A stretch of DNA of 64,000 bases from positions 169,141 through 233,140 of the forward strand of contig JBDRCO010000023.1 in the NCBI GenBank assembly GCA_043821645.1, read 5' to 3'. Below, in pieces: positions 1 through 64,000 of the stretch. Each line of letters opens with the position of its first letter. Within the stretch, counting starts at the first letter, position 1. Made by a program: the position numbers and the translations under genes. Source of the DNA: Pseudomonadota bacterium. Its GTDB lineage: Bacteria; Myxococcota; JACRCW01; JAFGSX01. The notes under the pieces were generated by a model, which had not been told where the DNA came from, ran no database searches, and saw only the letters and a program-made list of their open reading frames with translations.

Positions 1-109
1 CCTGTCAGCTTGAACTTGGTGGCGTGTCAAGACAAGGTCAGGCGTGCTGCCCTCGAGGCCAAACCGCGCCATCTCGCCTAGGGAGAACAAGGAGACAGGT
101 GGTACACGC

Positions 110-997
110 GTGATCGAACTGCTGCTGGTGTCCCTGCTGTGGGCCTTTTCCTTTGGCCTGGTCAAGGGCGAGCTCGTCGCCCTGGACCCGTCGTGGGTGG
201 CTTTCTGCCGGCTCGTCATCGCGGCCGCGATCTTTGCGCCCCTGGTGCGCTGGCGTGAGTTGCCGCGACGCCTCGTCGTCGAACTGGCGCTCCTGGGTGG
301 TGTGCAGTTTGGCCTGATGTACGCGACCTACATCGCTGCCTTTCAAGTCCTCAAATCCTTCGAGGTGGCACTGCTGACCATCTTCACGCCACTATTTGTG
401 GTCGCGGTCGAGGCCATGCTCGCGCGCTCACTGCGCTGGCTGTTCCTGGTGGCCGCCGGCCTTGCCACCCTGGGCACGGGACTGGCGATGCGCGAAAGCC
501 TGGTGCAGGCCAGCCCGGCATGGACCGGCATCCTGCTCATGCAGCTGTCCAACCTGTGCTTTGCCCTGGGTCAGGTGTGGTACCGCCGGCTGCTGGCCCG
601 AGAACACGGCATTGTCGATCGCCAGGTGTTCGGCGTGCTCTACGTGGGCGCGGCCCTCACCGCAGCCTTGCTGACCCTGGTCCTCGGTGACGTCGAGAAA
701 GTGGCCATGACAGGCCGCCAGTTCGGGGTCTTGGTGTACCTGGGCGCGGTGGCGTCAGGACTGGGATTCTTTTTGTGGAATCGAGGTGCGCGTCGCGTCG
801 ACGTGGGCACCCTGGCCGTGTTCAACGACCTCAAGATTCCCCTGGCCACCCTGGTCTCCCTGCTCGTGTTCGGCGAACAGGCCAACCTGCAGGATCTGGC
901 CCTGGGCGGCGGACTGGTGATCCTGGCCCTGCTCGCCATACGAGCCCTGCAGCGACGACGCAGTGCACCTCCAGACGCTCCGCCACCCACGGAGTGA
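110..997 (+). CDS. DMT/EamA family transporter (YigM/BioP-like)
   Basis: About 10 hydrophobic helices in two EamA repeats; motifs LLWAFSF and FEVALLTIFTPLFV resemble YigM. GTG start at 110 chosen within ORF 44..997. Confidence 0.85.
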   Translation: MIELLLVSLLWAFSFGLVKGELVALDPSWVAFCRLVIAAAIFAPLVRWRELPRRLVVELALLGGVQFGLMYATYIAAFQVLKSFEVALLTIFTPLFVVAVEAMLARSLRWLFLVAAGLATLGTGLAMRESLVQASPAWTGILLMQLSNLCFALGQVWYRRLLAREHGIVDRQVFGVLYVGAALTAALLTLVLGDVEKVAMTGRQFGVLVYLGAVASGLGFFLWNRGARRVDVGTLAVFNDLKIPLATLVSLLVFGEQANLQDLALGGGLVILALLAIRALQRRRSAPPDAPPPTE

Positions 998-1025
998 CGA
1001 CGAGGTTCGGTGCTGTCTCAGCGCT

Positions 1026-2360
1026 TCACACGCTGGCCTTGCCCGCCCGCGCCCGCAAATAGAGCACCACCGTTAAAAGCGTACCCACCGTCGCCACCAC
1101 CACCAGCATCAGGAAGATGGGGACCAGGTCCTGGCCGCCGGTCTTGTACAGCCAGCCTATGATCTGCTCCTGAAAGACCGGGCCTATGGATCCCATGCCG
1201 TTGATGATGCCTGCCGCGACCAGGGCGCCGCGCACGCTGCCGATATCGATGGCGCCAACACCTGAGAGCAGCGAGTCCGGCCCGTACAGCATGAAGCCGG
1301 CCAGGCCCATGGACACGCTGAACACGATCACGCTGTGCGCGCCAAGCCCGTACATGAGTCCAAAGGAGGCGGTCATGAGTGCCAGCATGATCACGGCCAG
1401 GGCTGCGCGACGCCCCTTGAACAGGCGGTCCGAGATCACGCCGGCCAGCAGCACGCCCACGAAGCCGCACAGGTCGAACACCGTCGACAGGTAGCCCGCC
1501 TGATCACCTGCCAGGCCGAAGTTCTTGCTCAGGAAGTAGGGCGCCCAGGACCACAGGGCGTAGCGCAGGAACTTGATGCAGAAGTAGATGCTGCCCATGA
1601 GCAGCACCGCGATCACGGTATCGCGGCTCCACCCCAGCTCGGAGGACGAGTGCAGCCCACGCGGTACCTTGCCGGGATCCGTCACCTCGTCGTCGAACAG
1701 GGCATCGACTGAACGCGAGTCGTCCTCATCGGAGACCGAACGCAGGCCCACGTCTTCGGGGGTGTTGGGGTGCAGCCACAGCACGATGGCCCACACCACC
1801 AGCAACACCGCCGAGGCGCCGAAGAAGGACCGCCACCCCGCCGCACCCAGCAGGAAAGCTGCGAACGACGTCGCCAGCACCGAGCCCACCTGGTAGCAGG
1901 TGGCCCACACACCCATGATGCTGCCGCGCTGCTCTCGCTGGAACCAGAAGCCCAGAGAACCGATGCAGCCGGGCCAGCCAGTGCCCTGGGCCATGCCGTT
2001 GAGGGTCATGAACAGAGCGATGGTGGCCATGCCGTTGCTGACACCAAAGGCCACGTTGCAGGCAATAGAGATGGCCATCCCGAACAGCAGCAGCCGCTTG
2101 GGACCGAGCCGGCGCCCGAAGTAGGCGGACGAGAACTGGCCGATGGCGTAGCCCACCAGGTAGGCGGTGCCGATCTGCGCCAGGTCGACGCTGGTCAGAT
2201 CCAGGGCCTGGCCCAGGTCCTTCTTGACGACGTAGAAGGCCTTGCGACAGAAATAGTAACCGGCATAGGCCAGCCAGGTGGCGACCAGGATCTTGATCTG
2301 CCAGCGACGGTAAAGGCGCGGATCGGGGTCTGGCGTGGTGCTGGTTCCCCCGTCGTTCAA
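1026..2360 (-). CDS. MFS transporter, organophosphate:Pi antiporter (GlpT/UhpT-like) family
   Basis: YAGYYFCRK, AQGTGWPGC, W..CYQVGS and IINGMGSIG motifs; 12-TM pattern; TTG start. Confidence 0.85.
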   Translation of the reverse strand: MNDGGTSTTPDPDPRLYRRWQIKILVATWLAYAGYYFCRKAFYVVKKDLGQALDLTSVDLAQIGTAYLVGYAIGQFSSAYFGRRLGPKRLLLFGMAISIACNVAFGVSNGMATIALFMTLNGMAQGTGWPGCIGSLGFWFQREQRGSIMGVWATCYQVGSVLATSFAAFLLGAAGWRSFFGASAVLLVVWAIVLWLHPNTPEDVGLRSVSDEDDSRSVDALFDDEVTDPGKVPRGLHSSSELGWSRDTVIAVLLMGSIYFCIKFLRYALWSWAPYFLSKNFGLAGDQAGYLSTVFDLCGFVGVLLAGVISDRLFKGRRAALAVIMLALMTASFGLMYGLGAHSVIVFSVSMGLAGFMLYGPDSLLSGVGAIDIGSVRGALVAAGIINGMGSIGPVFQEQIIGWLYKTGGQDLVPIFLMLVVVATVGTLLTVVLYLRARAGKASV

Positions 2361-2364
2361 GGTG

Positions 2365-3225
2365 CTACTGGCTCCCCAGCCGGGGTCTCACCACCACATC
2401 AATGAAATTCTTGAACTCGAGCTGGCGGCGGTCGATGTCCAGCACGTCGTCGTCGATGTCGAGCTGCCAGCGCAGGTCCTTTCGCGTGGGGTCCGCAGCC
2501 AGGGCGCGCAGCTTGTCGACATAGGCCATCAGGTCGTCGTGACCGCTGAAGAACTTCTCGCGTACCAGCTTGGGCTCGCGCACCACGATCAGAGCCGCGA
2601 GATCGGCCAGGTCGTACTCGGGATGGTACTGCACGGCCCAGAAGGTGCCCTTCTGATGGGTGACGGCGATGGCCTGTATGCGGGTCCAATCGTTGCTGGC
2701 GAGCCACACCGCACCGGGCGGCAGGGCGGTCACCTGGTCGTCGTGGCTGATGAAGCCGCAGAACACAGGCGGCTTGCCCCGCATCATGGGGTGGTCGCGC
2801 CCCTCGTCGGTGATGAAGACCTTGCGCGCCAGTCCCATCTCGCGACCCTTGGGGTTGGGCTTGACCTCGCCCCCGGCGCAGAAGGCGGCCATCTGCAGGC
2901 CCCAGCACGAGCCGAACTGCGGCACCCCCACCTCGTAGGCGCGCTTGCTCAGGGCGATCTGTCGCGTCACCCGCTCGTCGTGGTCGTGGTAGATGGTGAG
3001 GTTGCAGCCCGTCCATAGCACGCCCGCGTAGGTCTCGACGCCCTGGGCGTCAGGAAGCTCGGCGGTGTCGCTGGGAAGCCACACAGCAACCTCGGCCTCG
3101 GGGACATGCCGTCTGAGCATGTTGGCGTACAGGTCGAAGCTCAGGGTCATGCCTGCGGTGTCGAACTCGTCCCGGCTGGGCTTGGGATATCCGTCGACAA
3201 CGAGAAAGCGAGGGGCTGGGCTCAT
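2365..3225 (-). CDS. Class I glutamine amidotransferase-like protein (stand-alone)
   Basis: Nucleophile elbow GSCWGLQ and QYHPE give an intact Cys-His-Glu triad. Confidence 0.85.
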   Translation of the reverse strand: MSPAPRFLVVDGYPKPSRDEFDTAGMTLSFDLYANMLRRHVPEAEVAVWLPSDTAELPDAQGVETYAGVLWTGCNLTIYHDHDERVTRQIALSKRAYEVGVPQFGSCWGLQMAAFCAGGEVKPNPKGREMGLARKVFITDEGRDHPMMRGKPPVFCGFISHDDQVTALPPGAVWLASNDWTRIQAIAVTHQKGTFWAVQYHPEYDLADLAALIVVREPKLVREKFFSGHDDLMAYVDKLRALAADPTRKDLRWQLDIDDDVLDIDRRQLEFKNFIDVVVRPRLGSQ

Positions 3226-3228
3226 GCT

Positions 3229-3987
3229 CTACCTCTTGTCCAGGCGCGCGATGGTCGCCGGGAGTTCACGGGCGTCACCACAGATGGCGTCGGCCTGGCT
3301 GCCGTCGCTGCCGCGGTCGATCGCGTAGGTCACCAGCACGGCGCGCGCGCCCACGCGGTGGGCACCGTCGATGTCGTTGTGCTCACGATCGCCCAGGTGC
3401 ACCAGGGCGTCGAGAGAGCAGCCGGCGAGCTTCGCCGCCTCGTGAAAGACGCGGGGCTCGGGCTTGCTGCAACCCAGCTCGTCCGAGAACACGAAGCCCT
3501 TGAAGTGCTGCAGCAGCTGGTAGTGCTCGAGCAGCTGCCTGAGCGCACGCCCCGGCGAGAAGATGGCGTCGGAGATCACCACCAGAGTGTAGCGGGACGC
3601 CAGCTCGGCCATGGCCTCGGCGATGCCCGTGGCCAGGTCGGGCTGGACTTCCAGCTCCATGTCCTCGTGGCACCGCACCAGCTCGGCAAAGCGATCCGCG
3701 GAGAGCTCGCGGTGCAGACCAGCCAGCACGATCTGCAATCGCTGGGTCACGGTCCAGGTGAAGAACTGGTCGTGCCACACCGTGCGAAAGGCCGCGTCCG
3801 CCGCATCGTAGGCGCAGTCCACCAGGGCGCGATCGATGGAACCGCTCTCCTCGACAAACTGCTGCACCAGGTTGCGGCGCGCCACCTTCTTGCTGGGGAG
3901 TCCGGCGGCCTTGCGCTTGGGCTCGTCCGAATCGTCGACGAAGACGGTGTCCCACAGGTCGAACGAGATGGCCTGAACCGCTGCCAT
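3229..3987 (-). CDS. HAD-superfamily hydrolase
   Basis: Motif I FDLWDT, motif II ISD, KPEP and GD...DIDGA. Start set at MAAVQ (3987), which follows a GGAGG RBS. Confidence 0.85.
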   Translation of the reverse strand: MAAVQAISFDLWDTVFVDDSDEPKRKAAGLPSKKVARRNLVQQFVEESGSIDRALVDCAYDAADAAFRTVWHDQFFTWTVTQRLQIVLAGLHRELSADRFAELVRCHEDMELEVQPDLATGIAEAMAELASRYTLVVISDAIFSPGRALRQLLEHYQLLQHFKGFVFSDELGCSKPEPRVFHEAAKLAGCSLDALVHLGDREHNDIDGAHRVGARAVLVTYAIDRGSDGSQADAICGDARELPATIARLDKR

Positions 3988-4162
3988 GGGCGCCTCCACG
4001 ATGGGCGAGACCATAGCGCCGCACCGGGCGGCTTTCGACAGAGAAGTGGTGGGTGACCTTGACCTGGCCTGCGCTCTCTCGCAGGGTAGGTGTGCACGGC
4101 GCAGCCCAGGCACTCGCCCCAAAGCGATCTTGGCCAGCGACGCCACACGGAAAGGACCTCCG

Positions 4163-4735
4163 ATGGGACAGCCAGATCAGGTGACCTCGCGCTGGGTGTG
4201 GATAGACCTCGAGATGACAGGTCTCGACGTGGAACAGGATGTCATCCTGCAGATTGCCACGGTGATCACAGACTCCGAGCTCAACGAACTGGCAAGCCTG
4301 GAGCAGGTGGTGTGGCAACCCGACGAGGTGCTGGCACGCATGACGCCCTTCGTGCGCGACATGCACGGCAAGAATGGGTTGCGCGATCGCGTGCGCGCCT
4401 CTGCCACCTCGCTGCGCGTGGCCGAGCGCCATACCATGGAGCTGCTCTGCGCCCACGTCCCCTATGGTCAAGGAATCCTGGCAGGCGCCAGCATCAGCAC
4501 CGACCGCTCCTTTTTACGTCGCTACATGACCAGCATTGACGGCTACCTGCACTATCGCCACCTCGACGTCACCAGCCTCAAGATCGCGTGCTCGGCGTGG
4601 CTGGGTGAGGCAGGGATGCCCCCGGAGGTGGAGTCGCCACACACCGCCCTCGAGGACATCCGCCAGTCCATCGCCGATCTGCGCTTCTATCGCGACCTGG
4701 TGCTCGACCGGCACACCGCCCCGTCGAAGGGCTGA
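4163..4735 (+). CDS. orn: Oligoribonuclease (DEDDh exonuclease)
   Basis: WIDLEMTGLD, LHYRHLDVTSLK and HTALEDIRQSI motifs; AAGGA RBS before ATG 4163. Confidence 0.92.
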   Translation: MGQPDQVTSRWVWIDLEMTGLDVEQDVILQIATVITDSELNELASLEQVVWQPDEVLARMTPFVRDMHGKNGLRDRVRASATSLRVAERHTMELLCAHVPYGQGILAGASISTDRSFLRRYMTSIDGYLHYRHLDVTSLKIACSAWLGEAGMPPEVESPHTALEDIRQSIADLRFYRDLVLDRHTAPSKG

Positions 4736-4738
4736 ACC

Positions 4739-5716
4739 GTGGCGTCCGCTCCGGGGAGGCCCCGTGTGGCTGTCACCCGCGGTGCCGAAATCGCAGCCTA
4801 CGCTTTCCCCGACGGCCACCCCTTTGGCCCGGACCGCCACGATGTTTTCTGGCGGGCGCTCGATCACAGTGCGCTGGCAGGGCGCGTGGAGGCTCGTGCG
4901 CCGGTGCTGGCACGTGACGACGAGCTCGCGACCTTTCACGAGGCGAAGTACGTGGAGCGGGTGCGCTCGCTGTCCGCACTCGGGCATGGCCTGCTCGACC
5001 ACGGTGATACCCCGGCATTCGCGGGCTGCTACGAGGCGGCGGCCCACGTCGTGGGTTCCGCCCTGGACCTGGCGCGGGCCATTCTCCGCGGCGAACTCGA
5101 CCGCGGCTTCGTCCCCATCGCAGGTCTGCACCATGCGCGGCGCGAGCGCGCAGGAGGCTTCTGCATCTTCAATGACGCGGGCGTGGTGATCGAGGTGCTG
5201 CGCGCCGAACTCGGGCTCGAGCGCTTCGCCTATGTGGACATCGACGCCCACCATGGCGACGGTGTGTTCTACGGTTTCGTCGACGACCCGCAGGTGACCA
5301 TCGCGGACCTCCACGAGGATGGGCGCTTTCTCTACCCGGGCACGGGCTTCGCCCACGAGACGGGAGAGGGAGCGGCGAGGGGTACCAAGCACAACTTCTG
5401 TCTGCAACCTGACGACGGAGACGAGGCCTTTGAGCGCCACTGGTCCAGGGTCGAGGCGATCGTGGACGCGGCGAGGCCACAGCTCATCGTTTTGCAGGCC
5501 GGTGCCGATTGCCTGGATGGCGATCCCATCACCCATCTTCGGTGCAGCGAGCGATCCCACTCCCTGGCCACCAGGACCCTGGTCGGTCTGGCCAAGCGGC
5601 ACTGCGACGGACATGTGCTGGCCCTTGGGGGGGGTGGCTACCACAGGCCCAACCTGGTCAGGGCGTGGCTGGCCATGGTTGCGGGTTTGCTCGACGATGC
5701 CCCGGGCAGCCCCTGA
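4739..5716 (+). CDS. Histone deacetylase-family (AcuC-like) Zn-dependent deacylase
   Basis: GLHHA...GGFCIFND, DIDAHHGDG, QAGAD...DP and LGGGGY motifs. Confidence 0.9.
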   Translation: MASAPGRPRVAVTRGAEIAAYAFPDGHPFGPDRHDVFWRALDHSALAGRVEARAPVLARDDELATFHEAKYVERVRSLSALGHGLLDHGDTPAFAGCYEAAAHVVGSALDLARAILRGELDRGFVPIAGLHHARRERAGGFCIFNDAGVVIEVLRAELGLERFAYVDIDAHHGDGVFYGFVDDPQVTIADLHEDGRFLYPGTGFAHETGEGAARGTKHNFCLQPDDGDEAFERHWSRVEAIVDAARPQLIVLQAGADCLDGDPITHLRCSERSHSLATRTLVGLAKRHCDGHVLALGGGGYHRPNLVRAWLAMVAGLLDDAPGSP

Positions 5717-5858
5717 TTTCGTAATAATTCATCATAAATCCAGTTATTTCATATTGATGGATGACGTGTACTCGAAGGTGCCGAAATGTAGCAACGTATC
5801 CTACCCGGCACCGATAACACCCTCACGAACACATCAGACCCAGCCAGGGAGTTCGACC

Positions 5859-6221
5859 ATGTGCCTGAGCCTGCTCGAGACCAAGCGCCAGCGCGATGCC
5901 AGGCTGCTGCTGTGGGTGCAGGACGCGCAGCGCCTGGGCGATCAGGTCCTGGAGTGCCGCGACGCCCGCGGGCAGATCAGCCACAGCGTGGTCCTCGCCG
6001 CGGCCGCAGCCACTGGCTACCAGCACGTGACCACGGCGGTGCAACAGACCAGGCCGTGGCAGGATGCGCGCGAGATCCAGGCTGCCCTGGCTCGCGAGCA
6101 TGATGCCCTGGAACACGAGGCCACACCCCTGGCGCGGCTGCTGCCCGTGTCGGGCGCGGCCCTTCCCTCGGGGATCTGCTCGGCGCGGCTGGCTCCCCGA
6201 CCCCGGCGCGGCCTCGCCTAA
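5859..6221 (+). CDS. Hypothetical protein (~120 aa)
   Basis: ATG follows GGGAG and an AT-rich intergenic stretch; GC3-biased codons; no recognisable motif. Confidence 0.5.
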   Translation: MCLSLLETKRQRDARLLLWVQDAQRLGDQVLECRDARGQISHSVVLAAAAATGYQHVTTAVQQTRPWQDAREIQAALAREHDALEHEATPLARLLPVSGAALPSGICSARLAPRPRRGLA

Positions 6222-6354
6222 TACCGAATCGCTTTGATTGAGCTCGATATGGGGGGCCCAGGTGAGACTTTTTTTTAGAGCTTGCGAGGACAAAAAGACT
6301 CGCCGGTGAAGGCGGGGCCCCACAACAGGGTCGAATCCAAGCGATTTCTTATTA
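6219..6354. other. Long imperfect inverted repeat (rod-like hairpin), candidate structured ncRNA or cis element
   Basis: Nested complementary arms: 6219-6223/6350-6354, 6227-6239/6334-6346 (12 of 13 pair), 6253-6259/6315-6321 (7 of 7), 6261-6273/6292-6304 (12 of 13 including G-U). Confidence 0.6.
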
Positions 6355-6497
6355 CACGCCACCAGCCACGGATTTCACCTGCTGATGCAGCGGCACGACC
6401 CTGCGCGACGAGCGGCCAACGACCACCGGGCGATCCCGCGAGATCTTCGACCCCACACATCTTTCTTTGGTGCTGTCGCGAGGCGGCCTGGCCAGGT

Positions 6498-7025
6498 TCA
6501 GCCGCGGTCCGGACAGGTCGGGGGAGCGCAGGTGGTCTCGTCGACACAGATGCCGCCGCAGTCGGCGCCACCGTGGGCGGGATCGCAGTTGTCCGCCTGG
6601 TCGTCGACGCAGAGGAAACCCTCGGCGCAGGGCCTGGCTGCGAATCCACCGCAGAACGCGTAGCTCGGGCAGGTGCGGATCTCCCAGCCACAGGTGCCAC
6701 TGGCATTGCGGTAGCAGTCACCGGGACCACCCAAGGTGCCGTCGGAGCACAGGGTGTTGGGCATGCCCGGGGCAGGCCCGCACTCGGCCTGGGTGCAGGG
6801 CTCGGGGCAGGTGATGATCTCCCAGCCACAGCTTCCGTCGGCATGGCGCACGCAGTCCCCGGGCCCGGCGACAGTGCCGTCGGCGCACAGGGTGTTGGGC
6901 ATGCCCAGTGGCGGGCCGCACTCGTCCGGTCCGCAGGTGGTCGGGGGCTCGGGCTGGCACTCGCCGGCGAACAGGAAGGCGCAGCCGAACAGGGTCAGGC
7001 CAGCCAGGGTGCATCGCTTGAACAT
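6498..7025 (-). CDS. Secreted or lipid-anchored Cys-rich protein with an internal duplication
   Basis: AAGGGAGG RBS; signal peptide MFKRCTLAGLTLFGCAFLFAGEC; two 46-aa Cys repeats plus a CGGFA..PC...C module. Confidence 0.75.
   Translation of the reverse strand: MFKRCTLAGLTLFGCAFLFAGECQPEPPTTCGPDECGPPLGMPNTLCADGTVAGPGDCVRHADGSCGWEIITCPEPCTQAECGPAPGMPNTLCSDGTLGGPGDCYRNASGTCGWEIRTCPSYAFCGGFAARPCAEGFLCVDDQADNCDPAHGGADCGGICVDETTCAPPTCPDRG
6660..6935 (-). repeat. Two tandem 138-bp (46-aa) Cys-rich repeats
   Basis: CGPDECGPPLGMPNTLCADGTVAGPGDC...CGWEIITC versus CTQAECGPAPGMPNTLCSDGTLGGPGDC...CGWEIRTC. Confidence 0.85.
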
Positions 7026-7309
7026 GACATCCTCCCTTGGGTCCATGCGCACGCAGGTTCGCGATCCTTATGCATGTCGCCACGAATTTGGCCAGGAGCG
7101 GCTCGCGCGCTCCCGGCGGGTGCCAGCTCTCGGCGCAGCCGGCAGCCGAGCATGCACCGCAGACCGTCCTGGGGTCCTCGCCTCGCGTGCCCTGCCGGAC
7201 GGCGGAGGTGCGCCACCCACCTGGCGCAGAGACTCGTGGTACAACGGGGGCGGAATCGCTCAGCGCGCGCGGGAGCAGTGCGAGGACCGCGCGCAGGGTG
7301 GCGAGCGCC

Positions 7310-8245
7310 ATGTCCCAGTGCAGCGTCAGGATATCGGGACTGAGCAAGCGCTATGGCGATCTCATCGCCGTGGACAGGCTTGACCTCGAGGTCGGCGCGG
7401 GCGAGATCCTCGGCTTCCTGGGGCCCAACGGCGCCGGCAAGACCACCACCCTGCAGATGATGTGCGGCCTGCTGAAGCCCGATGCTGGAAGCGTCGAGCT
7501 CGAGGGGCGCGTGCTCACCGCCGGCCAGGGCGTGCCCAGCATCGGGGTGTCGCCGCAGAACCTGGTGATCTGGAACACCCTGACCTGCCAGGAGCAGCTC
7601 GAGTTCGTGGGTCGCATGTACGATCTGTCGTATCGCGACGCACGGCAGCGCGCCCGGCGCTTGCTCGGGGACTTCGGCCTGCAGGACAAGGCCCGCCGAC
7701 TGGGTCGGACCCTGTCCGGAGGCATGCAGCGTCGGCTCAACATCGCGCTTGCCCTGGTGCACGGTCCTCACATCCTGTTTCTCGACGAGCCCCAGGCTGG
7801 CCTCGATCCCCAGAGTCGCGTCCTGGTGCGCGAGTACCTGCAATCGCTGCGCGGCCGCATGACCGTGATCGTCACCACCCACGACATGGAGGAGGCGGCC
7901 AAGCTAAGCGATCGCGTGTGCGTCCTGGATCACGGGCGCTTGCTCGCCCTGGATACGGTGACGGGAATCCTGCAGGGCCATGGCGAGGGAGCACTCACCT
8001 CCATCGTCATCGGCTGCGACGCTGCCGATGCCCGCCTGGCCAACCTGGAGTCACAGATCACCGCGAGCGGGTGGAGACGACATGGCAATGAGCTGCGCCA
8101 GCTCGGACCGACCCGGGCCAGCGCGGTGGCCGAGGTGCTGCAGATCATCGCGCGCGAAGATCTCGAGGTGACGGGGATTCACACGCGCGAGACCACCCTG
8201 GAGGACGTGTTCCTGGCACTCACCGGCAGGAGCCTGCGCGAATGA
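7310..8245 (+). CDS. ABC-2 type exporter ATP-binding protein
   Basis: Walker A GPNGAGKTT, signature LSGGMQRR, Walker B LFLDEP, TTHDM and C-terminal TLEDVFL. Confidence 0.92.
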   Translation: MSQCSVRISGLSKRYGDLIAVDRLDLEVGAGEILGFLGPNGAGKTTTLQMMCGLLKPDAGSVELEGRVLTAGQGVPSIGVSPQNLVIWNTLTCQEQLEFVGRMYDLSYRDARQRARRLLGDFGLQDKARRLGRTLSGGMQRRLNIALALVHGPHILFLDEPQAGLDPQSRVLVREYLQSLRGRMTVIVTTHDMEEAAKLSDRVCVLDHGRLLALDTVTGILQGHGEGALTSIVIGCDAADARLANLESQITASGWRRHGNELRQLGPTRASAVAEVLQIIAREDLEVTGIHTRETTLEDVFLALTGRSLRE

Positions 8246-9417
8246 GAGTCCTCGCTTACCTGCACAAGACCTTCTTGGAGAACCTGCGCGAGTGGAAGGT
8301 GCTGTCCTTTGCCCTCGTATTCGCGCCGGCCTTCGTCTTCATGATGTACGGCTACTACAACGCGGCGTCTTCATCCTACGCCCTGCTCGTGCTCGACGGG
8401 GACCGCTCCCGGGAGGCCCCGGGTCCTGGCGCTGAGGTCGAGGTCCTGCTCTCGGCCCTGCGCGAGGCGAAGCACGCGGACGGCGTGCCGCTGTTCGTCG
8501 TAAATGAGGTGCGGGATCTGGAGGCGGCGCGTGCACGCGTTCGCCAGCGCAGCGCGGATCTTCTGGTCGAGATCCCGGCCGGTTTTGCGGCGGCGGTGAG
8601 GGCTTTTCGCGACGGCCAGAGCTCCGAACCCGCCCACCTGGTTCACCACAGCGACGACAAAAACCTGCGCGGGTCCATGGCCATGGCGCTGTCCGACTAC
8701 GTGCTCTACACCACCCTCACCGAGGTCACCCGGGCCAGACTCCCGCTCGCCGTGTCCGTGCAGCCCGTGGGAAGCGGACGCCCGCTGAGCGAGTTTGACC
8801 TGTACGTGCCGGCACTGCTGGTGCTGGCCATCATCATGATCCTGTTCACGGCAGCGACCTCTCTGATCCAGGAGGTGGATCGCGGCACCCTGATGCGACT
8901 GTCCCTGTCCCGGCTGAAGCTGTGGGAACTGCTGGCCGCGGTCTCCGCCAACCAGGTGCTGCTGGGGCTGGTGGCCCTGACCCTCGCCTACCTGGCCGCC
9001 CTGTCCTGTGGCTACCGCAGCGAGGGATCGCTGGTCGTCCTGCTCGTGGTCGGCGCCTTGACCAGCCTGAGCGTGGTCGCGATCGCGGTGATCACCGCGG
9101 CCTTGCTGAGGTCCATGTTCGAACTGCTCACCGTCGGCACTTTTCCCTTCTTCATCCTCATGTTCTTTTCCGAGTGCATGTTTCCCCTCCCCAAGCTCCC
9201 GGTGGTGCAGATCCTGGGGCACACCCTGTACGCCAACGACGTGCTGCCCACGACGCTGTGCGTTCGCGCCTTTCAGCAGGTGCTCAACTTCGGTGCCGGG
9301 ATCCGCGACGTGGGATTCGAGCTGGTCGTCATCGGCCTGCTCACCACCCTGTACTTCGCCCTGGGTACCTGGCTCTTTTCCCGTCGTCACGGGCGCATGT
9401 CAGCCCGGCGGGCGTGA
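8242..9417 (+). CDS. ABC-2 type exporter permease
   Basis: ATGA overlap with the ATPase gene; one TM, an extracytoplasmic loop, then five TMs; EVDRGTL motif. Confidence 0.88.
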   Translation: MRVLAYLHKTFLENLREWKVLSFALVFAPAFVFMMYGYYNAASSSYALLVLDGDRSREAPGPGAEVEVLLSALREAKHADGVPLFVVNEVRDLEAARARVRQRSADLLVEIPAGFAAAVRAFRDGQSSEPAHLVHHSDDKNLRGSMAMALSDYVLYTTLTEVTRARLPLAVSVQPVGSGRPLSEFDLYVPALLVLAIIMILFTAATSLIQEVDRGTLMRLSLSRLKLWELLAAVSANQVLLGLVALTLAYLAALSCGYRSEGSLVVLLVVGALTSLSVVAIAVITAALLRSMFELLTVGTFPFFILMFFSECMFPLPKLPVVQILGHTLYANDVLPTTLCVRAFQQVLNFGAGIRDVGFELVVIGLLTTLYFALGTWLFSRRHGRMSARRA

Positions 9418-9461
9418 GCTGAGGGGATGCAGACCGGTGTGACCTTCGACCGCTCGGCTTC

Positions 9462-9863
9462 TCAGCCCTCGGCCCAGGTCAAGGCCGTGGTCGGACAGAA
9501 GGCCGCACAGGTGGGATTGCCCTTGCACAGGTCGCACTTGAGCGCGACCTGGGTGTCTTGCCGGAAGTACATGGCGCCGAAGGGGCAGGCATACACGCAG
9601 GCCTGGCAGCCAAAGCAGCGGTCGTTGACCTCGAGGGCATGGGTGTCGGAGTTGCGGGTGATGGCCTCGACCGGGCAGGCCTTGACACAGGCCGCGTCGT
9701 CGCATTGCAGGCAGGTCAGGGGCACGGGGACGGTGTCGACCCGCCGCACGTCGATGACGCGAGGACCAATGGGGCTGGGCGCGCCGGAATGGTAAAAGGC
9801 ACAGGCCAGCTCGCAGTTGCGGCAGTGGGTGCACTCTGTGGGGCGAACGATGAGTCGCTTCAT
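9462..9863 (-). CDS. 4x[4Fe-4S] polyferredoxin (CooF/HydN/DmsB-like electron-transfer subunit)
   Basis: 16 Cys in CTHCRNCELAC, CLQCDDAACVKACP, CFGCQACVYACP and KCDLC..PTCAAFCP; GAGGAGG RBS before MKRLIV. Confidence 0.9.
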   Translation of the reverse strand: MKRLIVRPTECTHCRNCELACAFYHSGAPSPIGPRVIDVRRVDTVPVPLTCLQCDDAACVKACPVEAITRNSDTHALEVNDRCFGCQACVYACPFGAMYFRQDTQVALKCDLCKGNPTCAAFCPTTALTWAEG

Positions 9864-9868
9864 CGTGG

Positions 9869-10699
9869 TCACCTCCTCATCGTGCCGCTGGGCAGCGGCG
9901 GTGGCGTGCCACCCATGGCCTTGGGCGTGAAGCCCGGGTGGGTCTTGAGCACCACGTCGGCGAAGGTGCTGGCGGTGCGCTGACGCTTGCAGCTCGGGCA
10001 CTCCTCGTAATAGCTGGCGTCGAGCCCGCTGCGCCGGACCAGCAGGTCTCTTTCGTCGGCCGTCATGAAGGGCGCGTGGCAGGTCTTGCAGGTGAGAAGC
10101 GCGAACTCGCGCTCCCAGATCCGACGAACCCCCTGTTTCTCCTCGAAGGGAATGCACGCTGTGGGGCAGATGCGCGCGCAGGCAAAGCAGCCCACGCAGG
10201 CCTCGGCCGCACCGCCAAAAGGTGTGGCGATGACCTTGTCGCTGCCGCGCTGGGCCGTGGTGATGGCGTGGGCACCCACGCGATCACAGGCACGCACACA
10301 CAGGCCGCACAGGATGCAGTCGTCCGCATCCGTCCGCGGCGTGTAGCTGGTCCTGGCCACGCCCGCGTCGCGGGCCATCTGCTGGATCAGGGGTGCGTCC
10401 GGGCACCGCGCGAGAAGCAGATCCAGAAGCTGGGCGCGCGTACGGCGCACGCGCTCGCTCTGGGTGGACACCTGCAAGCCCTCCTCGACGGGATAGAGGC
10501 ACGAGGTGACCAGCTTGCTCCAGCCGTCCCAGCTCGGACGTGTGATCTCGACCACGCACACGCGGCAGGCCCCGACGTCCTCGACCGCGGGGTGGTGGCA
10601 CAAGGTCGGAATGGGAATGCCTGCGCGCGTGGCGGCATCAAGCAGGGTCTCGCCCTCGCGCGCCGTCAGCTTGCGGTCGTCAATGTGGAGCGTCACCAT
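9869..10699 (-). CDS. NuoG-N/HoxU/BamI-like Fe-S subunit ([2Fe-2S] + 2x[4Fe-4S] + C-terminal CxxC...CxxC), no catalytic domain
   Basis: IPTLC...GACRVCVVE...TSC; CILCGLCVRAC; CVGCFACARICP; CKTC...CPSC; only 276 aa. Confidence 0.88.
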   Translation of the reverse strand: MVTLHIDDRKLTAREGETLLDAATRAGIPIPTLCHHPAVEDVGACRVCVVEITRPSWDGWSKLVTSCLYPVEEGLQVSTQSERVRRTRAQLLDLLLARCPDAPLIQQMARDAGVARTSYTPRTDADDCILCGLCVRACDRVGAHAITTAQRGSDKVIATPFGGAAEACVGCFACARICPTACIPFEEKQGVRRIWEREFALLTCKTCHAPFMTADERDLLVRRSGLDASYYEECPSCKRQRTASTFADVVLKTHPGFTPKAMGGTPPPLPSGTMRR

Positions 10700-12612
10700 C
10701 AGATCACCTTGATCGCGTCAAAGGTGCAGGCGCGAATGCACACGCCGCAGTGGGTACAGGTGTCCTGGTCAATCAGGTGTAGCTGCTGCTTCTCGCCGGC
10801 AATGGCGTCGACGGGGCACAGGCGCTTGCACACCAGGCAGCCTGTGCAGCTGTCGAGCACCTCGAAGCGGCTGAGCGCGGTGCACACGCCGGCGCGGCAG
10901 CGCTTGTGCTCGATGTGTTCGATGTACTCGTCGCGAAAGTACTTCAGCGTCGACATCACCGGGTTCATGGCCGAGGTGCCCAGTGCACACAGGCTGGCCT
11001 CGAGCACGAAGGCGATGTTCTCGATGCTGTCGAGGTCCTCGAGACGACCCTCGCCCCGGCAGATGCGGTCGAGGATGCCGAGGAGCTGGGTCAATCCCTC
11101 TCGGCACGGCACGCATTTGCCGCAGCTCTCCTCGGTGAGGAAGCGCGTGAAGTAGCGGGCGACGTCCACCATGCAGGTGAAGTCGTCCATGACGATCATG
11201 CCGCCCGAGCCCATCATGGCCCCGGCCTTGGTCAAGGAATCAAAGTCGACGTGCAGGTCGAGGCAGCTCTCGGGCAAGCACCCGCCCGATGGGCCCCCGG
11301 TCTGTACGGCCTTGAAGGGGCGCTCGTTCAGGATACCGCCGCCCACATCGTAGATGATGTGGCGCAGGGTGACGCCCATGGGCACCTCGATGAGGCCCGT
11401 GTGCCGCACCGTCCCGGACAGCGAGAAGGCCTTGGTGCCTGGAGATTTCTTGGGGCCGATGGACGCGAAGGCCTCGGCTCCGTGCTCGAGGATCCAGGGC
11501 ACGCAGGTCCAGGTCTCGACGTTGTTGAGCACCGTGGGTTCGTCAAACAGCCCGCGCTCGACGCTGCGCACGTACTTGGCGCGCGGTTCACCGACATTGC
11601 CGGCGACGCTCTGCATCAGGGCACTGGACTCGCCGCAGACGAAGGCGCCGCCGCCTCGGCTGATCGTGAGATCGAAACAAAAGCCCGTGCCCAGGATGTC
11701 CTCGCCGAGAAGACCGTGGGTGCGCGCGTCGACGATGGCCCTGCCCAGGCGCTCCACGGCCAGGGGGTACTCCTCCCGCACGTAGATCCAGCCGTGCTGC
11801 GAACCCAGGGCGTAGGCGCCGAGGATCATCCCCTCGACCACCGCGTGCGGATCGCCCTCCATGATCACGCGGTCCATGAAGGCCCCTGGATCACCCTCGT
11901 CACCGTTGCACAGCACGTGGCGCGGCACCTTGCCCTCACCCTCGGCCTCGCGCTTCTCGGCGGCGGCGATGCAGCTCTTCCACTTGCGGCCCGTGGCAAA
12001 TCCAGCTCCGCCGCGGCCGCGCAGGCCAGAGCGGTCGACCACCGCGAGCACGTCCGCCGGCGTCATCGAGGTGAGCGCCTGCACCAGCGCTCGGTACGCG
12101 CCGTGGGCGATGGCGTCCTCGATGCTCTCGGGGTCGATGACCCCGCAGTGACGCAGGGTCAGGCGGTGCTGGTGCTTGTAAAAGGGGATCTCGTCGAAGC
12201 GCGCCACGGGCGCACCGGGCTTGGTCTTCTTGCCCGGCTTGGGTTTTGCGAGGGCCACGGTGGGGCGGTAGGCCAGCTTCTCGTCATAGCCATCGCCCAC
12301 CACGCTGGCGTCGAGAATGGCGTCCAGCATGGTCGGCTTGACCTTGGGGTACAGCAGGTGGCCTGGCTCGATGATGACCAGAGGGCCGCGCTCACACAGG
12401 CCGTGACAGCCCGTGAGGGTGGTGCGCAGCGTGGTCTGGACGTCGAGCTTGCGCGCGCGGATCTTGTCCTGCAGCGCCTGGTAGAGCCGCGCCGAACCGG
12501 CCGCCAGGCAGCCGGGGCCGCCGCACACGAGGACGTGCTTCCGGGTCTTGCCCTGCCGCGCCACGACGCTGTCGCGCCAGGTATCCAGGTCCTTTTGCGT
12601 CTGCACCCGCAT
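10699..12612 (-). CDS. NuoF/HydB (BfuB)-like FMN/NAD-binding subunit with N-terminal [2Fe-2S] and C-terminal 2x[4Fe-4S]
   Basis: SGLRGRGGAGF, NGDEGDPGAFMDR, GAFVCGE, TGGPSGG and ESCGKCVPCREG motifs; C-terminal ferredoxin domain. Confidence 0.93.
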   Translation of the reverse strand: MRVQTQKDLDTWRDSVVARQGKTRKHVLVCGGPGCLAAGSARLYQALQDKIRARKLDVQTTLRTTLTGCHGLCERGPLVIIEPGHLLYPKVKPTMLDAILDASVVGDGYDEKLAYRPTVALAKPKPGKKTKPGAPVARFDEIPFYKHQHRLTLRHCGVIDPESIEDAIAHGAYRALVQALTSMTPADVLAVVDRSGLRGRGGAGFATGRKWKSCIAAAEKREAEGEGKVPRHVLCNGDEGDPGAFMDRVIMEGDPHAVVEGMILGAYALGSQHGWIYVREEYPLAVERLGRAIVDARTHGLLGEDILGTGFCFDLTISRGGGAFVCGESSALMQSVAGNVGEPRAKYVRSVERGLFDEPTVLNNVETWTCVPWILEHGAEAFASIGPKKSPGTKAFSLSGTVRHTGLIEVPMGVTLRHIIYDVGGGILNERPFKAVQTGGPSGGCLPESCLDLHVDFDSLTKAGAMMGSGGMIVMDDFTCMVDVARYFTRFLTEESCGKCVPCREGLTQLLGILDRICRGEGRLEDLDSIENIAFVLEASLCALGTSAMNPVMSTLKYFRDEYIEHIEHKRCRAGVCTALSRFEVLDSCTGCLVCKRLCPVDAIAGEKQQLHLIDQDTCTHCGVCIRACTFDAIKVI

Positions 12613-12614
12613 GA

Positions 12615-13073
12615 TCAGTTCCTCGCGCCTGGCAGGAGAGCAGGAGCGCTCGCCGGGGTGACCGCACCATGCACCTCGTCATCGATCATGACGACGGGCG
12701 CCAGGGCACACGCACCCACGCAGTTGACCCCCTCGAGGGTGTGCTTCATGTCCGCGGTGGTCTCGCCCCGGGCCACGCCCAGAGCCTTCTCGAGCTCCTC
12801 GATGACCAGACCGCTGCCCCGCACGTGGCAGGCCGTCCCCGTGCACACCCGCACGCGATGCTCGCCCCGCGGGGTGAGGCTGAAGGCCTTGTAGAAGGTC
12901 GCGATGGCGTAGACCTTGGAGGCTGGCACCTCGAGGTAGTCGGCAGTCGCGCGCAGAGCAGCCTCGGGCAAATAGCGAAAGTGCTTCTGGAAGTCGTGCA
13001 GCAGGCCAACCATGGAGGCGGACTGGCGCGGGTGCTGCTGCAGGATGTTCTCGATGTCCGCATGGTCGCACAT
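12615..13073 (-). CDS. NuoE/HydC-like [2Fe-2S] subunit
   Basis: ATFYKAFSL, VCTGTACHVRG and NCVGACALAP motifs. Confidence 0.93.
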   Translation of the reverse strand: MCDHADIENILQQHPRQSASMVGLLHDFQKHFRYLPEAALRATADYLEVPASKVYAIATFYKAFSLTPRGEHRVRVCTGTACHVRGSGLVIEELEKALGVARGETTADMKHTLEGVNCVGACALAPVVMIDDEVHGAVTPASAPALLPGARN

Positions 13074-13088
13074 GGGTTCTACCCTCGG

Positions 13089-13631
13089 TCAGGCTTTTGG
13101 CTGCACGGCGTCGTGTCCGCGTTGCAGGGCGCGCAGGTTGATGTCGACGATCTTGGGTTTGTGGCCAAAGGTCTCCTTGATGAGGTGGTGCACGGTCTCC
13201 AGCTTGACCGCATGGGTGAGGCCCAGATAGGCGCCCAGAGCCACCATGTTGGCGGCCTTGCCCGTGCCCTCCTCCATGGCAATGTCATTGCAGGCGACGT
13301 GGTGCACCTGGATATCGGTGCGGTCGGTGTCGACGTCGATGAGCGAGGTGTTGATGATGAGCACGCCGCCAGGCTTGACCCGCGGTCCGAACTTGTCGAG
13401 CGAGGGCCGGTTCATCACCACCGCGGCCGTGGGATTCTGGAACACCGGCGAACCGATGGGCTGGTCCGAGATGACGACGTTGCAGTAGGCGGTGCCCCCG
13501 CGCATCTCGGGACCGTAGGAGGGCAACCACACCACCTCGCGACCCTCGTCGAGACCAGCGTGGGCCAGCAGCTTGCCCGTGAGCAGGATGCCCTGGCCGC
13601 CGAAGCCAGCGATGGTGACCTCACGATGCAT
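13089..13631 (-). CDS. 2-oxoacid:ferredoxin oxidoreductase gamma subunit
   Basis: AGFGGQG, PSYGPEMRGGTA and NMVALGA motifs; start MHREV overlaps the beta-subunit stop. Confidence 0.93.
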   Translation of the reverse strand: MHREVTIAGFGGQGILLTGKLLAHAGLDEGREVVWLPSYGPEMRGGTAYCNVVISDQPIGSPVFQNPTAAVVMNRPSLDKFGPRVKPGGVLIINTSLIDVDTDRTDIQVHHVACNDIAMEEGTGKAANMVALGAYLGLTHAVKLETVHHLIKETFGHKPKIVDINLRALQRGHDAVQPKA

Positions 13632-14388
13632 GCGACACCTCGCGGGCTCCATCCTCGGGTGTCTTGAACAGGCCGAGCGGATAGGCCGGCACCATGTTCT
13701 TGGCAAGCCAGGTGGCCGACTCGGGCGGCGTCAGGCCCCAGTTGGTGGGACAGGTCGACAGGCACTCGACGAGGGAGAAGCAACGGCCCTCGATCTGGTA
13801 CTCGAAGGCACGGCGGATGGCGGCCTTGGCGGCCACGCTGTGCATCTCGTCGTGAACCGACACCCGCTCCAGGTAGGCCGGCGTCTGCAGGGTCGACAGC
13901 AGCTCGACGATGCGGATGGGCCAGCCCGCCTGGTTCACGTCGCGGCCCGCCGGACAGGTGGTGGTGACCTGACCGGGCAAGGTCGTCGGCGCCATCTGGC
14001 CCCCGGTCATGCCGTAGATCGCGTTGTTCACGAAGATGGTGGTGAACTTCTCGCCACGATTGGCCGAGTGGACGGTCTCGGCCATGCCGATCGACGCCAG
14101 ATCGCCATCCCCCTGGTAGCTGAACACGACAAGATCCGGACGAGCGCGCTTGATGCCCGTGGCCACCGCCGGAGCGCGGCCATGTGCAGCCTCGTGCATG
14201 TCACAGTTGAAGTAGTTGTAGGCCAGCACCGAGCAGCCCACGGGCGCCACGCCAACGGTTCGCTCGCGCACCCCCAGCTCGTCGAGGACCTCGCCCACCA
14301 TGCGGTGCAGGATGCCGTGGGTACATCCCGGACAGTAGTGGGTCTTGACGTCGACCAGTCCAGGCGTGTTCTTGAAGACCAGTTCCAT
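13621..14388 (-). CDS. 2-oxoacid:ferredoxin oxidoreductase beta (TPP-binding) subunit, Vor type
   Basis: HYCPGCTHG, PVGCSV, GDGDLASIG...NNAIYGMTGGQ and STCPTNWG motifs. Confidence 0.93.
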   Translation of the reverse strand: MELVFKNTPGLVDVKTHYCPGCTHGILHRMVGEVLDELGVRERTVGVAPVGCSVLAYNYFNCDMHEAAHGRAPAVATGIKRARPDLVVFSYQGDGDLASIGMAETVHSANRGEKFTTIFVNNAIYGMTGGQMAPTTLPGQVTTTCPAGRDVNQAGWPIRIVELLSTLQTPAYLERVSVHDEMHSVAAKAAIRRAFEYQIEGRCFSLVECLSTCPTNWGLTPPESATWLAKNMVPAYPLGLFKTPEDGAREVSHAS

Positions 14389-14396
14389 GATCGACC

Positions 14397-15497
14397 TCAC
14401 ACGGTTGAGGAGAAGGGATCTCCCAGAACCGTGACCTTCTTGCCGTCAAGCACCTGTCTGGCCACGTGCAGGACCTCCTCGGGCGAGCACACCATGCCGC
14501 CGGCGCGACCGAAGAACGAGATGGGCTGGCGGTCCGACGTCGACAGGCGCACGTCCTCGATCATCTGTCCCATGCTCAGCTCGACCACCAGGATGGCCCT
14601 GGCCTTCTCAGCACGCGCACGCAGTTCTGCCTCGGCGAAGGGCCACAGGGTGATGGGACGAAACACGGCCACCTTGCGGCCTTCACGGTTGAGTTCGTCG
14701 GCGGTGGTCTTGGAGATGCGCGCCACCGTGCCGTAGGCCACGATGAGCAGGTCCAGGTCGCCCTCGGCACCGTAGTGTTCGAAGCGCGACTCCTGGCTGG
14801 TGATGCGCTCGTACTTGCGACGCAGCATGATGTTGTGCTGCTCGAGTTCCAGCGGATCCAGGAACAGGGAATTGACGATGTTGGGTGCGCGACCCTTGGC
14901 TCCCGTCGTGGCCCAGCTCTTGACCGGCAGGTCGGAGGCACCACGAGGGTTGAACTGCACCGGCTCCATCATCTGGCCGATGAGGCCATCGCCCATGACC
15001 ATCACGGGATTGCGGTAGCGGTCTGCGATGTCAAAGGCATCCATCATCAGATCCGCGGCTTCCTGCACCGTCGACGGCGCCAGAACGACCATCCGGTAGT
15101 CGCCGTGGCCGCCTCCTTTGGTGGCCTGCAGGTAGTCACCCTGCCCGGGCAGGATGCCGCCCAGGCCAGGCCCTGCCCGCACGATGTTGATGATCACCGC
15201 GGGCAGTTCCGAGCCAGCCATGTAGGAGATGCCCTCGGTCATCAGGCTCAGGCCCGGACTCGAGGTGGAGGTGAACACGCGCGCACCAGCGCCGGCGGCG
15301 CCATAAAGCATGTTGACCGAGGCCACCTCGCTCTCGGCCTGAACGAACACACCCCCCACCTCGGGCAGGCGTTTTGACAGGTACTCGGGCACCTCGGTCT
15401 GCGGGGTGATGGGATAGCCGAAGAAGCACAGCGCTCCCGCCTGGATGGCAGCCTCGCCCAGTGCCTCGCAACCCTTCATCAGCTTCTTGTCGCTCAT
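14397..15497 (-). CDS. vorB: 2-oxoacid:ferredoxin oxidoreductase alpha subunit (VorB-like, branched-chain 2-oxoacids)
   Basis: FGYPITPQTE, QAESEVAS, TSSPGLSLM and RAGPGLGGI..QGDY.QATKGGGHGDY motifs. Confidence 0.88.
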   Translation of the reverse strand: MSDKKLMKGCEALGEAAIQAGALCFFGYPITPQTEVPEYLSKRLPEVGGVFVQAESEVASVNMLYGAAGAGARVFTSTSSPGLSLMTEGISYMAGSELPAVIINIVRAGPGLGGILPGQGDYLQATKGGGHGDYRMVVLAPSTVQEAADLMMDAFDIADRYRNPVMVMGDGLIGQMMEPVQFNPRGASDLPVKSWATTGAKGRAPNIVNSLFLDPLELEQHNIMLRRKYERITSQESRFEHYGAEGDLDLLIVAYGTVARISKTTADELNREGRKVAVFRPITLWPFAEAELRARAEKARAILVVELSMGQMIEDVRLSTSDRQPISFFGRAGGMVCSPEEVLHVARQVLDGKKVTVLGDPFSSTV

Positions 15498-15498
15498 G

Positions 15499-15732
15499 TC
15501 AGTACTCGAACAGCTTGTACTGGTTACCGTTCAGGCCGACCTGGATCGCACAGTCCGGGCAGGTGATGGCGCACAACCCGCAGCCTATGCAGCGCGACGG
15601 GTCGTTCATCAAGGCCGGGAAGTAGCCCATGACGTTGATCTCCCGCGCCATGCCCAGGATGCGCTGCGGACAGGCCACGACACAGCGCTCGCAGCCCTTG
15701 CACAACTTGGTATCGATCAGCACCCGCGGCAT
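15499..15732 (-). CDS. 2x[4Fe-4S] ferredoxin (OFOR delta subunit)
   Basis: CKGCERCVVACP...NxMGYFP...CIGCGLCAITCPD. Confidence 0.93.
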   Translation of the reverse strand: MPRVLIDTKLCKGCERCVVACPQRILGMAREINVMGYFPALMNDPSRCIGCGLCAITCPDCAIQVGLNGNQYKLFEY

Positions 15733-15750
15733 GGCGTGCTCCTTTGCATG

Positions 15751-16521
15751 TCACTTCACCCCGGCCGGCAAGGCCGGCGTCGGTGGTCGGCCAATAGGGC
15801 CACGCCTCTGGTTCGGCTCCCAGGGCGACGTCATGAAGCGTTCGAGCGCGAGCACCGGACAGTCGAAGGCGTTCTCGCCCACGGTCTCGAGCACTCCGCG
15901 CTCGACGCTGGCGAAGCGAAGCGGCACGCCCACCTGCTCGCCGAAGGCGCGGGCAAACGCGATGCCACCCTGAACAACCTCGACGCTGGTCTCGTGAATC
16001 AGGTGCGCGTTGGCGACCAGACCCGTGACCTTGAGACGACTCGCGGCCTCGAGGTCGTTGTACATGCGCTGGCAGCCCTCCGCGGAGTCGGTGAAGGGAC
16101 GGCGCTGATTGACGACCTGGAGCACATCGGCCTTTTGCAGCCTCAACGTCGCCGAATAGGTCCCCAGCACGCGCGCACCCAGGTCATCACCGCCCACATC
16201 GAGGACCACGTGACCATCGGCGCTGGCGATGGCGCCCGCCACTTCGCGCAGCAGGATGGGCAGATCCGCAAAGGCATACTCGTTGGCCGGCGCCACCACC
16301 TCGATCCCCTGGGCCTCGACGTGGCTGCGCGCCTCCCGGCTGCGGAAGAACAGGTTGATGATGTCCAGGTCAACCAGTTGAACGCGTGCACCCGTGGTTC
16401 TGAGGGCCAGCGCGTAGTTGATCGCGATCTCGGTCTTGCCGGATCCGAAGTTTCCAATGAAGACGGTGACCGGCTGGGGCGGCGGGAGGTTCCAGTGGTT
16501 GTGGCCTGGTGCCATGGTCAT
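15751..16521 (-). CDS. Uncharacterised P-loop NTPase (SIMIBI-like) heading the vor operon
   Basis: Walker A GNFGSGKTE, DLDIINLFFRSRE and LDVGGDDLGARVL motifs; start uncertain (16521 or 16515). Confidence 0.8.
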   Translation of the reverse strand: MTMAPGHNHWNLPPPQPVTVFIGNFGSGKTEIAINYALALRTTGARVQLVDLDIINLFFRSREARSHVEAQGIEVVAPANEYAFADLPILLREVAGAIASADGHVVLDVGGDDLGARVLGTYSATLRLQKADVLQVVNQRRPFTDSAEGCQRMYNDLEAASRLKVTGLVANAHLIHETSVEVVQGGIAFARAFGEQVGVPLRFASVERGVLETVGENAFDCPVLALERFMTSPWEPNQRRGPIGRPPTPALPAGVK

Positions 16522-16695
16522 GGTTCCCGATCCGCTATGTGCTGCCGCTCCGTACACGCACAGCTCGGCGCTGCGCCGGCCTCCCCCCTTGCGCGCTGCT
16601 TGCGGATCTGCAGGCGCCAGGTCTCTGCTGGTGCGCCCGCTTCAGCCGCTTCATCCCGCCCGGATTCTCATCCAATTCATGCCAAGAGCGTCGTC

Positions 16696-16724
16696 ACCAT
16701 GCGATCTGGACCGTCAAAAGTCAA
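16696..16724 (-). promoter_or_regulatory. Candidate sigma70 promoter for the vor/Bfu operon
   Basis: TTGACT-17 nt-CATGGT on the minus strand in the intergenic gap. Confidence 0.4.
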
Positions 16725-16817
16725 TCGCTGCGCCGGTGGGAACGCACCGGCACTGGAGGCCATGTGACGACGAACCACACCGAGTGTGAAGGCTCTTGTG
16801 GCGGGAGAAGCTCCAGA

Positions 16818-18911
16818 TCAGGCCATGTTCACGATGCCGGTCTCGGCGAGCACATAGAGCACGGCCAGGGCGCGCTGCTGTGCATCATGGGCCACGGCGC
16901 CACAGCTCAGGATCACCTGAGGCAGACTTCGCTCCCCGTCAATGGCCCGCACCACAGCGAGTTCGTCCGGACGGAGCCGAAGCGCATCGATGTGGGACGC
17001 CTTGGCATCGCGCAAATTGACAAGTCGCTGGCCACGCGGGACCAGGTTGGCCTTGAGCTCCTCGAGGGTGAAGGTACGGCGAATCGCGCGGGTCAGGAGG
17101 CCTGGCAAGGACGCGATGCGGAAGTGCACGGTGACCGGAGGCGGCGCTTCTGGAAAAACCCGCACCCGGGCATGCGGCCAGGCGAAGCACGGATAGAGAC
17201 GGCTACGCAGCAAGGCGCCGAGGTCACGGCGCTGCGCCTCGACGTCGACATCCGGCAGCCTGAGCAGGGCCACGTCGATGGGTACCAGGCGCGTCAGGGT
17301 CTCGTTCAGAGCCAGGCGCGCTCGCCTCGCCCGCTGGTCCTCGATGCGGAGCATCAGGGCGGGCAACCCATCCTTATGGCGTGAACTCGCCACGTAGAGA
17401 AGACGCCCCTCCTTCAGGTACAGCTCGCGCCATTGATCCGGCGTCGCGTTCTCGATGCGCAGCAGCCCACTGAGGCGACGCAACGAAGCCTCGTAGAGCA
17501 CCCGGGTCAGGGAGACCTCGGCAAGCGAGATCTCGAGGCGTGGTGGTCCCTGCGGCGGCGGCCAGGCAGCCACGGTATCCCACAGGCAGGCCTCGCCAAA
17601 GCGTCGGACCGGGATGTGCGGTGCCCCGACCAACCCGAGCTGCCGCACGCTCCCGTCATCCTTGGCGAGCCTGTCGACGAGCGCCTCCAGTTTCACCTCC
17701 CCGAGAAGCTGATCGCCAGCACCCAGAAGCTGGACCAGCGGCTCAGGCGGCGCACGCTCGTCGATGTCAAAATCGAAATCTTCACCAGTCCCCAGCCCAG
17801 GATCGGTCTCGATCTGCGAGCCCATGGGCTCTATCCAGCTCGCCGGTGGCTCCGGATCAAACGCGGTGTTGCCCCCCATCTGCAGGGCCAGGATGCGCGA
17901 GGTGTTGTCGGTGAAATCGCCCCAGTCGTCATCGCCGACCTGGCCGCGGGGCAGTGGTGGCGGGAGCACGAGGGGCAGGGCCTCGAACGGAAAGAGTGAA
18001 CTCATCACGTCGCCAATGCGCCTGCGGTTCCAGCGCAAGCGGCGCGCGAAGAGAAAATCGCTCAGGGCTTCTTCCAGCTCCTGGGCGCTTTGAAAGCGCT
18101 TGTCGCGGTCCTTGACCAGCGCCTTTTGCACGATGCGATCGATATCCGGGGCGATCCGCGGGTTGAAGTTCGAGGGCGGGGGCGCCTCCTCGCCTCGAAC
18201 CTTGACCAGCACCTCGACGTCGGTGCGGCCAGTGAAGAGACGTTGGCCGGCCAGGGTCTCCCACAGACTGACCCCGGCGGCGAAGACATCCGCCCGCTGA
18301 TCCACTTCGAGGTGCTGCAAGATCTCTGGCGCCAGGTAGCCGTACTTGCCGCGCAGCTCGTGACCGGCCTCGTCGCCCGCGCCGTGCGACACCCCGAAAT
18401 CCCCGAGCTTCACTTCACCACTGAAGGCCACATAGATATTGGCCGGCGTGACATCGCGATGCACCAGCCCCAGGGGTTTGCCGTCGGGACCCGGTGCCGC
18501 GTGGGCGAAGCCCAGACCCTTGAGCATCTCGACGAAGCAATGCAGCGTGAAATCTACGGGCAGGTCGAAGCTGCGGGCCTGGGCGCGCTTGAGCACCTGC
18601 AACAGGTCCGCGCCGTGCACGTACTCCAGCACGATGAAGGGCTGGCGCCCCTCCTGGCCAAGCGACAGGGTCTGCACGACATTGGCATGCTGCAAACCAC
18701 TCGCGGTCTTGGCCTCGGTGATGAACATCTCGACGAAGCGGGGCTGCGCAGCCAGCGGGCCGAGCAATCGCTTGATCACCGCTATCTTCTCAAAGCCCTG
18801 CGCTCCGTGGGTCCTGGCCAGGTACACCTCTGCCATGCCACCGGTTCCGAGATGCCTGAGCAACTCGTAGTCGCCGAACCAGTGAGGAACAAAGATGCTC
18901 GTCGGCTGCAA
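16818..18911 (-). CDS. Hanks-type Ser/Thr protein kinase with C-terminal DUF4388-like region
   Basis: LGTGGMAEV, IKR, HRDVTPAN, DFG, YLAPE and DVFAAG motifs; probable TTG start at 18911 after GGAGGAG. Confidence 0.9.
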   Translation of the reverse strand: MQPTSIFVPHWFGDYELLRHLGTGGMAEVYLARTHGAQGFEKIAVIKRLLGPLAAQPRFVEMFITEAKTASGLQHANVVQTLSLGQEGRQPFIVLEYVHGADLLQVLKRAQARSFDLPVDFTLHCFVEMLKGLGFAHAAPGPDGKPLGLVHRDVTPANIYVAFSGEVKLGDFGVSHGAGDEAGHELRGKYGYLAPEILQHLEVDQRADVFAAGVSLWETLAGQRLFTGRTDVEVLVKVRGEEAPPPSNFNPRIAPDIDRIVQKALVKDRDKRFQSAQELEEALSDFLFARRLRWNRRRIGDVMSSLFPFEALPLVLPPPLPRGQVGDDDWGDFTDNTSRILALQMGGNTAFDPEPPASWIEPMGSQIETDPGLGTGEDFDFDIDERAPPEPLVQLLGAGDQLLGEVKLEALVDRLAKDDGSVRQLGLVGAPHIPVRRFGEACLWDTVAAWPPPQGPPRLEISLAEVSLTRVLYEASLRRLSGLLRIENATPDQWRELYLKEGRLLYVASSRHKDGLPALMLRIEDQRARRARLALNETLTRLVPIDVALLRLPDVDVEAQRRDLGALLRSRLYPCFAWPHARVRVFPEAPPPVTVHFRIASLPGLLTRAIRRTFTLEELKANLVPRGQRLVNLRDAKASHIDALRLRPDELAVVRAIDGERSLPQVILSCGAVAHDAQQRALAVLYVLAETGIVNMA

Positions 18912-18938
18912 AGGACTCCTCCGGCGCGTGACCGGCGC

Positions 18939-18967
18939 ATGGTAGGCAGAGACAGCCCCCGTTTCAA
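18939..18967 (-). promoter_or_regulatory. Candidate sigma70 promoter of the kinase gene
   Basis: TTGAAA-17 nt-TACCAT, followed by GGAGGAG and TTG. Confidence 0.55.
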
Positions 18968-19120
18968 GCAGACACGGCCCCATGCCTCGCGGTCACATTC
19001 GACGTCTGCGGTCAGGTCGAAGCTGGAGCCGGTGAACGTGCCGCCCGACCACGCAACCGCACGCAGCACGGCCCACACCCTACGACTCGAGCTCCGTGAT
19101 TGGCAGGGACATCGACGCAC

Positions 19121-21016
19121 TCAACGCAGGTTGTTGCGGACCGAGCCTGTTCGACGGCAGCGCCATCCTAAAAGCCCCAGCAGGAAAAGAATCCCAGGCC
19201 GGGAGACACTCGTTCTGCACTGGCAGCCTGCGGTGCTGGGAGTAGGCGGATCGCACGGCTCCCCGACGCAGGCCAGTGAGCGGTCGTCCGCGTCTCCACC
19301 CGAGACTGCTGCATCGACACCAGTGTTCGCGACGCTGTCGTTCGTGGCCAAGTCCGAGCCTGCCCAAGCGTCACCCGTGTTGCTGGCATCGACGGGAGCA
19401 ACGGTCCCGACGTCAGCCAGGCTGGTTCCCGCATCCGGAGTGCCTGCATCAGCGGCCATGCACTGACCTTGCGCGCAGGTCTGCTCCGCACCACATGCAC
19501 CACACACGCCGCCACAGCCGTCCGGTCCACAGACGCGCCCCGCACAATCGGGCACACAGCCAGCACGTGGCTTTCCCCATAGCATGGTGCGTGCGTAGCC
19601 CAGCCCCAGGCTGGCGCCCATGCAGAACTCGCCCACCGCGGTCGGGCCCTCCAGAAACCACATGTACGGATCCTGCAGATCCTCGCCGAGCACAAACCAG
19701 CGCAGCACGTCCCAGGCGTAGAAGTAGCAGGGGCCCATATGCAGGCCCCCCGCCACCAGGGCCCGGGTGTCGTAGCCCCGGTCCGCCATCAGGGGCTCGA
19801 CCATGAGAATCTGGCGCTTGCCGCGGTTGGTCATCTCGACCAGGTCGGCGTACTTGTCGTTGCCCGGGCTGCGGCCCATGTCCATCCAGTCGGCATAGCC
19901 CCAGTTCTCCTGGATGAAGGTGGTGGAGCCAACGCGGGCGCTGTCGCTGCCCGCGCAGAGGTCGGCGATCGCCTGGTATGGGTAGAACACGTAGAGGTAG
20001 CGGCGCAGGGTGCCCTGACCGGGGTCGGGCGGATACGCACTGAGGCCGGCGCCGCGCATCCTCCAGTAGATGCCACCGATGTAGAAGGCCAGCAGTTCCC
20101 GCTCGCGGTCACTCAGCGCCGGGTGCAGCAGCTCTGGGCGCACCCGCCCCTGGGCCTCGACGGCGGCGCGGTCGTCCGCGGCCTGGGCCAGCCCCTCGCT
20201 GTACAGGGTGTTCAGCCCGCTGCGCACCGCCGTGAGCTCGTCGACCAGGGTCCCGATGGTGGTGGCCAGACTCTGTCGCGCCACACTGTCAAAGCAGCTC
20301 GTGTTTGCCTGCAGCAGCCCGAGCACACTGGCATAGGCGTCGAGGCGACTCTGGAGCTGGGCCTGCAGCGGGTCATGGCGGATCTTGGCGATCACTCTTC
20401 GAGCAGTCGCGACAAAATCGTCCGGGAGCAGGCCAGACGGGTATTCGACATGGGTCAGGGCTTCACCAGCGTAACTGATGAGGCCCTCGAAGCTGGACAG
20501 GTACTCGCCGGTGACCGCTCCCGGAGTCTGCCTGAAGACAAAGGTCTCGGGGAACTCCACCTCGAGACAGGTCTCGTCGACGTGCTCGAGGGCAGCGCCT
20601 ATTCGAGTGTTCACGCCCTGACAGGCCAGGGACGGGTTCGGCACCAGCAAGTTCGGGACGCTGAAGCGAGCATGCTCGACGCAGGACTGCGGGACCCGAT
20701 CCCAGGCCGGGTCCTCCCCTGGCCCAGACGCCGCGGCGCGCTCCAGGGCGTCGACGACATCCGTGAAGAAGTACAGATCCGCCAGGTCGACACTGCGAGC
20801 CTCCAGTTGCCCGGGGGGCAAGCCAGGGAGGTCGGTGCCGAGCTCGGCGAGTTTCTCCTCGACGTAGGCCGGATTCGCCGTGTCTTGAGGATCGAGATCA
20901 AAGGGCCAGGGATTCGGCTGGCCGCGCGAGAGAGCCGGCACGAGCAGGCAGATCACAAAGGGGAGCACGCCGAAGCAGCGAGGCTGGGACCGGGGAGCGG
21001 CGCGGTACTGCGACAT
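19121..21016 (-). CDS. Secreted protein of unknown function with a Cys-rich module and MYXO-CTERM-like sorting tail
   Basis: Signal peptide; CVPDCAGRVCGPDGCGGVCGAC module; DAG-rich linker; ends GCQC, hydrophobic stretch, WRCRR. Confidence 0.75.
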   Translation of the reverse strand: MSQYRAAPRSQPRCFGVLPFVICLLVPALSRGQPNPWPFDLDPQDTANPAYVEEKLAELGTDLPGLPPGQLEARSVDLADLYFFTDVVDALERAAASGPGEDPAWDRVPQSCVEHARFSVPNLLVPNPSLACQGVNTRIGAALEHVDETCLEVEFPETFVFRQTPGAVTGEYLSSFEGLISYAGEALTHVEYPSGLLPDDFVATARRVIAKIRHDPLQAQLQSRLDAYASVLGLLQANTSCFDSVARQSLATTIGTLVDELTAVRSGLNTLYSEGLAQAADDRAAVEAQGRVRPELLHPALSDRERELLAFYIGGIYWRMRGAGLSAYPPDPGQGTLRRYLYVFYPYQAIADLCAGSDSARVGSTTFIQENWGYADWMDMGRSPGNDKYADLVEMTNRGKRQILMVEPLMADRGYDTRALVAGGLHMGPCYFYAWDVLRWFVLGEDLQDPYMWFLEGPTAVGEFCMGASLGLGYARTMLWGKPRAGCVPDCAGRVCGPDGCGGVCGACGAEQTCAQGQCMAADAGTPDAGTSLADVGTVAPVDASNTGDAWAGSDLATNDSVANTGVDAAVSGGDADDRSLACVGEPCDPPTPSTAGCQCRTSVSRPGILFLLGLLGWRCRRTGSVRNNLR

Positions 21017-21269
21017 GATGCTCCCTGGCTTACCGAAGGCCCGGCTTCCGTGCTGCTTGCGGAGCGGCATGGGACTGCCTGTGTTGGCTGTCGTTCCACT
21101 CATGGCAGCTCAAGTATGAGCATGTAGGTTGAGGTCACACATCGGTCGATCGGACGATGAGCGCAGGCGCAGGTCGATCGAATGCAGGATGACTTTTTCA
21201 CCCGCTACAGGCCGGAATGACACCAGGTACTGGTCATGGTGGGAGAAAACGGTCGTGGACGCGTTCGGA

Positions 21270-24200
21270 TCAGGAATCCACGCGCACCTTGAGCGGTGAG
21301 GCCCAGGCCTTGTGCTCGGCGGTGTAGTACAGGTAGGTCGAGGATGCGGGCGCGGTGTAGGTGCCAGGCACGTTGGCCACCAGGTCGATGGCAACCTCCT
21401 TCTTGGCGCGCGGCGGCAGGGCCCTGTAGTACACGATGACCTCGCGCGGCCGGGTCTCGTAGAAGTCGACCAGCTTCTTGTCGACCAGCTCTTTGAGCTG
21501 CCAGGTCTGGAAGGTCAGGCCGCCGGGGATGCCAATGCGGATGAGGGTCATGGGCAGGCCCTCGTCGCTGGTGCTCTCGAGGTTCGCCGTCACCCTCACG
21601 GTCTCGCCCATCTTGACCTCGCTCTTGGCTGCGGTGGTGGTCAGTTTGAGCGGTACCTCCGGGCTGTTGGCGGGATCGTTGCTCCGGTAGTCCACGCTCA
21701 CGGTGTAGGGCAGCTCTGCCGCCGAGGTCAGCACCAGCTCCACGGTGTTGGCGCCGGCGGTCAGGTGCTTGCCGAGATCCTCGAACACGATGGGCTCGTT
21801 GCGGCCGGCATCGAAGCTCAGGGTCTGCACGGTGTCACCGTTGACCTTGATGGCGATCTCGCCCCCAGCCTTCATGCGCTTGGCAGCGCGGTCGTAGGCC
21901 GTGATGGCCTTGAGCGCCAGGATGGTGGCCTGGGTCGAGCCGAAACCGCCGTAGCCTGAACTCTGGGTGAGCAGCCACTGCATCGCGCGCTGCAAGGCCA
22001 CGGGCTGCTTGCCGTCCTTGGCCAGGGCCAGAATGGCCAGCGAGGTGGTCTCCACGTCGAGACTCTGGCCACCGGAGCGGGTGACCGAGTGGGTGGTGCC
22101 GGCGAAGCGGCCATCCTTCTGCTGCAGCTTCTCGAGCCTGTCGACCAGGGTTTTCGCCGCGCTGCCCCGGGTGTTGAGCTGGGCGTTGGCGGCGAGCGCC
22201 ACGATGTAAGGATCGCTCGAGGTCTTGGCGCGGTTGGTGACCGTGGTGAGTTCGAGGTCGAGGTCGCTCATCCCGGCCTCGGTCAGGGCGTACACGATGT
22301 AAGCATCGGTGACCTCGGTGCTGGCGCCGCCAAAGCTGTCCAGGGCGCGGCTGTTGCGCTGGAACCCACCCTTGCCGTCGCGGCGACTGTACAACCACTT
22401 CTTGGTGCGCTCGATCATGGCGCTGTCGACGCCGCCAAACACGGCCTTCATGTCGACAAACTCCATCAGGCCGTAGGCGGTCAGGGCCTCGTGCCCCGGG
22501 TCGCCACCGAACCACTCGTAGCCCTTCTGCGGACTCTCATAACCGGCGATCTTTCCGTAGCCCGAGGTCAGCAGCCGGCTCGAGCGCTCGACGATGGCGG
22601 GCTCGGCCGCGTCGTGTTCCTGCAAGTAGCGCATGACCATGATGTTGGGGTAGTTGCTCGACGAGGCCTGCTCGAAGCAGCCAGAAGGCTCCTGCAGGAT
22701 GCTCGCCACGCCGCTGAGCATCTGTGCCGCGGGCGACGGGTAGAACGAGACCACACCCGCCACACTGCCCTCGACCGCACCCTTGAGGTCGAAGCTGTGG
22801 GAGGCCTTCTTGGCCAGGTTGCCGCTCTGCGAAAGGTTGCGCGGGAAACCAAGTGGCACCACCTTGAGCTGGCGCGTGAACTCGTCCTTGAGCCCCTGGG
22901 CCATGGCACCGATGCGAACCTCGGTCTGGCCCATCCGTCCCACTACCTCGAGGGGGAACAGCAGGGTGCGGCCCGTCGACGCGCCCAGGTCGACGCTGCC
23001 CGGGACCACATTCTCGAGCAGCTTGATTTGCTCGCCGAAGGTCGTGGTCAGGGCCACGCCCAGGGGCAAGGCGGTCTCGTTCTTCAGGGTCAAAGGCAGG
23101 CTGATGAGGTCGCCAGCCGACACCTCGAGGGGCAGCTTGACGTCCATGAAGAAGGGCAGCTTGGACGACAGTACAGTCTCGTTGCGGCCGGCCTGGCCCG
23201 CATTCGAGATACCCTCGGCGGTGATGCGAAACGATGTCACGGCGTCGGACAGGTAGAAGGTCACGGAGCCCTTGCCGTTAACGTCCGTCGACACTGAGGG
23301 ATTCCAGTACACGGTCTCGCGGAAGTCGGTGCGCGGACCGTCCCAGGGTGCGCTGTAGTCCGGCACCGGGAACACGCGAACCTTGGCCCACTCCCACGCG
23401 GGTTGCGCCTTGGCCTGGTCGCCGGCGCCGGCCCAGTCCCCGTCGGCTGCGACGACGGGTTGGGGCTCGGCCGCGGCCGGGGCTGCGGCGATCTCGTTGA
23501 GGGCCATGGCGCGCCCCATGGCTCGCTTGTCCTCGGCCCTATCCATCTTCTCGGCCTTCTTGCCTGCGAGCACCCTGGCGGGAGCCCTCGCCTCGACCTC
23601 GGGCTCTGCCATGGCCAGCAAGCCGTCCTTGGCCGGCGCGGGACCCGCAGGCGCGGGCTTCTTCATCGCCGGTGCCGGGGCAGCCATCGGCATGTCCGCG
23701 GGCGGAGGTGGTGCGGCTTGCTGAGCCATCATGGGCCTCGGCCGCTTGTCAGGTCTGGCCGCCCGCGCCGCCTGCTTTCCCTCTCGCATGCCTCCCTTGC
23801 GTTGGGCCATCGCGGCGAGAGGCCTGGCGTCATCGTCGTCGGCCGCGAGCATGGCCCCGCGATCCATCATGTCGCCAATGGCGCCGCCAGCGCCGGTGGC
23901 CACCGAGGTCCGGGGTGGAGGCGGCGACCACTGCAGCACCTTCTGCCACTCGAAGCGGCGCCAGCCGCGAGTACCGAGCAGCATGTCCAGCGCACCCACC
24001 GCCTTGGCTTTTTCTTGATCAAAGTAGAAGTTGGGCTCCTCGATCTTGCCCGGCAGCTCCTTCTCCAGGAACAGGTGGGTCAGCATGTGCGCGGTCTTGT
24101 CATCGGCGAAGCTGAGCACCGTGTCATCGACGACGGAGAGCGCGAGATCGGCGGCCACGGGTTTGCCGGCCAGGTCCGTGGTCTCGACGTTGAGGGTGAC

Positions 24201-25694
24201 CTGCCCGCGGGGGGTGTAGCTGCCGCGGTCGGGCTTGACGGTGATCTTCAGATCCTTGTGCCAGGCGCGGTAGACCAGGCGCTCGGCCAGGGGCTCCATG
24301 GTCTCCGAGAACACTGTCAGCCGGGCCACGCCCTGCATCTCGGAGGCAGCCAGGGGCAGATGCACGATGGCCGGCTTGCCGGGAGCGACCTGCGCCGTCG
24401 CTGTGCCCATGCGCTTCTCGCGCATCACGGCGTTGACCAGGACTGTCCGCGGCTCGGTGCAGTGTACAGCGCAACGGATGGTGGGCTCGGCCCCACGCGG
24501 ATCGTCAAACGTGCGCAAGGTGCAGCCCGTCTCGCTGGCGACGGGCAATGCGAATCGCTCGATGACGCCCACGGGCCTGGTGATCTCGGCAAAGTAGCTG
24601 CGCCCCGTGGCCGGCGTCAGGTCAAAGCGCCCCTGGCCGTCGTGGTACGAGGTGAAGGTGGCCATGGTCTGGCCGTGATCGTCGACCACCTTGCCCTCGA
24701 CGTCCGCGGGCTTGTCGATCATGTTCTGCGCTGCGAAGTACACGCGCGAGGGCAGGCCCTGCACCAGGTCCCCGCCCTCGGGGAAGAAGCTGAGCTTGAG
24801 CTTGTTGAGCACGATGGGCACGCGCTTGGTGATGGACTCGGTGATGCCCATGTCCTCGACCAGCACCGTGAGGATGCCGTCGCCGCGCTCGATGGCGGCG
24901 GGCAGGACCACGCGCACCAGCGCCGCACCCTTGTCGTCGGTCTTGACCTTGACCCGGGGCAGTTCGTTGCCATCCAAGGTGAGCACGCCGGTGAGGTCGC
25001 GACCGGCGAAGATCTCGCCGGTGGAGCGCTTGACCTCGATGGTGGCGCTGGCCGTGTCGCCCGGCCCGTAGGCCTTGCGCACGAAGTCCATCTTCATCTT
25101 GAAGCGCGGCGGCTCGTAGCTGTTCACGATGAGCGGTCGCTCGTCGCTGGTTCCGTCGTCGGTGAGCACCTTGAGGATGTACTCGCCGCCCTGGACCTCC
25201 TCGGGCAGGTCGAAATCACTGGCCGCGTAGCCACGCTGCAGTTGCACACGCTTCTGCAGCACCACCGCACCCTTGGGGCTGATGAGCTGGGCACTCAAGC
25301 CCTGGCCGCTCGCCATGTCGATGAGAGAGGTGCTGTTGACAGCCAGAGCCCTGAACCAGATGGTCTCGCCGGGCTGGTACAGCGGCTTGTCGAGCTGGAT
25401 GTAGATGCGCTTGCTCGGGTTGTGCGCGAAATAGCCATCGGCCTTCTGCACGAAACCCTTCTGCGCGTCACCAGCCTCCGCCACGCCCGCCTGGGCGGGA
25501 GCCTGCTCCGTCGTGGCCTCCTGCGCCACGAGGCCCGCATCGATGGAGACCTGTGTGGCGACGGGCTGGCTGGTGGCCACGGCCGCATCGGTCGTTGCGG
25601 GTTCAGGGGGGCCCGGTGGGCAGCCCAGGGCGAGACCCAGTGAGAGTGTTGCCAACACGGACAACGTGTGTCGCGAGTTCCAAGAGGCGTGCAT
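21270..25694 (-). CDS. Alpha-2-macroglobulin-family thioester lipoprotein
   Basis: Lipobox LALGC; DKPLYQPGE (MG2); RTDFRETVYWNP...LSDAVTSF; thioester PSGCFEQ at 22668-22679; GGFGSTQAT; C-terminal receptor-binding-like domain. Confidence 0.92.
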   Translation of the reverse strand: MHASWNSRHTLSVLATLSLGLALGCPPGPPEPATTDAAVATSQPVATQVSIDAGLVAQEATTEQAPAQAGVAEAGDAQKGFVQKADGYFAHNPSKRIYIQLDKPLYQPGETIWFRALAVNSTSLIDMASGQGLSAQLISPKGAVVLQKRVQLQRGYAASDFDLPEEVQGGEYILKVLTDDGTSDERPLIVNSYEPPRFKMKMDFVRKAYGPGDTASATIEVKRSTGEIFAGRDLTGVLTLDGNELPRVKVKTDDKGAALVRVVLPAAIERGDGILTVLVEDMGITESITKRVPIVLNKLKLSFFPEGGDLVQGLPSRVYFAAQNMIDKPADVEGKVVDDHGQTMATFTSYHDGQGRFDLTPATGRSYFAEITRPVGVIERFALPVASETGCTLRTFDDPRGAEPTIRCAVHCTEPRTVLVNAVMREKRMGTATAQVAPGKPAIVHLPLAASEMQGVARLTVFSETMEPLAERLVYRAWHKDLKITVKPDRGSYTPRGQVTLNVETTDLAGKPVAADLALSVVDDTVLSFADDKTAHMLTHLFLEKELPGKIEEPNFYFDQEKAKAVGALDMLLGTRGWRRFEWQKVLQWSPPPPRTSVATGAGGAIGDMMDRGAMLAADDDDARPLAAMAQRKGGMREGKQAARAARPDKRPRPMMAQQAAPPPPADMPMAAPAPAMKKPAPAGPAPAKDGLLAMAEPEVEARAPARVLAGKKAEKMDRAEDKRAMGRAMALNEIAAAPAAAEPQPVVAADGDWAGAGDQAKAQPAWEWAKVRVFPVPDYSAPWDGPRTDFRETVYWNPSVSTDVNGKGSVTFYLSDAVTSFRITAEGISNAGQAGRNETVLSSKLPFFMDVKLPLEVSAGDLISLPLTLKNETALPLGVALTTTFGEQIKLLENVVPGSVDLGASTGRTLLFPLEVVGRMGQTEVRIGAMAQGLKDEFTRQLKVVPLGFPRNLSQSGNLAKKASHSFDLKGAVEGSVAGVVSFYPSPAAQMLSGVASILQEPSGCFEQASSSNYPNIMVMRYLQEHDAAEPAIVERSSRLLTSGYGKIAGYESPQKGYEWFGGDPGHEALTAYGLMEFVDMKAVFGGVDSAMIERTKKWLYSRRDGKGGFQRNSRALDSFGGASTEVTDAYIVYALTEAGMSDLDLELTTVTNRAKTSSDPYIVALAANAQLNTRGSAAKTLVDRLEKLQQKDGRFAGTTHSVTRSGGQSLDVETTSLAILALAKDGKQPVALQRAMQWLLTQSSGYGGFGSTQATILALKAITAYDRAAKRMKAGGEIAIKVNGDTVQTLSFDAGRNEPIVFEDLGKHLTAGANTVELVLTSAAELPYTVSVDYRSNDPANSPEVPLKLTTTAAKSEVKMGETVRVTANLESTSDEGLPMTLIRIGIPGGLTFQTWQLKELVDKKLVDFYETRPREVIVYYRALPPRAKKEVAIDLVANVPGTYTAPASSTYLYYTAEHKAWASPLKVRVDS

Positions 25695-25839
25695 GAGTCC
25701 CTCCGCAGCCGCGCGACAAAGCGCGGTGCCATCCCAGCGGTGCTTTCAGCTCCGCAAGCGTAGACCTGTCTGTGGCAGTGTCAACGCGCGACGGTGCCGC
25801 ACGATCTGCGCCCTCCCCAGTTCCCCGCGGGAGCAGCGT

Positions 25840-26511
25840 TCAGCGTTCCTCGGTCCGAGGACGAAATGAACCGATGAAAGCTCTGGCCTCGAGCTCATCG
25901 ATGCGCTTCTCGTCGTCAAAGTAGGCAGCCACCGCTGCGCCCTTGCCCGAGGAGACCAGCACGGCATGCCATCTCACGCGCAGCTCGCTGTCCTCGGCAG
26001 TGGTCGTGGCGTCGAAGCACAGTGCGCGCCGCCCCGCGACCTCGCAGGGCTGTGACTTCACCTCGGCGTTCCGCGTCCCCTGACCGCTGGCCTGCCCCAT
26101 GGCCTCGAGAAGATCCTTCTCGTCGAGCTCCACCTCCAGGCGACCGATCGCGGCCGTGGCCTGCTGGCTCCCGCCGTCCTCCGAACGCGCGAAGATGGCG
26201 ATCTTTCCGAGCACCGGCAGGCGAAGCGCGCCCTTGGGGCTGAAGCCCGGCGGCAGGACATACTGCGCCACCTCCTGTGCCGCGCGCTCCACCTCGGCGG
26301 GCTCCTCGACCACGGAGCGTTCGACCACCTTGCCGCAGGCATAGACCGAGATGACCGCCAGCACGGCCAGCACGCCAAGGGTGACGAGGCAGCCCTTGAG
26401 ACAGCCGCCACCCTTCTTGTCACGCGCCCGCCGGCTGGTCGGGCCCAGCGGCTGCGCGTGCTCGCTGTCGTCAATGGGGGCGAATCCGTTGTCGAGATGG
26501 CGATCACTCAT
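25840..26511 (-). CDS. Hypothetical single-pass membrane protein
   Basis: KKGGGCLKGCL followed by a TM helix and a soluble domain. Confidence 0.65.
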   Translation of the reverse strand: MSDRHLDNGFAPIDDSEHAQPLGPTSRRARDKKGGGCLKGCLVTLGVLAVLAVISVYACGKVVERSVVEEPAEVERAAQEVAQYVLPPGFSPKGALRLPVLGKIAIFARSEDGGSQQATAAIGRLEVELDEKDLLEAMGQASGQGTRNAEVKSQPCEVAGRRALCFDATTTAEDSELRVRWHAVLVSSGKGAAVAAYFDDEKRIDELEARAFIGSFRPRTEER

Positions 26512-26559
26512 GTCTGGCTCGCGTACCCGCGTCCCGGGTCACATACCCTCGACATTTTT

Positions 26560-28146
26560 CTAGCCATACACTCGGTAGTCGACGTCCGGGAAGATGTTGT
26601 CGCTGCTCTCGAGGCTGCGCAGGAAACCTTCGTGCACGCCTCCGGCCATCAGATCGTTGTACAGCCTGTTGAAGCGCTCGATGTGCTCGCAGGTCCGGCG
26701 CGTCGCATACGACACGTTGGTGTTGGTCTTCAGGATGAAGGCCCAGTCCGAGGACTGTGCCAGCAGAAGCTCTCGCACGGCCTGGTTCAGAGCCTGGCGC
26801 TCCAGATCCGACGGTCCCTGAAAATGCTCGGCCAGCTCGACCATGCGCTCCGCGGCCTTGTGCAGGTGCGGGTAGATCCAGTCGTTGCTGCCGTTGAGCC
26901 AGACCTCATTATAGCCGCGGTAGCCCCAGCTCGAGGCGCTGGGGGTCAGGACCTGGTTGGTGGGGTACTCGTCGAGATATTCCGACGGCGTGATGGGCAA
27001 GATCGATCCCTGGTCGTGAGCGAGCTTGCGAAAGAACAGCTCGAGGAACTGCGGGCCTTCATACCACCAGTGGCCAAACAGCTCGGCATCGTAGGGGCAG
27101 ACCACGACAGGACTCCTGTCCATGTGCGGACGCAGATGCTCGACCTGCTTCTCGCGATTGAACAGGAAATTGCCTGCGTGGGTCGCCACCCTCTCCCAGG
27201 CCACGTGCGGGTCGTAGATGTCCTTGTCCCCGAGGTCGACACCGGGGCCGGTGATGCGGTGATACTTGATGCCGGTATGCAGGCGAATGCCATCGGGGTG
27301 AATGTAGGGCGCGACCAGGTCCATCGGCAGGTCATAGCCGACGTCACGGTAGAAATCCCTGTACACACCATCACCCGGATAGCCCTCGTTGGCACTCCAC
27401 ACCTGCTTGCTGCTCTCGACGTCACGGCCAAAGGCGGCAACCCCCGCAGGGGTATAGACCGGTGCAAAGACTCCGTAGATTGGCGCCTCGCTGCCAAACA
27501 GCACCGCGTGCGTGTCGACGAAGAAGTAGCGAATCCCGGCATCGCGCAGCATGACATCGACGCCGGCCGCATAGCCGCACTCCCCCAGCCAGATTCCCTG
27601 GGCGCGCTGTCCGAACACGCGCTCGTGATGCTCCGCCGCCACGTGAATCTGGGCGCGCATCGCACGTTCGTTGTGGTTCATGAGCGGCAAGAACGCGTGG
27701 GTCGCCGTGCAGGTCACGATCTCGAGCTGGCCTCGCTGCAGGAACACCTTGAACCCTCGCACGAGGTCGCGCTCGAAGCGGTCGAAGGTATCCCGGGCCG
27801 CGACGAAGCGGTCGCGGTACATGTGAGCCAGGCGATGCAGGCGCTCGTCGTCACGGGTCCTCTCGATCTCCTTTTCCGCGAGCTCAATCAGGAGACGGAT
27901 GCGCCGGGCGTAGCGTTCCTGGAGCAGACCATCTTGCAGCATGGACACCAGCGGAGGGGTCAAGCTCATGGTCAGCCTGAAATCCGTGTCATCCCGCGCC
28001 AGGGCTTCCATCGCGTGTAGCAGTGGGATGTAGGTCTCCGTGATCGCCTCGTACAGCCAAAGTTCCTCTGTGAAGAAGGGGTGCTCGGGATGGCGCACGA
28101 ACGGCAGGTGCGCATGGAGCATGAGAGCGATGTAACCCTTGTGCAT
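26560..28146 (-). CDS. GH57 1,4-alpha-glucan branching enzyme (DUF1957 C-terminal domain)
   Basis: HAHLPFV, ETYIPL, WLGEC (nucleophile E), PYDAELFGHWWYEGP and AQSSDWAF motifs. Confidence 0.93.
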   Translation of the reverse strand: MHKGYIALMLHAHLPFVRHPEHPFFTEELWLYEAITETYIPLLHAMEALARDDTDFRLTMSLTPPLVSMLQDGLLQERYARRIRLLIELAEKEIERTRDDERLHRLAHMYRDRFVAARDTFDRFERDLVRGFKVFLQRGQLEIVTCTATHAFLPLMNHNERAMRAQIHVAAEHHERVFGQRAQGIWLGECGYAAGVDVMLRDAGIRYFFVDTHAVLFGSEAPIYGVFAPVYTPAGVAAFGRDVESSKQVWSANEGYPGDGVYRDFYRDVGYDLPMDLVAPYIHPDGIRLHTGIKYHRITGPGVDLGDKDIYDPHVAWERVATHAGNFLFNREKQVEHLRPHMDRSPVVVCPYDAELFGHWWYEGPQFLELFFRKLAHDQGSILPITPSEYLDEYPTNQVLTPSASSWGYRGYNEVWLNGSNDWIYPHLHKAAERMVELAEHFQGPSDLERQALNQAVRELLLAQSSDWAFILKTNTNVSYATRRTCEHIERFNRLYNDLMAGGVHEGFLRSLESSDNIFPDVDYRVYG

Positions 28147-28200
28147 CAGACGGCCTCGTCGAGAAGAGCAGAAGAAAAGCGGATGTCCGCACGCGATAGG

Positions 28201-30162
28201 CTAGCGCGCGCTCGAGGAAGTCCAGTCCGCCGAACTCACAAGCTCGAACGGCCCGCGCCCGCTGTCCCCCTGAAGGCTGTGCCCCTCCTCGAGGGTGCGG
28301 GCGAACTCACTGCCAACCCGCGACTCCCGCATGCGGCGGTACCCGTCGAGGATGTAGTCGATCAAGCGCGGTGCCTCGGTCATCTGACTTTCCACGTCAG
28401 CCCTGCCGCGCAGCCACAGGGTCCACGACACCAGGCGCACAGAACCCTGGCCGTTGAGTTCGTGGAGTTCGAACAGCAGCGGTCCCTCGCCGGTCCAGGC
28501 CAGATCCAGCACAGGCACGTCGTCGAGCCCAAGATGATCCAAACCACCGCCCAGGCGGCGCAAGATCTCGTCGGGAGCGATCTCCTCGTCTGCTGCATCG
28601 CGCGCAGCAACCAGCCGCCAGCGACCGCCGAGGCTACGCTCGGCCCTGAGCCAGAAACCGTCCTCGAGGTCGCTGAGTTCTATCGCGGCTGGCGCACCTT
28701 CGCGCAGGTACAGCGAGACCCTCCGCCTGGGATCCTCCATCGGCGGTGGGGCACCCGCCCCCGACGCCATGAGAGCCGGGTGCTTGCTGCGGTAGCGCGG
28801 CATCGCGCTCACATCCCGGTTCGGGACCACAGTCAGGAAGCGAGGCTCACTCTGTGGAGCCACGCTGTTGCTGGGCATGAACACAGCATTGGAGCGAGCT
28901 GCCGCCTGGAAATAGCCCTCGTGACTCTTCAAACCGACCTCGAACACGAAGGTCCGGGCGGGCTGGTTCAAGGCCAGGTAGTACGAGCGGGTGTCACGCT
29001 CGATCGCGAGGTCGAAACAGCTGTGGGCGTTTCCACCGTCGAAGACTCGATGGGTCGTGTCGTAGCATCGGATCACGTACCAGGCCCACTTCCCGGCGTC
29101 ACCGAGCCGTTCGCGCGCCTGGGCAATCGCCTGGTCCGTCATCTCGATGTACAGGTGCACACGTTCGGGATCCACGGCCATTCCCGTGACGCGATTCTCG
29201 CCATAGCCGTTGGCCAAAGGTTCCACCGCGTAGGGGTCGCCGCCCGGCCACGACCAGGGACGATAGGGCTCCACGTGGCCGGCGGGATCGGTCGAGGCTA
29301 CGGTGGGGTCGTCGGCTGTACCGGCCGGGGGCATCGGGATGACATGTTCGCGGGCCGCTTCTTCGTCGAGCGCGCGCTGCTCCTGCACTGCTGCGGGCTG
29401 GGTCGCAGATTTCCCGTGGCTGACCACGGGCGATGCAGCGACCTGCTGCGGCTCGCGAGACGGCATCGCAGCTATGGCCGGTTCGCGATCGGTCCTGTCC
29501 TTTGTCGTCTGGCCCCTCACACGGCGCTTCTCGGCCAGGTCCTGCAGCCGACGCTCGGCGCGCTGCAGGGCTTCGATCTCGCGCCGCGCTGCTTCTCGAC
29601 GCCGCCGAAGAATCTCCTCGGACACGGGATCGGTCGGCGCTGTGGTCGGGCGCTTGGTTTTCATCGAAGAACTCCTCGGTGCTGCGCTGTCCGCACGTTC
29701 GATGCCGCTCTCGTCGTCAGGAGCTGTGCTGACATCGGAGGGGAATGTCCCGGACGGGTGGAGTGCGACGGCTTTCTCGGGTGCCGCAGCCTTCTTGGGT
29801 GCCGCAGCCTTCTTGGATGCCGCAGCTTTCTTGGGCGCCGCAGCTTTCTTGGGCACCGCAGCTTTCTTGGGCACCGCAGCTTTCTTGGGCGCCGCGGCTT
29901 TCTTGGGCACCGCAGCTTTCTTGGGCGCCGCGGCTTTCTTGGGCGCCGCAGCTTTCTTGGGCGCCGCAGCCTTCTTGGGTACCGCAGCTTTCTTGGGTAC
30001 AGCAGCCTTCTTGGGTACCGCAGCCTTCTTGGGTACAGCAGCCTTCTTGGGCGCTGCATCCTTCTTGGGCGCGGCAGTCTTCTTGGGCGCGGCCACTGGC
30101 AACCCACTTCGCTTCACGGACACCTGCTCCGCCTCACGCACACGATTCTGTTGCTTGACCAT
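28201..30162 (-). CDS. DUF4912-domain protein with N-terminal histone-H1-like repeats
   Basis: YGENRVTGMAVDP...YDTT...ARSN DUF4912 pattern; position next to GH57; PKKAA repeats. Start set at MVKQ (uncertain). Confidence 0.8.
   Translation of the reverse strand: MVKQQNRVREAEQVSVKRSGLPVAAPKKTAAPKKDAAPKKAAVPKKAAVPKKAAVPKKAAVPKKAAAPKKAAAPKKAAAPKKAAVPKKAAAPKKAAVPKKAAVPKKAAAPKKAAASKKAAAPKKAAAPEKAVALHPSGTFPSDVSTAPDDESGIERADSAAPRSSSMKTKRPTTAPTDPVSEEILRRRREAARREIEALQRAERRLQDLAEKRRVRGQTTKDRTDREPAIAAMPSREPQQVAASPVVSHGKSATQPAAVQEQRALDEEAAREHVIPMPPAGTADDPTVASTDPAGHVEPYRPWSWPGGDPYAVEPLANGYGENRVTGMAVDPERVHLYIEMTDQAIAQARERLGDAGKWAWYVIRCYDTTHRVFDGGNAHSCFDLAIERDTRSYYLALNQPARTFVFEVGLKSHEGYFQAAARSNAVFMPSNSVAPQSEPRFLTVVPNRDVSAMPRYRSKHPALMASGAGAPPPMEDPRRRVSLYLREGAPAAIELSDLEDGFWLRAERSLGGRWRLVAARDAADEEIAPDEILRRLGGGLDHLGLDDVPVLDLAWTGEGPLLFELHELNGQGSVRLVSWTLWLRGRADVESQMTEAPRLIDYILDGYRRMRESRVGSEFARTLEEGHSLQGDSGRGPFELVSSADWTSSSAR
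29764..30087 (-). repeat. 18 x 18-bp tandem coding repeat (PKKAA[A/V])
   Basis: Directly visible (gcagctttcttgggc[a/g]cc)n; 18 hexapeptide units counted, including variant units. Confidence 0.95.
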
Positions 30163-30312
30163 GATCTTGCTCCGACTGGCGCAGAGATCCCGCCCCCTGG
30201 CCGAGATCAGCCCCACTCCTGCCACGGGCCCAGTGTCAGATTTGCACAGGGATAGGCGCGGGCAAGCGCTAACTCGCAGCGTCAGGCTGGGTCAAGCCCG
30301 GCCTGGCCGCCA

Positions 30313-31206
30313 TCATGCGGCATCGATCTCCGTGGCCAGCTGGGACAGTCCCGCGTCGTCCGGAAACAAACCACGTGCCTCTAGCACGAGTTCCTTGGCA
30401 CGGTCGCGTTGCCCCGATGACGTCAGAGCCACGACATGATTCGCAAAAGCCACGGGGTCATCGCCAGCCGTGGCCAGCACCAGTCGCGTCGCGTCGAGCG
30501 CGATATCCACCGAACCGACGCTCAGCGCCGAGCGGGCGAGCACCTCAAGCAGCGGTCTCGACGACGGATGCCAGGCCAGGCCGCGCTTGGCCACGGCCAT
30601 GGCCTCAAGCGGCTGACCACCCAGCACGAGCAACGCTGCGAAGCGCTCCCAGGCCTGGGCCAGCCGTGGCGAGTCGTCGATGGCAGCCTCGAAAAGCGTT
30701 CCTGCCCTGGCCACGTCCCCTGCAGCCATCAACACCTGCCCGAGCTGCAGGCGAGCCAGGGCATGGTCGGGATAGTCACGGCACAACCCCACCAGCAGGT
30801 CATGGGCTCCCTGCAAGTCTCCGTTCTGCGCCTTGTGCAAGGCCGACAGGTAGCGCGCCAGCTCGTGTCGCGGATGGCGCTCGAGCACCCCGTCCAGCAT
30901 CTTGACTGCCTGGGCACTGGCCCCGGAGACCAGCAGGATCGAAGCATGGGCGGCGACCACGGCGTCGTGCGAACGCGCCTCGTCGTCGAGCGCGCCAACG
31001 AATTCGTGTGCCTCGGTCAGGTCCCCCGACAGCATCAGCCAGAACACCCGGCAACCAGTGAGGTGGTGGGCGTCACGCCCTTCGAGTTCGAGTCCTTCCA
31101 TGCGCGCGGCGGACTCCTCGAGGTCACCGCGGCGCAAAGCGGCATACACATCCTGCACACCCTCGGGCACGAGTGGCGGCGGATCCGGCACCTCGGACTC
31201 GGCCAT
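30313..31206 (-). CDS. Tetratricopeptide-repeat protein
   Basis: Repeated helical TPR-like units (P.H.LAR.., ARLQLGQVLMAAGD); start MAESEV (31206) or 31317. Confidence 0.75.
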   Translation of the reverse strand: MAESEVPDPPPLVPEGVQDVYAALRRGDLEESAARMEGLELEGRDAHHLTGCRVFWLMLSGDLTEAHEFVGALDDEARSHDAVVAAHASILLVSGASAQAVKMLDGVLERHPRHELARYLSALHKAQNGDLQGAHDLLVGLCRDYPDHALARLQLGQVLMAAGDVARAGTLFEAAIDDSPRLAQAWERFAALLVLGGQPLEAMAVAKRGLAWHPSSRPLLEVLARSALSVGSVDIALDATRLVLATAGDDPVAFANHVVALTSSGQRDRAKELVLEARGLFPDDAGLSQLATEIDAA

Positions 31207-31454
31207 GCGTAGCAAGCCACGGCCGGGTACATCCACGAAGCGCTTGATGATAACGGAACTTTGTTCAGTTTCTGCCACGAGGTGTTCCCACAGCCCCTTG
31301 TCGAGTGCGCGCACCATAGCACCCTCTGACGCAAAGCAACATGGCGGGCGGAGAGCGCCGGCAAAAAATTGGACCGAGGCGAGATCCAGTCGTAACCTGG
31401 ATCCACCCTGCCCCAACAGCCGCCAGGTGGCGACGGGAGGGTCCGGAGGACGAC

Positions 31455-31628
31455 ATGTTGACCCGACTGGTGACCCTGCACAGCTCGCTCACGGCCACCG
31501 CCACCGAAACATTGCCGCGTTCGCGTCCCGAGGCCAGCCAGGCAACCACCCCGTCCGTCCCCCTGGATCCCCTGCGCCCGGACGAGCTGCGGAGCGTGGT
31601 GAAAAGCGCTCGGTCGCGCTGGTCCTGA
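31455..31628 (+). CDS. Possible small protein (57 aa)
   Basis: GGAGGA lies 4 nt before the ATG; the ORF fills an otherwise empty intergenic gap; no homology recognised. Confidence 0.35.
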   Translation: MLTRLVTLHSSLTATATETLPRSRPEASQATTPSVPLDPLRPDELRSVVKSARSRWS

Positions 31629-31715
31629 ACATCCCGGGCGGCTTGCCACCACTGGTCATCGACGGTGGCGGGGGTTATAGCTGGTGCCTGGCACAGCCCG
31701 AGCGGGAGATCCGAC

Positions 31716-32531
31716 GTGTCCTTCGGTGATCGTCAGAGTGAGATAGAGATCAAGAGTCGCGAGGAGATCGCGCTCATGCGCGAGAGCTGCCAGCTGGCAG
31801 CCGATGTCCTGGTGATGATCGAACCACTGGTTCTTCCAGGAGTGACCACCGGGGAGATCGATCGCATCTGCCATGCGTACATCCTCGCCCACGGCGCCAT
31901 CCCTTCACCTCTCGGATACCGCGGCTTCCCCAAGGCAACCTGCACCTCGATCAACGAGGTCGTCTGCCACGGCATCCCGTCGTTCGAGCGACAGCTCAAG
32001 GACGGCGACATCATCAACATCGACATCACCACCACGCTGCACGGCTTTCACGGCGACACCTCCAAGACCTTCTACGTGGGAACCCCGGCCGCGCGCACGC
32101 GACACCTGGTCGAGACCACCCGCGAGTGCTTGCGCCGCGCCGTCGAGGTGGTGAGGCCCGGGGCTCGCGTGGGGGACATCGGACACGCGATCCAGACCCA
32201 TGCCGAGGGCCATGGCTGCTCGGTCGTGCGCGACTTCGTGGGACACGGGCTCGGCCGGGAGTTTCACTGCGCCCCGGAGGTCCCGCACTTTGGCAAGCCC
32301 GGGCGAGGACCGCGGCTGCGCCCCGGCATGACCTTCACCATCGAGCCGATGATCAACCTCGGCGACTGGCACATCGAGATCCTTGAGGACGACTGGACCG
32401 CGGTGACCCGCGATGGTTCGCTCAGTGCCCAGTTCGAGCACACCCTTCTGGTCACGGAACGTGGCGTGGACATCATGACTCAGCCCACGGGTCGTGCGGA
32501 CCGAGCCCAGCCCGCTTCTCCCTCGACCTGA
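31716..32531 (+). CDS. map: Methionine aminopeptidase type I
   Basis: CTSINEVVCHGIP, DIINIDIT, HGDTS, GHGLG, FTIEPMIN and SAQFEHT motifs. Confidence 0.96.
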   Translation: MSFGDRQSEIEIKSREEIALMRESCQLAADVLVMIEPLVLPGVTTGEIDRICHAYILAHGAIPSPLGYRGFPKATCTSINEVVCHGIPSFERQLKDGDIINIDITTTLHGFHGDTSKTFYVGTPAARTRHLVETTRECLRRAVEVVRPGARVGDIGHAIQTHAEGHGCSVVRDFVGHGLGREFHCAPEVPHFGKPGRGPRLRPGMTFTIEPMINLGDWHIEILEDDWTAVTRDGSLSAQFEHTLLVTERGVDIMTQPTGRADRAQPASPST

Positions 32532-32532
32532 T

Positions 32533-33486
32533 CTAGGGCTGCAGACAGGTGCTCAGCAGCTCCGCGCAGAACCCTCCCGGACAATCGCCCGACAGGCAGT
32601 CCCCGTCGACGCTGCACAGGTCACCCGGCTCTCGCAACGCAACGCAAAGGCCGCTCACCGCGTCGCATGCTCCCGAGGCGCAGTGCGTGCTGCTGCCGCA
32701 CACCTCGCCCAGCAGGGCGTCGCGGTAACAGGTGCCTCCCAGGCACGTGCTGCGATACTTGCATCGGTGCTCGGCGTCACAGGTGCTCCCTGGATCCACG
32801 AACTGCCGGGCCACGCAGATCCCACCCTGACAGGTGGCGCCGGCGATGCAGCGCTGCGGGTTGCCACAGACCTCGCCAGGCAGGGCCGGTCCGAGACACA
32901 TGTCGTCGACGCAGAGGTCTGGATACCGACAGCGCACATCCCCAGCGCAGCTCCCCCCCGTGTCTGCGACAGGATCACAGGTCCCGCACAGGCTCAGGCT
33001 GACGGTGCAGCTTGTCCCGACACCGCAGACGAAAGAATCGAAGCTCACACCGCAGGCTTCGCCCTGGCCCCGGGTCCCCATCCAGATGTTCCTGCACCCA
33101 CCCTCCAGATCCAGCAGGTGGTGCTCGCAGGGGACCTGCGCCAGGTACGCCGAGCACGCATCGAGGCCTGGAGCGGACAGCTCGAGCCAGCCCGCCTCGG
33201 CAAGCGCCCGGTAGCGGGGTTCATAAAGCTGCTCGCAGGTTTCCAGGAAAGTCGACCGACACGCCTCCTGCGTGCTCTCGGCGATGCGCCCGCAACGCAT
33301 GTAAAAGGGGCAGAACACGTCGACGGCACGCTCGCAGTACTGGGCCACTGGCACGCTGGCGTCCCCGGTGGGCAGGCCTGCGTCGCCGCCAGCCGCGTCG
33401 TGCACCTCGGAGACCTGGAGACAGGCCGAGGCGCCCAGCACCAGCGCGATCGCCATCCCCTGCCACACGCGTCCTGGACCCAGCAT
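32533..33486 (-). CDS. Cys-rich lipoprotein
   Basis: Lipobox LGASAC; many G..C....C...C repeats; start 33486 or 33456. Confidence 0.7.
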   Translation of the reverse strand: MLGPGRVWQGMAIALVLGASACLQVSEVHDAAGGDAGLPTGDASVPVAQYCERAVDVFCPFYMRCGRIAESTQEACRSTFLETCEQLYEPRYRALAEAGWLELSAPGLDACSAYLAQVPCEHHLLDLEGGCRNIWMGTRGQGEACGVSFDSFVCGVGTSCTVSLSLCGTCDPVADTGGSCAGDVRCRYPDLCVDDMCLGPALPGEVCGNPQRCIAGATCQGGICVARQFVDPGSTCDAEHRCKYRSTCLGGTCYRDALLGEVCGSSTHCASGACDAVSGLCVALREPGDLCSVDGDCLSGDCPGGFCAELLSTCLQP

Positions 33487-33504
33487 GAGGTGGCCTCGTG
33501 TTTC

Positions 33505-33533
33505 TTGCTCGTCCCTGGGACCCTCCTTATACT
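33505..33533 (+). promoter_or_regulatory. Candidate sigma70 promoter immediately upstream of panC (leaderless-type)
   Basis: TTGCTC-17 nt-TATACT; ATG 8 nt downstream; no Shine-Dalgarno sequence. Confidence 0.6.
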
Positions 33534-33541
33534 TCCTCGCC

Positions 33542-34552
33542 ATGGCACGCTCCAGTCGCAGCACTCCAGTTCCCTCGACGACGAAGAAGCCTGGTCCACG
33601 AGCGCGCAAGGCCGGGTCCACGCCATCTCCGGCCACGAAAACGCGACCCTCGACCAGCCACCCGCGCCGGGCACCGAGTCGGCGCCGCGCAGAGCCCAAG
33701 CTCCAGGTCATCGAGAGCCCGCCGCTGATGCAAGCCGCGGCGGTTGCCCTGCGGCGCGCCATGAGCACCATCGGCTTCGTGCCCACCATGGGCGCCCTGC
33801 ATGAGGCGCATCTGATGCTCCTGCGCGAGGCCAGGCGGCGGTGTGATGTGCTGGTGGCCAGCATCTTCGTCAACCCCAAGCAATTTGATCGGCCCGACGA
33901 CCTTTGTGCCTATCCGCGGCAGCTCGAGGCAGACCGCCTGTCCTGCGAGGCCGCCGGCGTGGACATCCTGTTTGCACCGAGTGTGGAGCACATGTATCCG
34001 TCGGGTTTCGACACTACGATCCACATCGACACATTGGCTCGCGGCCTGTGCGGTGCATCGCGCCCAGGACACTTCGACGGCATGGCAACGGTGGTCACCA
34101 AGCTCCTGAACATCGTGCGCCCTCACGTCGCTGTCTTCGGTGACAAGGACTATCAGCAGTTGCAGATCGTGCGTCGGCTGGTGCACGACCTGTCGCTCCC
34201 CGTCGAGATCCTGGGGATGCCCGTGATGCGCGAGGTCGATGGACTGGCCATGAGTTCGCGCAACCAGCGTCTGTCGGTCGAGGCCCGGAGCCAGGCCACG
34301 GCACTGTATCGCGCCATCGAGGCAGCCCAGCGCGCTGTCGAGCAGGGAGAGACCCGCGCCACCGTCCTGATCGATCGCGCCCGCATCGAGCTGAAGCGGC
34401 GTCCCCTCGTGCGCGAGGACTACCTACAGGTGGTGAACCCTCAGACCCTGGAACCGCTCGAGAAACTGGCCAGCGATGCGCGAATTCTCGTCGCTGCTTT
34501 TCTCGGTGAGGTCCGTCTGATCGACAACGGGCCCCTGTTCCTCCCCACATGA
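33542..34552 (+). CDS. panC: Pantoate--beta-alanine ligase with a basic N-terminal extension
   Basis: FVPTMGALHEAH, SIFVNPKQF, SRPGHFDG, FGDKDYQQ, DGLAMSSRN and RLIDN motifs. Confidence 0.95.
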   Translation: MARSSRSTPVPSTTKKPGPRARKAGSTPSPATKTRPSTSHPRRAPSRRRAEPKLQVIESPPLMQAAAVALRRAMSTIGFVPTMGALHEAHLMLLREARRRCDVLVASIFVNPKQFDRPDDLCAYPRQLEADRLSCEAAGVDILFAPSVEHMYPSGFDTTIHIDTLARGLCGASRPGHFDGMATVVTKLLNIVRPHVAVFGDKDYQQLQIVRRLVHDLSLPVEILGMPVMREVDGLAMSSRNQRLSVEARSQATALYRAIEAAQRAVEQGETRATVLIDRARIELKRRPLVREDYLQVVNPQTLEPLEKLASDARILVAAFLGEVRLIDNGPLFLPT

Positions 34553-34562
34553 AGTCTGTGTG

Positions 34563-35546
34563 TCAGGCCGGGTTGTCGACGGAATCCAGCGCTTCGAGCG
34601 CAATGCGCTGACCACCGTGATCCAGGGACCACTGCATGGCGGTCAGCACGCGGATGACCTCCAGTCCAGAGAGGCCATCGACTGGTGATGCGCGACCATG
34701 TTCCACGGCGTCGAGAAAGGATTCGAGTTCGGCCAGAAGCGGCGGAGAACCCTGGACCTGCTCGGCGCGGGATGAACCGTCAGCGAGGGTCAGGTTCACC
34801 GAACGCTTTTCAGCGGCATCGTCGAACACCGCCACGCCTCCGTCGCCACTGGCGCTCACCCTGCGGATCTTGAGCGCGCCATGCCAGGACACTCGGATGC
34901 GCCCCACCACATCGCCCGGGTACCACAGCGTCGCCGTCGCCACCGAGACTCTGTGGAAAGGCGGCAGGACCGCTCCCGTGGCAGCCACAGCCACCGGGCT
35001 TTGTCCCACCCAGCTGTTCAGGATCGAAAGGTCGTGGGTTCCCAGGTCCCACAGCACGTCCACGTCGGGCTGTCGGGCAGGCACGCTGGTGCGATCGGCG
35101 TCGACAACCCGCAATACACCGAGGTCCCCGTGTGAGATCCGCTCCCGGACATCAAGAACTCCGGGCATGAACACACAGATGTGCCCGACGCACAGCTGGC
35201 GGTCCCTTGCCCGGGCTGCCTCGACCAGCCTGCGCGCGCCTTCGAGCGTCGGAGCGAGAGGCTTCTCGACGAGGACATGGCGCCTCGCGTGCAAGCAGGC
35301 CAGCCCGAGATCGACGTGCGTCGACGCCGGGGAGGCGATGACCACGGCCTGCACACGGTCGTCCTGGAGAGCGAGTCCAAGCTCGGAGGCGATCTGGGCC
35401 TGCGGCGCCAGCTCATGCGCTCGCTCCCGGGCTGCGGCGTCTGGATCGATCACCCACAACAGCTCCGCTCGGGACATACCGAGGAGTGTCCGGATGTGGT
35501 TCGGGCCCCATCGTCCGCTGCCGACGACCGCGACACCGATGGTCAC
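34563..35546 (-). CDS. Gfo/Idh/MocA family oxidoreductase
   Basis: Rossmann GSGRWG, HVLVEKP and DVLWDLGTHD motifs. Confidence 0.92.
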   Translation of the reverse strand: MTIGVAVVGSGRWGPNHIRTLLGMSRAELLWVIDPDAAARERAHELAPQAQIASELGLALQDDRVQAVVIASPASTHVDLGLACLHARRHVLVEKPLAPTLEGARRLVEAARARDRQLCVGHICVFMPGVLDVRERISHGDLGVLRVVDADRTSVPARQPDVDVLWDLGTHDLSILNSWVGQSPVAVAATGAVLPPFHRVSVATATLWYPGDVVGRIRVSWHGALKIRRVSASGDGGVAVFDDAAEKRSVNLTLADGSSRAEQVQGSPPLLAELESFLDAVEHGRASPVDGLSGLEVIRVLTAMQWSLDHGGQRIALEALDSVDNPA

Positions 35547-35633
35547 GACGGCCTTTTATCGGAAGCAAGCACGCTGCTGCTCCTCGTCTTCATACCCTCG
35601 AGATCCCTGTGACGGTGCTGGCGGGGTGAAGAC

Positions 35634-37700
35634 CTAGTCACGCACGGGCACGGCCTTGAGGGCGGCCTTGCCAGCCTTGACGTAAACCTGGAAGCGAACC
35701 GTACGACATCCATACTTGCTGATGAGCTGCTCGCGGTTCTTGTGCAGCTTGACCAGAAAACGATCATAGGAGAGGTCCGAGATGGCCTCCCCGCATTCCT
35801 TGCGGGTGGCAATGAACTGCTCGTACACCTCCTTGAAGTGTGCCTCGTCAGGATCCACAGAAGGACCACGGATGGCAGCCTGCAGGAGATCGTCCGGGAT
35901 GGCGGCAACCACGGTGGCGTCCGGATTGTAGGGCTCGGCTGCCGGTGCTGCGTAGGATGGGGGGGCGGCACTCGATGCGGACGCGGCGAGGAGTTCCTCG
36001 GGGACCTGCACCATCACCGTGCGCTCTGGATTCCACTCCGAAGGCTGGGCCGACGGGGGGGCCACGGCGGGTGTCGGAGGTATCGATCGCGGAGCCGCGG
36101 CGGGGGGCGGAGGCGTCGAGCGCGGAGCCGCAACGGGCGTCGGAGGCTTCGAGGGCCGTGACGGAGAGGCGAAGCTGCCCGAGGATAGCGAGGCCATGAA
36201 ATCAGCGGCGGAGTCCTCCTCGCTGCCGGTGGAGGCCACCGTCGCAGGTGGCGCGACCGGGCGTAGCGACGGAGAAGATGCCGGGGGAGTCGAACGTGGG
36301 GACGCATCTTGCCCGGGCAAAGACAGAGGCGCCGAGGCCATCCCATCCATGGGCTCCGCATCGTCGAACAGCGACGCGATGCCGGATTGCCCGCCGTCAT
36401 CTGGAAGCGGTTGAAAAGCGTCCAGGGGCAGGCTCGCAACGGGTTCATCCTCCGCCGCCTCAGCACCGCTGCTCGATGGATTCGACAGGCCGGCGATGCC
36501 AGCGAACTGAAAGTCACCCGTGGCCATCGGAGCTGCCTCGGGTGCACTGCCAAGCACGTTGCTCAGGTCATCTCGGGATGCTGCTGTCCTCTGTGTCACC
36601 GGAACGCGGGTGATGAGCATGTTGATGAGCTTGCCCAGCCGAGTGTAGGGGTCCTTGAGGATGATCTCGGGGAGCACGCCGACGTTGGCTCCCTGCTGCA
36701 CGCCACTGAGATGCTCGACCATCATTGCCAGAGGTTTGCTCACCACGCCGCGAATGCTCAGTCCCCAGGCCAGGCTCAACAAGACGAGCAGGATGGTTGC
36801 CGAAAGAATCAAGATCTGTCGCTGGGCCACATCGGAGAAGAGCAGACCGTGAGGGACATTGACCGCGAGCTGAAGCTGCGATGGCCAGCCCCGGGTCGAT
36901 GTCGCCGTACCGACGAACTGACCGAGATCGGGTGCAAGCAGGGGAAGCGGCGCGTAGGGCGACGGGTTTGCCCCGTACACCGTGGGCTCGCTGCTCGCCG
37001 GAATGGTGGCTGCCTGATCCAGCACGAAGCTCTGACCCAGTGGGCGCCCGTTCCAGAGCAAGGCGATTCCTGACTCGATCCCACCCTCGAGACGCGGCAT
37101 CTTGCTCGCGATGGCGGTGATCCGCGCGGGCCCGAGCTTGAAGCCGGCAATCACACCACCAACGACCTGGCCATTGCCCAGGCTCGCGGCGGCCGCCACG
37201 GCATACTCGCCATCCTCGAGCACCCACACACCGTCGAGGGCAGCACCGCCGAGCATCGTCGAGACCAGGGGAATGCCCGCCACCGAATCGGAGCGATCCT
37301 GTGGAGCATTGCTGCGCAGCAGGACACGCCCTTCGGCATTGACCACCAGGATCCATTCCGGTCGGCCGGCACCGTCGATGTTTTCTCTCCACCCGTTCAA
37401 CGCAGGCAGCAGGTTTGCGACAGCCTCGTCGATGAGCTTGCGCTGATCCTGCGGGTTTGCCTGGCGAAGGTCGGTCAGCGGGATCCGAATCATGTCCCCG
37501 TTGGCGAGCTCGATGGTGCGGTTGACATTGTCGAGCGCCCACTGATCCAGGGCGAGCTCGGCCGCGGCCCGCACAGCCACGAGCTGTGCGTCGATGAGCT
37601 GCTCGCGGTCCTGCAGCAGAGCCTGGGTCTCACCCACGAACGACGCAGCACCCCCGATCAGAAGGATGACCGAGAGTGAGTAAATCTGAAATCGGAACAT
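35634..37700 (-). CDS. MXAN_5187-like membrane protein (TM, Cache-like periplasmic domain, TM, disordered linker, conserved C-terminal domain)
   Basis: C-terminus VYEQFIATRKECGE...FLVKL.KNREQL..KYGCRTVRFQVYVKAGKAALKA recognised as the myxobacterial MXAN_5187 C-terminal domain. Confidence 0.8.
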   Translation of the reverse strand: MFRFQIYSLSVILLIGGAASFVGETQALLQDREQLIDAQLVAVRAAAELALDQWALDNVNRTIELANGDMIRIPLTDLRQANPQDQRKLIDEAVANLLPALNGWRENIDGAGRPEWILVVNAEGRVLLRSNAPQDRSDSVAGIPLVSTMLGGAALDGVWVLEDGEYAVAAAASLGNGQVVGGVIAGFKLGPARITAIASKMPRLEGGIESGIALLWNGRPLGQSFVLDQAATIPASSEPTVYGANPSPYAPLPLLAPDLGQFVGTATSTRGWPSQLQLAVNVPHGLLFSDVAQRQILILSATILLVLLSLAWGLSIRGVVSKPLAMMVEHLSGVQQGANVGVLPEIILKDPYTRLGKLINMLITRVPVTQRTAASRDDLSNVLGSAPEAAPMATGDFQFAGIAGLSNPSSSGAEAAEDEPVASLPLDAFQPLPDDGGQSGIASLFDDAEPMDGMASAPLSLPGQDASPRSTPPASSPSLRPVAPPATVASTGSEEDSAADFMASLSSGSFASPSRPSKPPTPVAAPRSTPPPPAAAPRSIPPTPAVAPPSAQPSEWNPERTVMVQVPEELLAASASSAAPPSYAAPAAEPYNPDATVVAAIPDDLLQAAIRGPSVDPDEAHFKEVYEQFIATRKECGEAISDLSYDRFLVKLHKNREQLISKYGCRTVRFQVYVKAGKAALKAVPVRD

Positions 37701-37732
37701 GGTGTGAATCCGTCCTTAGCGTGACGACGTCG

Positions 37733-38716
<984 letters not shown>

Positions 38717-38738
38717 GATATCCCCGACGGGTGGCCAG

Positions 38739-40256
38739 TCAATAGAAATGGGGGGCGCAGGGCGCAGTCTCGACCGTCGCCCGCGGGAGCCTGGAGAAGT
38801 TCAGCACTTCCAGGACCGAGGTCACCCCGACCACCGCAAAGCCACAGAAGAAAAGGGCGAGCCAGGGCAAGGACCACCACGCCTCACGCTGCGCAGCGGT
38901 GACCAGGGCAACACCGTAGTACAGCGCGAGGACCAGCTCGAGCCACACTGTCCACGCCAGCGAAGCCCGGTAGCCCGAATGCCGGGAGCGCGCCGGTTCG
39001 TCCTGGGCGCCGATGGCCGCGAGCTTGGGCGTCCGCAGGAAGGGACTGTCGTGACCGATCAGCGCCTCGATGACCGCCCTGGCGTTGTTCACCGAGAGGC
39101 CTGCGCCGATGACGAAGAGCAGGGGTAGCGCCAGAATGCGACGCCACCAGCCCGCTCCGGACGCCTGGGCCGCGCGCAAGAAGTAGAGACTGACACCTCC
39201 GCTGCCGAGCACCAGCAGGACCAGATCCACCGCCAGCATCGTGGTCGACCCCAAAGCAAGCCGCAACGCGACAGCTACAGGAAGCAGCAGAGCCAGCACC
39301 GCCATGAGCAGGTACGCGCCGTTGTTGAGCAGATGCAATCCGGCCTCGATGCGTGTTGCCCTGGCCATGGGTTCGCGCAGGATTCGGCCAAGCAACTTGC
39401 GCGCGGTCTGGATCGAGCCCTTGGCCCAGCGGAACTGCTGTGCCTTGAAGGCGGTGATCTGGGAGGGCAACTCGGCTGCGGCCGTGGCTTCGGGCCGGAA
39501 CACGAAGCGCCAGCCAGCGAGCTGGGCGCGATAACTCAGGTCCAGGTCCTCGGTCAGCGTGTCGTGCTGCCATCCGCCCGCGGACTCGATGCAGGTCCGA
39601 CGGAACACACCCGCCGTGCCGTTGAAGTTGAAGAAGCGCCCGTGCCGGAAGCGTGAGACGTGCTCGACCAGGAAGTGCCCGTCGAGCATCAGGGCTTGCA
39701 CCGAGGTCAGCGCCGAGGCCCTGGGGTTGAGGTGCTGCCAGCGCCCCTGCACCATTCCGACCTGGGGATCCGCGAAGTCGTCAACACAGCGTCGCAGGAA
39801 GTCGGGTGCTGGCACGAAGTCCGCGTCGAAGATCGCGATGAGTTCGCCGCGCGCGAGGCGAAGACCATGCTCGAGAGCCCCGGCCTTGAACCCCACGCGT
39901 TCACCGCGCTGCAGGTGCTGGATGTCGAGACCCCTGGCCCTCCAGTGGTCGACCGCTGCGTCCGCGATCCCGACGGTCTCGTCGCTGGAGTCGTCCAGGA
40001 TCTGCACCTGCAGGTGATCCCAGGGATAGTCCAGGGCAGCCACGGCATCGATGAGCCTGCGCACCACGAAGCGCTCGTTGTAAACAGGGAGCTGCACCGT
40101 CACGACGGGAAGTTTCTCCAGCGCCGGAACACATTCGCGGACCGGGCCGCGCCGCAGGTGCAGCGCCACCAGCCACAGCCTGTGCAGGCCGAACAGCGCC
40201 AACCCGCCCATGGTGGCGACGTACGCGGCGATGATGATGGGGGCGAGAATGTTCAT
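38739..40256 (-). CDS. GT2 cellulose-synthase-like processive glycosyltransferase
   Basis: QLPVYNE, DDS, GFKAG, FDADF, TEDLDL and QQFRW (QxxRW) motifs; C-terminal TMs. Confidence 0.92.
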   Translation of the reverse strand: MNILAPIIIAAYVATMGGLALFGLHRLWLVALHLRRGPVRECVPALEKLPVVTVQLPVYNERFVVRRLIDAVAALDYPWDHLQVQILDDSSDETVGIADAAVDHWRARGLDIQHLQRGERVGFKAGALEHGLRLARGELIAIFDADFVPAPDFLRRCVDDFADPQVGMVQGRWQHLNPRASALTSVQALMLDGHFLVEHVSRFRHGRFFNFNGTAGVFRRTCIESAGGWQHDTLTEDLDLSYRAQLAGWRFVFRPEATAAAELPSQITAFKAQQFRWAKGSIQTARKLLGRILREPMARATRIEAGLHLLNNGAYLLMAVLALLLPVAVALRLALGSTTMLAVDLVLLVLGSGGVSLYFLRAAQASGAGWWRRILALPLLFVIGAGLSVNNARAVIEALIGHDSPFLRTPKLAAIGAQDEPARSRHSGYRASLAWTVWLELVLALYYGVALVTAAQREAWWSLPWLALFFCGFAVVGVTSVLEVLNFSRLPRATVETAPCAPHFY

Positions 40257-40308
40257 CTGGATCCCGCCGTCCCCGGCGCAGCTTGGAGTGGTCCGATCGA
40301 TCGGTTGG

Positions 40309-40336
40309 ATAGTAGTCGGGTGAGGGAGCGTGTCAA
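40309..40336 (-). promoter_or_regulatory. Candidate sigma70 promoter for the GT2 gene
   Basis: TTGACA-16 nt-TACTAT between the rpoC stop and the GT2 start. Confidence 0.55.
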
Positions 40337-40439
40337 GACGTGGAGACCGACCTCAGCGTCGAGGTCAGGATGCATCAACGTCGTCAGATGAGAATTTTAT
40401 CAGGGCGCCGGTCGAGAGCCTCCCGGTGCGTGTCCGCGC

Positions 40440-44582
<4,143 letters not shown>

Positions 44583-44608
44583 AGGAGGCTCCCTTTTTTC
44601 CAGGGGGG

Positions 44609-44654
44609 CGTCGGGCTCCCCCCGTGCCCGCCGGGCTCGGGTCCCGTCGGGCTC
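44609..44654. repeat. Three copies of CG(T/C)CGGGCTC in the rpoB-rpoC spacer
   Basis: Copies at 44609-44618, 44629-44638 and 44645-44654. Confidence 0.7.
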
Positions 44655-44698
44655 ACCCCTGCCAGCACGCCGGCGGGGGACTTGGATATATCCCTACA

Positions 44699-48814
<4,116 letters not shown>

Positions 48815-49067
48815 GGACGACGCCCCTTGTCTCGTCGAGAGCGTGCCTCGACGTCGTTGCACCGCTGCGAACCGGTGCTACCAGATACGGTCGCGCGCGA
48901 TTGAATCCCTTGTCACACTAGATCGAGTCACGTCGGAGAGAATCCTGCTGGGCCGTGGAGCCAGGAAGGCCGGGGCGGGGAGTGAGGTGTACGCCATCAA
49001 CGCCCATCGCCTCCGTCGAGACTCGCGGGCTTGGCGTCGGGCCAGGGCCGCGAGCACGAGATAGGTC

Positions 49068-49120
49068 CAAAGACGAAACGCTCCTCGTCCCGGTTTGTCC
49101 AAGGCGAGGAGCGGTCTTTG
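49068..49120 (-). terminator. Attenuator/terminator-like hairpin upstream of rpoB
   Basis: A 9-bp stem CGCTCCTCG/CGAGGAGCG followed on the minus strand by TTTCGTCTTT; it can extend by a 7-bp CAAAGAC/GTCTTTG helix. Confidence 0.55.
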
Positions 49121-49337
49121 TCCTAGAAGTCGCGGGCTACTTAGCAGCTAGATACTGGAGCGTCCAGGTTTTTCTGCAAATGTGAGGCCCACCTGAATTT
49201 TCTTTATTTTTCAATTCGTTATATCTCACTCATAAGACATAGCCTGAAACATTCACGTATCAATGGGCCGGATCCGACGTCGGCGCTCCCTACCTGAACC
49301 CCTGGAATAGGCGCGCCTCCTGTGGCGGATGCGGCCT

Positions 49338-49754
49338 TCACTCCCCGATGATCTTGCACAGCACGCGCTTGCGGCGGCGGCCGTCGAACTCGAAGTAGAA
49401 GATCTGCTCCCAGGTGCCGAAGTCGAGCGTGCCCTCGGTGATGGCGCACACCACCTCGCGGCCCATGATCTGGCGCTTGTGATGGGCGTCGCCGTTGTCC
49501 TCGCCGGTGCGGTTGTGGCGGTAGCGCTTGGGGTCGTGGGGCGCGAGGCCCTCGAGCCAGTCCTTGTAGTCCTGATGCAGCCCACTCTCCGCGTCGTTGA
49601 TGAACACACTGGCGGTGATGTGCATGGCATTGACCAGGCACAGGCCCTCGCGCACGCCGCTCTCGGTGATGGCCTGCTGCACCTCCTCGGTGATGTTGAC
49701 CAGGTCCATGCGCGCCGGGATGTTGAACCACAGTTCTTTGCGATGAGACTTCAT
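49338..49754 (-). CDS. yjbQ: YjbQ (UPF0047) family protein
   Basis: [29 protein letters not shown] and [14 protein letters not shown] motifs. Confidence 0.92.
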
Positions 49755-49779
49755 GACGGCTCCGTTCGCGATCGAGACA

Positions 49780-50559
49780 CTAGACCTTCGGCCCCTCGAA
49801 CCACGACGCCAGGAAGCGGCGCACCTCGGGGTGCTGGCTGTGCTTGAAGTGTTCGGGCGGGCCATGCTCGACGATCTGACCCTGATACAGAAAACAGATC
49901 TGATCCGCGATCTGAAAGGCCGAGGAGATGTCGTGGCTGATGACCACGCTGGTCACGCCCAGCATCTTCTTGGCGTGCAGGATCATCTCGTCGACCATGT
50001 CCGTGGTCAGGGGGTCGAGGCCGGTGGTGGGCTCGTCGTAGAGCACGATCTTGGGGTCCAGGATCACGGCCCGGGCCAGGCCCACGCGCTTGCGCATGCC
50101 GCCGGACAGCTCGGCGGGAAACTTCAGCTCGACCTCGGGGCCCAGGCTGAACAGCTGCAGCTTGTCGCGCACGCGCTGGGCGATCTCGTCCTTGCTCAGG
50201 GTGGTGCGCTCGCGCAGGGGAAAGGCCACGTTGTCGAACACGCTCATCGAGTCAAACAGCGCCGCGCTTTGAAACACCATCCCGAAGTCGGCGCGAACGT
50301 CATTGAGAGCCCGGCCGCCCAGCCCCACGATGTTGGTGCCGTTGATGCGAACCTCGCCCGAGTCGGGGTGCTCGAGGCCAATCATGTGCTTCATGAGCAC
50401 ACTCTTGCCCTGGCCCGAACCGCCCAGGATCACCGTGGTGGTCCCCGGCGGCACCGCCAGGTTGACCCCGCGCAGCACCTCCTGAGCCCCGAAGCGCTTC
50501 TTGAGCTCGATGATCTCGATCATCGCGGGCGGGATGGCCACTGCGGGCTGGGCGCTCAT
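49780..50559 (-). CDS. MlaF/Mkl-like ABC ATP-binding protein
   Basis: [43 protein letters not shown] and [10 protein letters not shown] motifs. Confidence 0.9.
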
Positions 50560-50567
50560 GGGGTGCG

Positions 50568-50596
50568 TGTATAGCGCAGAGACCGCGCGGACCCAA
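50568..50596 (-). promoter_or_regulatory. Possible leaderless-type promoter of the MlaF-like gene
   Basis: TTGGGT-17 nt-TATACA; ATG 8 nt downstream; no SD; weak -35. Confidence 0.35.
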
Positions 50597-50693
50597 ACGA
50601 CTTCGAGAGGCACCGTGTCCCGGACCGTGCGCAGGGGAGTGGGCATTCTTCGCTCCCGGTGCTACATCGCTGCCACCTCACGAGGGACCCCGC

Positions 50694-51971
50694 ATGCCGC
50701 AGCCCCGTCGCCAGGCCGCCATGGTCTTCATCGTCGTCACCTTGCTGCTCGACGTCATCGGGCTCGGCATCATCATCCCGGTGTTGCCGCACCTGGTCGA
50801 GCACATGCTGGGCGACGACGCGAGTCGCGCAGCCGAGGTGTATGGCCTGCTGGCCTCGTCCTACGCCGTGATGCAGTTCCTGTTTGCGCCAGTGCTGGGA
50901 GCCCTGAGCGATCGATTCGGACGGCGTCCGGTTCTCCTGGTCGCGCTGTTCGGCTTTGGCATCAACTACCTGATCATGGGCTTCGCACCGTCCATCTTCT
51001 GGCTGTTCCTGGCGCGCATCCTGTCAGGCGTCACGGGTGCCAGCATCACCACCGCCAATGCCTACATCGCGGATATCTCGACGCCGCAGAACCGTTCTCA
51101 GAACTTCGGCCTGGTCGGCGCCATGTTCGGCATAGGCTTCATCATCGGTCCGGCTGTCGGCGGCGTGCTCGGACACTTCGGCCCGCGCGTGCCCTTCTTT
51201 GCGGCCGCGGCCGTCGTGTTCGCCAACTTCCTGTACGGGCTGCTGGTGCTGCCCGAGTCCCTGGCCGTCGAGCACCGCAGGCCCTTCAAGCTGACGCGCG
51301 CCAACCCCCTGATTGGAGTGCTGTCCCTCGGCCGCTTCAAGCTGGTGGCCGGACTCGCGCTGGCCTTCACCTTTGCATCGCTGGCGCAGCGCGGTCTGGA
51401 GACCGTGTGGGTGCTCTACACCAGCTATCGCTATGGCTGGCACGAACTCGAGAACGGTCTCGCCCTCGCCCTCGTCGGCGTCACCGCGGCCATCGTGCAG
51501 GGAGGACTCATTCGCAAGATCATGCCCGTGCTCGGAGAGCGCCGGGCGGTGGTCGCCGGCCTCTCACTGTCTCTGATCAGCATGGTGCTGTACGGCCTGG
51601 CCAGCCAGAGCTGGATGATGCTGGCAGTGGTCGCCGTGTCCGCCCTGGGTGGTATCTCCATGCCCGCGATCCAGGGCCTGGTCGCCGGCAGCGTGCCACC
51701 CTCGGAGCAAGGGAGCGTCCAGGGCACCCTGACCTCGCTGATGAGCCTGACCGCCATTGCGGCGCCGTTGATCTCGAGCCAGCTCTTCGCGTTCTTCACC
51801 CGACCTACGGCTCCGCTGCAGCTTCCAGGTGCACCCTTCTTCGCCGGGGCCCTTTTCGTGAGCCTGGCGCTGGTCACCAGCATCCTGGTGTTCCGGAGAA
51901 TCCCTGCAACGGCTCCGTCGCCAGCGGACCTGGTGCCCGGAGCCGCCGCCGAAGCGGGTCCTGCATCCTGA
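50694..51971 (+). CDS. TCR/Tet (DHA1) family MFS efflux transporter
   Basis: LDVIGLGIIIPVLP, motif A GALSDRFGRRPVLL and motif C GFIIGPAVGG. Confidence 0.92.
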   Translation: MPQPRRQAAMVFIVVTLLLDVIGLGIIIPVLPHLVEHMLGDDASRAAEVYGLLASSYAVMQFLFAPVLGALSDRFGRRPVLLVALFGFGINYLIMGFAPSIFWLFLARILSGVTGASITTANAYIADISTPQNRSQNFGLVGAMFGIGFIIGPAVGGVLGHFGPRVPFFAAAAVVFANFLYGLLVLPESLAVEHRRPFKLTRANPLIGVLSLGRFKLVAGLALAFTFASLAQRGLETVWVLYTSYRYGWHELENGLALALVGVTAAIVQGGLIRKIMPVLGERRAVVAGLSLSLISMVLYGLASQSWMMLAVVAVSALGGISMPAIQGLVAGSVPPSEQGSVQGTLTSLMSLTAIAAPLISSQLFAFFTRPTAPLQLPGAPFFAGALFVSLALVTSILVFRRIPATAPSPADLVPGAAAEAGPAS

Positions 51972-52076
51972 GTCGGCTCGCGAGCGGCAGGCGAAACTCG
52001 CCCCGGGTCTGCGCGCACATCCACCCAGCTTGCATGCACTCGCGGCCTGCGCTGAGATGGCGCGAGGAGGGACTCC

Positions 52077-52646
52077 ATGAAGAGTGATCGCATCCGGATG
52101 AGTGTCGAAGTCTCCGCGCCCCCCGAGGATGTGTACAAGGCCTGGCTCAGCGGCCGCAGCCATGGCGCCATGACCGGATCGCATGCGACCGGCAGTGCCC
52201 GCGAAGGCACACGCTTCACCTCGTGGGACGGCTACATCGAGGGTGAGAATCTGAGTCTGGAGCCCTACGCGCATATCCTGCAAGCCTGGCGCGCCGAGGA
52301 CTTCCCGGAGCAGGCTCCACCGTCGCGGCTCGAGATCTCGCTCGTCGCGACCCGGGTCGGGACCAGGCTGCTGTTGACGCACACCGAGCTGCCGGCGGGG
52401 TCCGCAGAGGGCTACGCCCAGGGTTGGCGGGAGTTCTACTTCGAGCCCATGCGCTCGTACTTTGCGCGCCGCTCGACCAGCAAGGTGCGGGCGGGCGTCA
52501 AGAAGGCGGCTGCGCAGAAACCGAAGCGGGCTGCGAGCAGCAGTGCCCGGACCGCGGTCAAGGCCAAGCCTTCGACCCGGGCAGCGACCCGCGCTCCAAC
52601 CAAGAAGAAGGCGGCCAAACCCGCCAAGAAGGTCGCCCGGCGCTGA
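52077..52646 (+). CDS. SRPBCC/AHSA1-like protein with a Lys/Ala-rich C-terminal tail
   Basis: APPEDVYKAWL, WDGYIEG and GWREFYFEPM motifs; tail KKAAAQKPKR...KKKAAKPAKK. Confidence 0.85.
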   Translation: MKSDRIRMSVEVSAPPEDVYKAWLSGRSHGAMTGSHATGSAREGTRFTSWDGYIEGENLSLEPYAHILQAWRAEDFPEQAPPSRLEISLVATRVGTRLLLTHTELPAGSAEGYAQGWREFYFEPMRSYFARRSTSKVRAGVKKAAAQKPKRAASSSARTAVKAKPSTRAATRAPTKKKAAKPAKKVARR

Positions 52647-52666
52647 GCCTTTCTCCCGTGGCCTGC

Positions 52667-53908
52667 TCAGGCCTCTGATGCACTCTTGAGCACGCACTGC
52701 AGCAGCACGTTGGCTCCGGCCTCGCAGTCCTGCCAGGTCGTGTTCTCGACCTCGACGTGGCTGCGGCCGCCGATGGACGGCACGAAGATCATGGCCGTGG
52801 GGCAGCATTTGTTCATGTAGCTGGCGTCGTGACCGGCCCCGGAGACCATGCGCAGCGACGAGTAACCGAGTTCACGGGCGCTCTCGAGGACGCGATCTAC
52901 GAGCTTTTCGGAGAAGGGCTGGTGCCCCACCCGCCAGGTCTCCTCGATGCGGATCGGGCAGCCCCGGCGCTCGGCGATGGCCTCGAAGTCCTTGCGCACG
53001 AGGTCCCAGGCTGCGAGGGCGTGATCGTCGTCCCAGGACCGGATGTCGACGGTGAAGTGCACGCGGTCCGGGATGATGTTGCGCGAGTTGGGTCCGTTCT
53101 GGATCTCGCCCACCGTGGCCACCATGTTGCCGTCCATGCGCGCCGGCAGCTCGTTGACCTTGAGGATCATCTCGGCGGCGGCGCACAGAGCGTCGTGGCG
53201 GCCGGCCATGGGCGTGGGGCCCACCTGGTTGGCCGTTCCCTCGAGGTACACGTCGTACCAGTGCAGGCACAGGATGCCCTTGGGTGCACCGATGAGCTTG
53301 GCCTCGCGCTCGAGCATGGGGCCCTGCTCGATGTGGTACTCGTAGTAGGCGTGCACCGGAAAGGCCTGACACACCTGCTCCCCTCGATAGCCGATGCGCG
53401 CGAGCTCGTCGCCTTGCTTGGTGCCCTGAATGTCCGTGCGTTCGTAGGCCCACGCCAGGTCCAGCGCGCCAGCCCACACACCCGACGCCACCATGGCCGG
53501 GGCAAAGCGGCTGCCCTCCTCGTTGGTCCAGTCCACCAGCACCAGGGGACGCTCGGTCACCACCTTGTGCTCGTGTACGGTGCGCAGCACCTCGAGCATA
53601 CCCATGACGCCGAGGATGCCATCGAAGCGGCCACCCTTGGGCTGGCTGTCGACGTGGGAACCGCTCATGACCGGCGGCAGCTCATCGCGACGACCGGCGC
53701 GGCGACCGAAGATGTTGCCCATCTGGTCCACCGAGACCTGGCAGTCCAGCTCCTTGAGCCAGCGTGTCAACAGGTCGCGAGCCAGCTTGTCCTCGTCGCT
53801 GAGCGCCAGCCGCTGCACGCCACCAGCGGGTGTGCCTCCGATCTTCGCCATCTCCTCCAGCGAGGCGCGCAGGCGGGCGCCGTTGATGCGCAGGGCACCG
53901 CTGTTCAT
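52667..53908 (-). CDS. M20-family Zn amidohydrolase (N-carbamoyl-amino-acid / beta-ureidopropionase type)
   Basis: GSHVDSQP.GGRFDG, NEEGSRF, EYHIEQGP and SGAGHDA motifs; AAGGAGG RBS before MNSG. Confidence 0.92.
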   Translation of the reverse strand: MNSGALRINGARLRASLEEMAKIGGTPAGGVQRLALSDEDKLARDLLTRWLKELDCQVSVDQMGNIFGRRAGRRDELPPVMSGSHVDSQPKGGRFDGILGVMGMLEVLRTVHEHKVVTERPLVLVDWTNEEGSRFAPAMVASGVWAGALDLAWAYERTDIQGTKQGDELARIGYRGEQVCQAFPVHAYYEYHIEQGPMLEREAKLIGAPKGILCLHWYDVYLEGTANQVGPTPMAGRHDALCAAAEMILKVNELPARMDGNMVATVGEIQNGPNSRNIIPDRVHFTVDIRSWDDDHALAAWDLVRKDFEAIAERRGCPIRIEETWRVGHQPFSEKLVDRVLESARELGYSSLRMVSGAGHDASYMNKCCPTAMIFVPSIGGRSHVEVENTTWQDCEAGANVLLQCVLKSASEA

Positions 53909-53909
53909 C

Positions 53910-55031
53910 TCATCCTCCTTGGCCCAGGTCTTGTTCAGGAGACACACGCTGCGAACGGTCCCTGGTTTGCGCGGTCTCCAGCTCTGATCTGGACTGCGAG
54001 ATCCCGCGGGGGCAGGTGTAGCGCTGCATCTGGGTGTAGGGATCCTGTTCCTGGTTGGTCTGCGGGATTCGGGCCTCGAGCTCGGTCGGGTAGGCCACGA
54101 CCTCGAAGTGCGACGGCGTCTCGAAGGGCAGTCTCTCCAGGAGCTGGTAGCGGCCAGACTCACGCCCGACCGGGTCCTGCAGGTGGCGCAGGCTGTACCG
54201 CTCAGGCAGCACCTCCAGCAGTGCCTTCGGAGAGGTGAAGGAATCGACGCTATGGGGAGTGATCTCGATGATCAGAACCGGGCGATTCGCGGTGACGGTC
54301 CCTCGCAATCCTTCCAGGACAGGTCGTTCGTAGCCCTCGACGTCGATCTTGATCACGGTGACGGTGCCGGCCTTAGCCAGGACATCGTCCCCCCGGACCA
54401 CCTGGAGCAGCATCGTGTGCGGGCTTTCGTCCCTCTTCTCCGGCCGGGTGAAGCCGCCCGTGCCATTGTTGCCTTCGGCGGGCTCCTGAAAGACAAGAGT
54501 GCTGGCGGCCGCCCCCAGCCCGACCGCGTGAACCGTCACGTTGGTCAGGCGGTTGCGCTCGATCTGAGCTCGCAGTTTCTCGACCACTGGCGGGTAGGGC
54601 TCGAAGGCATGCACCTGCGCGACCCGGGGCGCCATGAACAGCACGTGCTGCCCGGTATTCGCCCCGACATCGACGTAGACCGGCTCGGCGTGGTCGAAGG
54701 CTTGCAGCAGATCCGCCATGAAGAAAAGGACATGCTTCTCGAAGGCACCGCGCTTGAGCACGGTGCGGTCGATCAGCTCCGAGGTGCTGCCCGAGTAGGT
54801 CAAACCGAAGAAATCGACTGTGAAATCGCGCGGAGGGAGTTGAACGGGCCCCGGCAGGACGAGCGGAATCTCGGGACTCTGAAGGACAGCAGGCAAGAGC
54901 AGCTGCTGAGCGGCCGAAAAACCGACAACCAATCCGAGCACTGCCAGCAGTCCCCCTGTCCTCCAGCTCACGGCGGACCTCCTCTCCCTCCCGGCATTCA
55001 AGAGTGCCGCCGGGCCGAGATCAAGTGCCAT
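53910..55031 (-). CDS. FkbM-family methyltransferase, membrane-anchored (copy 2)
   Basis: VDVGANTG, AFEP and IKIDVEGYE motifs; N-terminal TM. Confidence 0.88.
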   Translation of the reverse strand: MALDLGPAALLNAGRERRSAVSWRTGGLLAVLGLVVGFSAAQQLLLPAVLQSPEIPLVLPGPVQLPPRDFTVDFFGLTYSGSTSELIDRTVLKRGAFEKHVLFFMADLLQAFDHAEPVYVDVGANTGQHVLFMAPRVAQVHAFEPYPPVVEKLRAQIERNRLTNVTVHAVGLGAAASTLVFQEPAEGNNGTGGFTRPEKRDESPHTMLLQVVRGDDVLAKAGTVTVIKIDVEGYERPVLEGLRGTVTANRPVLIIEITPHSVDSFTSPKALLEVLPERYSLRHLQDPVGRESGRYQLLERLPFETPSHFEVVAYPTELEARIPQTNQEQDPYTQMQRYTCPRGISQSRSELETAQTRDRSQRVSPEQDLGQGG

Positions 55032-56006
55032 TCAGTCTCCAGGCCGCGGCGAGGCGGCTGCAGCTCGCTCCCCCAACTGGAACAACGCCGCGCTGCTCTC
55101 ACCCGGAAAGGCTGCGATGTTGAGACCTGATCCTCGCGGCCACTGTGTCAGCTCTTCGAGGGCGTACCCGCCGATCCAGCGTGCCCCGATGACGGAGATC
55201 TGAGCAAAGCGGTAGCCCGCGGGGAAGGCGGCCCGCAACTCCTCCAGGGAGCGAAACGACATCTCGTTGCCCTGGTTGAGTTCCATGGCGACGACGGGCT
55301 GGCAGCGCTCGAGGGTCTTCGCGAGCCCCTTCAGGACAGGTTTCTCGTAGCCCTCGACGTCGATCTTGATGGCCGCCACGTCTAGCTCCGGTGCCAGGGC
55401 ATCGTCGCCACGTACGATCCTGAGAGTCTGCGCGGAGCGCCCCTGGCCTCCGCTCGCGACGAATGTTCCTGTCCCCAGATTGGCTTCCTCCGGCATGAAG
55501 AAAGGGAGCTGTGCGGCCTCGGCACCCAGGCCCTCGGGGTGCACCACCACGTGGGATAGATGGTTGATGGCGACCTGCTCGCGCAAGCGCTCGACCAGGG
55601 GAGGAAAGGGCTCGAAGGCATGCACGGCCGTCGCATGATTGGCCATGTAGAGCATGTGCACACCCGTGTTGGCGCCCACGTCGACAAAGGCAGGGGATGG
55701 GCGCGCCAGGACGCGTAGTGCATCTTCGAGAAATCGAAGCTCGTACAGCTCGTAGGCACCCTCGCGCAGGATGCGGCGGTCGATGAAGTCCCTGGTGTTG
55801 CCCTTGTAGGTCAGACCAAAGTACTCGACCGTGAAGGCGCGGGGCGCGAGGATGGCAGGGTCCGGGATACCGTGCACATCCGGGCTCACCTCGACGCTGC
55901 ACCAGCGCTCGGGAATGGACACTGCAAGGGTCACCATCCCCAGCGCTCCGAGGCCGAGGCCCGCCAGAAAAAGGACGGGCCGGTCACGGCGGGATGGCAC
56001 GTTCAT
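55032..56006 (-). CDS. FkbM-family methyltransferase, membrane-anchored (copy 1)
   Basis: VDVGANTG, AFEP and IKIDVEGYE motifs; N-terminal TM. Confidence 0.88.
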   Translation of the reverse strand: MNVPSRRDRPVLFLAGLGLGALGMVTLAVSIPERWCSVEVSPDVHGIPDPAILAPRAFTVEYFGLTYKGNTRDFIDRRILREGAYELYELRFLEDALRVLARPSPAFVDVGANTGVHMLYMANHATAVHAFEPFPPLVERLREQVAINHLSHVVVHPEGLGAEAAQLPFFMPEEANLGTGTFVASGGQGRSAQTLRIVRGDDALAPELDVAAIKIDVEGYEKPVLKGLAKTLERCQPVVAMELNQGNEMSFRSLEELRAAFPAGYRFAQISVIGARWIGGYALEELTQWPRGSGLNIAAFPGESSAALFQLGERAAAASPRPGD

Positions 56007-56106
56007 GACAGTCTCCCTTCTGGCGACGGAGCGCTTGAGCTCTGTCGCGGGCGCTGCTCTACTGGCGCCGGGCTGGTTCTACCCTCTGGCCCGCGGGGAG
56101 TCGACC

Positions 56107-57237
56107 GTGACGAGACCACTAACCATCTCCCTGGTGCTGAGCCTGGTGGCCCTTGCGGGTTGCGAGGCCTGGAGCGATCTCGAAGACTACGAGCGCGAGG
56201 AGGTCCCGGTCTTTCAGGCCGATCACCTGACCCCGCCCTTCGACGACGATCCGTCGGTGCTGCGGGTCATGAGCTACAACTTCAAGTTCGGTGGCGGCCG
56301 CATCGACTTCTTCTTCGACTACTGGGGCGACCGGGCCACCATGACCGTCGCCGAGGTCGAGGGGAACCTCGACGCCCTGTACCGGCTGATCGAGGAAGTG
56401 CGACCGCATGTGCTGCTGGCACAGGAGGTCGAGGTCAACAGCAAGCGCTCGGCCTACGTCGACATGGTGCAGCGGACCCTGGACCTCACCCACCTCAACT
56501 ACGGCGCCTTCTACGAGGCCTGGGACACGCGCTTTGCTCCTGACGAGAGCACGGGGCGCGTACACATGGGCAATGCCATCTTCAGCGTTTTTCCCATCAC
56601 CAGTGCCGAGCGCATCCGTCAGGCCGATCGCACCGACCAGGCCATCTACGAGTCGTACTTTCTGCTGCACCGCAGCCTCGGCCGGGCCGAGATACAGGCG
56701 GGCAACACCCAGCTCGCCGCCTACGTGGTGCACACCGAGGCCTACGACCAGGACGGCACCAAGAAGAAGCACGTGGAGCAGGTTCACCAGCTTCTCGCCG
56801 AAGAGGTCCTGCCCGCGCTCATGGGTGGCGACTTCAACAGCGTGCCGCCCACCGCCCTCAAGAAGGAGAAGTTCAACGACGACGCACCTGAGTCCCTGGG
56901 GACGCGGTACGAGAGTCCGCCGTACGATCTGACGACCATGCAGGGCTTCTATGACGACTTCGTTCCCGCCATCGCGCTGGACCGCATCGGCGACACGCCG
57001 GAGAGCCAGCGCCGGCACTTCTCGCACACCATCATCGGCCCGGGCCACGAGGGCAACGACGGCAAGCCCGCGTACTGGAACCGCACTCTGGACTACCTGT
57101 GGACCAAGGCGCCGCTGCGCTGGGTCGACGGCAGCACCGACACCTTGCAGGGACCTGGCCGCCTGGGCATCGTGAGCGACCCCATGACCCTGAGCGATCA
57201 CTGTCCCGTGGTGGGAGACTGGGAGGTGCGACCATGA
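56107..57237 (+). CDS. Endonuclease/exonuclease/phosphatase (EEP) family lipoprotein
   Basis: Lipobox LAGC; MSYN, QEV, GDFN, LDY and SDH motifs; GTG start after GGGGAG. Confidence 0.9.
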   Translation: MTRPLTISLVLSLVALAGCEAWSDLEDYEREEVPVFQADHLTPPFDDDPSVLRVMSYNFKFGGGRIDFFFDYWGDRATMTVAEVEGNLDALYRLIEEVRPHVLLAQEVEVNSKRSAYVDMVQRTLDLTHLNYGAFYEAWDTRFAPDESTGRVHMGNAIFSVFPITSAERIRQADRTDQAIYESYFLLHRSLGRAEIQAGNTQLAAYVVHTEAYDQDGTKKKHVEQVHQLLAEEVLPALMGGDFNSVPPTALKKEKFNDDAPESLGTRYESPPYDLTTMQGFYDDFVPAIALDRIGDTPESQRRHFSHTIIGPGHEGNDGKPAYWNRTLDYLWTKAPLRWVDGSTDTLQGPGRLGIVSDPMTLSDHCPVVGDWEVRP

Positions 57238-58079
57238 GGCGCGCCACCGTCGTCACCCTGTCCCTGCTGCTGCTCCCTGCCGCGCTTGAGGCCGAGGCTA
57301 TTCGGGCCCGTGAAACGGCGCATCTTCGAGAATCCTGGAGCTGGTCCACGGGTGTGTTCAACCCCATGCGGCTCGCCCTGAGCGACACCATCACCGTCGA
57401 GACCCACCCCCTGCTCGACCTGGTGGGCGCCTTCAACGTCAACGTGCAAAAGTTGCACATGCAGGGCGCCAACTGGACCTTGACGCTCGAGGGAGGATTG
57501 TCCTGTCCCACCCTGGCCTTTCGCCTGACCCAGGTCATGCCCGTGGCCAGCCCCTTCTTCCCGCGCTGGACCAAGGGCGGGGGCGAGATCGGCTGGGTGC
57601 TGGTGCCGAGTGCGGGCCTGATCTGGTCTTATGGCGGCCCGCGCGAGGGCGTGTGGACCGTGCGTGGCGACGTGGCAGTGGGGCTGCCCATCGGTCCCTC
57701 GGACGCCTACCCCGTGGACAGCGTCTTCGCGCCCCTCGAGCTGGCCTTCGCGCCGGCGCTCACCGGGCTGCATGCACGGGTCGGCACGGGCTACGACTAC
57801 CCGGTGCTGGACTGGCTTCGCCTGCGTGCCCAGCTGTTCGGGCACATGACCGGACCCCACCCTCCGGGTTTCCCCCAGCTCTCGCCCTGGTTCATTGAGG
57901 GCTACGGAGGTGTCGACCTCGGCATCGGCGACCACGCCCGCGTCACCCTTGGCGCCAAGTGGTACAACTGGGACCAGCACGCCACCGAGGTGGTGGAGGA
58001 CAAGGACGGCCGCGCCCGTCGACAGTCCGTGCGCTCCAATGATTTCTGGCCCACCATCGATTTCATCTGGGAGAGTTGA
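57234..58079 (+). CDS. Probable outer-membrane beta-barrel protein
   Basis: ATGA overlap with the EEP gene; signal peptide ending AEA; alternating aromatic/Gly strands; C-terminal IDFIW. Confidence 0.65.
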   Translation: MRRATVVTLSLLLLPAALEAEAIRARETAHLRESWSWSTGVFNPMRLALSDTITVETHPLLDLVGAFNVNVQKLHMQGANWTLTLEGGLSCPTLAFRLTQVMPVASPFFPRWTKGGGEIGWVLVPSAGLIWSYGGPREGVWTVRGDVAVGLPIGPSDAYPVDSVFAPLELAFAPALTGLHARVGTGYDYPVLDWLRLRAQLFGHMTGPHPPGFPQLSPWFIEGYGGVDLGIGDHARVTLGAKWYNWDQHATEVVEDKDGRARRQSVRSNDFWPTIDFIWES

Positions 58080-58104
58080 GGGGACCGGCGTCCGGGAGGG
58101 AACG

Positions 58105-59622
58105 ATGCCAGCTCCGAGCCTCGCGCCGCGGGATCTCGACGACCTGAGGGACCGTGGCATCCCGGAAGCAGAAGCCCGGAGGATCCTGGCCCGCCTCCAG
58201 CAACCTCCGCGCTTCGTCACATTGCTGCGCGCCGGCACACGTCTCGACGGTGTGCGCGCGCTCGGGCAACTCGAGGAGCTCACCTCCCGTTTCGATGCTC
58301 TCGAGCTGGTACCTGGCAAGTTCACGCCCATGTCCGGTGCGGCCTCGCGCATGTTCGGCTTTCTTGAAAAAGTGCTGGCCGACCAGGCCACCCCCGACGA
58401 CGCGAACAAGCTGGGACGCTTTGTCCAGGCACTCGATCGCCGTCACGATGGACCGCGCTTCGCCTTTGACAGCGACCTTGCGGCCGTGCTGCGCGCGCGT
58501 GGCCAGGACCTGCAGCAGCTCATCGTCGCCGGTGAGCCCCGCGCGGTGGTGGCCGCCCTGCTCGATGACGACGGCCTGGGCTTTCGCTCCAAGCCCAAGG
58601 CCCTGATCCCGTTTCACCGTCGGCAAGGTCGCGCGGTGCTGGCGCTGGAGGAGCACCTGCGCGAGGCCCAGGGCTACGCCGGGAACCGGCTCCATATCAC
58701 GATCTCACCGGAGCACCGGCCGCTGTTCGAGCTGGCGCTGGTGCAGATCCGCACGCGGTGCCCGGAGCTCGCTTCTGTCCAGGTCGACATGTCGGTGCAG
58801 CACCCCTCCACCGATGCGCTGGCCCTGGACGTGTCGACCCTGGCGCTTGTTCGAGACGCGGATGACCGCCTGGCTTTCTTCCCGGCGGGTCATGGTGCCT
58901 TGCTGCGCAACCTGCAAGAACTGGGTCGTCCGGCCGTGCTGCGCAATGTCGACAACGTGCCCGCGAGCGCCCGCGCGCGGGAGATGGTGAACCGGCATCA
59001 TCGCGCCCTGGCCGTCGTGCTGGCGGAACTCAAAGCAGAGCTCGGACGCCTGATCCAGGAACTCGACGCCGGCCACCTGAGCAGGGATGAGCTCCGGGCA
59101 GGCCTCGATGGACTGCGCGAACGCGGCGTGGGCGTACTGCTCGATCCCGCGCGCTTCGATGCCGCCCCAGACCCCGATCAGCGACGCATGGCCCGGTACG
59201 CCCTCGACCGACCCGTCAAGATCGCCGGCATGGTGCGCAACGAGGGCGAGCCTGGTGGTGGTCCCTTCGTCGTCGAGCATGGCGGCCTGACCTTCCTTTC
59301 CATCGTCGAGAAAGACGAGATCGCGCGCGATCAAAAGCAGCTCATGCGCGATGGTGAGTTCTTCAATCCGGTCGATCTGCTGGTGGATCCGACCGATCAT
59401 CGGGGCCAGCCCATGGACCTGCAGCGCTTCGTCAATCAGGATCGATGCTTCATCGTGCGCAAGCCCTACCGCGGCCGCGACATCCTGCGGCTCGAGCAGC
59501 CGGGCTTGTGGAACGGCGCGATGGATGGATGGACCTCGCTGTTCGTGGAGCTACCCCTGGAAACCTTCGCCCCGGTCAAGGAAGTCAACGACCTGTTGCG
59601 AGCGCAGCACCAGGAGGCCTGA
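58105..59622 (+). CDS. DUF4301 family protein (nucleotidyltransferase-like)
   Basis: SGAASRMF, PAGHGAL, NVDNV, GMVRNEGEPGGGPF, FNPVDL, PGLWNGAM and TFAPVK.VNDLL motifs. Confidence 0.85.
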   Translation: MPAPSLAPRDLDDLRDRGIPEAEARRILARLQQPPRFVTLLRAGTRLDGVRALGQLEELTSRFDALELVPGKFTPMSGAASRMFGFLEKVLADQATPDDANKLGRFVQALDRRHDGPRFAFDSDLAAVLRARGQDLQQLIVAGEPRAVVAALLDDDGLGFRSKPKALIPFHRRQGRAVLALEEHLREAQGYAGNRLHITISPEHRPLFELALVQIRTRCPELASVQVDMSVQHPSTDALALDVSTLALVRDADDRLAFFPAGHGALLRNLQELGRPAVLRNVDNVPASARAREMVNRHHRALAVVLAELKAELGRLIQELDAGHLSRDELRAGLDGLRERGVGVLLDPARFDAAPDPDQRRMARYALDRPVKIAGMVRNEGEPGGGPFVVEHGGLTFLSIVEKDEIARDQKQLMRDGEFFNPVDLLVDPTDHRGQPMDLQRFVNQDRCFIVRKPYRGRDILRLEQPGLWNGAMDGWTSLFVELPLETFAPVKEVNDLLRAQHQEA

Positions 59623-59741
59623 GCGACCCGCACCCAGATCCCGGCACCGCGCCCGCGCGCCGCCCAAACCAACGCAGCTTTCCCAGTGATCGCCCGATAA
59701 ACTAGAGTGGATCTCGACCGGCGCCCCTGCTGGAGGTTGAT

Positions 59742-62700
59742 ATGTGTCGCGTTTACAAAGGCTTATCCTTGTCCATGCTATCCCTCCTGGCGCTCGCGCG
59801 CTGTGACTGCGGGGGCGTGACACCGGCCGGAAAGGACTCGGGCCCGGCCGCGGATGCCGCCCCCGATGCGGCATCGCTCGATCTGCTGAGCGGGGATGCG
59901 CTGGTGCTGGATGTCCTGGGCCGTGACCAGGTGCCGGGACAGGACCACCTCGTCGACACTCCGGATCCCAATCGTCCGGACAATGCCTTGCGCGATTCGG
60001 ACTGCGACGGCCTCAACGACGCCGAGGAGTACGGCGCGGTTTATGGGGGCGGTGGCCAGACCGACCCCGGAAACCCAGACAGTGACGGCGATGACATTCT
60101 CGACGGGGTCGAGGCGGGGCGAACCAGCTCGGTGGACGCCCGTTGCACCATGTTCCGGGCCGACCTGGACCCCACGACCCAGACCGACCCCACCCGCGCG
60201 GACACCGATGGCGATGGACTGGACGATGGCGAGGAAGATTCCAACCACGACGGAGCATATGCCGCCGGGACCGAGCTCAACCCGCGCAATCCAGACACGG
60301 ATGGCGACGGACTGTGCGATGGCCCCAACACGGTGTCCGGTGTGTGCGTGGGTGGCGATCCGGACCCCTTTTCCACCATCAACGACCGCGATCGCGACGG
60401 CCTGCCCGACGACCGGGACTCCGCGCCAGACGATCCGGATCGCGACGGCGACGGGCTGTGCGACGGGCCGCGCAGCGTGCTCGGGGTGTGCACCGGGGGT
60501 GAGGACCTCAACGCCGATGGCACGGTCAACGCCGGCGAGACAGACCCTGACCACGTCGACACGGATTGCGACGGCGTCAGCGATGGCGAGGAACGCGCCC
60601 GAGGCCTGGATCCGCGCAAGGCCGACAGCGACGGCGACCTGATCCCGGATGGCGTGGAACTCGGTCGCAGCCAGAACCTGGACCCGGGGTTCTGCACTGG
60701 CGTTGCAGCGGACCAGGATCCGGCGACCACCACGGACCCATTGCGAGTGGACAGCGACGGCGATGGCATCAACGATGGCGTCGAGGACGCCAATCGCAAT
60801 GGCCGCATCGACAGCGGCGAGACAGACCCCGGCAACCCCGATCAGGACGGCGACGGCCGCTGCGACGGCCCGGTTCGCGTGATCCCTGGCGTGTGCACGG
60901 GCGGCGAGGATCTCAACGCCAATGGTCGTCTGGATCCCGGCGAGACCGACCCGCGCAGCGCCAACAACGCCGATCCCGATGCGGACCAGGACGGCATCCC
61001 CGATGCGGTCGAGGACCAGGTCTCGTGCCTGGACCGGAACAACCCCGATAGCGACGGTGACGGCCTCTGCGACGGCCGCCTGCCGGTGGCGGGAACCTGT
61101 ACCGCTGGCGAGGACATGAATGGCAACGGCCGCGTCGACACCGGGGAGAGCGATCCCTGCGCCATCGACAGTGACTGCGACGGTCTGGTCGACGGTGCGA
61201 GCTATGGTGACTTCGTCGGCGAGTCGGCGGTCGGTACCCAGGCCTACAACCCGGACACCGACGGGGATGGGCTTGGCGACGGGCTGGAAGCGGGCGTGGC
61301 CGGCGTGCACGTACCCACGGGCACCTCGGCCGGTTGCGGCTTCGTGGCCGATGCAGATCCCGCGACCACCACCAGCCCCACCCAGGCGGACAGCGACGGC
61401 GACGGCGTGCTCGACGGCGCCGAGGACCTCAACGGGAACGGGCGCGTCGACACCGGAGAACTGGATCCTGGCAATGGCTCCGACGTCACACCGGTGGTCC
61501 TGGCCGCCTGTGCCCTGCAGAACCTGATCCCCATCGACCCGCGCATCGAGGCTGCGGTGGATCAGCAACTTCTCATCGGCAAGCGCAACGCGGCAGACTT
61601 CGCGCTGCACAGTGTCCTGACCAACGCTGCGGGAGCGGTGGTCGGGCAGCTCGGTTACGACGACAGCACCAAGGTCACCTACCTGCTGCTCACCAGGACA
61701 CCGGCCGGCGCCACCGCCCTGGCCGAGGAGGTCGCAGGCCAGGGCTTGCTCACAGGCCTGGGCGCCGTGAGCACTCCCATCACCTACACCTTCACCACCT
61801 GGGATGGCTACACCGCGGTGCATGCCACCTACGATCTGGCCGGGAATGTCGGCGTCAAGGCGCGGACCAACGCCATCGCCCAGGCCTATGTCAGCGGCGC
61901 GGGTGGCCTGCTCCCCACCGCAGCCGATGTCACGGCCCAGGGCGGATTCAAGGTCGAGGCCGAGTACGTGCGGCGCTCGGACAGCACGGCCCTGGTGCTG
62001 ATGACGCTGGTCCCGGCACAGCTCCACAGCGGCCAGGCCCTCTTTCACCTCTCCGACCTCGGCGATGGCTCTGCCCTGGGTCAGGCCGGTGACGCCACGG
62101 GCGTGCTGTGCGAGCGTCTCACCGCCCAGGGAAACGCCACCGTCGACATCCTGTGGGCGGTCGACAATTCGGTGTCGATGAGCGACGAGCAGGCGGCGGT
62201 GGCTGCATCCGCGGATGCTCTCGATGCCCGCCTGGGCAGGGCCAGCGTGGACTGGCGCGTGGCCGAGGTCTCCAGTGCCTTCTACGCCCCAAACGGCACC
62301 GCCTCGGGCTGCACCAACCTGAGCTGCGGCAACACCCTCGAGCAGCAGTGCCGGCGCTTCACCTCCAGCATCACCGCGTTCAAGAACTGGTTCACCCAGA
62401 GCCACGCCGCGTGGATAGGCGCAGGTGGCGTGTGCAATACGCCCAACGAGCGCATCCTCCGTGGTGCTCAGCTCATGCTGACGCCCGCCGCCAGCAACGG
62501 CAACCTCGCCAGCTTCATGCCCGTGGCCGCGAGTCCCGACGCCATGCACCTGCGCGAGGACACGAACCTGGTGCTGATCCTCCTGGGCGATGCCGACGAC
62601 CAGCAGTACACCAACGCGACCGCAGCGGCGGGCATTGACGAGTACGAAGCCTTCTTCCGCGCTCTTCCCGTGGCATCGTTCACCACCGGTGGCATCCTGT

Positions 62701-63758
62701 GCCCGGACGGTTCCTGCGGAGAGACCCAGCGCACCCCGCACGTGGCGACCGGCTTCGTCAACCGCTTCGGCGGCGTTCTGGGGGGGCTCAAGGACCTGAG
62801 CTCCATCGCCCCCACCATCGACGCCATCGTCGACCAGGTGGTGGGCCGGGTCAGTCCCTACACCCTGCAAGAGCCAGCCATCTCCTCGACCATCAAGGTT
62901 GCCATCTCCCGCGACGGCTCCACCGGCGCCTGTCTCACGATCGTTCCGACCTGCCCCTGTGACGACGTGCCCCGCAGCCGCGACAACGGCTTCGACTATG
63001 ACAGCAGCACCAACACCATCGCCTTCTTTGGCGATTGCCGGCCCCTGGCCGCATCACCGGCGGCAGACATCGCGGTGTCCTATCGCTACTGGATAGACCG
63101 CACACCCGACGCCGACCCCGGCCAGAATTGCGACTGCACCCCGCCCCAGGTCTGTGATCCGCTGACCCTTGCCTGCTACTGCCCCCCGGATTGCGGCCAG
63201 GCCAACCTGCCGCCCGAAGAGGTGTGCAACACGTCGACCTGCACCGTCGAGTGCCGACCCGACTGCGGCGCCAGCTGTGGCGGCGCCTCGGTCTGCGTGT
63301 CCACCACCTCCTTGTGCGGCTGCGAATGTCCCAGCGACTGCGGCGGCCCCTCCCCGGGCGGCGGTTTCAGCTGCGACCGGGACCCAGGCAGTGCGAGCTT
63401 CTGCACCTATACCTGCACCGGCTGTCCAGGCACGCCGCCCAATAGCCAGATGGTGTGCGATGCCCCGACCTGCACCTGGCAGTGCCCGGCGTGCAGCGCG
63501 TGTCCGGGACTGGCCACCTGCAACATGGCCACCTGCGCCTGCGACTGCCAGCAGACCCTGAGCTGCAATCCCGGGTACCAGTGGGATGCCCAGGCGTGCG
63601 ACTGCGTGTGTGACACCGCCAGCCTCGGCTGTGGTGCCAGGTACCTGCCCAGCGCCTCGCTGTGCGCATGCATCTGTGCTGACAACTGCGGTGATCAGTG
63701 CCAGGGGAGTGTTCACTGCAACTCGAGTCTGTGCGCCTGCGTGCCCAACGGGGGCTGA
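59742..63758 (+). CDS. cglD: CglD-like gliding-motility lipoprotein (TSP3-like Ca-binding repeats, VWA domain, Cys-rich C-terminus)
   Basis: Lipoprotein signal ...LALARCDC; many D.DGDG..DG.E repeats; MIDAS DNSVS at 62163-62177; Cys-rich tail. The architecture matches myxobacterial CglD. Confidence 0.8.
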   Translation: MCRVYKGLSLSMLSLLALARCDCGGVTPAGKDSGPAADAAPDAASLDLLSGDALVLDVLGRDQVPGQDHLVDTPDPNRPDNALRDSDCDGLNDAEEYGAVYGGGGQTDPGNPDSDGDDILDGVEAGRTSSVDARCTMFRADLDPTTQTDPTRADTDGDGLDDGEEDSNHDGAYAAGTELNPRNPDTDGDGLCDGPNTVSGVCVGGDPDPFSTINDRDRDGLPDDRDSAPDDPDRDGDGLCDGPRSVLGVCTGGEDLNADGTVNAGETDPDHVDTDCDGVSDGEERARGLDPRKADSDGDLIPDGVELGRSQNLDPGFCTGVAADQDPATTTDPLRVDSDGDGINDGVEDANRNGRIDSGETDPGNPDQDGDGRCDGPVRVIPGVCTGGEDLNANGRLDPGETDPRSANNADPDADQDGIPDAVEDQVSCLDRNNPDSDGDGLCDGRLPVAGTCTAGEDMNGNGRVDTGESDPCAIDSDCDGLVDGASYGDFVGESAVGTQAYNPDTDGDGLGDGLEAGVAGVHVPTGTSAGCGFVADADPATTTSPTQADSDGDGVLDGAEDLNGNGRVDTGELDPGNGSDVTPVVLAACALQNLIPIDPRIEAAVDQQLLIGKRNAADFALHSVLTNAAGAVVGQLGYDDSTKVTYLLLTRTPAGATALAEEVAGQGLLTGLGAVSTPITYTFTTWDGYTAVHATYDLAGNVGVKARTNAIAQAYVSGAGGLLPTAADVTAQGGFKVEAEYVRRSDSTALVLMTLVPAQLHSGQALFHLSDLGDGSALGQAGDATGVLCERLTAQGNATVDILWAVDNSVSMSDEQAAVAASADALDARLGRASVDWRVAEVSSAFYAPNGTASGCTNLSCGNTLEQQCRRFTSSITAFKNWFTQSHAAWIGAGGVCNTPNERILRGAQLMLTPAASNGNLASFMPVAASPDAMHLREDTNLVLILLGDADDQQYTNATAAAGIDEYEAFFRALPVASFTTGGILCPDGSCGETQRTPHVATGFVNRFGGVLGGLKDLSSIAPTIDAIVDQVVGRVSPYTLQEPAISSTIKVAISRDGSTGACLTIVPTCPCDDVPRSRDNGFDYDSSTNTIAFFGDCRPLAASPAADIAVSYRYWIDRTPDADPGQNCDCTPPQVCDPLTLACYCPPDCGQANLPPEEVCNTSTCTVECRPDCGASCGGASVCVSTTSLCGCECPSDCGGPSPGGGFSCDRDPGSASFCTYTCTGCPGTPPNSQMVCDAPTCTWQCPACSACPGLATCNMATCACDCQQTLSCNPGYQWDAQACDCVCDTASLGCGARYLPSASLCACICADNCGDQCQGSVHCNSSLCACVPNGG

Positions 63759-63795
63759 CCCTGCGCTTTCGCCACCCAACACACTTCGGCCTGGG

Positions 63796-63999
63796 TTAGC
63801 GCAGCAGTCCACAGTGCTGGACCCGCACCGCTCCGCTCACCTGGTCTTCGAACACGCCTCTGTAGGGGAAGCTGAAGTCCACATCGTAGGTGCCGGGGTA
63901 GATCTTCATGCTGTAGGTGGTGCTGCCCCCGTCAAACTCGCGCGTGTAGGTGTAGCCGCTGTCCACCTCGACGAAACTCAGGCGCCACTCGGCGTAGGA
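63796..63999 (-). CDS. 3' end of a CDS running off the window edge (beta-rich, hypothetical)
   Basis: Open frame ...YSMKIYPGTYDVDFSFPYRGVFEDQVSGAVRVQHCGLLR* with GC3 bias. Confidence 0.6.
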   Translation of the reverse strand, partial: SYAEWRLSFVEVDSGYTYTREFDGGSTTYSMKIYPGTYDVDFSFPYRGVFEDQVSGAVRVQHCGLLR

Positions 64000-64000
64000 C

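Follow-up and report, generated by a model that had tools for sequence, protein, structure and literature searches.

The pairing of a 2-oxoacid:ferredoxin oxidoreductase (OFOR) with a Bfu flavoprotein module is not a new idea, as it is already in print under the name Por-Bfu. In Schut et al. 2022 (Front Microbiol 13:946711, PMC9304861), Por-Bfu is a predicted, unpurified member of the Type 2 BfuABC enzymes from Dehalococcoides mccartyi and syntrophic Proteobacteria. A preliminary description of the DNA analysed here, a stretch of 64 kb from a Myxococcota genome (the window), omitted this published prediction from its list of known Bfu partners. We found no purified or assayed OFOR-Bfu enzyme of any kind in the literature. 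The nine-gene locus in the window is an undescribed variant of the Por-Bfu type. Both have a four-subunit OFOR whose genes share a single operon with those of BfuC, BfuB and a short BfuA, a BfuA with the clusters A1, A2 and A4 and without A3 or A5, and the same proposed reaction, in which 2-oxoacid oxidation is coupled to reducing NAD+ and ferredoxin. The Por-type loci retrieved in this study (L004, L018, L025, L085-L088, L090-L092 and L096) differ from the window in several respects. Their alpha subunits are 23-30% identical to that of the window, their gene order is gamma-(delta)-alpha-beta, their BfuA stops at the zinc finger whereas that of the window goes on with a predicted helix, and they contain no P-loop NTPase gene. 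According to PMC12318220 the BfuA of Por-Bfu indeed has no C-terminal helix after the zinc finger, and Por-Bfu also has no WorS homologue, which is borne out in the retrieved loci, while the window's operon encodes one.

WorABC(SL)3, a tungsten aldehyde oxidoreductase from Acetomicrobium mobile that performs electron bifurcation (PDB 9MQX; PNAS 2025, PMC12318220), is the solved complex best matched by three of the nine proteins (BfuB, BfuA and a small connector protein). That paper describes WorA as devoid of cluster A3, and the same holds for the BfuA of the window. In contrast to WorABC(SL)3, the catalytic part here is a TPP-dependent OFOR and not the tungstopterin protein WorL, the connector lacks the C-terminal helix by which WorS builds a three-copy nanowire, and the B2 position is a Cys in the window's BfuB and a Thr in WorB. 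Identity with WorABCSL was rejected, since no match to an aldehyde oxidoreductase (AOR) was found in the 64-kb window or in the 27 other nine-gene loci described below. The HydABC [FeFe] hydrogenases (PDB 8A6T, 7Q4V, 7P5H) share the BfuBC core (E = 1e-175 to 1e-198 for BfuB), but no H-cluster domain is present in the locus, and its BfuA comprises 276 aa compared to 571-645 aa. Phenylglyoxylate dehydrogenase PadEFGHI (NCBIfam NF045762-NF045766, NADH-dependent) belongs to the OFORs and passes its electrons on to NAD+, as is proposed here. We take the Pad families to be assigned to Azoarcus/Aromatoleum, and to our knowledge their NAD-binding subunit is not a NuoF/BfuB-type flavoprotein. Finally, there are stand-alone units of a P-loop gene followed by delta, alpha, beta and gamma (for example L098, L105-L107, L109, L145, L211 and L213), which have the identical five-gene order and show 50-60% identity in alpha and 55-69% in beta. 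In contrast to the window, no NuoE/F/G or connector genes follow downstream; these units presumably reduce free ferredoxin.

All nine genes of the locus are located on the minus strand (16521..9462) in the order P-loop NTPase, delta, alpha, beta, gamma, NuoE-like, NuoF-like, short NuoG-like and 4x[4Fe-4S] protein, as derived from the ORF listing and a check of the start codons. The P-loop gene is followed by delta after 18 nt, delta by alpha after 1 nt and alpha by beta after 8 nt, or with a 4-nt overlap if beta starts at GTG 14400. Beta and gamma overlap by 11 nt, the NuoE-like gene follows after 15 nt and the NuoF-like gene after another 2 nt; the NuoF-like and NuoG-like genes overlap by 1 nt, and 5 nt separate the latter from the 4x[4Fe-4S] gene. 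A convergent ABC-2 permease gene (8242..9417, plus strand) comes to within 44 nt of the operon's last stop codon, and a Ser/Thr kinase gene (16818..18983, minus strand) lies 296 nt upstream of the P-loop gene. The domain calls for all nine proteins were borne out by Pfam and NCBIfam. The preliminary description was thus right about the gene order on one strand, about overlaps or gaps of 18 nt or less, and about the convergent ABC gene that closes the run. Domain searches and tblastn also agree with its statement that the operon contains no hydrogenase, formate dehydrogenase, AOR, Hdr or Bam gene.

We regard it as rather probable that the nine genes encode one bifurcating enzyme system, in which the OFOR feeds electrons via a single connector into BfuA and from there into BfuBC, with the NTPase as an accessory. 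What was established directly is the gene order, the domains, the cofactor ligands, the homology to solved bifurcating enzymes, the conserved synteny and the co-inheritance.

BfuC (NuoE/HoxE-like, 152 aa, 12615..13073) consists of a 2Fe-2S_thioredx domain (PF01257, E = 9e-50) for one [2Fe-2S] cluster, whose ligands C77, C82, C118 and C122 were taken from the translation. BfuB (NuoF-like, 637 aa, 10699..12612) comprises the Complex1_51K and NADH_4Fe-4S domains (PF01512, 5.4e-38; PF10589, 1.1e-29), an N-terminal 2Fe-2S_thioredx domain (residues 19-102, ligands C30, C35, C69 and C73) and a C-terminal 2x[4Fe-4S] domain of the Fer4 families (residues 587-635). The SLBB domain reaches 21.7 bits, which is under the cut-off of 27. 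An InterPro-based definition of BfuB in Schut et al. 2022 (PMC9304861) names Nuo51 FMN-binding, SLBB, NuoF 4Fe-4S and ferredoxin-type 4Fe-4S domains, and all of these occur in the window's BfuB, SLBB below its cut-off. The best solved relatives are all bifurcating, namely WorB (9mqx_B, 7e-202), NiFe-BfuB (7t2r_B) and HydB (8a6t_B), with E = 1e-198 to 1e-202. All five ligands of the B2 site are kept (C480, C518, H566, C572 and C577); counted off the alignment with 7t2r_B, they correspond to C438, C476, H525, C531 and C536 of that protein. Clusters B2 to B5, including the His of the B2 site, are missing in non-bifurcating homologues according to the same paper (PMC9304861). The features which in that text separate bifurcating from non-bifurcating homologues are all present in the window's BfuB, which by its sequence qualifies as a bifurcating-type flavoprotein predicted to bind FMN and NAD.

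These features weigh against a complex of the same composition that sends electrons from the 2-oxoacid to NAD+ only, as a ferredoxin-independent analogue of 2-oxoacid dehydrogenases like PadEFGHI. BfuB retains all of them, namely the [2Fe-2S] domain at its N-terminus, the 2x[4Fe-4S] domain at its C-terminus and the B2 ligands with their His. Moreover, all Pad models remain far under their cut-offs (e.g. 67.5 bits for PadG compared to 700). It has to be considered, however, that NAD-linked OFORs with a fused polyferredoxin domain form a named NCBIfam family, the PadI model of which is matched by the connector with E = 1.6e-18. Going by the potentials in Schut et al. 2022 (PMC9304861, Table 1), a donor of about -500 mV is able to reduce NAD+ without any coupling. 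Why such a donor should need bifurcation is a puzzle raised by the same authors, and it speaks against the bifurcating system itself. In addition, Rnf was not found in the window's genome (94.7% complete), so that it would be useful to reach NADH directly. Taken together, we judge this non-bifurcating reading to be quite improbable.

Returning to the bifurcating system, BfuA (WorA/HoxU-like, 276 aa, 9869..10699; Fer2_4 and 2x[4Fe-4S]) carries the [2Fe-2S] cluster A1 and the [4Fe-4S] clusters A2 and A4, followed by a zinc finger (C204, C207, C234 and C237) and a predicted C-terminal helix. Residues 96-112, where A3 was looked for, contain one Cys and no HxxxCxxCxxxxxC motif, and A5 and a catalytic domain are also absent, so that BfuA has the cluster set of Type 2 Bfu enzymes, A1, A2 and A4 only, a type in which catalytic subunits are added. 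It matches WorA (9mqx_A) with E = 9.5e-50 over residues 5-247, an end-to-end alignment that takes in the zinc finger and the region of the C-terminal helix, and the same chain is the top Foldseek match with 243 of 247 columns aligned. In the AF2 model a helix at 235-253 directly follows the second CxxC, and the protein continues for 39 residues beyond C237. PMC12318220 states that in solved WorABC(SL)3 the zinc finger and helix recruit WorS and put its cluster S4 at 10.7 A from A4. A C-terminal extension was found in all 14 Vor-type and all four Wor-type BfuA proteins, whereas the nine BfuA proteins of Por type all finish with the second CxxC of the zinc finger and come from loci without a connector gene. 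The C-terminal helix of BfuA and the connector thus occur together. The zinc-finger Cys are lost in five Vor-type BfuA proteins, and for this reason the analogy to the WorA 'socket' may fail in detail.

The connector (WorS/AorA-like, 133 aa, 9462..9863) is a Fer4_11-type protein with 4x[4Fe-4S], whose 16 Cys are invariant in 13 orthologues. It matches AorA (8c0z_C, 5.7e-31) and WorS (9mqx_E, 1.6e-29). The C-terminal tail of about 25 aa seen on WorS of Wor loci is missing, and without the corresponding helix a single copy of the connector is expected. PadI, the beta subunit of PadEFGHI, has an N-terminal four-cluster domain homologous to the connector, which aligns to positions 5-136 of the 443 model positions; the OFOR beta subunit matches the adjacent part, positions 221-371 of 443. 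By these alignments PadI appears as a Rosetta-stone fusion of the connector domain with OFOR beta.

We infer complex formation, the electron path, the coupling of NAD+ and ferredoxin, the substrate and the role of the NTPase. The catalytic part would be a four-subunit TPP/[4Fe-4S] OFOR (delta-alpha-beta-gamma) that converts 2-oxoacid and CoA to acyl-CoA and CO2, and its electrons would not be given solely to free ferredoxin. One WorS-like 4x[4Fe-4S] connector is proposed to dock on the 'socket' formed by the zinc finger and C-terminal helix of BfuA. Within BfuA electrons would run from A4 via A2 to A1 and on to the BfuBC core, which is expected to hold FMN, cluster B1, the B2 site, C1 and B3-B5. 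Two substrate turnovers, i.e. four electrons, would then reduce NAD+ by hydride transfer and, coupled to this, two ferredoxins.

The OFOR delta subunit (77 aa, 15499..15732, 2x[4Fe-4S]) matches Fer4 families and has eight Cys that are invariant in 15 orthologues; of its best NCBIfam matches, OorD reaches 54.3 bits with a cut-off of 93, and OGOR delta is below its cut-off as well. Alpha (366 aa, 14397..15497, POR_N and PFOR_II) contains a YPITP motif that is invariant in the orthologue alignment, and its nearest solved chains are 1yd7_A, 8ys5_A and 6n2n_A. Beta (255 aa, 13621..14388, TPP_enzyme_C) has a GDG...NN motif and the residues C19, C22, C52 and C213, all invariant in 15 orthologues, and is therefore predicted to bind TPP and the proximal [4Fe-4S] cluster. 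Its ATG at 14388, with GAGG upstream, agrees with the N-termini of the orthologues, as does the start at 13631 of gamma (180 aa, 13089..13631, Pfam POR, E = 4.9e-41). The features of catalytic competence, which we assume to include YPITP and a TPP-binding GDG...NN, are all kept: the beta motif and cluster Cys, alpha YPITP and the eight delta Cys.

Only alpha passes an NCBIfam cut-off, namely that of VorB (NF005507, 3-methyl-2-oxobutanoate dehydrogenase subunit VorB; 524.8 bits compared to 399), a subfamily model that points to the substrate without proving it. The matches of delta, beta and gamma are below theirs. The support for the earlier label 'Vor-type' is this one alpha match. Identity with OorDABC/KorAB was rejected (OorA 212.6 bits compared to a cut-off of 579, OorC 58.6 compared to 216), PRK09628 is matched by beta with 100 bits (cut-off 364), and a pyruvate-type alpha, as in the published Por-Bfu clusters of Dehalococcoides and the syntrophs, was rejected as well, the PorA models giving 84-105 bits with cut-offs of 550-625. 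The sequences thus place the OFOR in the VorB/Kor lineage, and the most likely candidate for its substrate is a branched-chain 2-oxoacid or another one that derives from an amino acid. The genome also encodes a 1227-aa PFOR and a KorA-like gene, so that the nine-gene OFOR, the third one, probably acts on another substrate than those.

The proposal that the OFOR itself is the redox partner of the Bfu module gains support from synteny, in addition to the alpha clade, the WorS-like connector and the WorA-type BfuA. A search for vor and nuoEFG' neighbourhoods revealed the full nine-gene order in 27 loci besides that of the window, i.e. in six of 73 loci found via BfuB in one-genome-per-species contigs, two of 14 regions of related genomes, five of 80 metagenome loci found via alpha, and 14 of the 32 regions in a sample of the phylum, where contig ends interrupt three more. 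This arrangement is far beyond chance. The variant is not rare: among 401 genomes sampled from the phylum of the window, 20 contain the operon (the window's own genome, G015 and G026 counted). These 20 include G001 of the same family and the carriers of the closest alphas, which are 75% and 89% identical. The operon also turned up in several metagenomes and in a MAG that bears the label Ignavibacteria. In the alpha tree (85 rows) all 16 Bfu-linked alphas group inside one clade of 25 rows (SH-aLRT 99), and the Bfu label requires two changes compared to a mean of 13.6 for shuffled labels, with none of 500 shuffles being that low. The nine-gene label takes two changes in the BfuB tree too, the inner support of which is partly weak; there the Por-type BfuBs share a clade of 31 rows with the window's BfuB.

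The same OFOR family usually occurs without Bfu, namely in 34 of 40 assessable metagenome loci and in 11 of 32 regions of the phylum, with 8 kb or more of downstream sequence. This OFOR can accordingly use free ferredoxin, and its adjacency to Bfu could be a matter of co-regulation only. The operon would then encode two enzymes. One would be an OFOR that depends on ferredoxin, together with its NTPase, and the other a connector-bearing Bfu module that either has a partner elsewhere, e.g. an AOR, or only recycles the ferredoxin made by the OFOR. The P-loop and OFOR unit is indeed complete and often found where Bfu is absent, the aldehyde-oxidising WorABCSL is what the Bfu module and connector resemble most, and the two AOR genes of the window's genome have no WorS-like neighbour, so that these AORs could in principle use the connector. 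However, an AOR is absent from all 28 nine-gene loci: within their 406 kb, the 64-kb window included, tblastn with the two AORs of the genome gave no match, while three of four Wor loci used as control were matched. The connector gene adjoins the AOR gene in true Wor loci (L013 and L073) and always follows BfuA in the nine-gene loci, the Bfu linkage tracks the OFOR phylogeny within one clade, and no reaction is known for a BfuABC that lacks a third substrate (Schut et al. 2022, PMC9304861). Two separate enzymes are for these reasons improbable. As for other partners, the bifurcating-type NuoF is the single one in the genome, beside a complex I copy, Fe_hyd_lg_C of Pfam ([FeFe] hydrogenases) gave no match in the genome, and its NiFe hydrogenase comes with its own diaphorase genes.

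The one-complex system could also run in the reverse direction, with NADH and reduced ferredoxin being confurcated for the carboxylation of acyl-CoA to 2-oxoacid in the synthesis of pyruvate or branched-chain amino acids. Reversibility is a property of Bfu enzymes, and this role has been proposed for Por-Bfu by Schut et al. 2022 (PMC9304861). Nevertheless, our own arithmetic with Table 1 of that paper (NADH about -280 mV, ferredoxin about -500 mV) gives a mix of about -390 mV. For a couple at -500 mV this is too positive by about 110 mV, and reversal would therefore need either very high acyl-CoA/CO2 or a strong pull on the product. The genome carries E1 genes of NAD-linked 2-oxoacid dehydrogenases as well as a fragment of a heme-copper oxidase, which suggests a heterotroph and argues against the reductive direction as well. 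We consider the reversed direction unlikely.

For the oxidative, bifurcating complex the route OFOR to single connector to BfuA socket to BfuBC is a concrete architecture open to experiment, and flavin-based bifurcation would thereby reach into amino-acid and 2-oxoacid catabolism. That such a 'Vor-Bfu' is a distinct new Bfu class, with an OFOR plugged via one connector into a socket that is a general docking device for tungsten AOR and OFOR, a route to NADH and ferredoxin without Rnf, and a dedicated NTPase assembly factor, is a tentative suggestion, about which we are somewhat doubtful. If true, the socket would let unrelated catalytic modules, tungsten AOR and OFOR, share one bifurcating core, organisms without Rnf would have an energy-conserving way to pass directly from 2-oxoacids to NADH and low-potential ferredoxin, and the NTPase, a putative SIMIBI-class protein, would be a dedicated, previously unknown assembly factor of this OFOR family.

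This P-loop protein (256 aa, 15751..16521) appears to be of the CbiA/ParA type, the match to Pfam CbiA being marginal (25.8 bits, cut-off 25.4); apart from it the Pfam and NCBIfam searches gave no specific family above cut-off. Three motifs do not vary among 32 homologues, namely Walker A (GNFGSGKTE), DxD and DVGGDD. The best folds for its AF2 model (pLDDT 83) are the SRP GTPases Ffh/FtsY, MinD, MipZ and HypB, with TM of about 0.5. Cluster carriers of the Mrp/NBP35 type possess a CxxC motif besides the P-loop fold with Walker A. Neither a CxxC nor any conserved Cys was found among the 32 homologues, and an Mrp-type cluster carrier was therefore ruled out. The protein is probably a nucleotide-dependent assembly or maturation factor. 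Among 52 metagenome loci that could be assessed, 29 have its gene upstream of related OFORs, 15 of them without Bfu, and the protein is presumed from this distribution to be an accessory of the OFOR and not of Bfu. The NTPase constitutes a second lead, as partner of a widespread OFOR family that includes contigs labelled human gut.

The operon runs from 16521 to 9462 on the minus strand, and its nine genes lie head to tail with intergenic distances of +18, +1 and +8 nt, an 11-nt overlap, +15 and +2 nt, a 1-nt overlap and +5 nt; if the beta gene starts at GTG 14400 instead, the +8 nt gap becomes a 4-nt overlap. The last stop codon of the operon is 44 nt away from the end of a convergent ABC-2 transporter pair (7037..9417, plus strand), and a Ser/Thr kinase gene is located 296 nt upstream. 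For each of the nine genes the domain call of the preliminary description was borne out by Pfam and NCBIfam. The first gene encodes a weakly CbiA/ParA-like P-loop protein. It is followed by the four subunits of a 2-oxoacid:ferredoxin oxidoreductase (OFOR), namely delta (77 aa, 2x[4Fe-4S]), alpha (POR_N and PFOR_II domains; 524.8 bits with the VorB subfamily model, curated cut-off 399), the TPP-binding beta and gamma of the POR family. The flavin bifurcation (Bfu) module comprises BfuC, a NuoE/HoxE-like [2Fe-2S] protein, the NuoF-like BfuB (637 aa), which carries an additional [2Fe-2S] domain at its N-terminus and a 2x[4Fe-4S] domain at its C-terminus, and the HoxU-like BfuA (276 aa). The last gene encodes a connector of 133 aa with four [4Fe-4S] motifs. 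In our alignments the cofactor ligands of the operon's proteins do not vary among orthologues, and the OFOR therefore looks catalytically competent as far as its sequence tells. A promoter scan of the operon gave no sigma-70-like site (0.5 expected) and a terminator scan five terminator-like matches, all of them within genes (2.4 expected). In two metatranscriptome runs, taken from the study whose DNA covered the window best, only pieces of 30-59 nt match, with several mismatches each and most reads 90-95% alike; we take these reads to come from other organisms.

The preliminary description had made its case depend in part on whether the vor plus nuoEFG' synteny is conserved elsewhere. The arrangement does recur outside the window's genome. 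Comparison by tblastn-anchored ORFs revealed the complete order in 27 further loci, although some of the metagenome and genome loci counted here possibly stem from the same organisms. With BfuB as query and one genome per species, 73 loci were obtained; by tblastn, six of these (L001, L002, L003, L006, L008, L010) show the complete set of nine in unchanged order, one of them in a MAG titled Ignavibacteria; three of the 73 are of the published Por type. Among 14 regions examined in 41 related genomes two are of the nine-gene type and eight of the Por type. The alpha subunit as query retrieved 80 metagenome loci with 42-63% identity; Bfu genes are located downstream of the OFOR in six of the 40 loci long enough to judge and in one truncated locus, and the nine-gene set is complete in five. 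Within the window's phylum, 63 of 401 sampled genomes encode an alpha subunit at E <= 1e-80. The best 32 of these regions include 14 with all nine genes, 11 clearly without Bfu, four which are not judgeable and three which end at a contig edge after NuoE or inside NuoF; the latter include a genome of the same family and the two closest alphas (75% and 89% identity). Counting two of the compared genomes, G015 and G026, as well as the window's own, at least 20 of the 401 sampled phylum genomes contain the arrangement.

Some loci and genomes deviate in detail. About 1.4 kb of additional ORFs separate delta and alpha in L003 (1147-4278), and in the locus L193 (G332:C50) the OFOR genes follow the order P-loop, delta, beta, gamma, alpha. 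Five genomes of family f4 within the phylum of the window (G005, G015, G024, G031 and G038) contain Por-type Bfu and nine-gene Vor-type operons on different contigs, with 8-17 NuoF-like matches per genome.

The proposal of the preliminary description that the OFOR itself is the redox partner of the Bfu module agrees with a published prediction, but is for the same reason not a new idea. The BfuABC family was defined by Schut et al. in 2022, with "Por-Bfu" among its predicted members; the 12 sequences of this set are spread over BfuB clades 35, 44 and 45, come from Dehalococcoides and syntrophic Proteobacteria, and are classed as Type 2, with a BfuA that contains clusters A1, A2 and A4 only (PMC9304861). 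Some of these 12 sequences (clades 35 and 44) may already be of the nine-gene type. Our literature search found no biochemical characterisation of Por-Bfu, no mention of a Vor-, Kor-, OFOR-, Oor-, PFOR- or Ior-Bfu and, from 2022 on, nothing which joins Bfu with oxoacid and ferredoxin oxidoreductase. The OFOR of Por-Bfu is of a different lineage, with an alpha identity to that of the window of 23-30%, and the solved alphas nearest to the window's are those of a P. furiosus 2-keto acid:ferredoxin oxidoreductase and of 2-oxoglutarate enzymes, not PFOR. The operon is real and conserved, and represents an undescribed variant of a predicted enzyme type.

In a quick IQ-TREE (LG+G4) of 85 alpha sequences, all 16 Bfu-linked alphas fall into one clade of 25 rows (SH-aLRT 99), which also holds one unlinked row, L114; the Bfu label needs two changes on this tree versus a shuffle mean of 13.6. 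The BfuB tree (83 rows), rooted on the complex I NuoF of the own genome, places nine-gene, Por-type and Wor-type (tungsten aldehyde oxidoreductase) BfuB together in one 31-row clade (SH-aLRT 95), in keeping with what Schut et al. show of Type 2 enzymes in clade 45. Here the nine-gene label requires two changes, and some inner branches are weak.

The BfuB protein itself contains the four family-defining domains, SLBB being under its Pfam cut-off, and the ligands of the N-terminal [2Fe-2S] cluster are C30, C35, C69 and C73. All five B2-site ligands of the A. mobile NiFe enzyme are found in the alignment (C480, C518, H566, C572, C577). According to PMC9304861, homologues that do not bifurcate have no B2-site His, and roughly two thirds of BfuB sequences carry Thr where the window's protein has C518. 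WorB has Thr at this position, whereas the NiFe-Bfu enzyme shares the Cys and binds a [2Fe-2S] cluster, not Zn, at the B2 site. A non-bifurcating enzyme which reduces NAD+ only is, with these ligands in place, improbable.

The best solved entry for BfuB, BfuA and the connector alike is 9MQX, WorABC(SL)3, an electron-bifurcating aldehyde oxidoreductase of A. mobile. BfuB matches WorB with 7e-202 and BfuA matches WorA over its whole length with 9.5e-50; 9MQX is also the top Foldseek match of the BfuA model (243/247 columns). The connector matches WorS with 1.6e-29 and AorA (8c0z_C) slightly better with 5.7e-31. WorA has no A3 and ends in a zinc finger and a C-terminal helix which recruit WorS and set S4 10.7 A from A4; according to the same paper, the BfuA of Por-Bfu has a zinc finger without this helix, and a WorS homologue is absent from Por-Bfu (PMC12318220). 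In agreement with this, nine of nine Por-type BfuA in our own alignment end at the second CxxC. In all 14 nine-gene-type and all four Wor-type sequences BfuA runs on for at least 14 residues beyond it. In the BfuA of the window none of the four zinc-finger cysteines (204, 207, 234, 237) is missing, and a helix is predicted at 235-253. The nine-gene-type BfuA of L001, L112, L146, L151 and L153 are without some or all four of these cysteines and keep the C-terminal extension, so that the finger may be dispensable for connector docking; the loss also counts against a single complex of OFOR and Bfu.

All 16 cysteines of the connector are kept in the orthologue alignment. The protein stops directly after its last motif and is without the tail that lets WorS oligomerise, and one copy rather than a nanowire would therefore be expected. 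It also aligns to the N-terminal region of the PadI model, where the domain is fused to an OFOR beta subunit; this Rosetta-stone fusion hints that a connector-type domain sits on the OFOR. A predicted complex of alpha, beta, delta and connector, modelled without controls, scored 0.00 and 0.04 versus a mark of 0.32 and says nothing either way about binding.

We consider it fairly probable that OFOR, connector and Bfu form one complex in which 2-oxoacid oxidation drives the joint reduction of NAD+ and ferredoxin by BfuBC. Electrons from the 2-oxoacid would pass from delta to the connector, through A4, A2 and A1 of BfuA and on to BfuBC, where NAD+ and ferredoxin would be reduced together. The same complex could also operate chiefly in the carboxylating direction. 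This is unlikely, because by our own arithmetic from Table 1 of Schut et al. a mix of NADH and ferredoxin supplies electrons some 110 mV more positive than a -500 mV couple calls for, which favours the oxidative direction. Against a single complex it counts that most relatives of the window's OFOR work without Bfu, and that no assayed enzyme of the OFOR-Bfu kind was found in the literature. Alternatively, the OFOR and the Bfu module could be separate enzymes of one operon, the latter working with another partner, e.g. an aldehyde oxidoreductase (AOR). The genome contains two AOR genes, neither with a WorS-like neighbour, and their products could in principle use the connector. However, AOR is absent from all 28 nine-gene loci, whereas three of four control Wor loci match; two separate enzymes therefore appear quite doubtful. 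The interest of the nine-gene operon lies above all in its being a clearly defined object for biochemical and cryo-EM work.

The family of the P-loop protein is large and unnamed: of 8,000 candidates scored, 2,837 match it at E <= 1e-5. The 32 homologues aligned share invariant Walker A, DxD and DVGGDD motifs but have no conserved Cys. Its model (pLDDT 83) shows a general Foldseek resemblance to SIMIBI NTPases (TM about 0.5), and its matches to PDB sequences are weak ones to MinD/FleN only (E >= 0.002). In 29 of the 52 metagenome loci that could be assessed, the gene stands upstream of a related OFOR; among these 29 are 15 without Bfu and six of six assessable Bfu-linked ones. Since it also accompanies Bfu-less OFORs, it belongs to the OFOR and not to Bfu; judging by other SIMIBI proteins, our guess is a putative OFOR assembly or maturation factor. 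An Mrp-type Fe-S carrier was ruled out by the missing CxxC. The five-gene unit of P-loop and delta-alpha-beta-gamma genes without Bfu is present on many contigs, three of which are labelled human gut metagenome (metagenome loci L098, L105-L107, L109, L115, L145, L149, L155, L164, L169; other loci L207, L211, L213-L215, L221).

The window's genome (7.07 Mb, 140 contigs, 94.7% complete) encodes one bifurcating-type NuoF in addition to the complex I copy. It contains three POR_N genes, for a 1227-aa PFOR, a 633-aa KorA-like protein and the operon's alpha, as well as a heme-copper oxidase fragment and two E1 dehydrogenase genes. Neither FeFe hydrogenase nor Rnf was found in this 94.7% complete genome. 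A Hox-type NAD-reducing hydrogenase module was ruled out, as the only NiFe hydrogenase is encoded elsewhere with its own diaphorase genes for FAD/NAD and Fe-S subunits. This four-gene cluster (L190, G000:C46:39013-44030) comprises the large subunit, an Oxidored_q6 small subunit, a FAD/NAD-binding Fe-S protein and a Fer4_22 subunit, and would fit an enzyme of group 3b (sulfhydrogenase type). One of the AOR genes (L188, G000:C9:21652-26611) is flanked on one side by a gene for an HdrD-like Fe-S protein with a CCG domain and on the other by one for a short-chain dehydrogenase.

Elsewhere in the window, 21270-25694 (minus strand) encodes a bacterial alpha-2-macroglobulin of 1474 aa with MG2, A2M, TED and MG10 domains and a CFEQ thioester-like motif in its translation. 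Two Cys-rich proteins, both predicted to be secreted and without Pfam match, are encoded on the minus strand: that at 6498-7052 contains three repeats, each ending in CGWEI.TCP, and that at 19121-21103 closes with a stretch rich in CxxC and, after it, a hydrophobic tail. The histone deacetylase family (PF00850, 2.1e-72) is represented by a gene at 4739-5716 on the plus strand.
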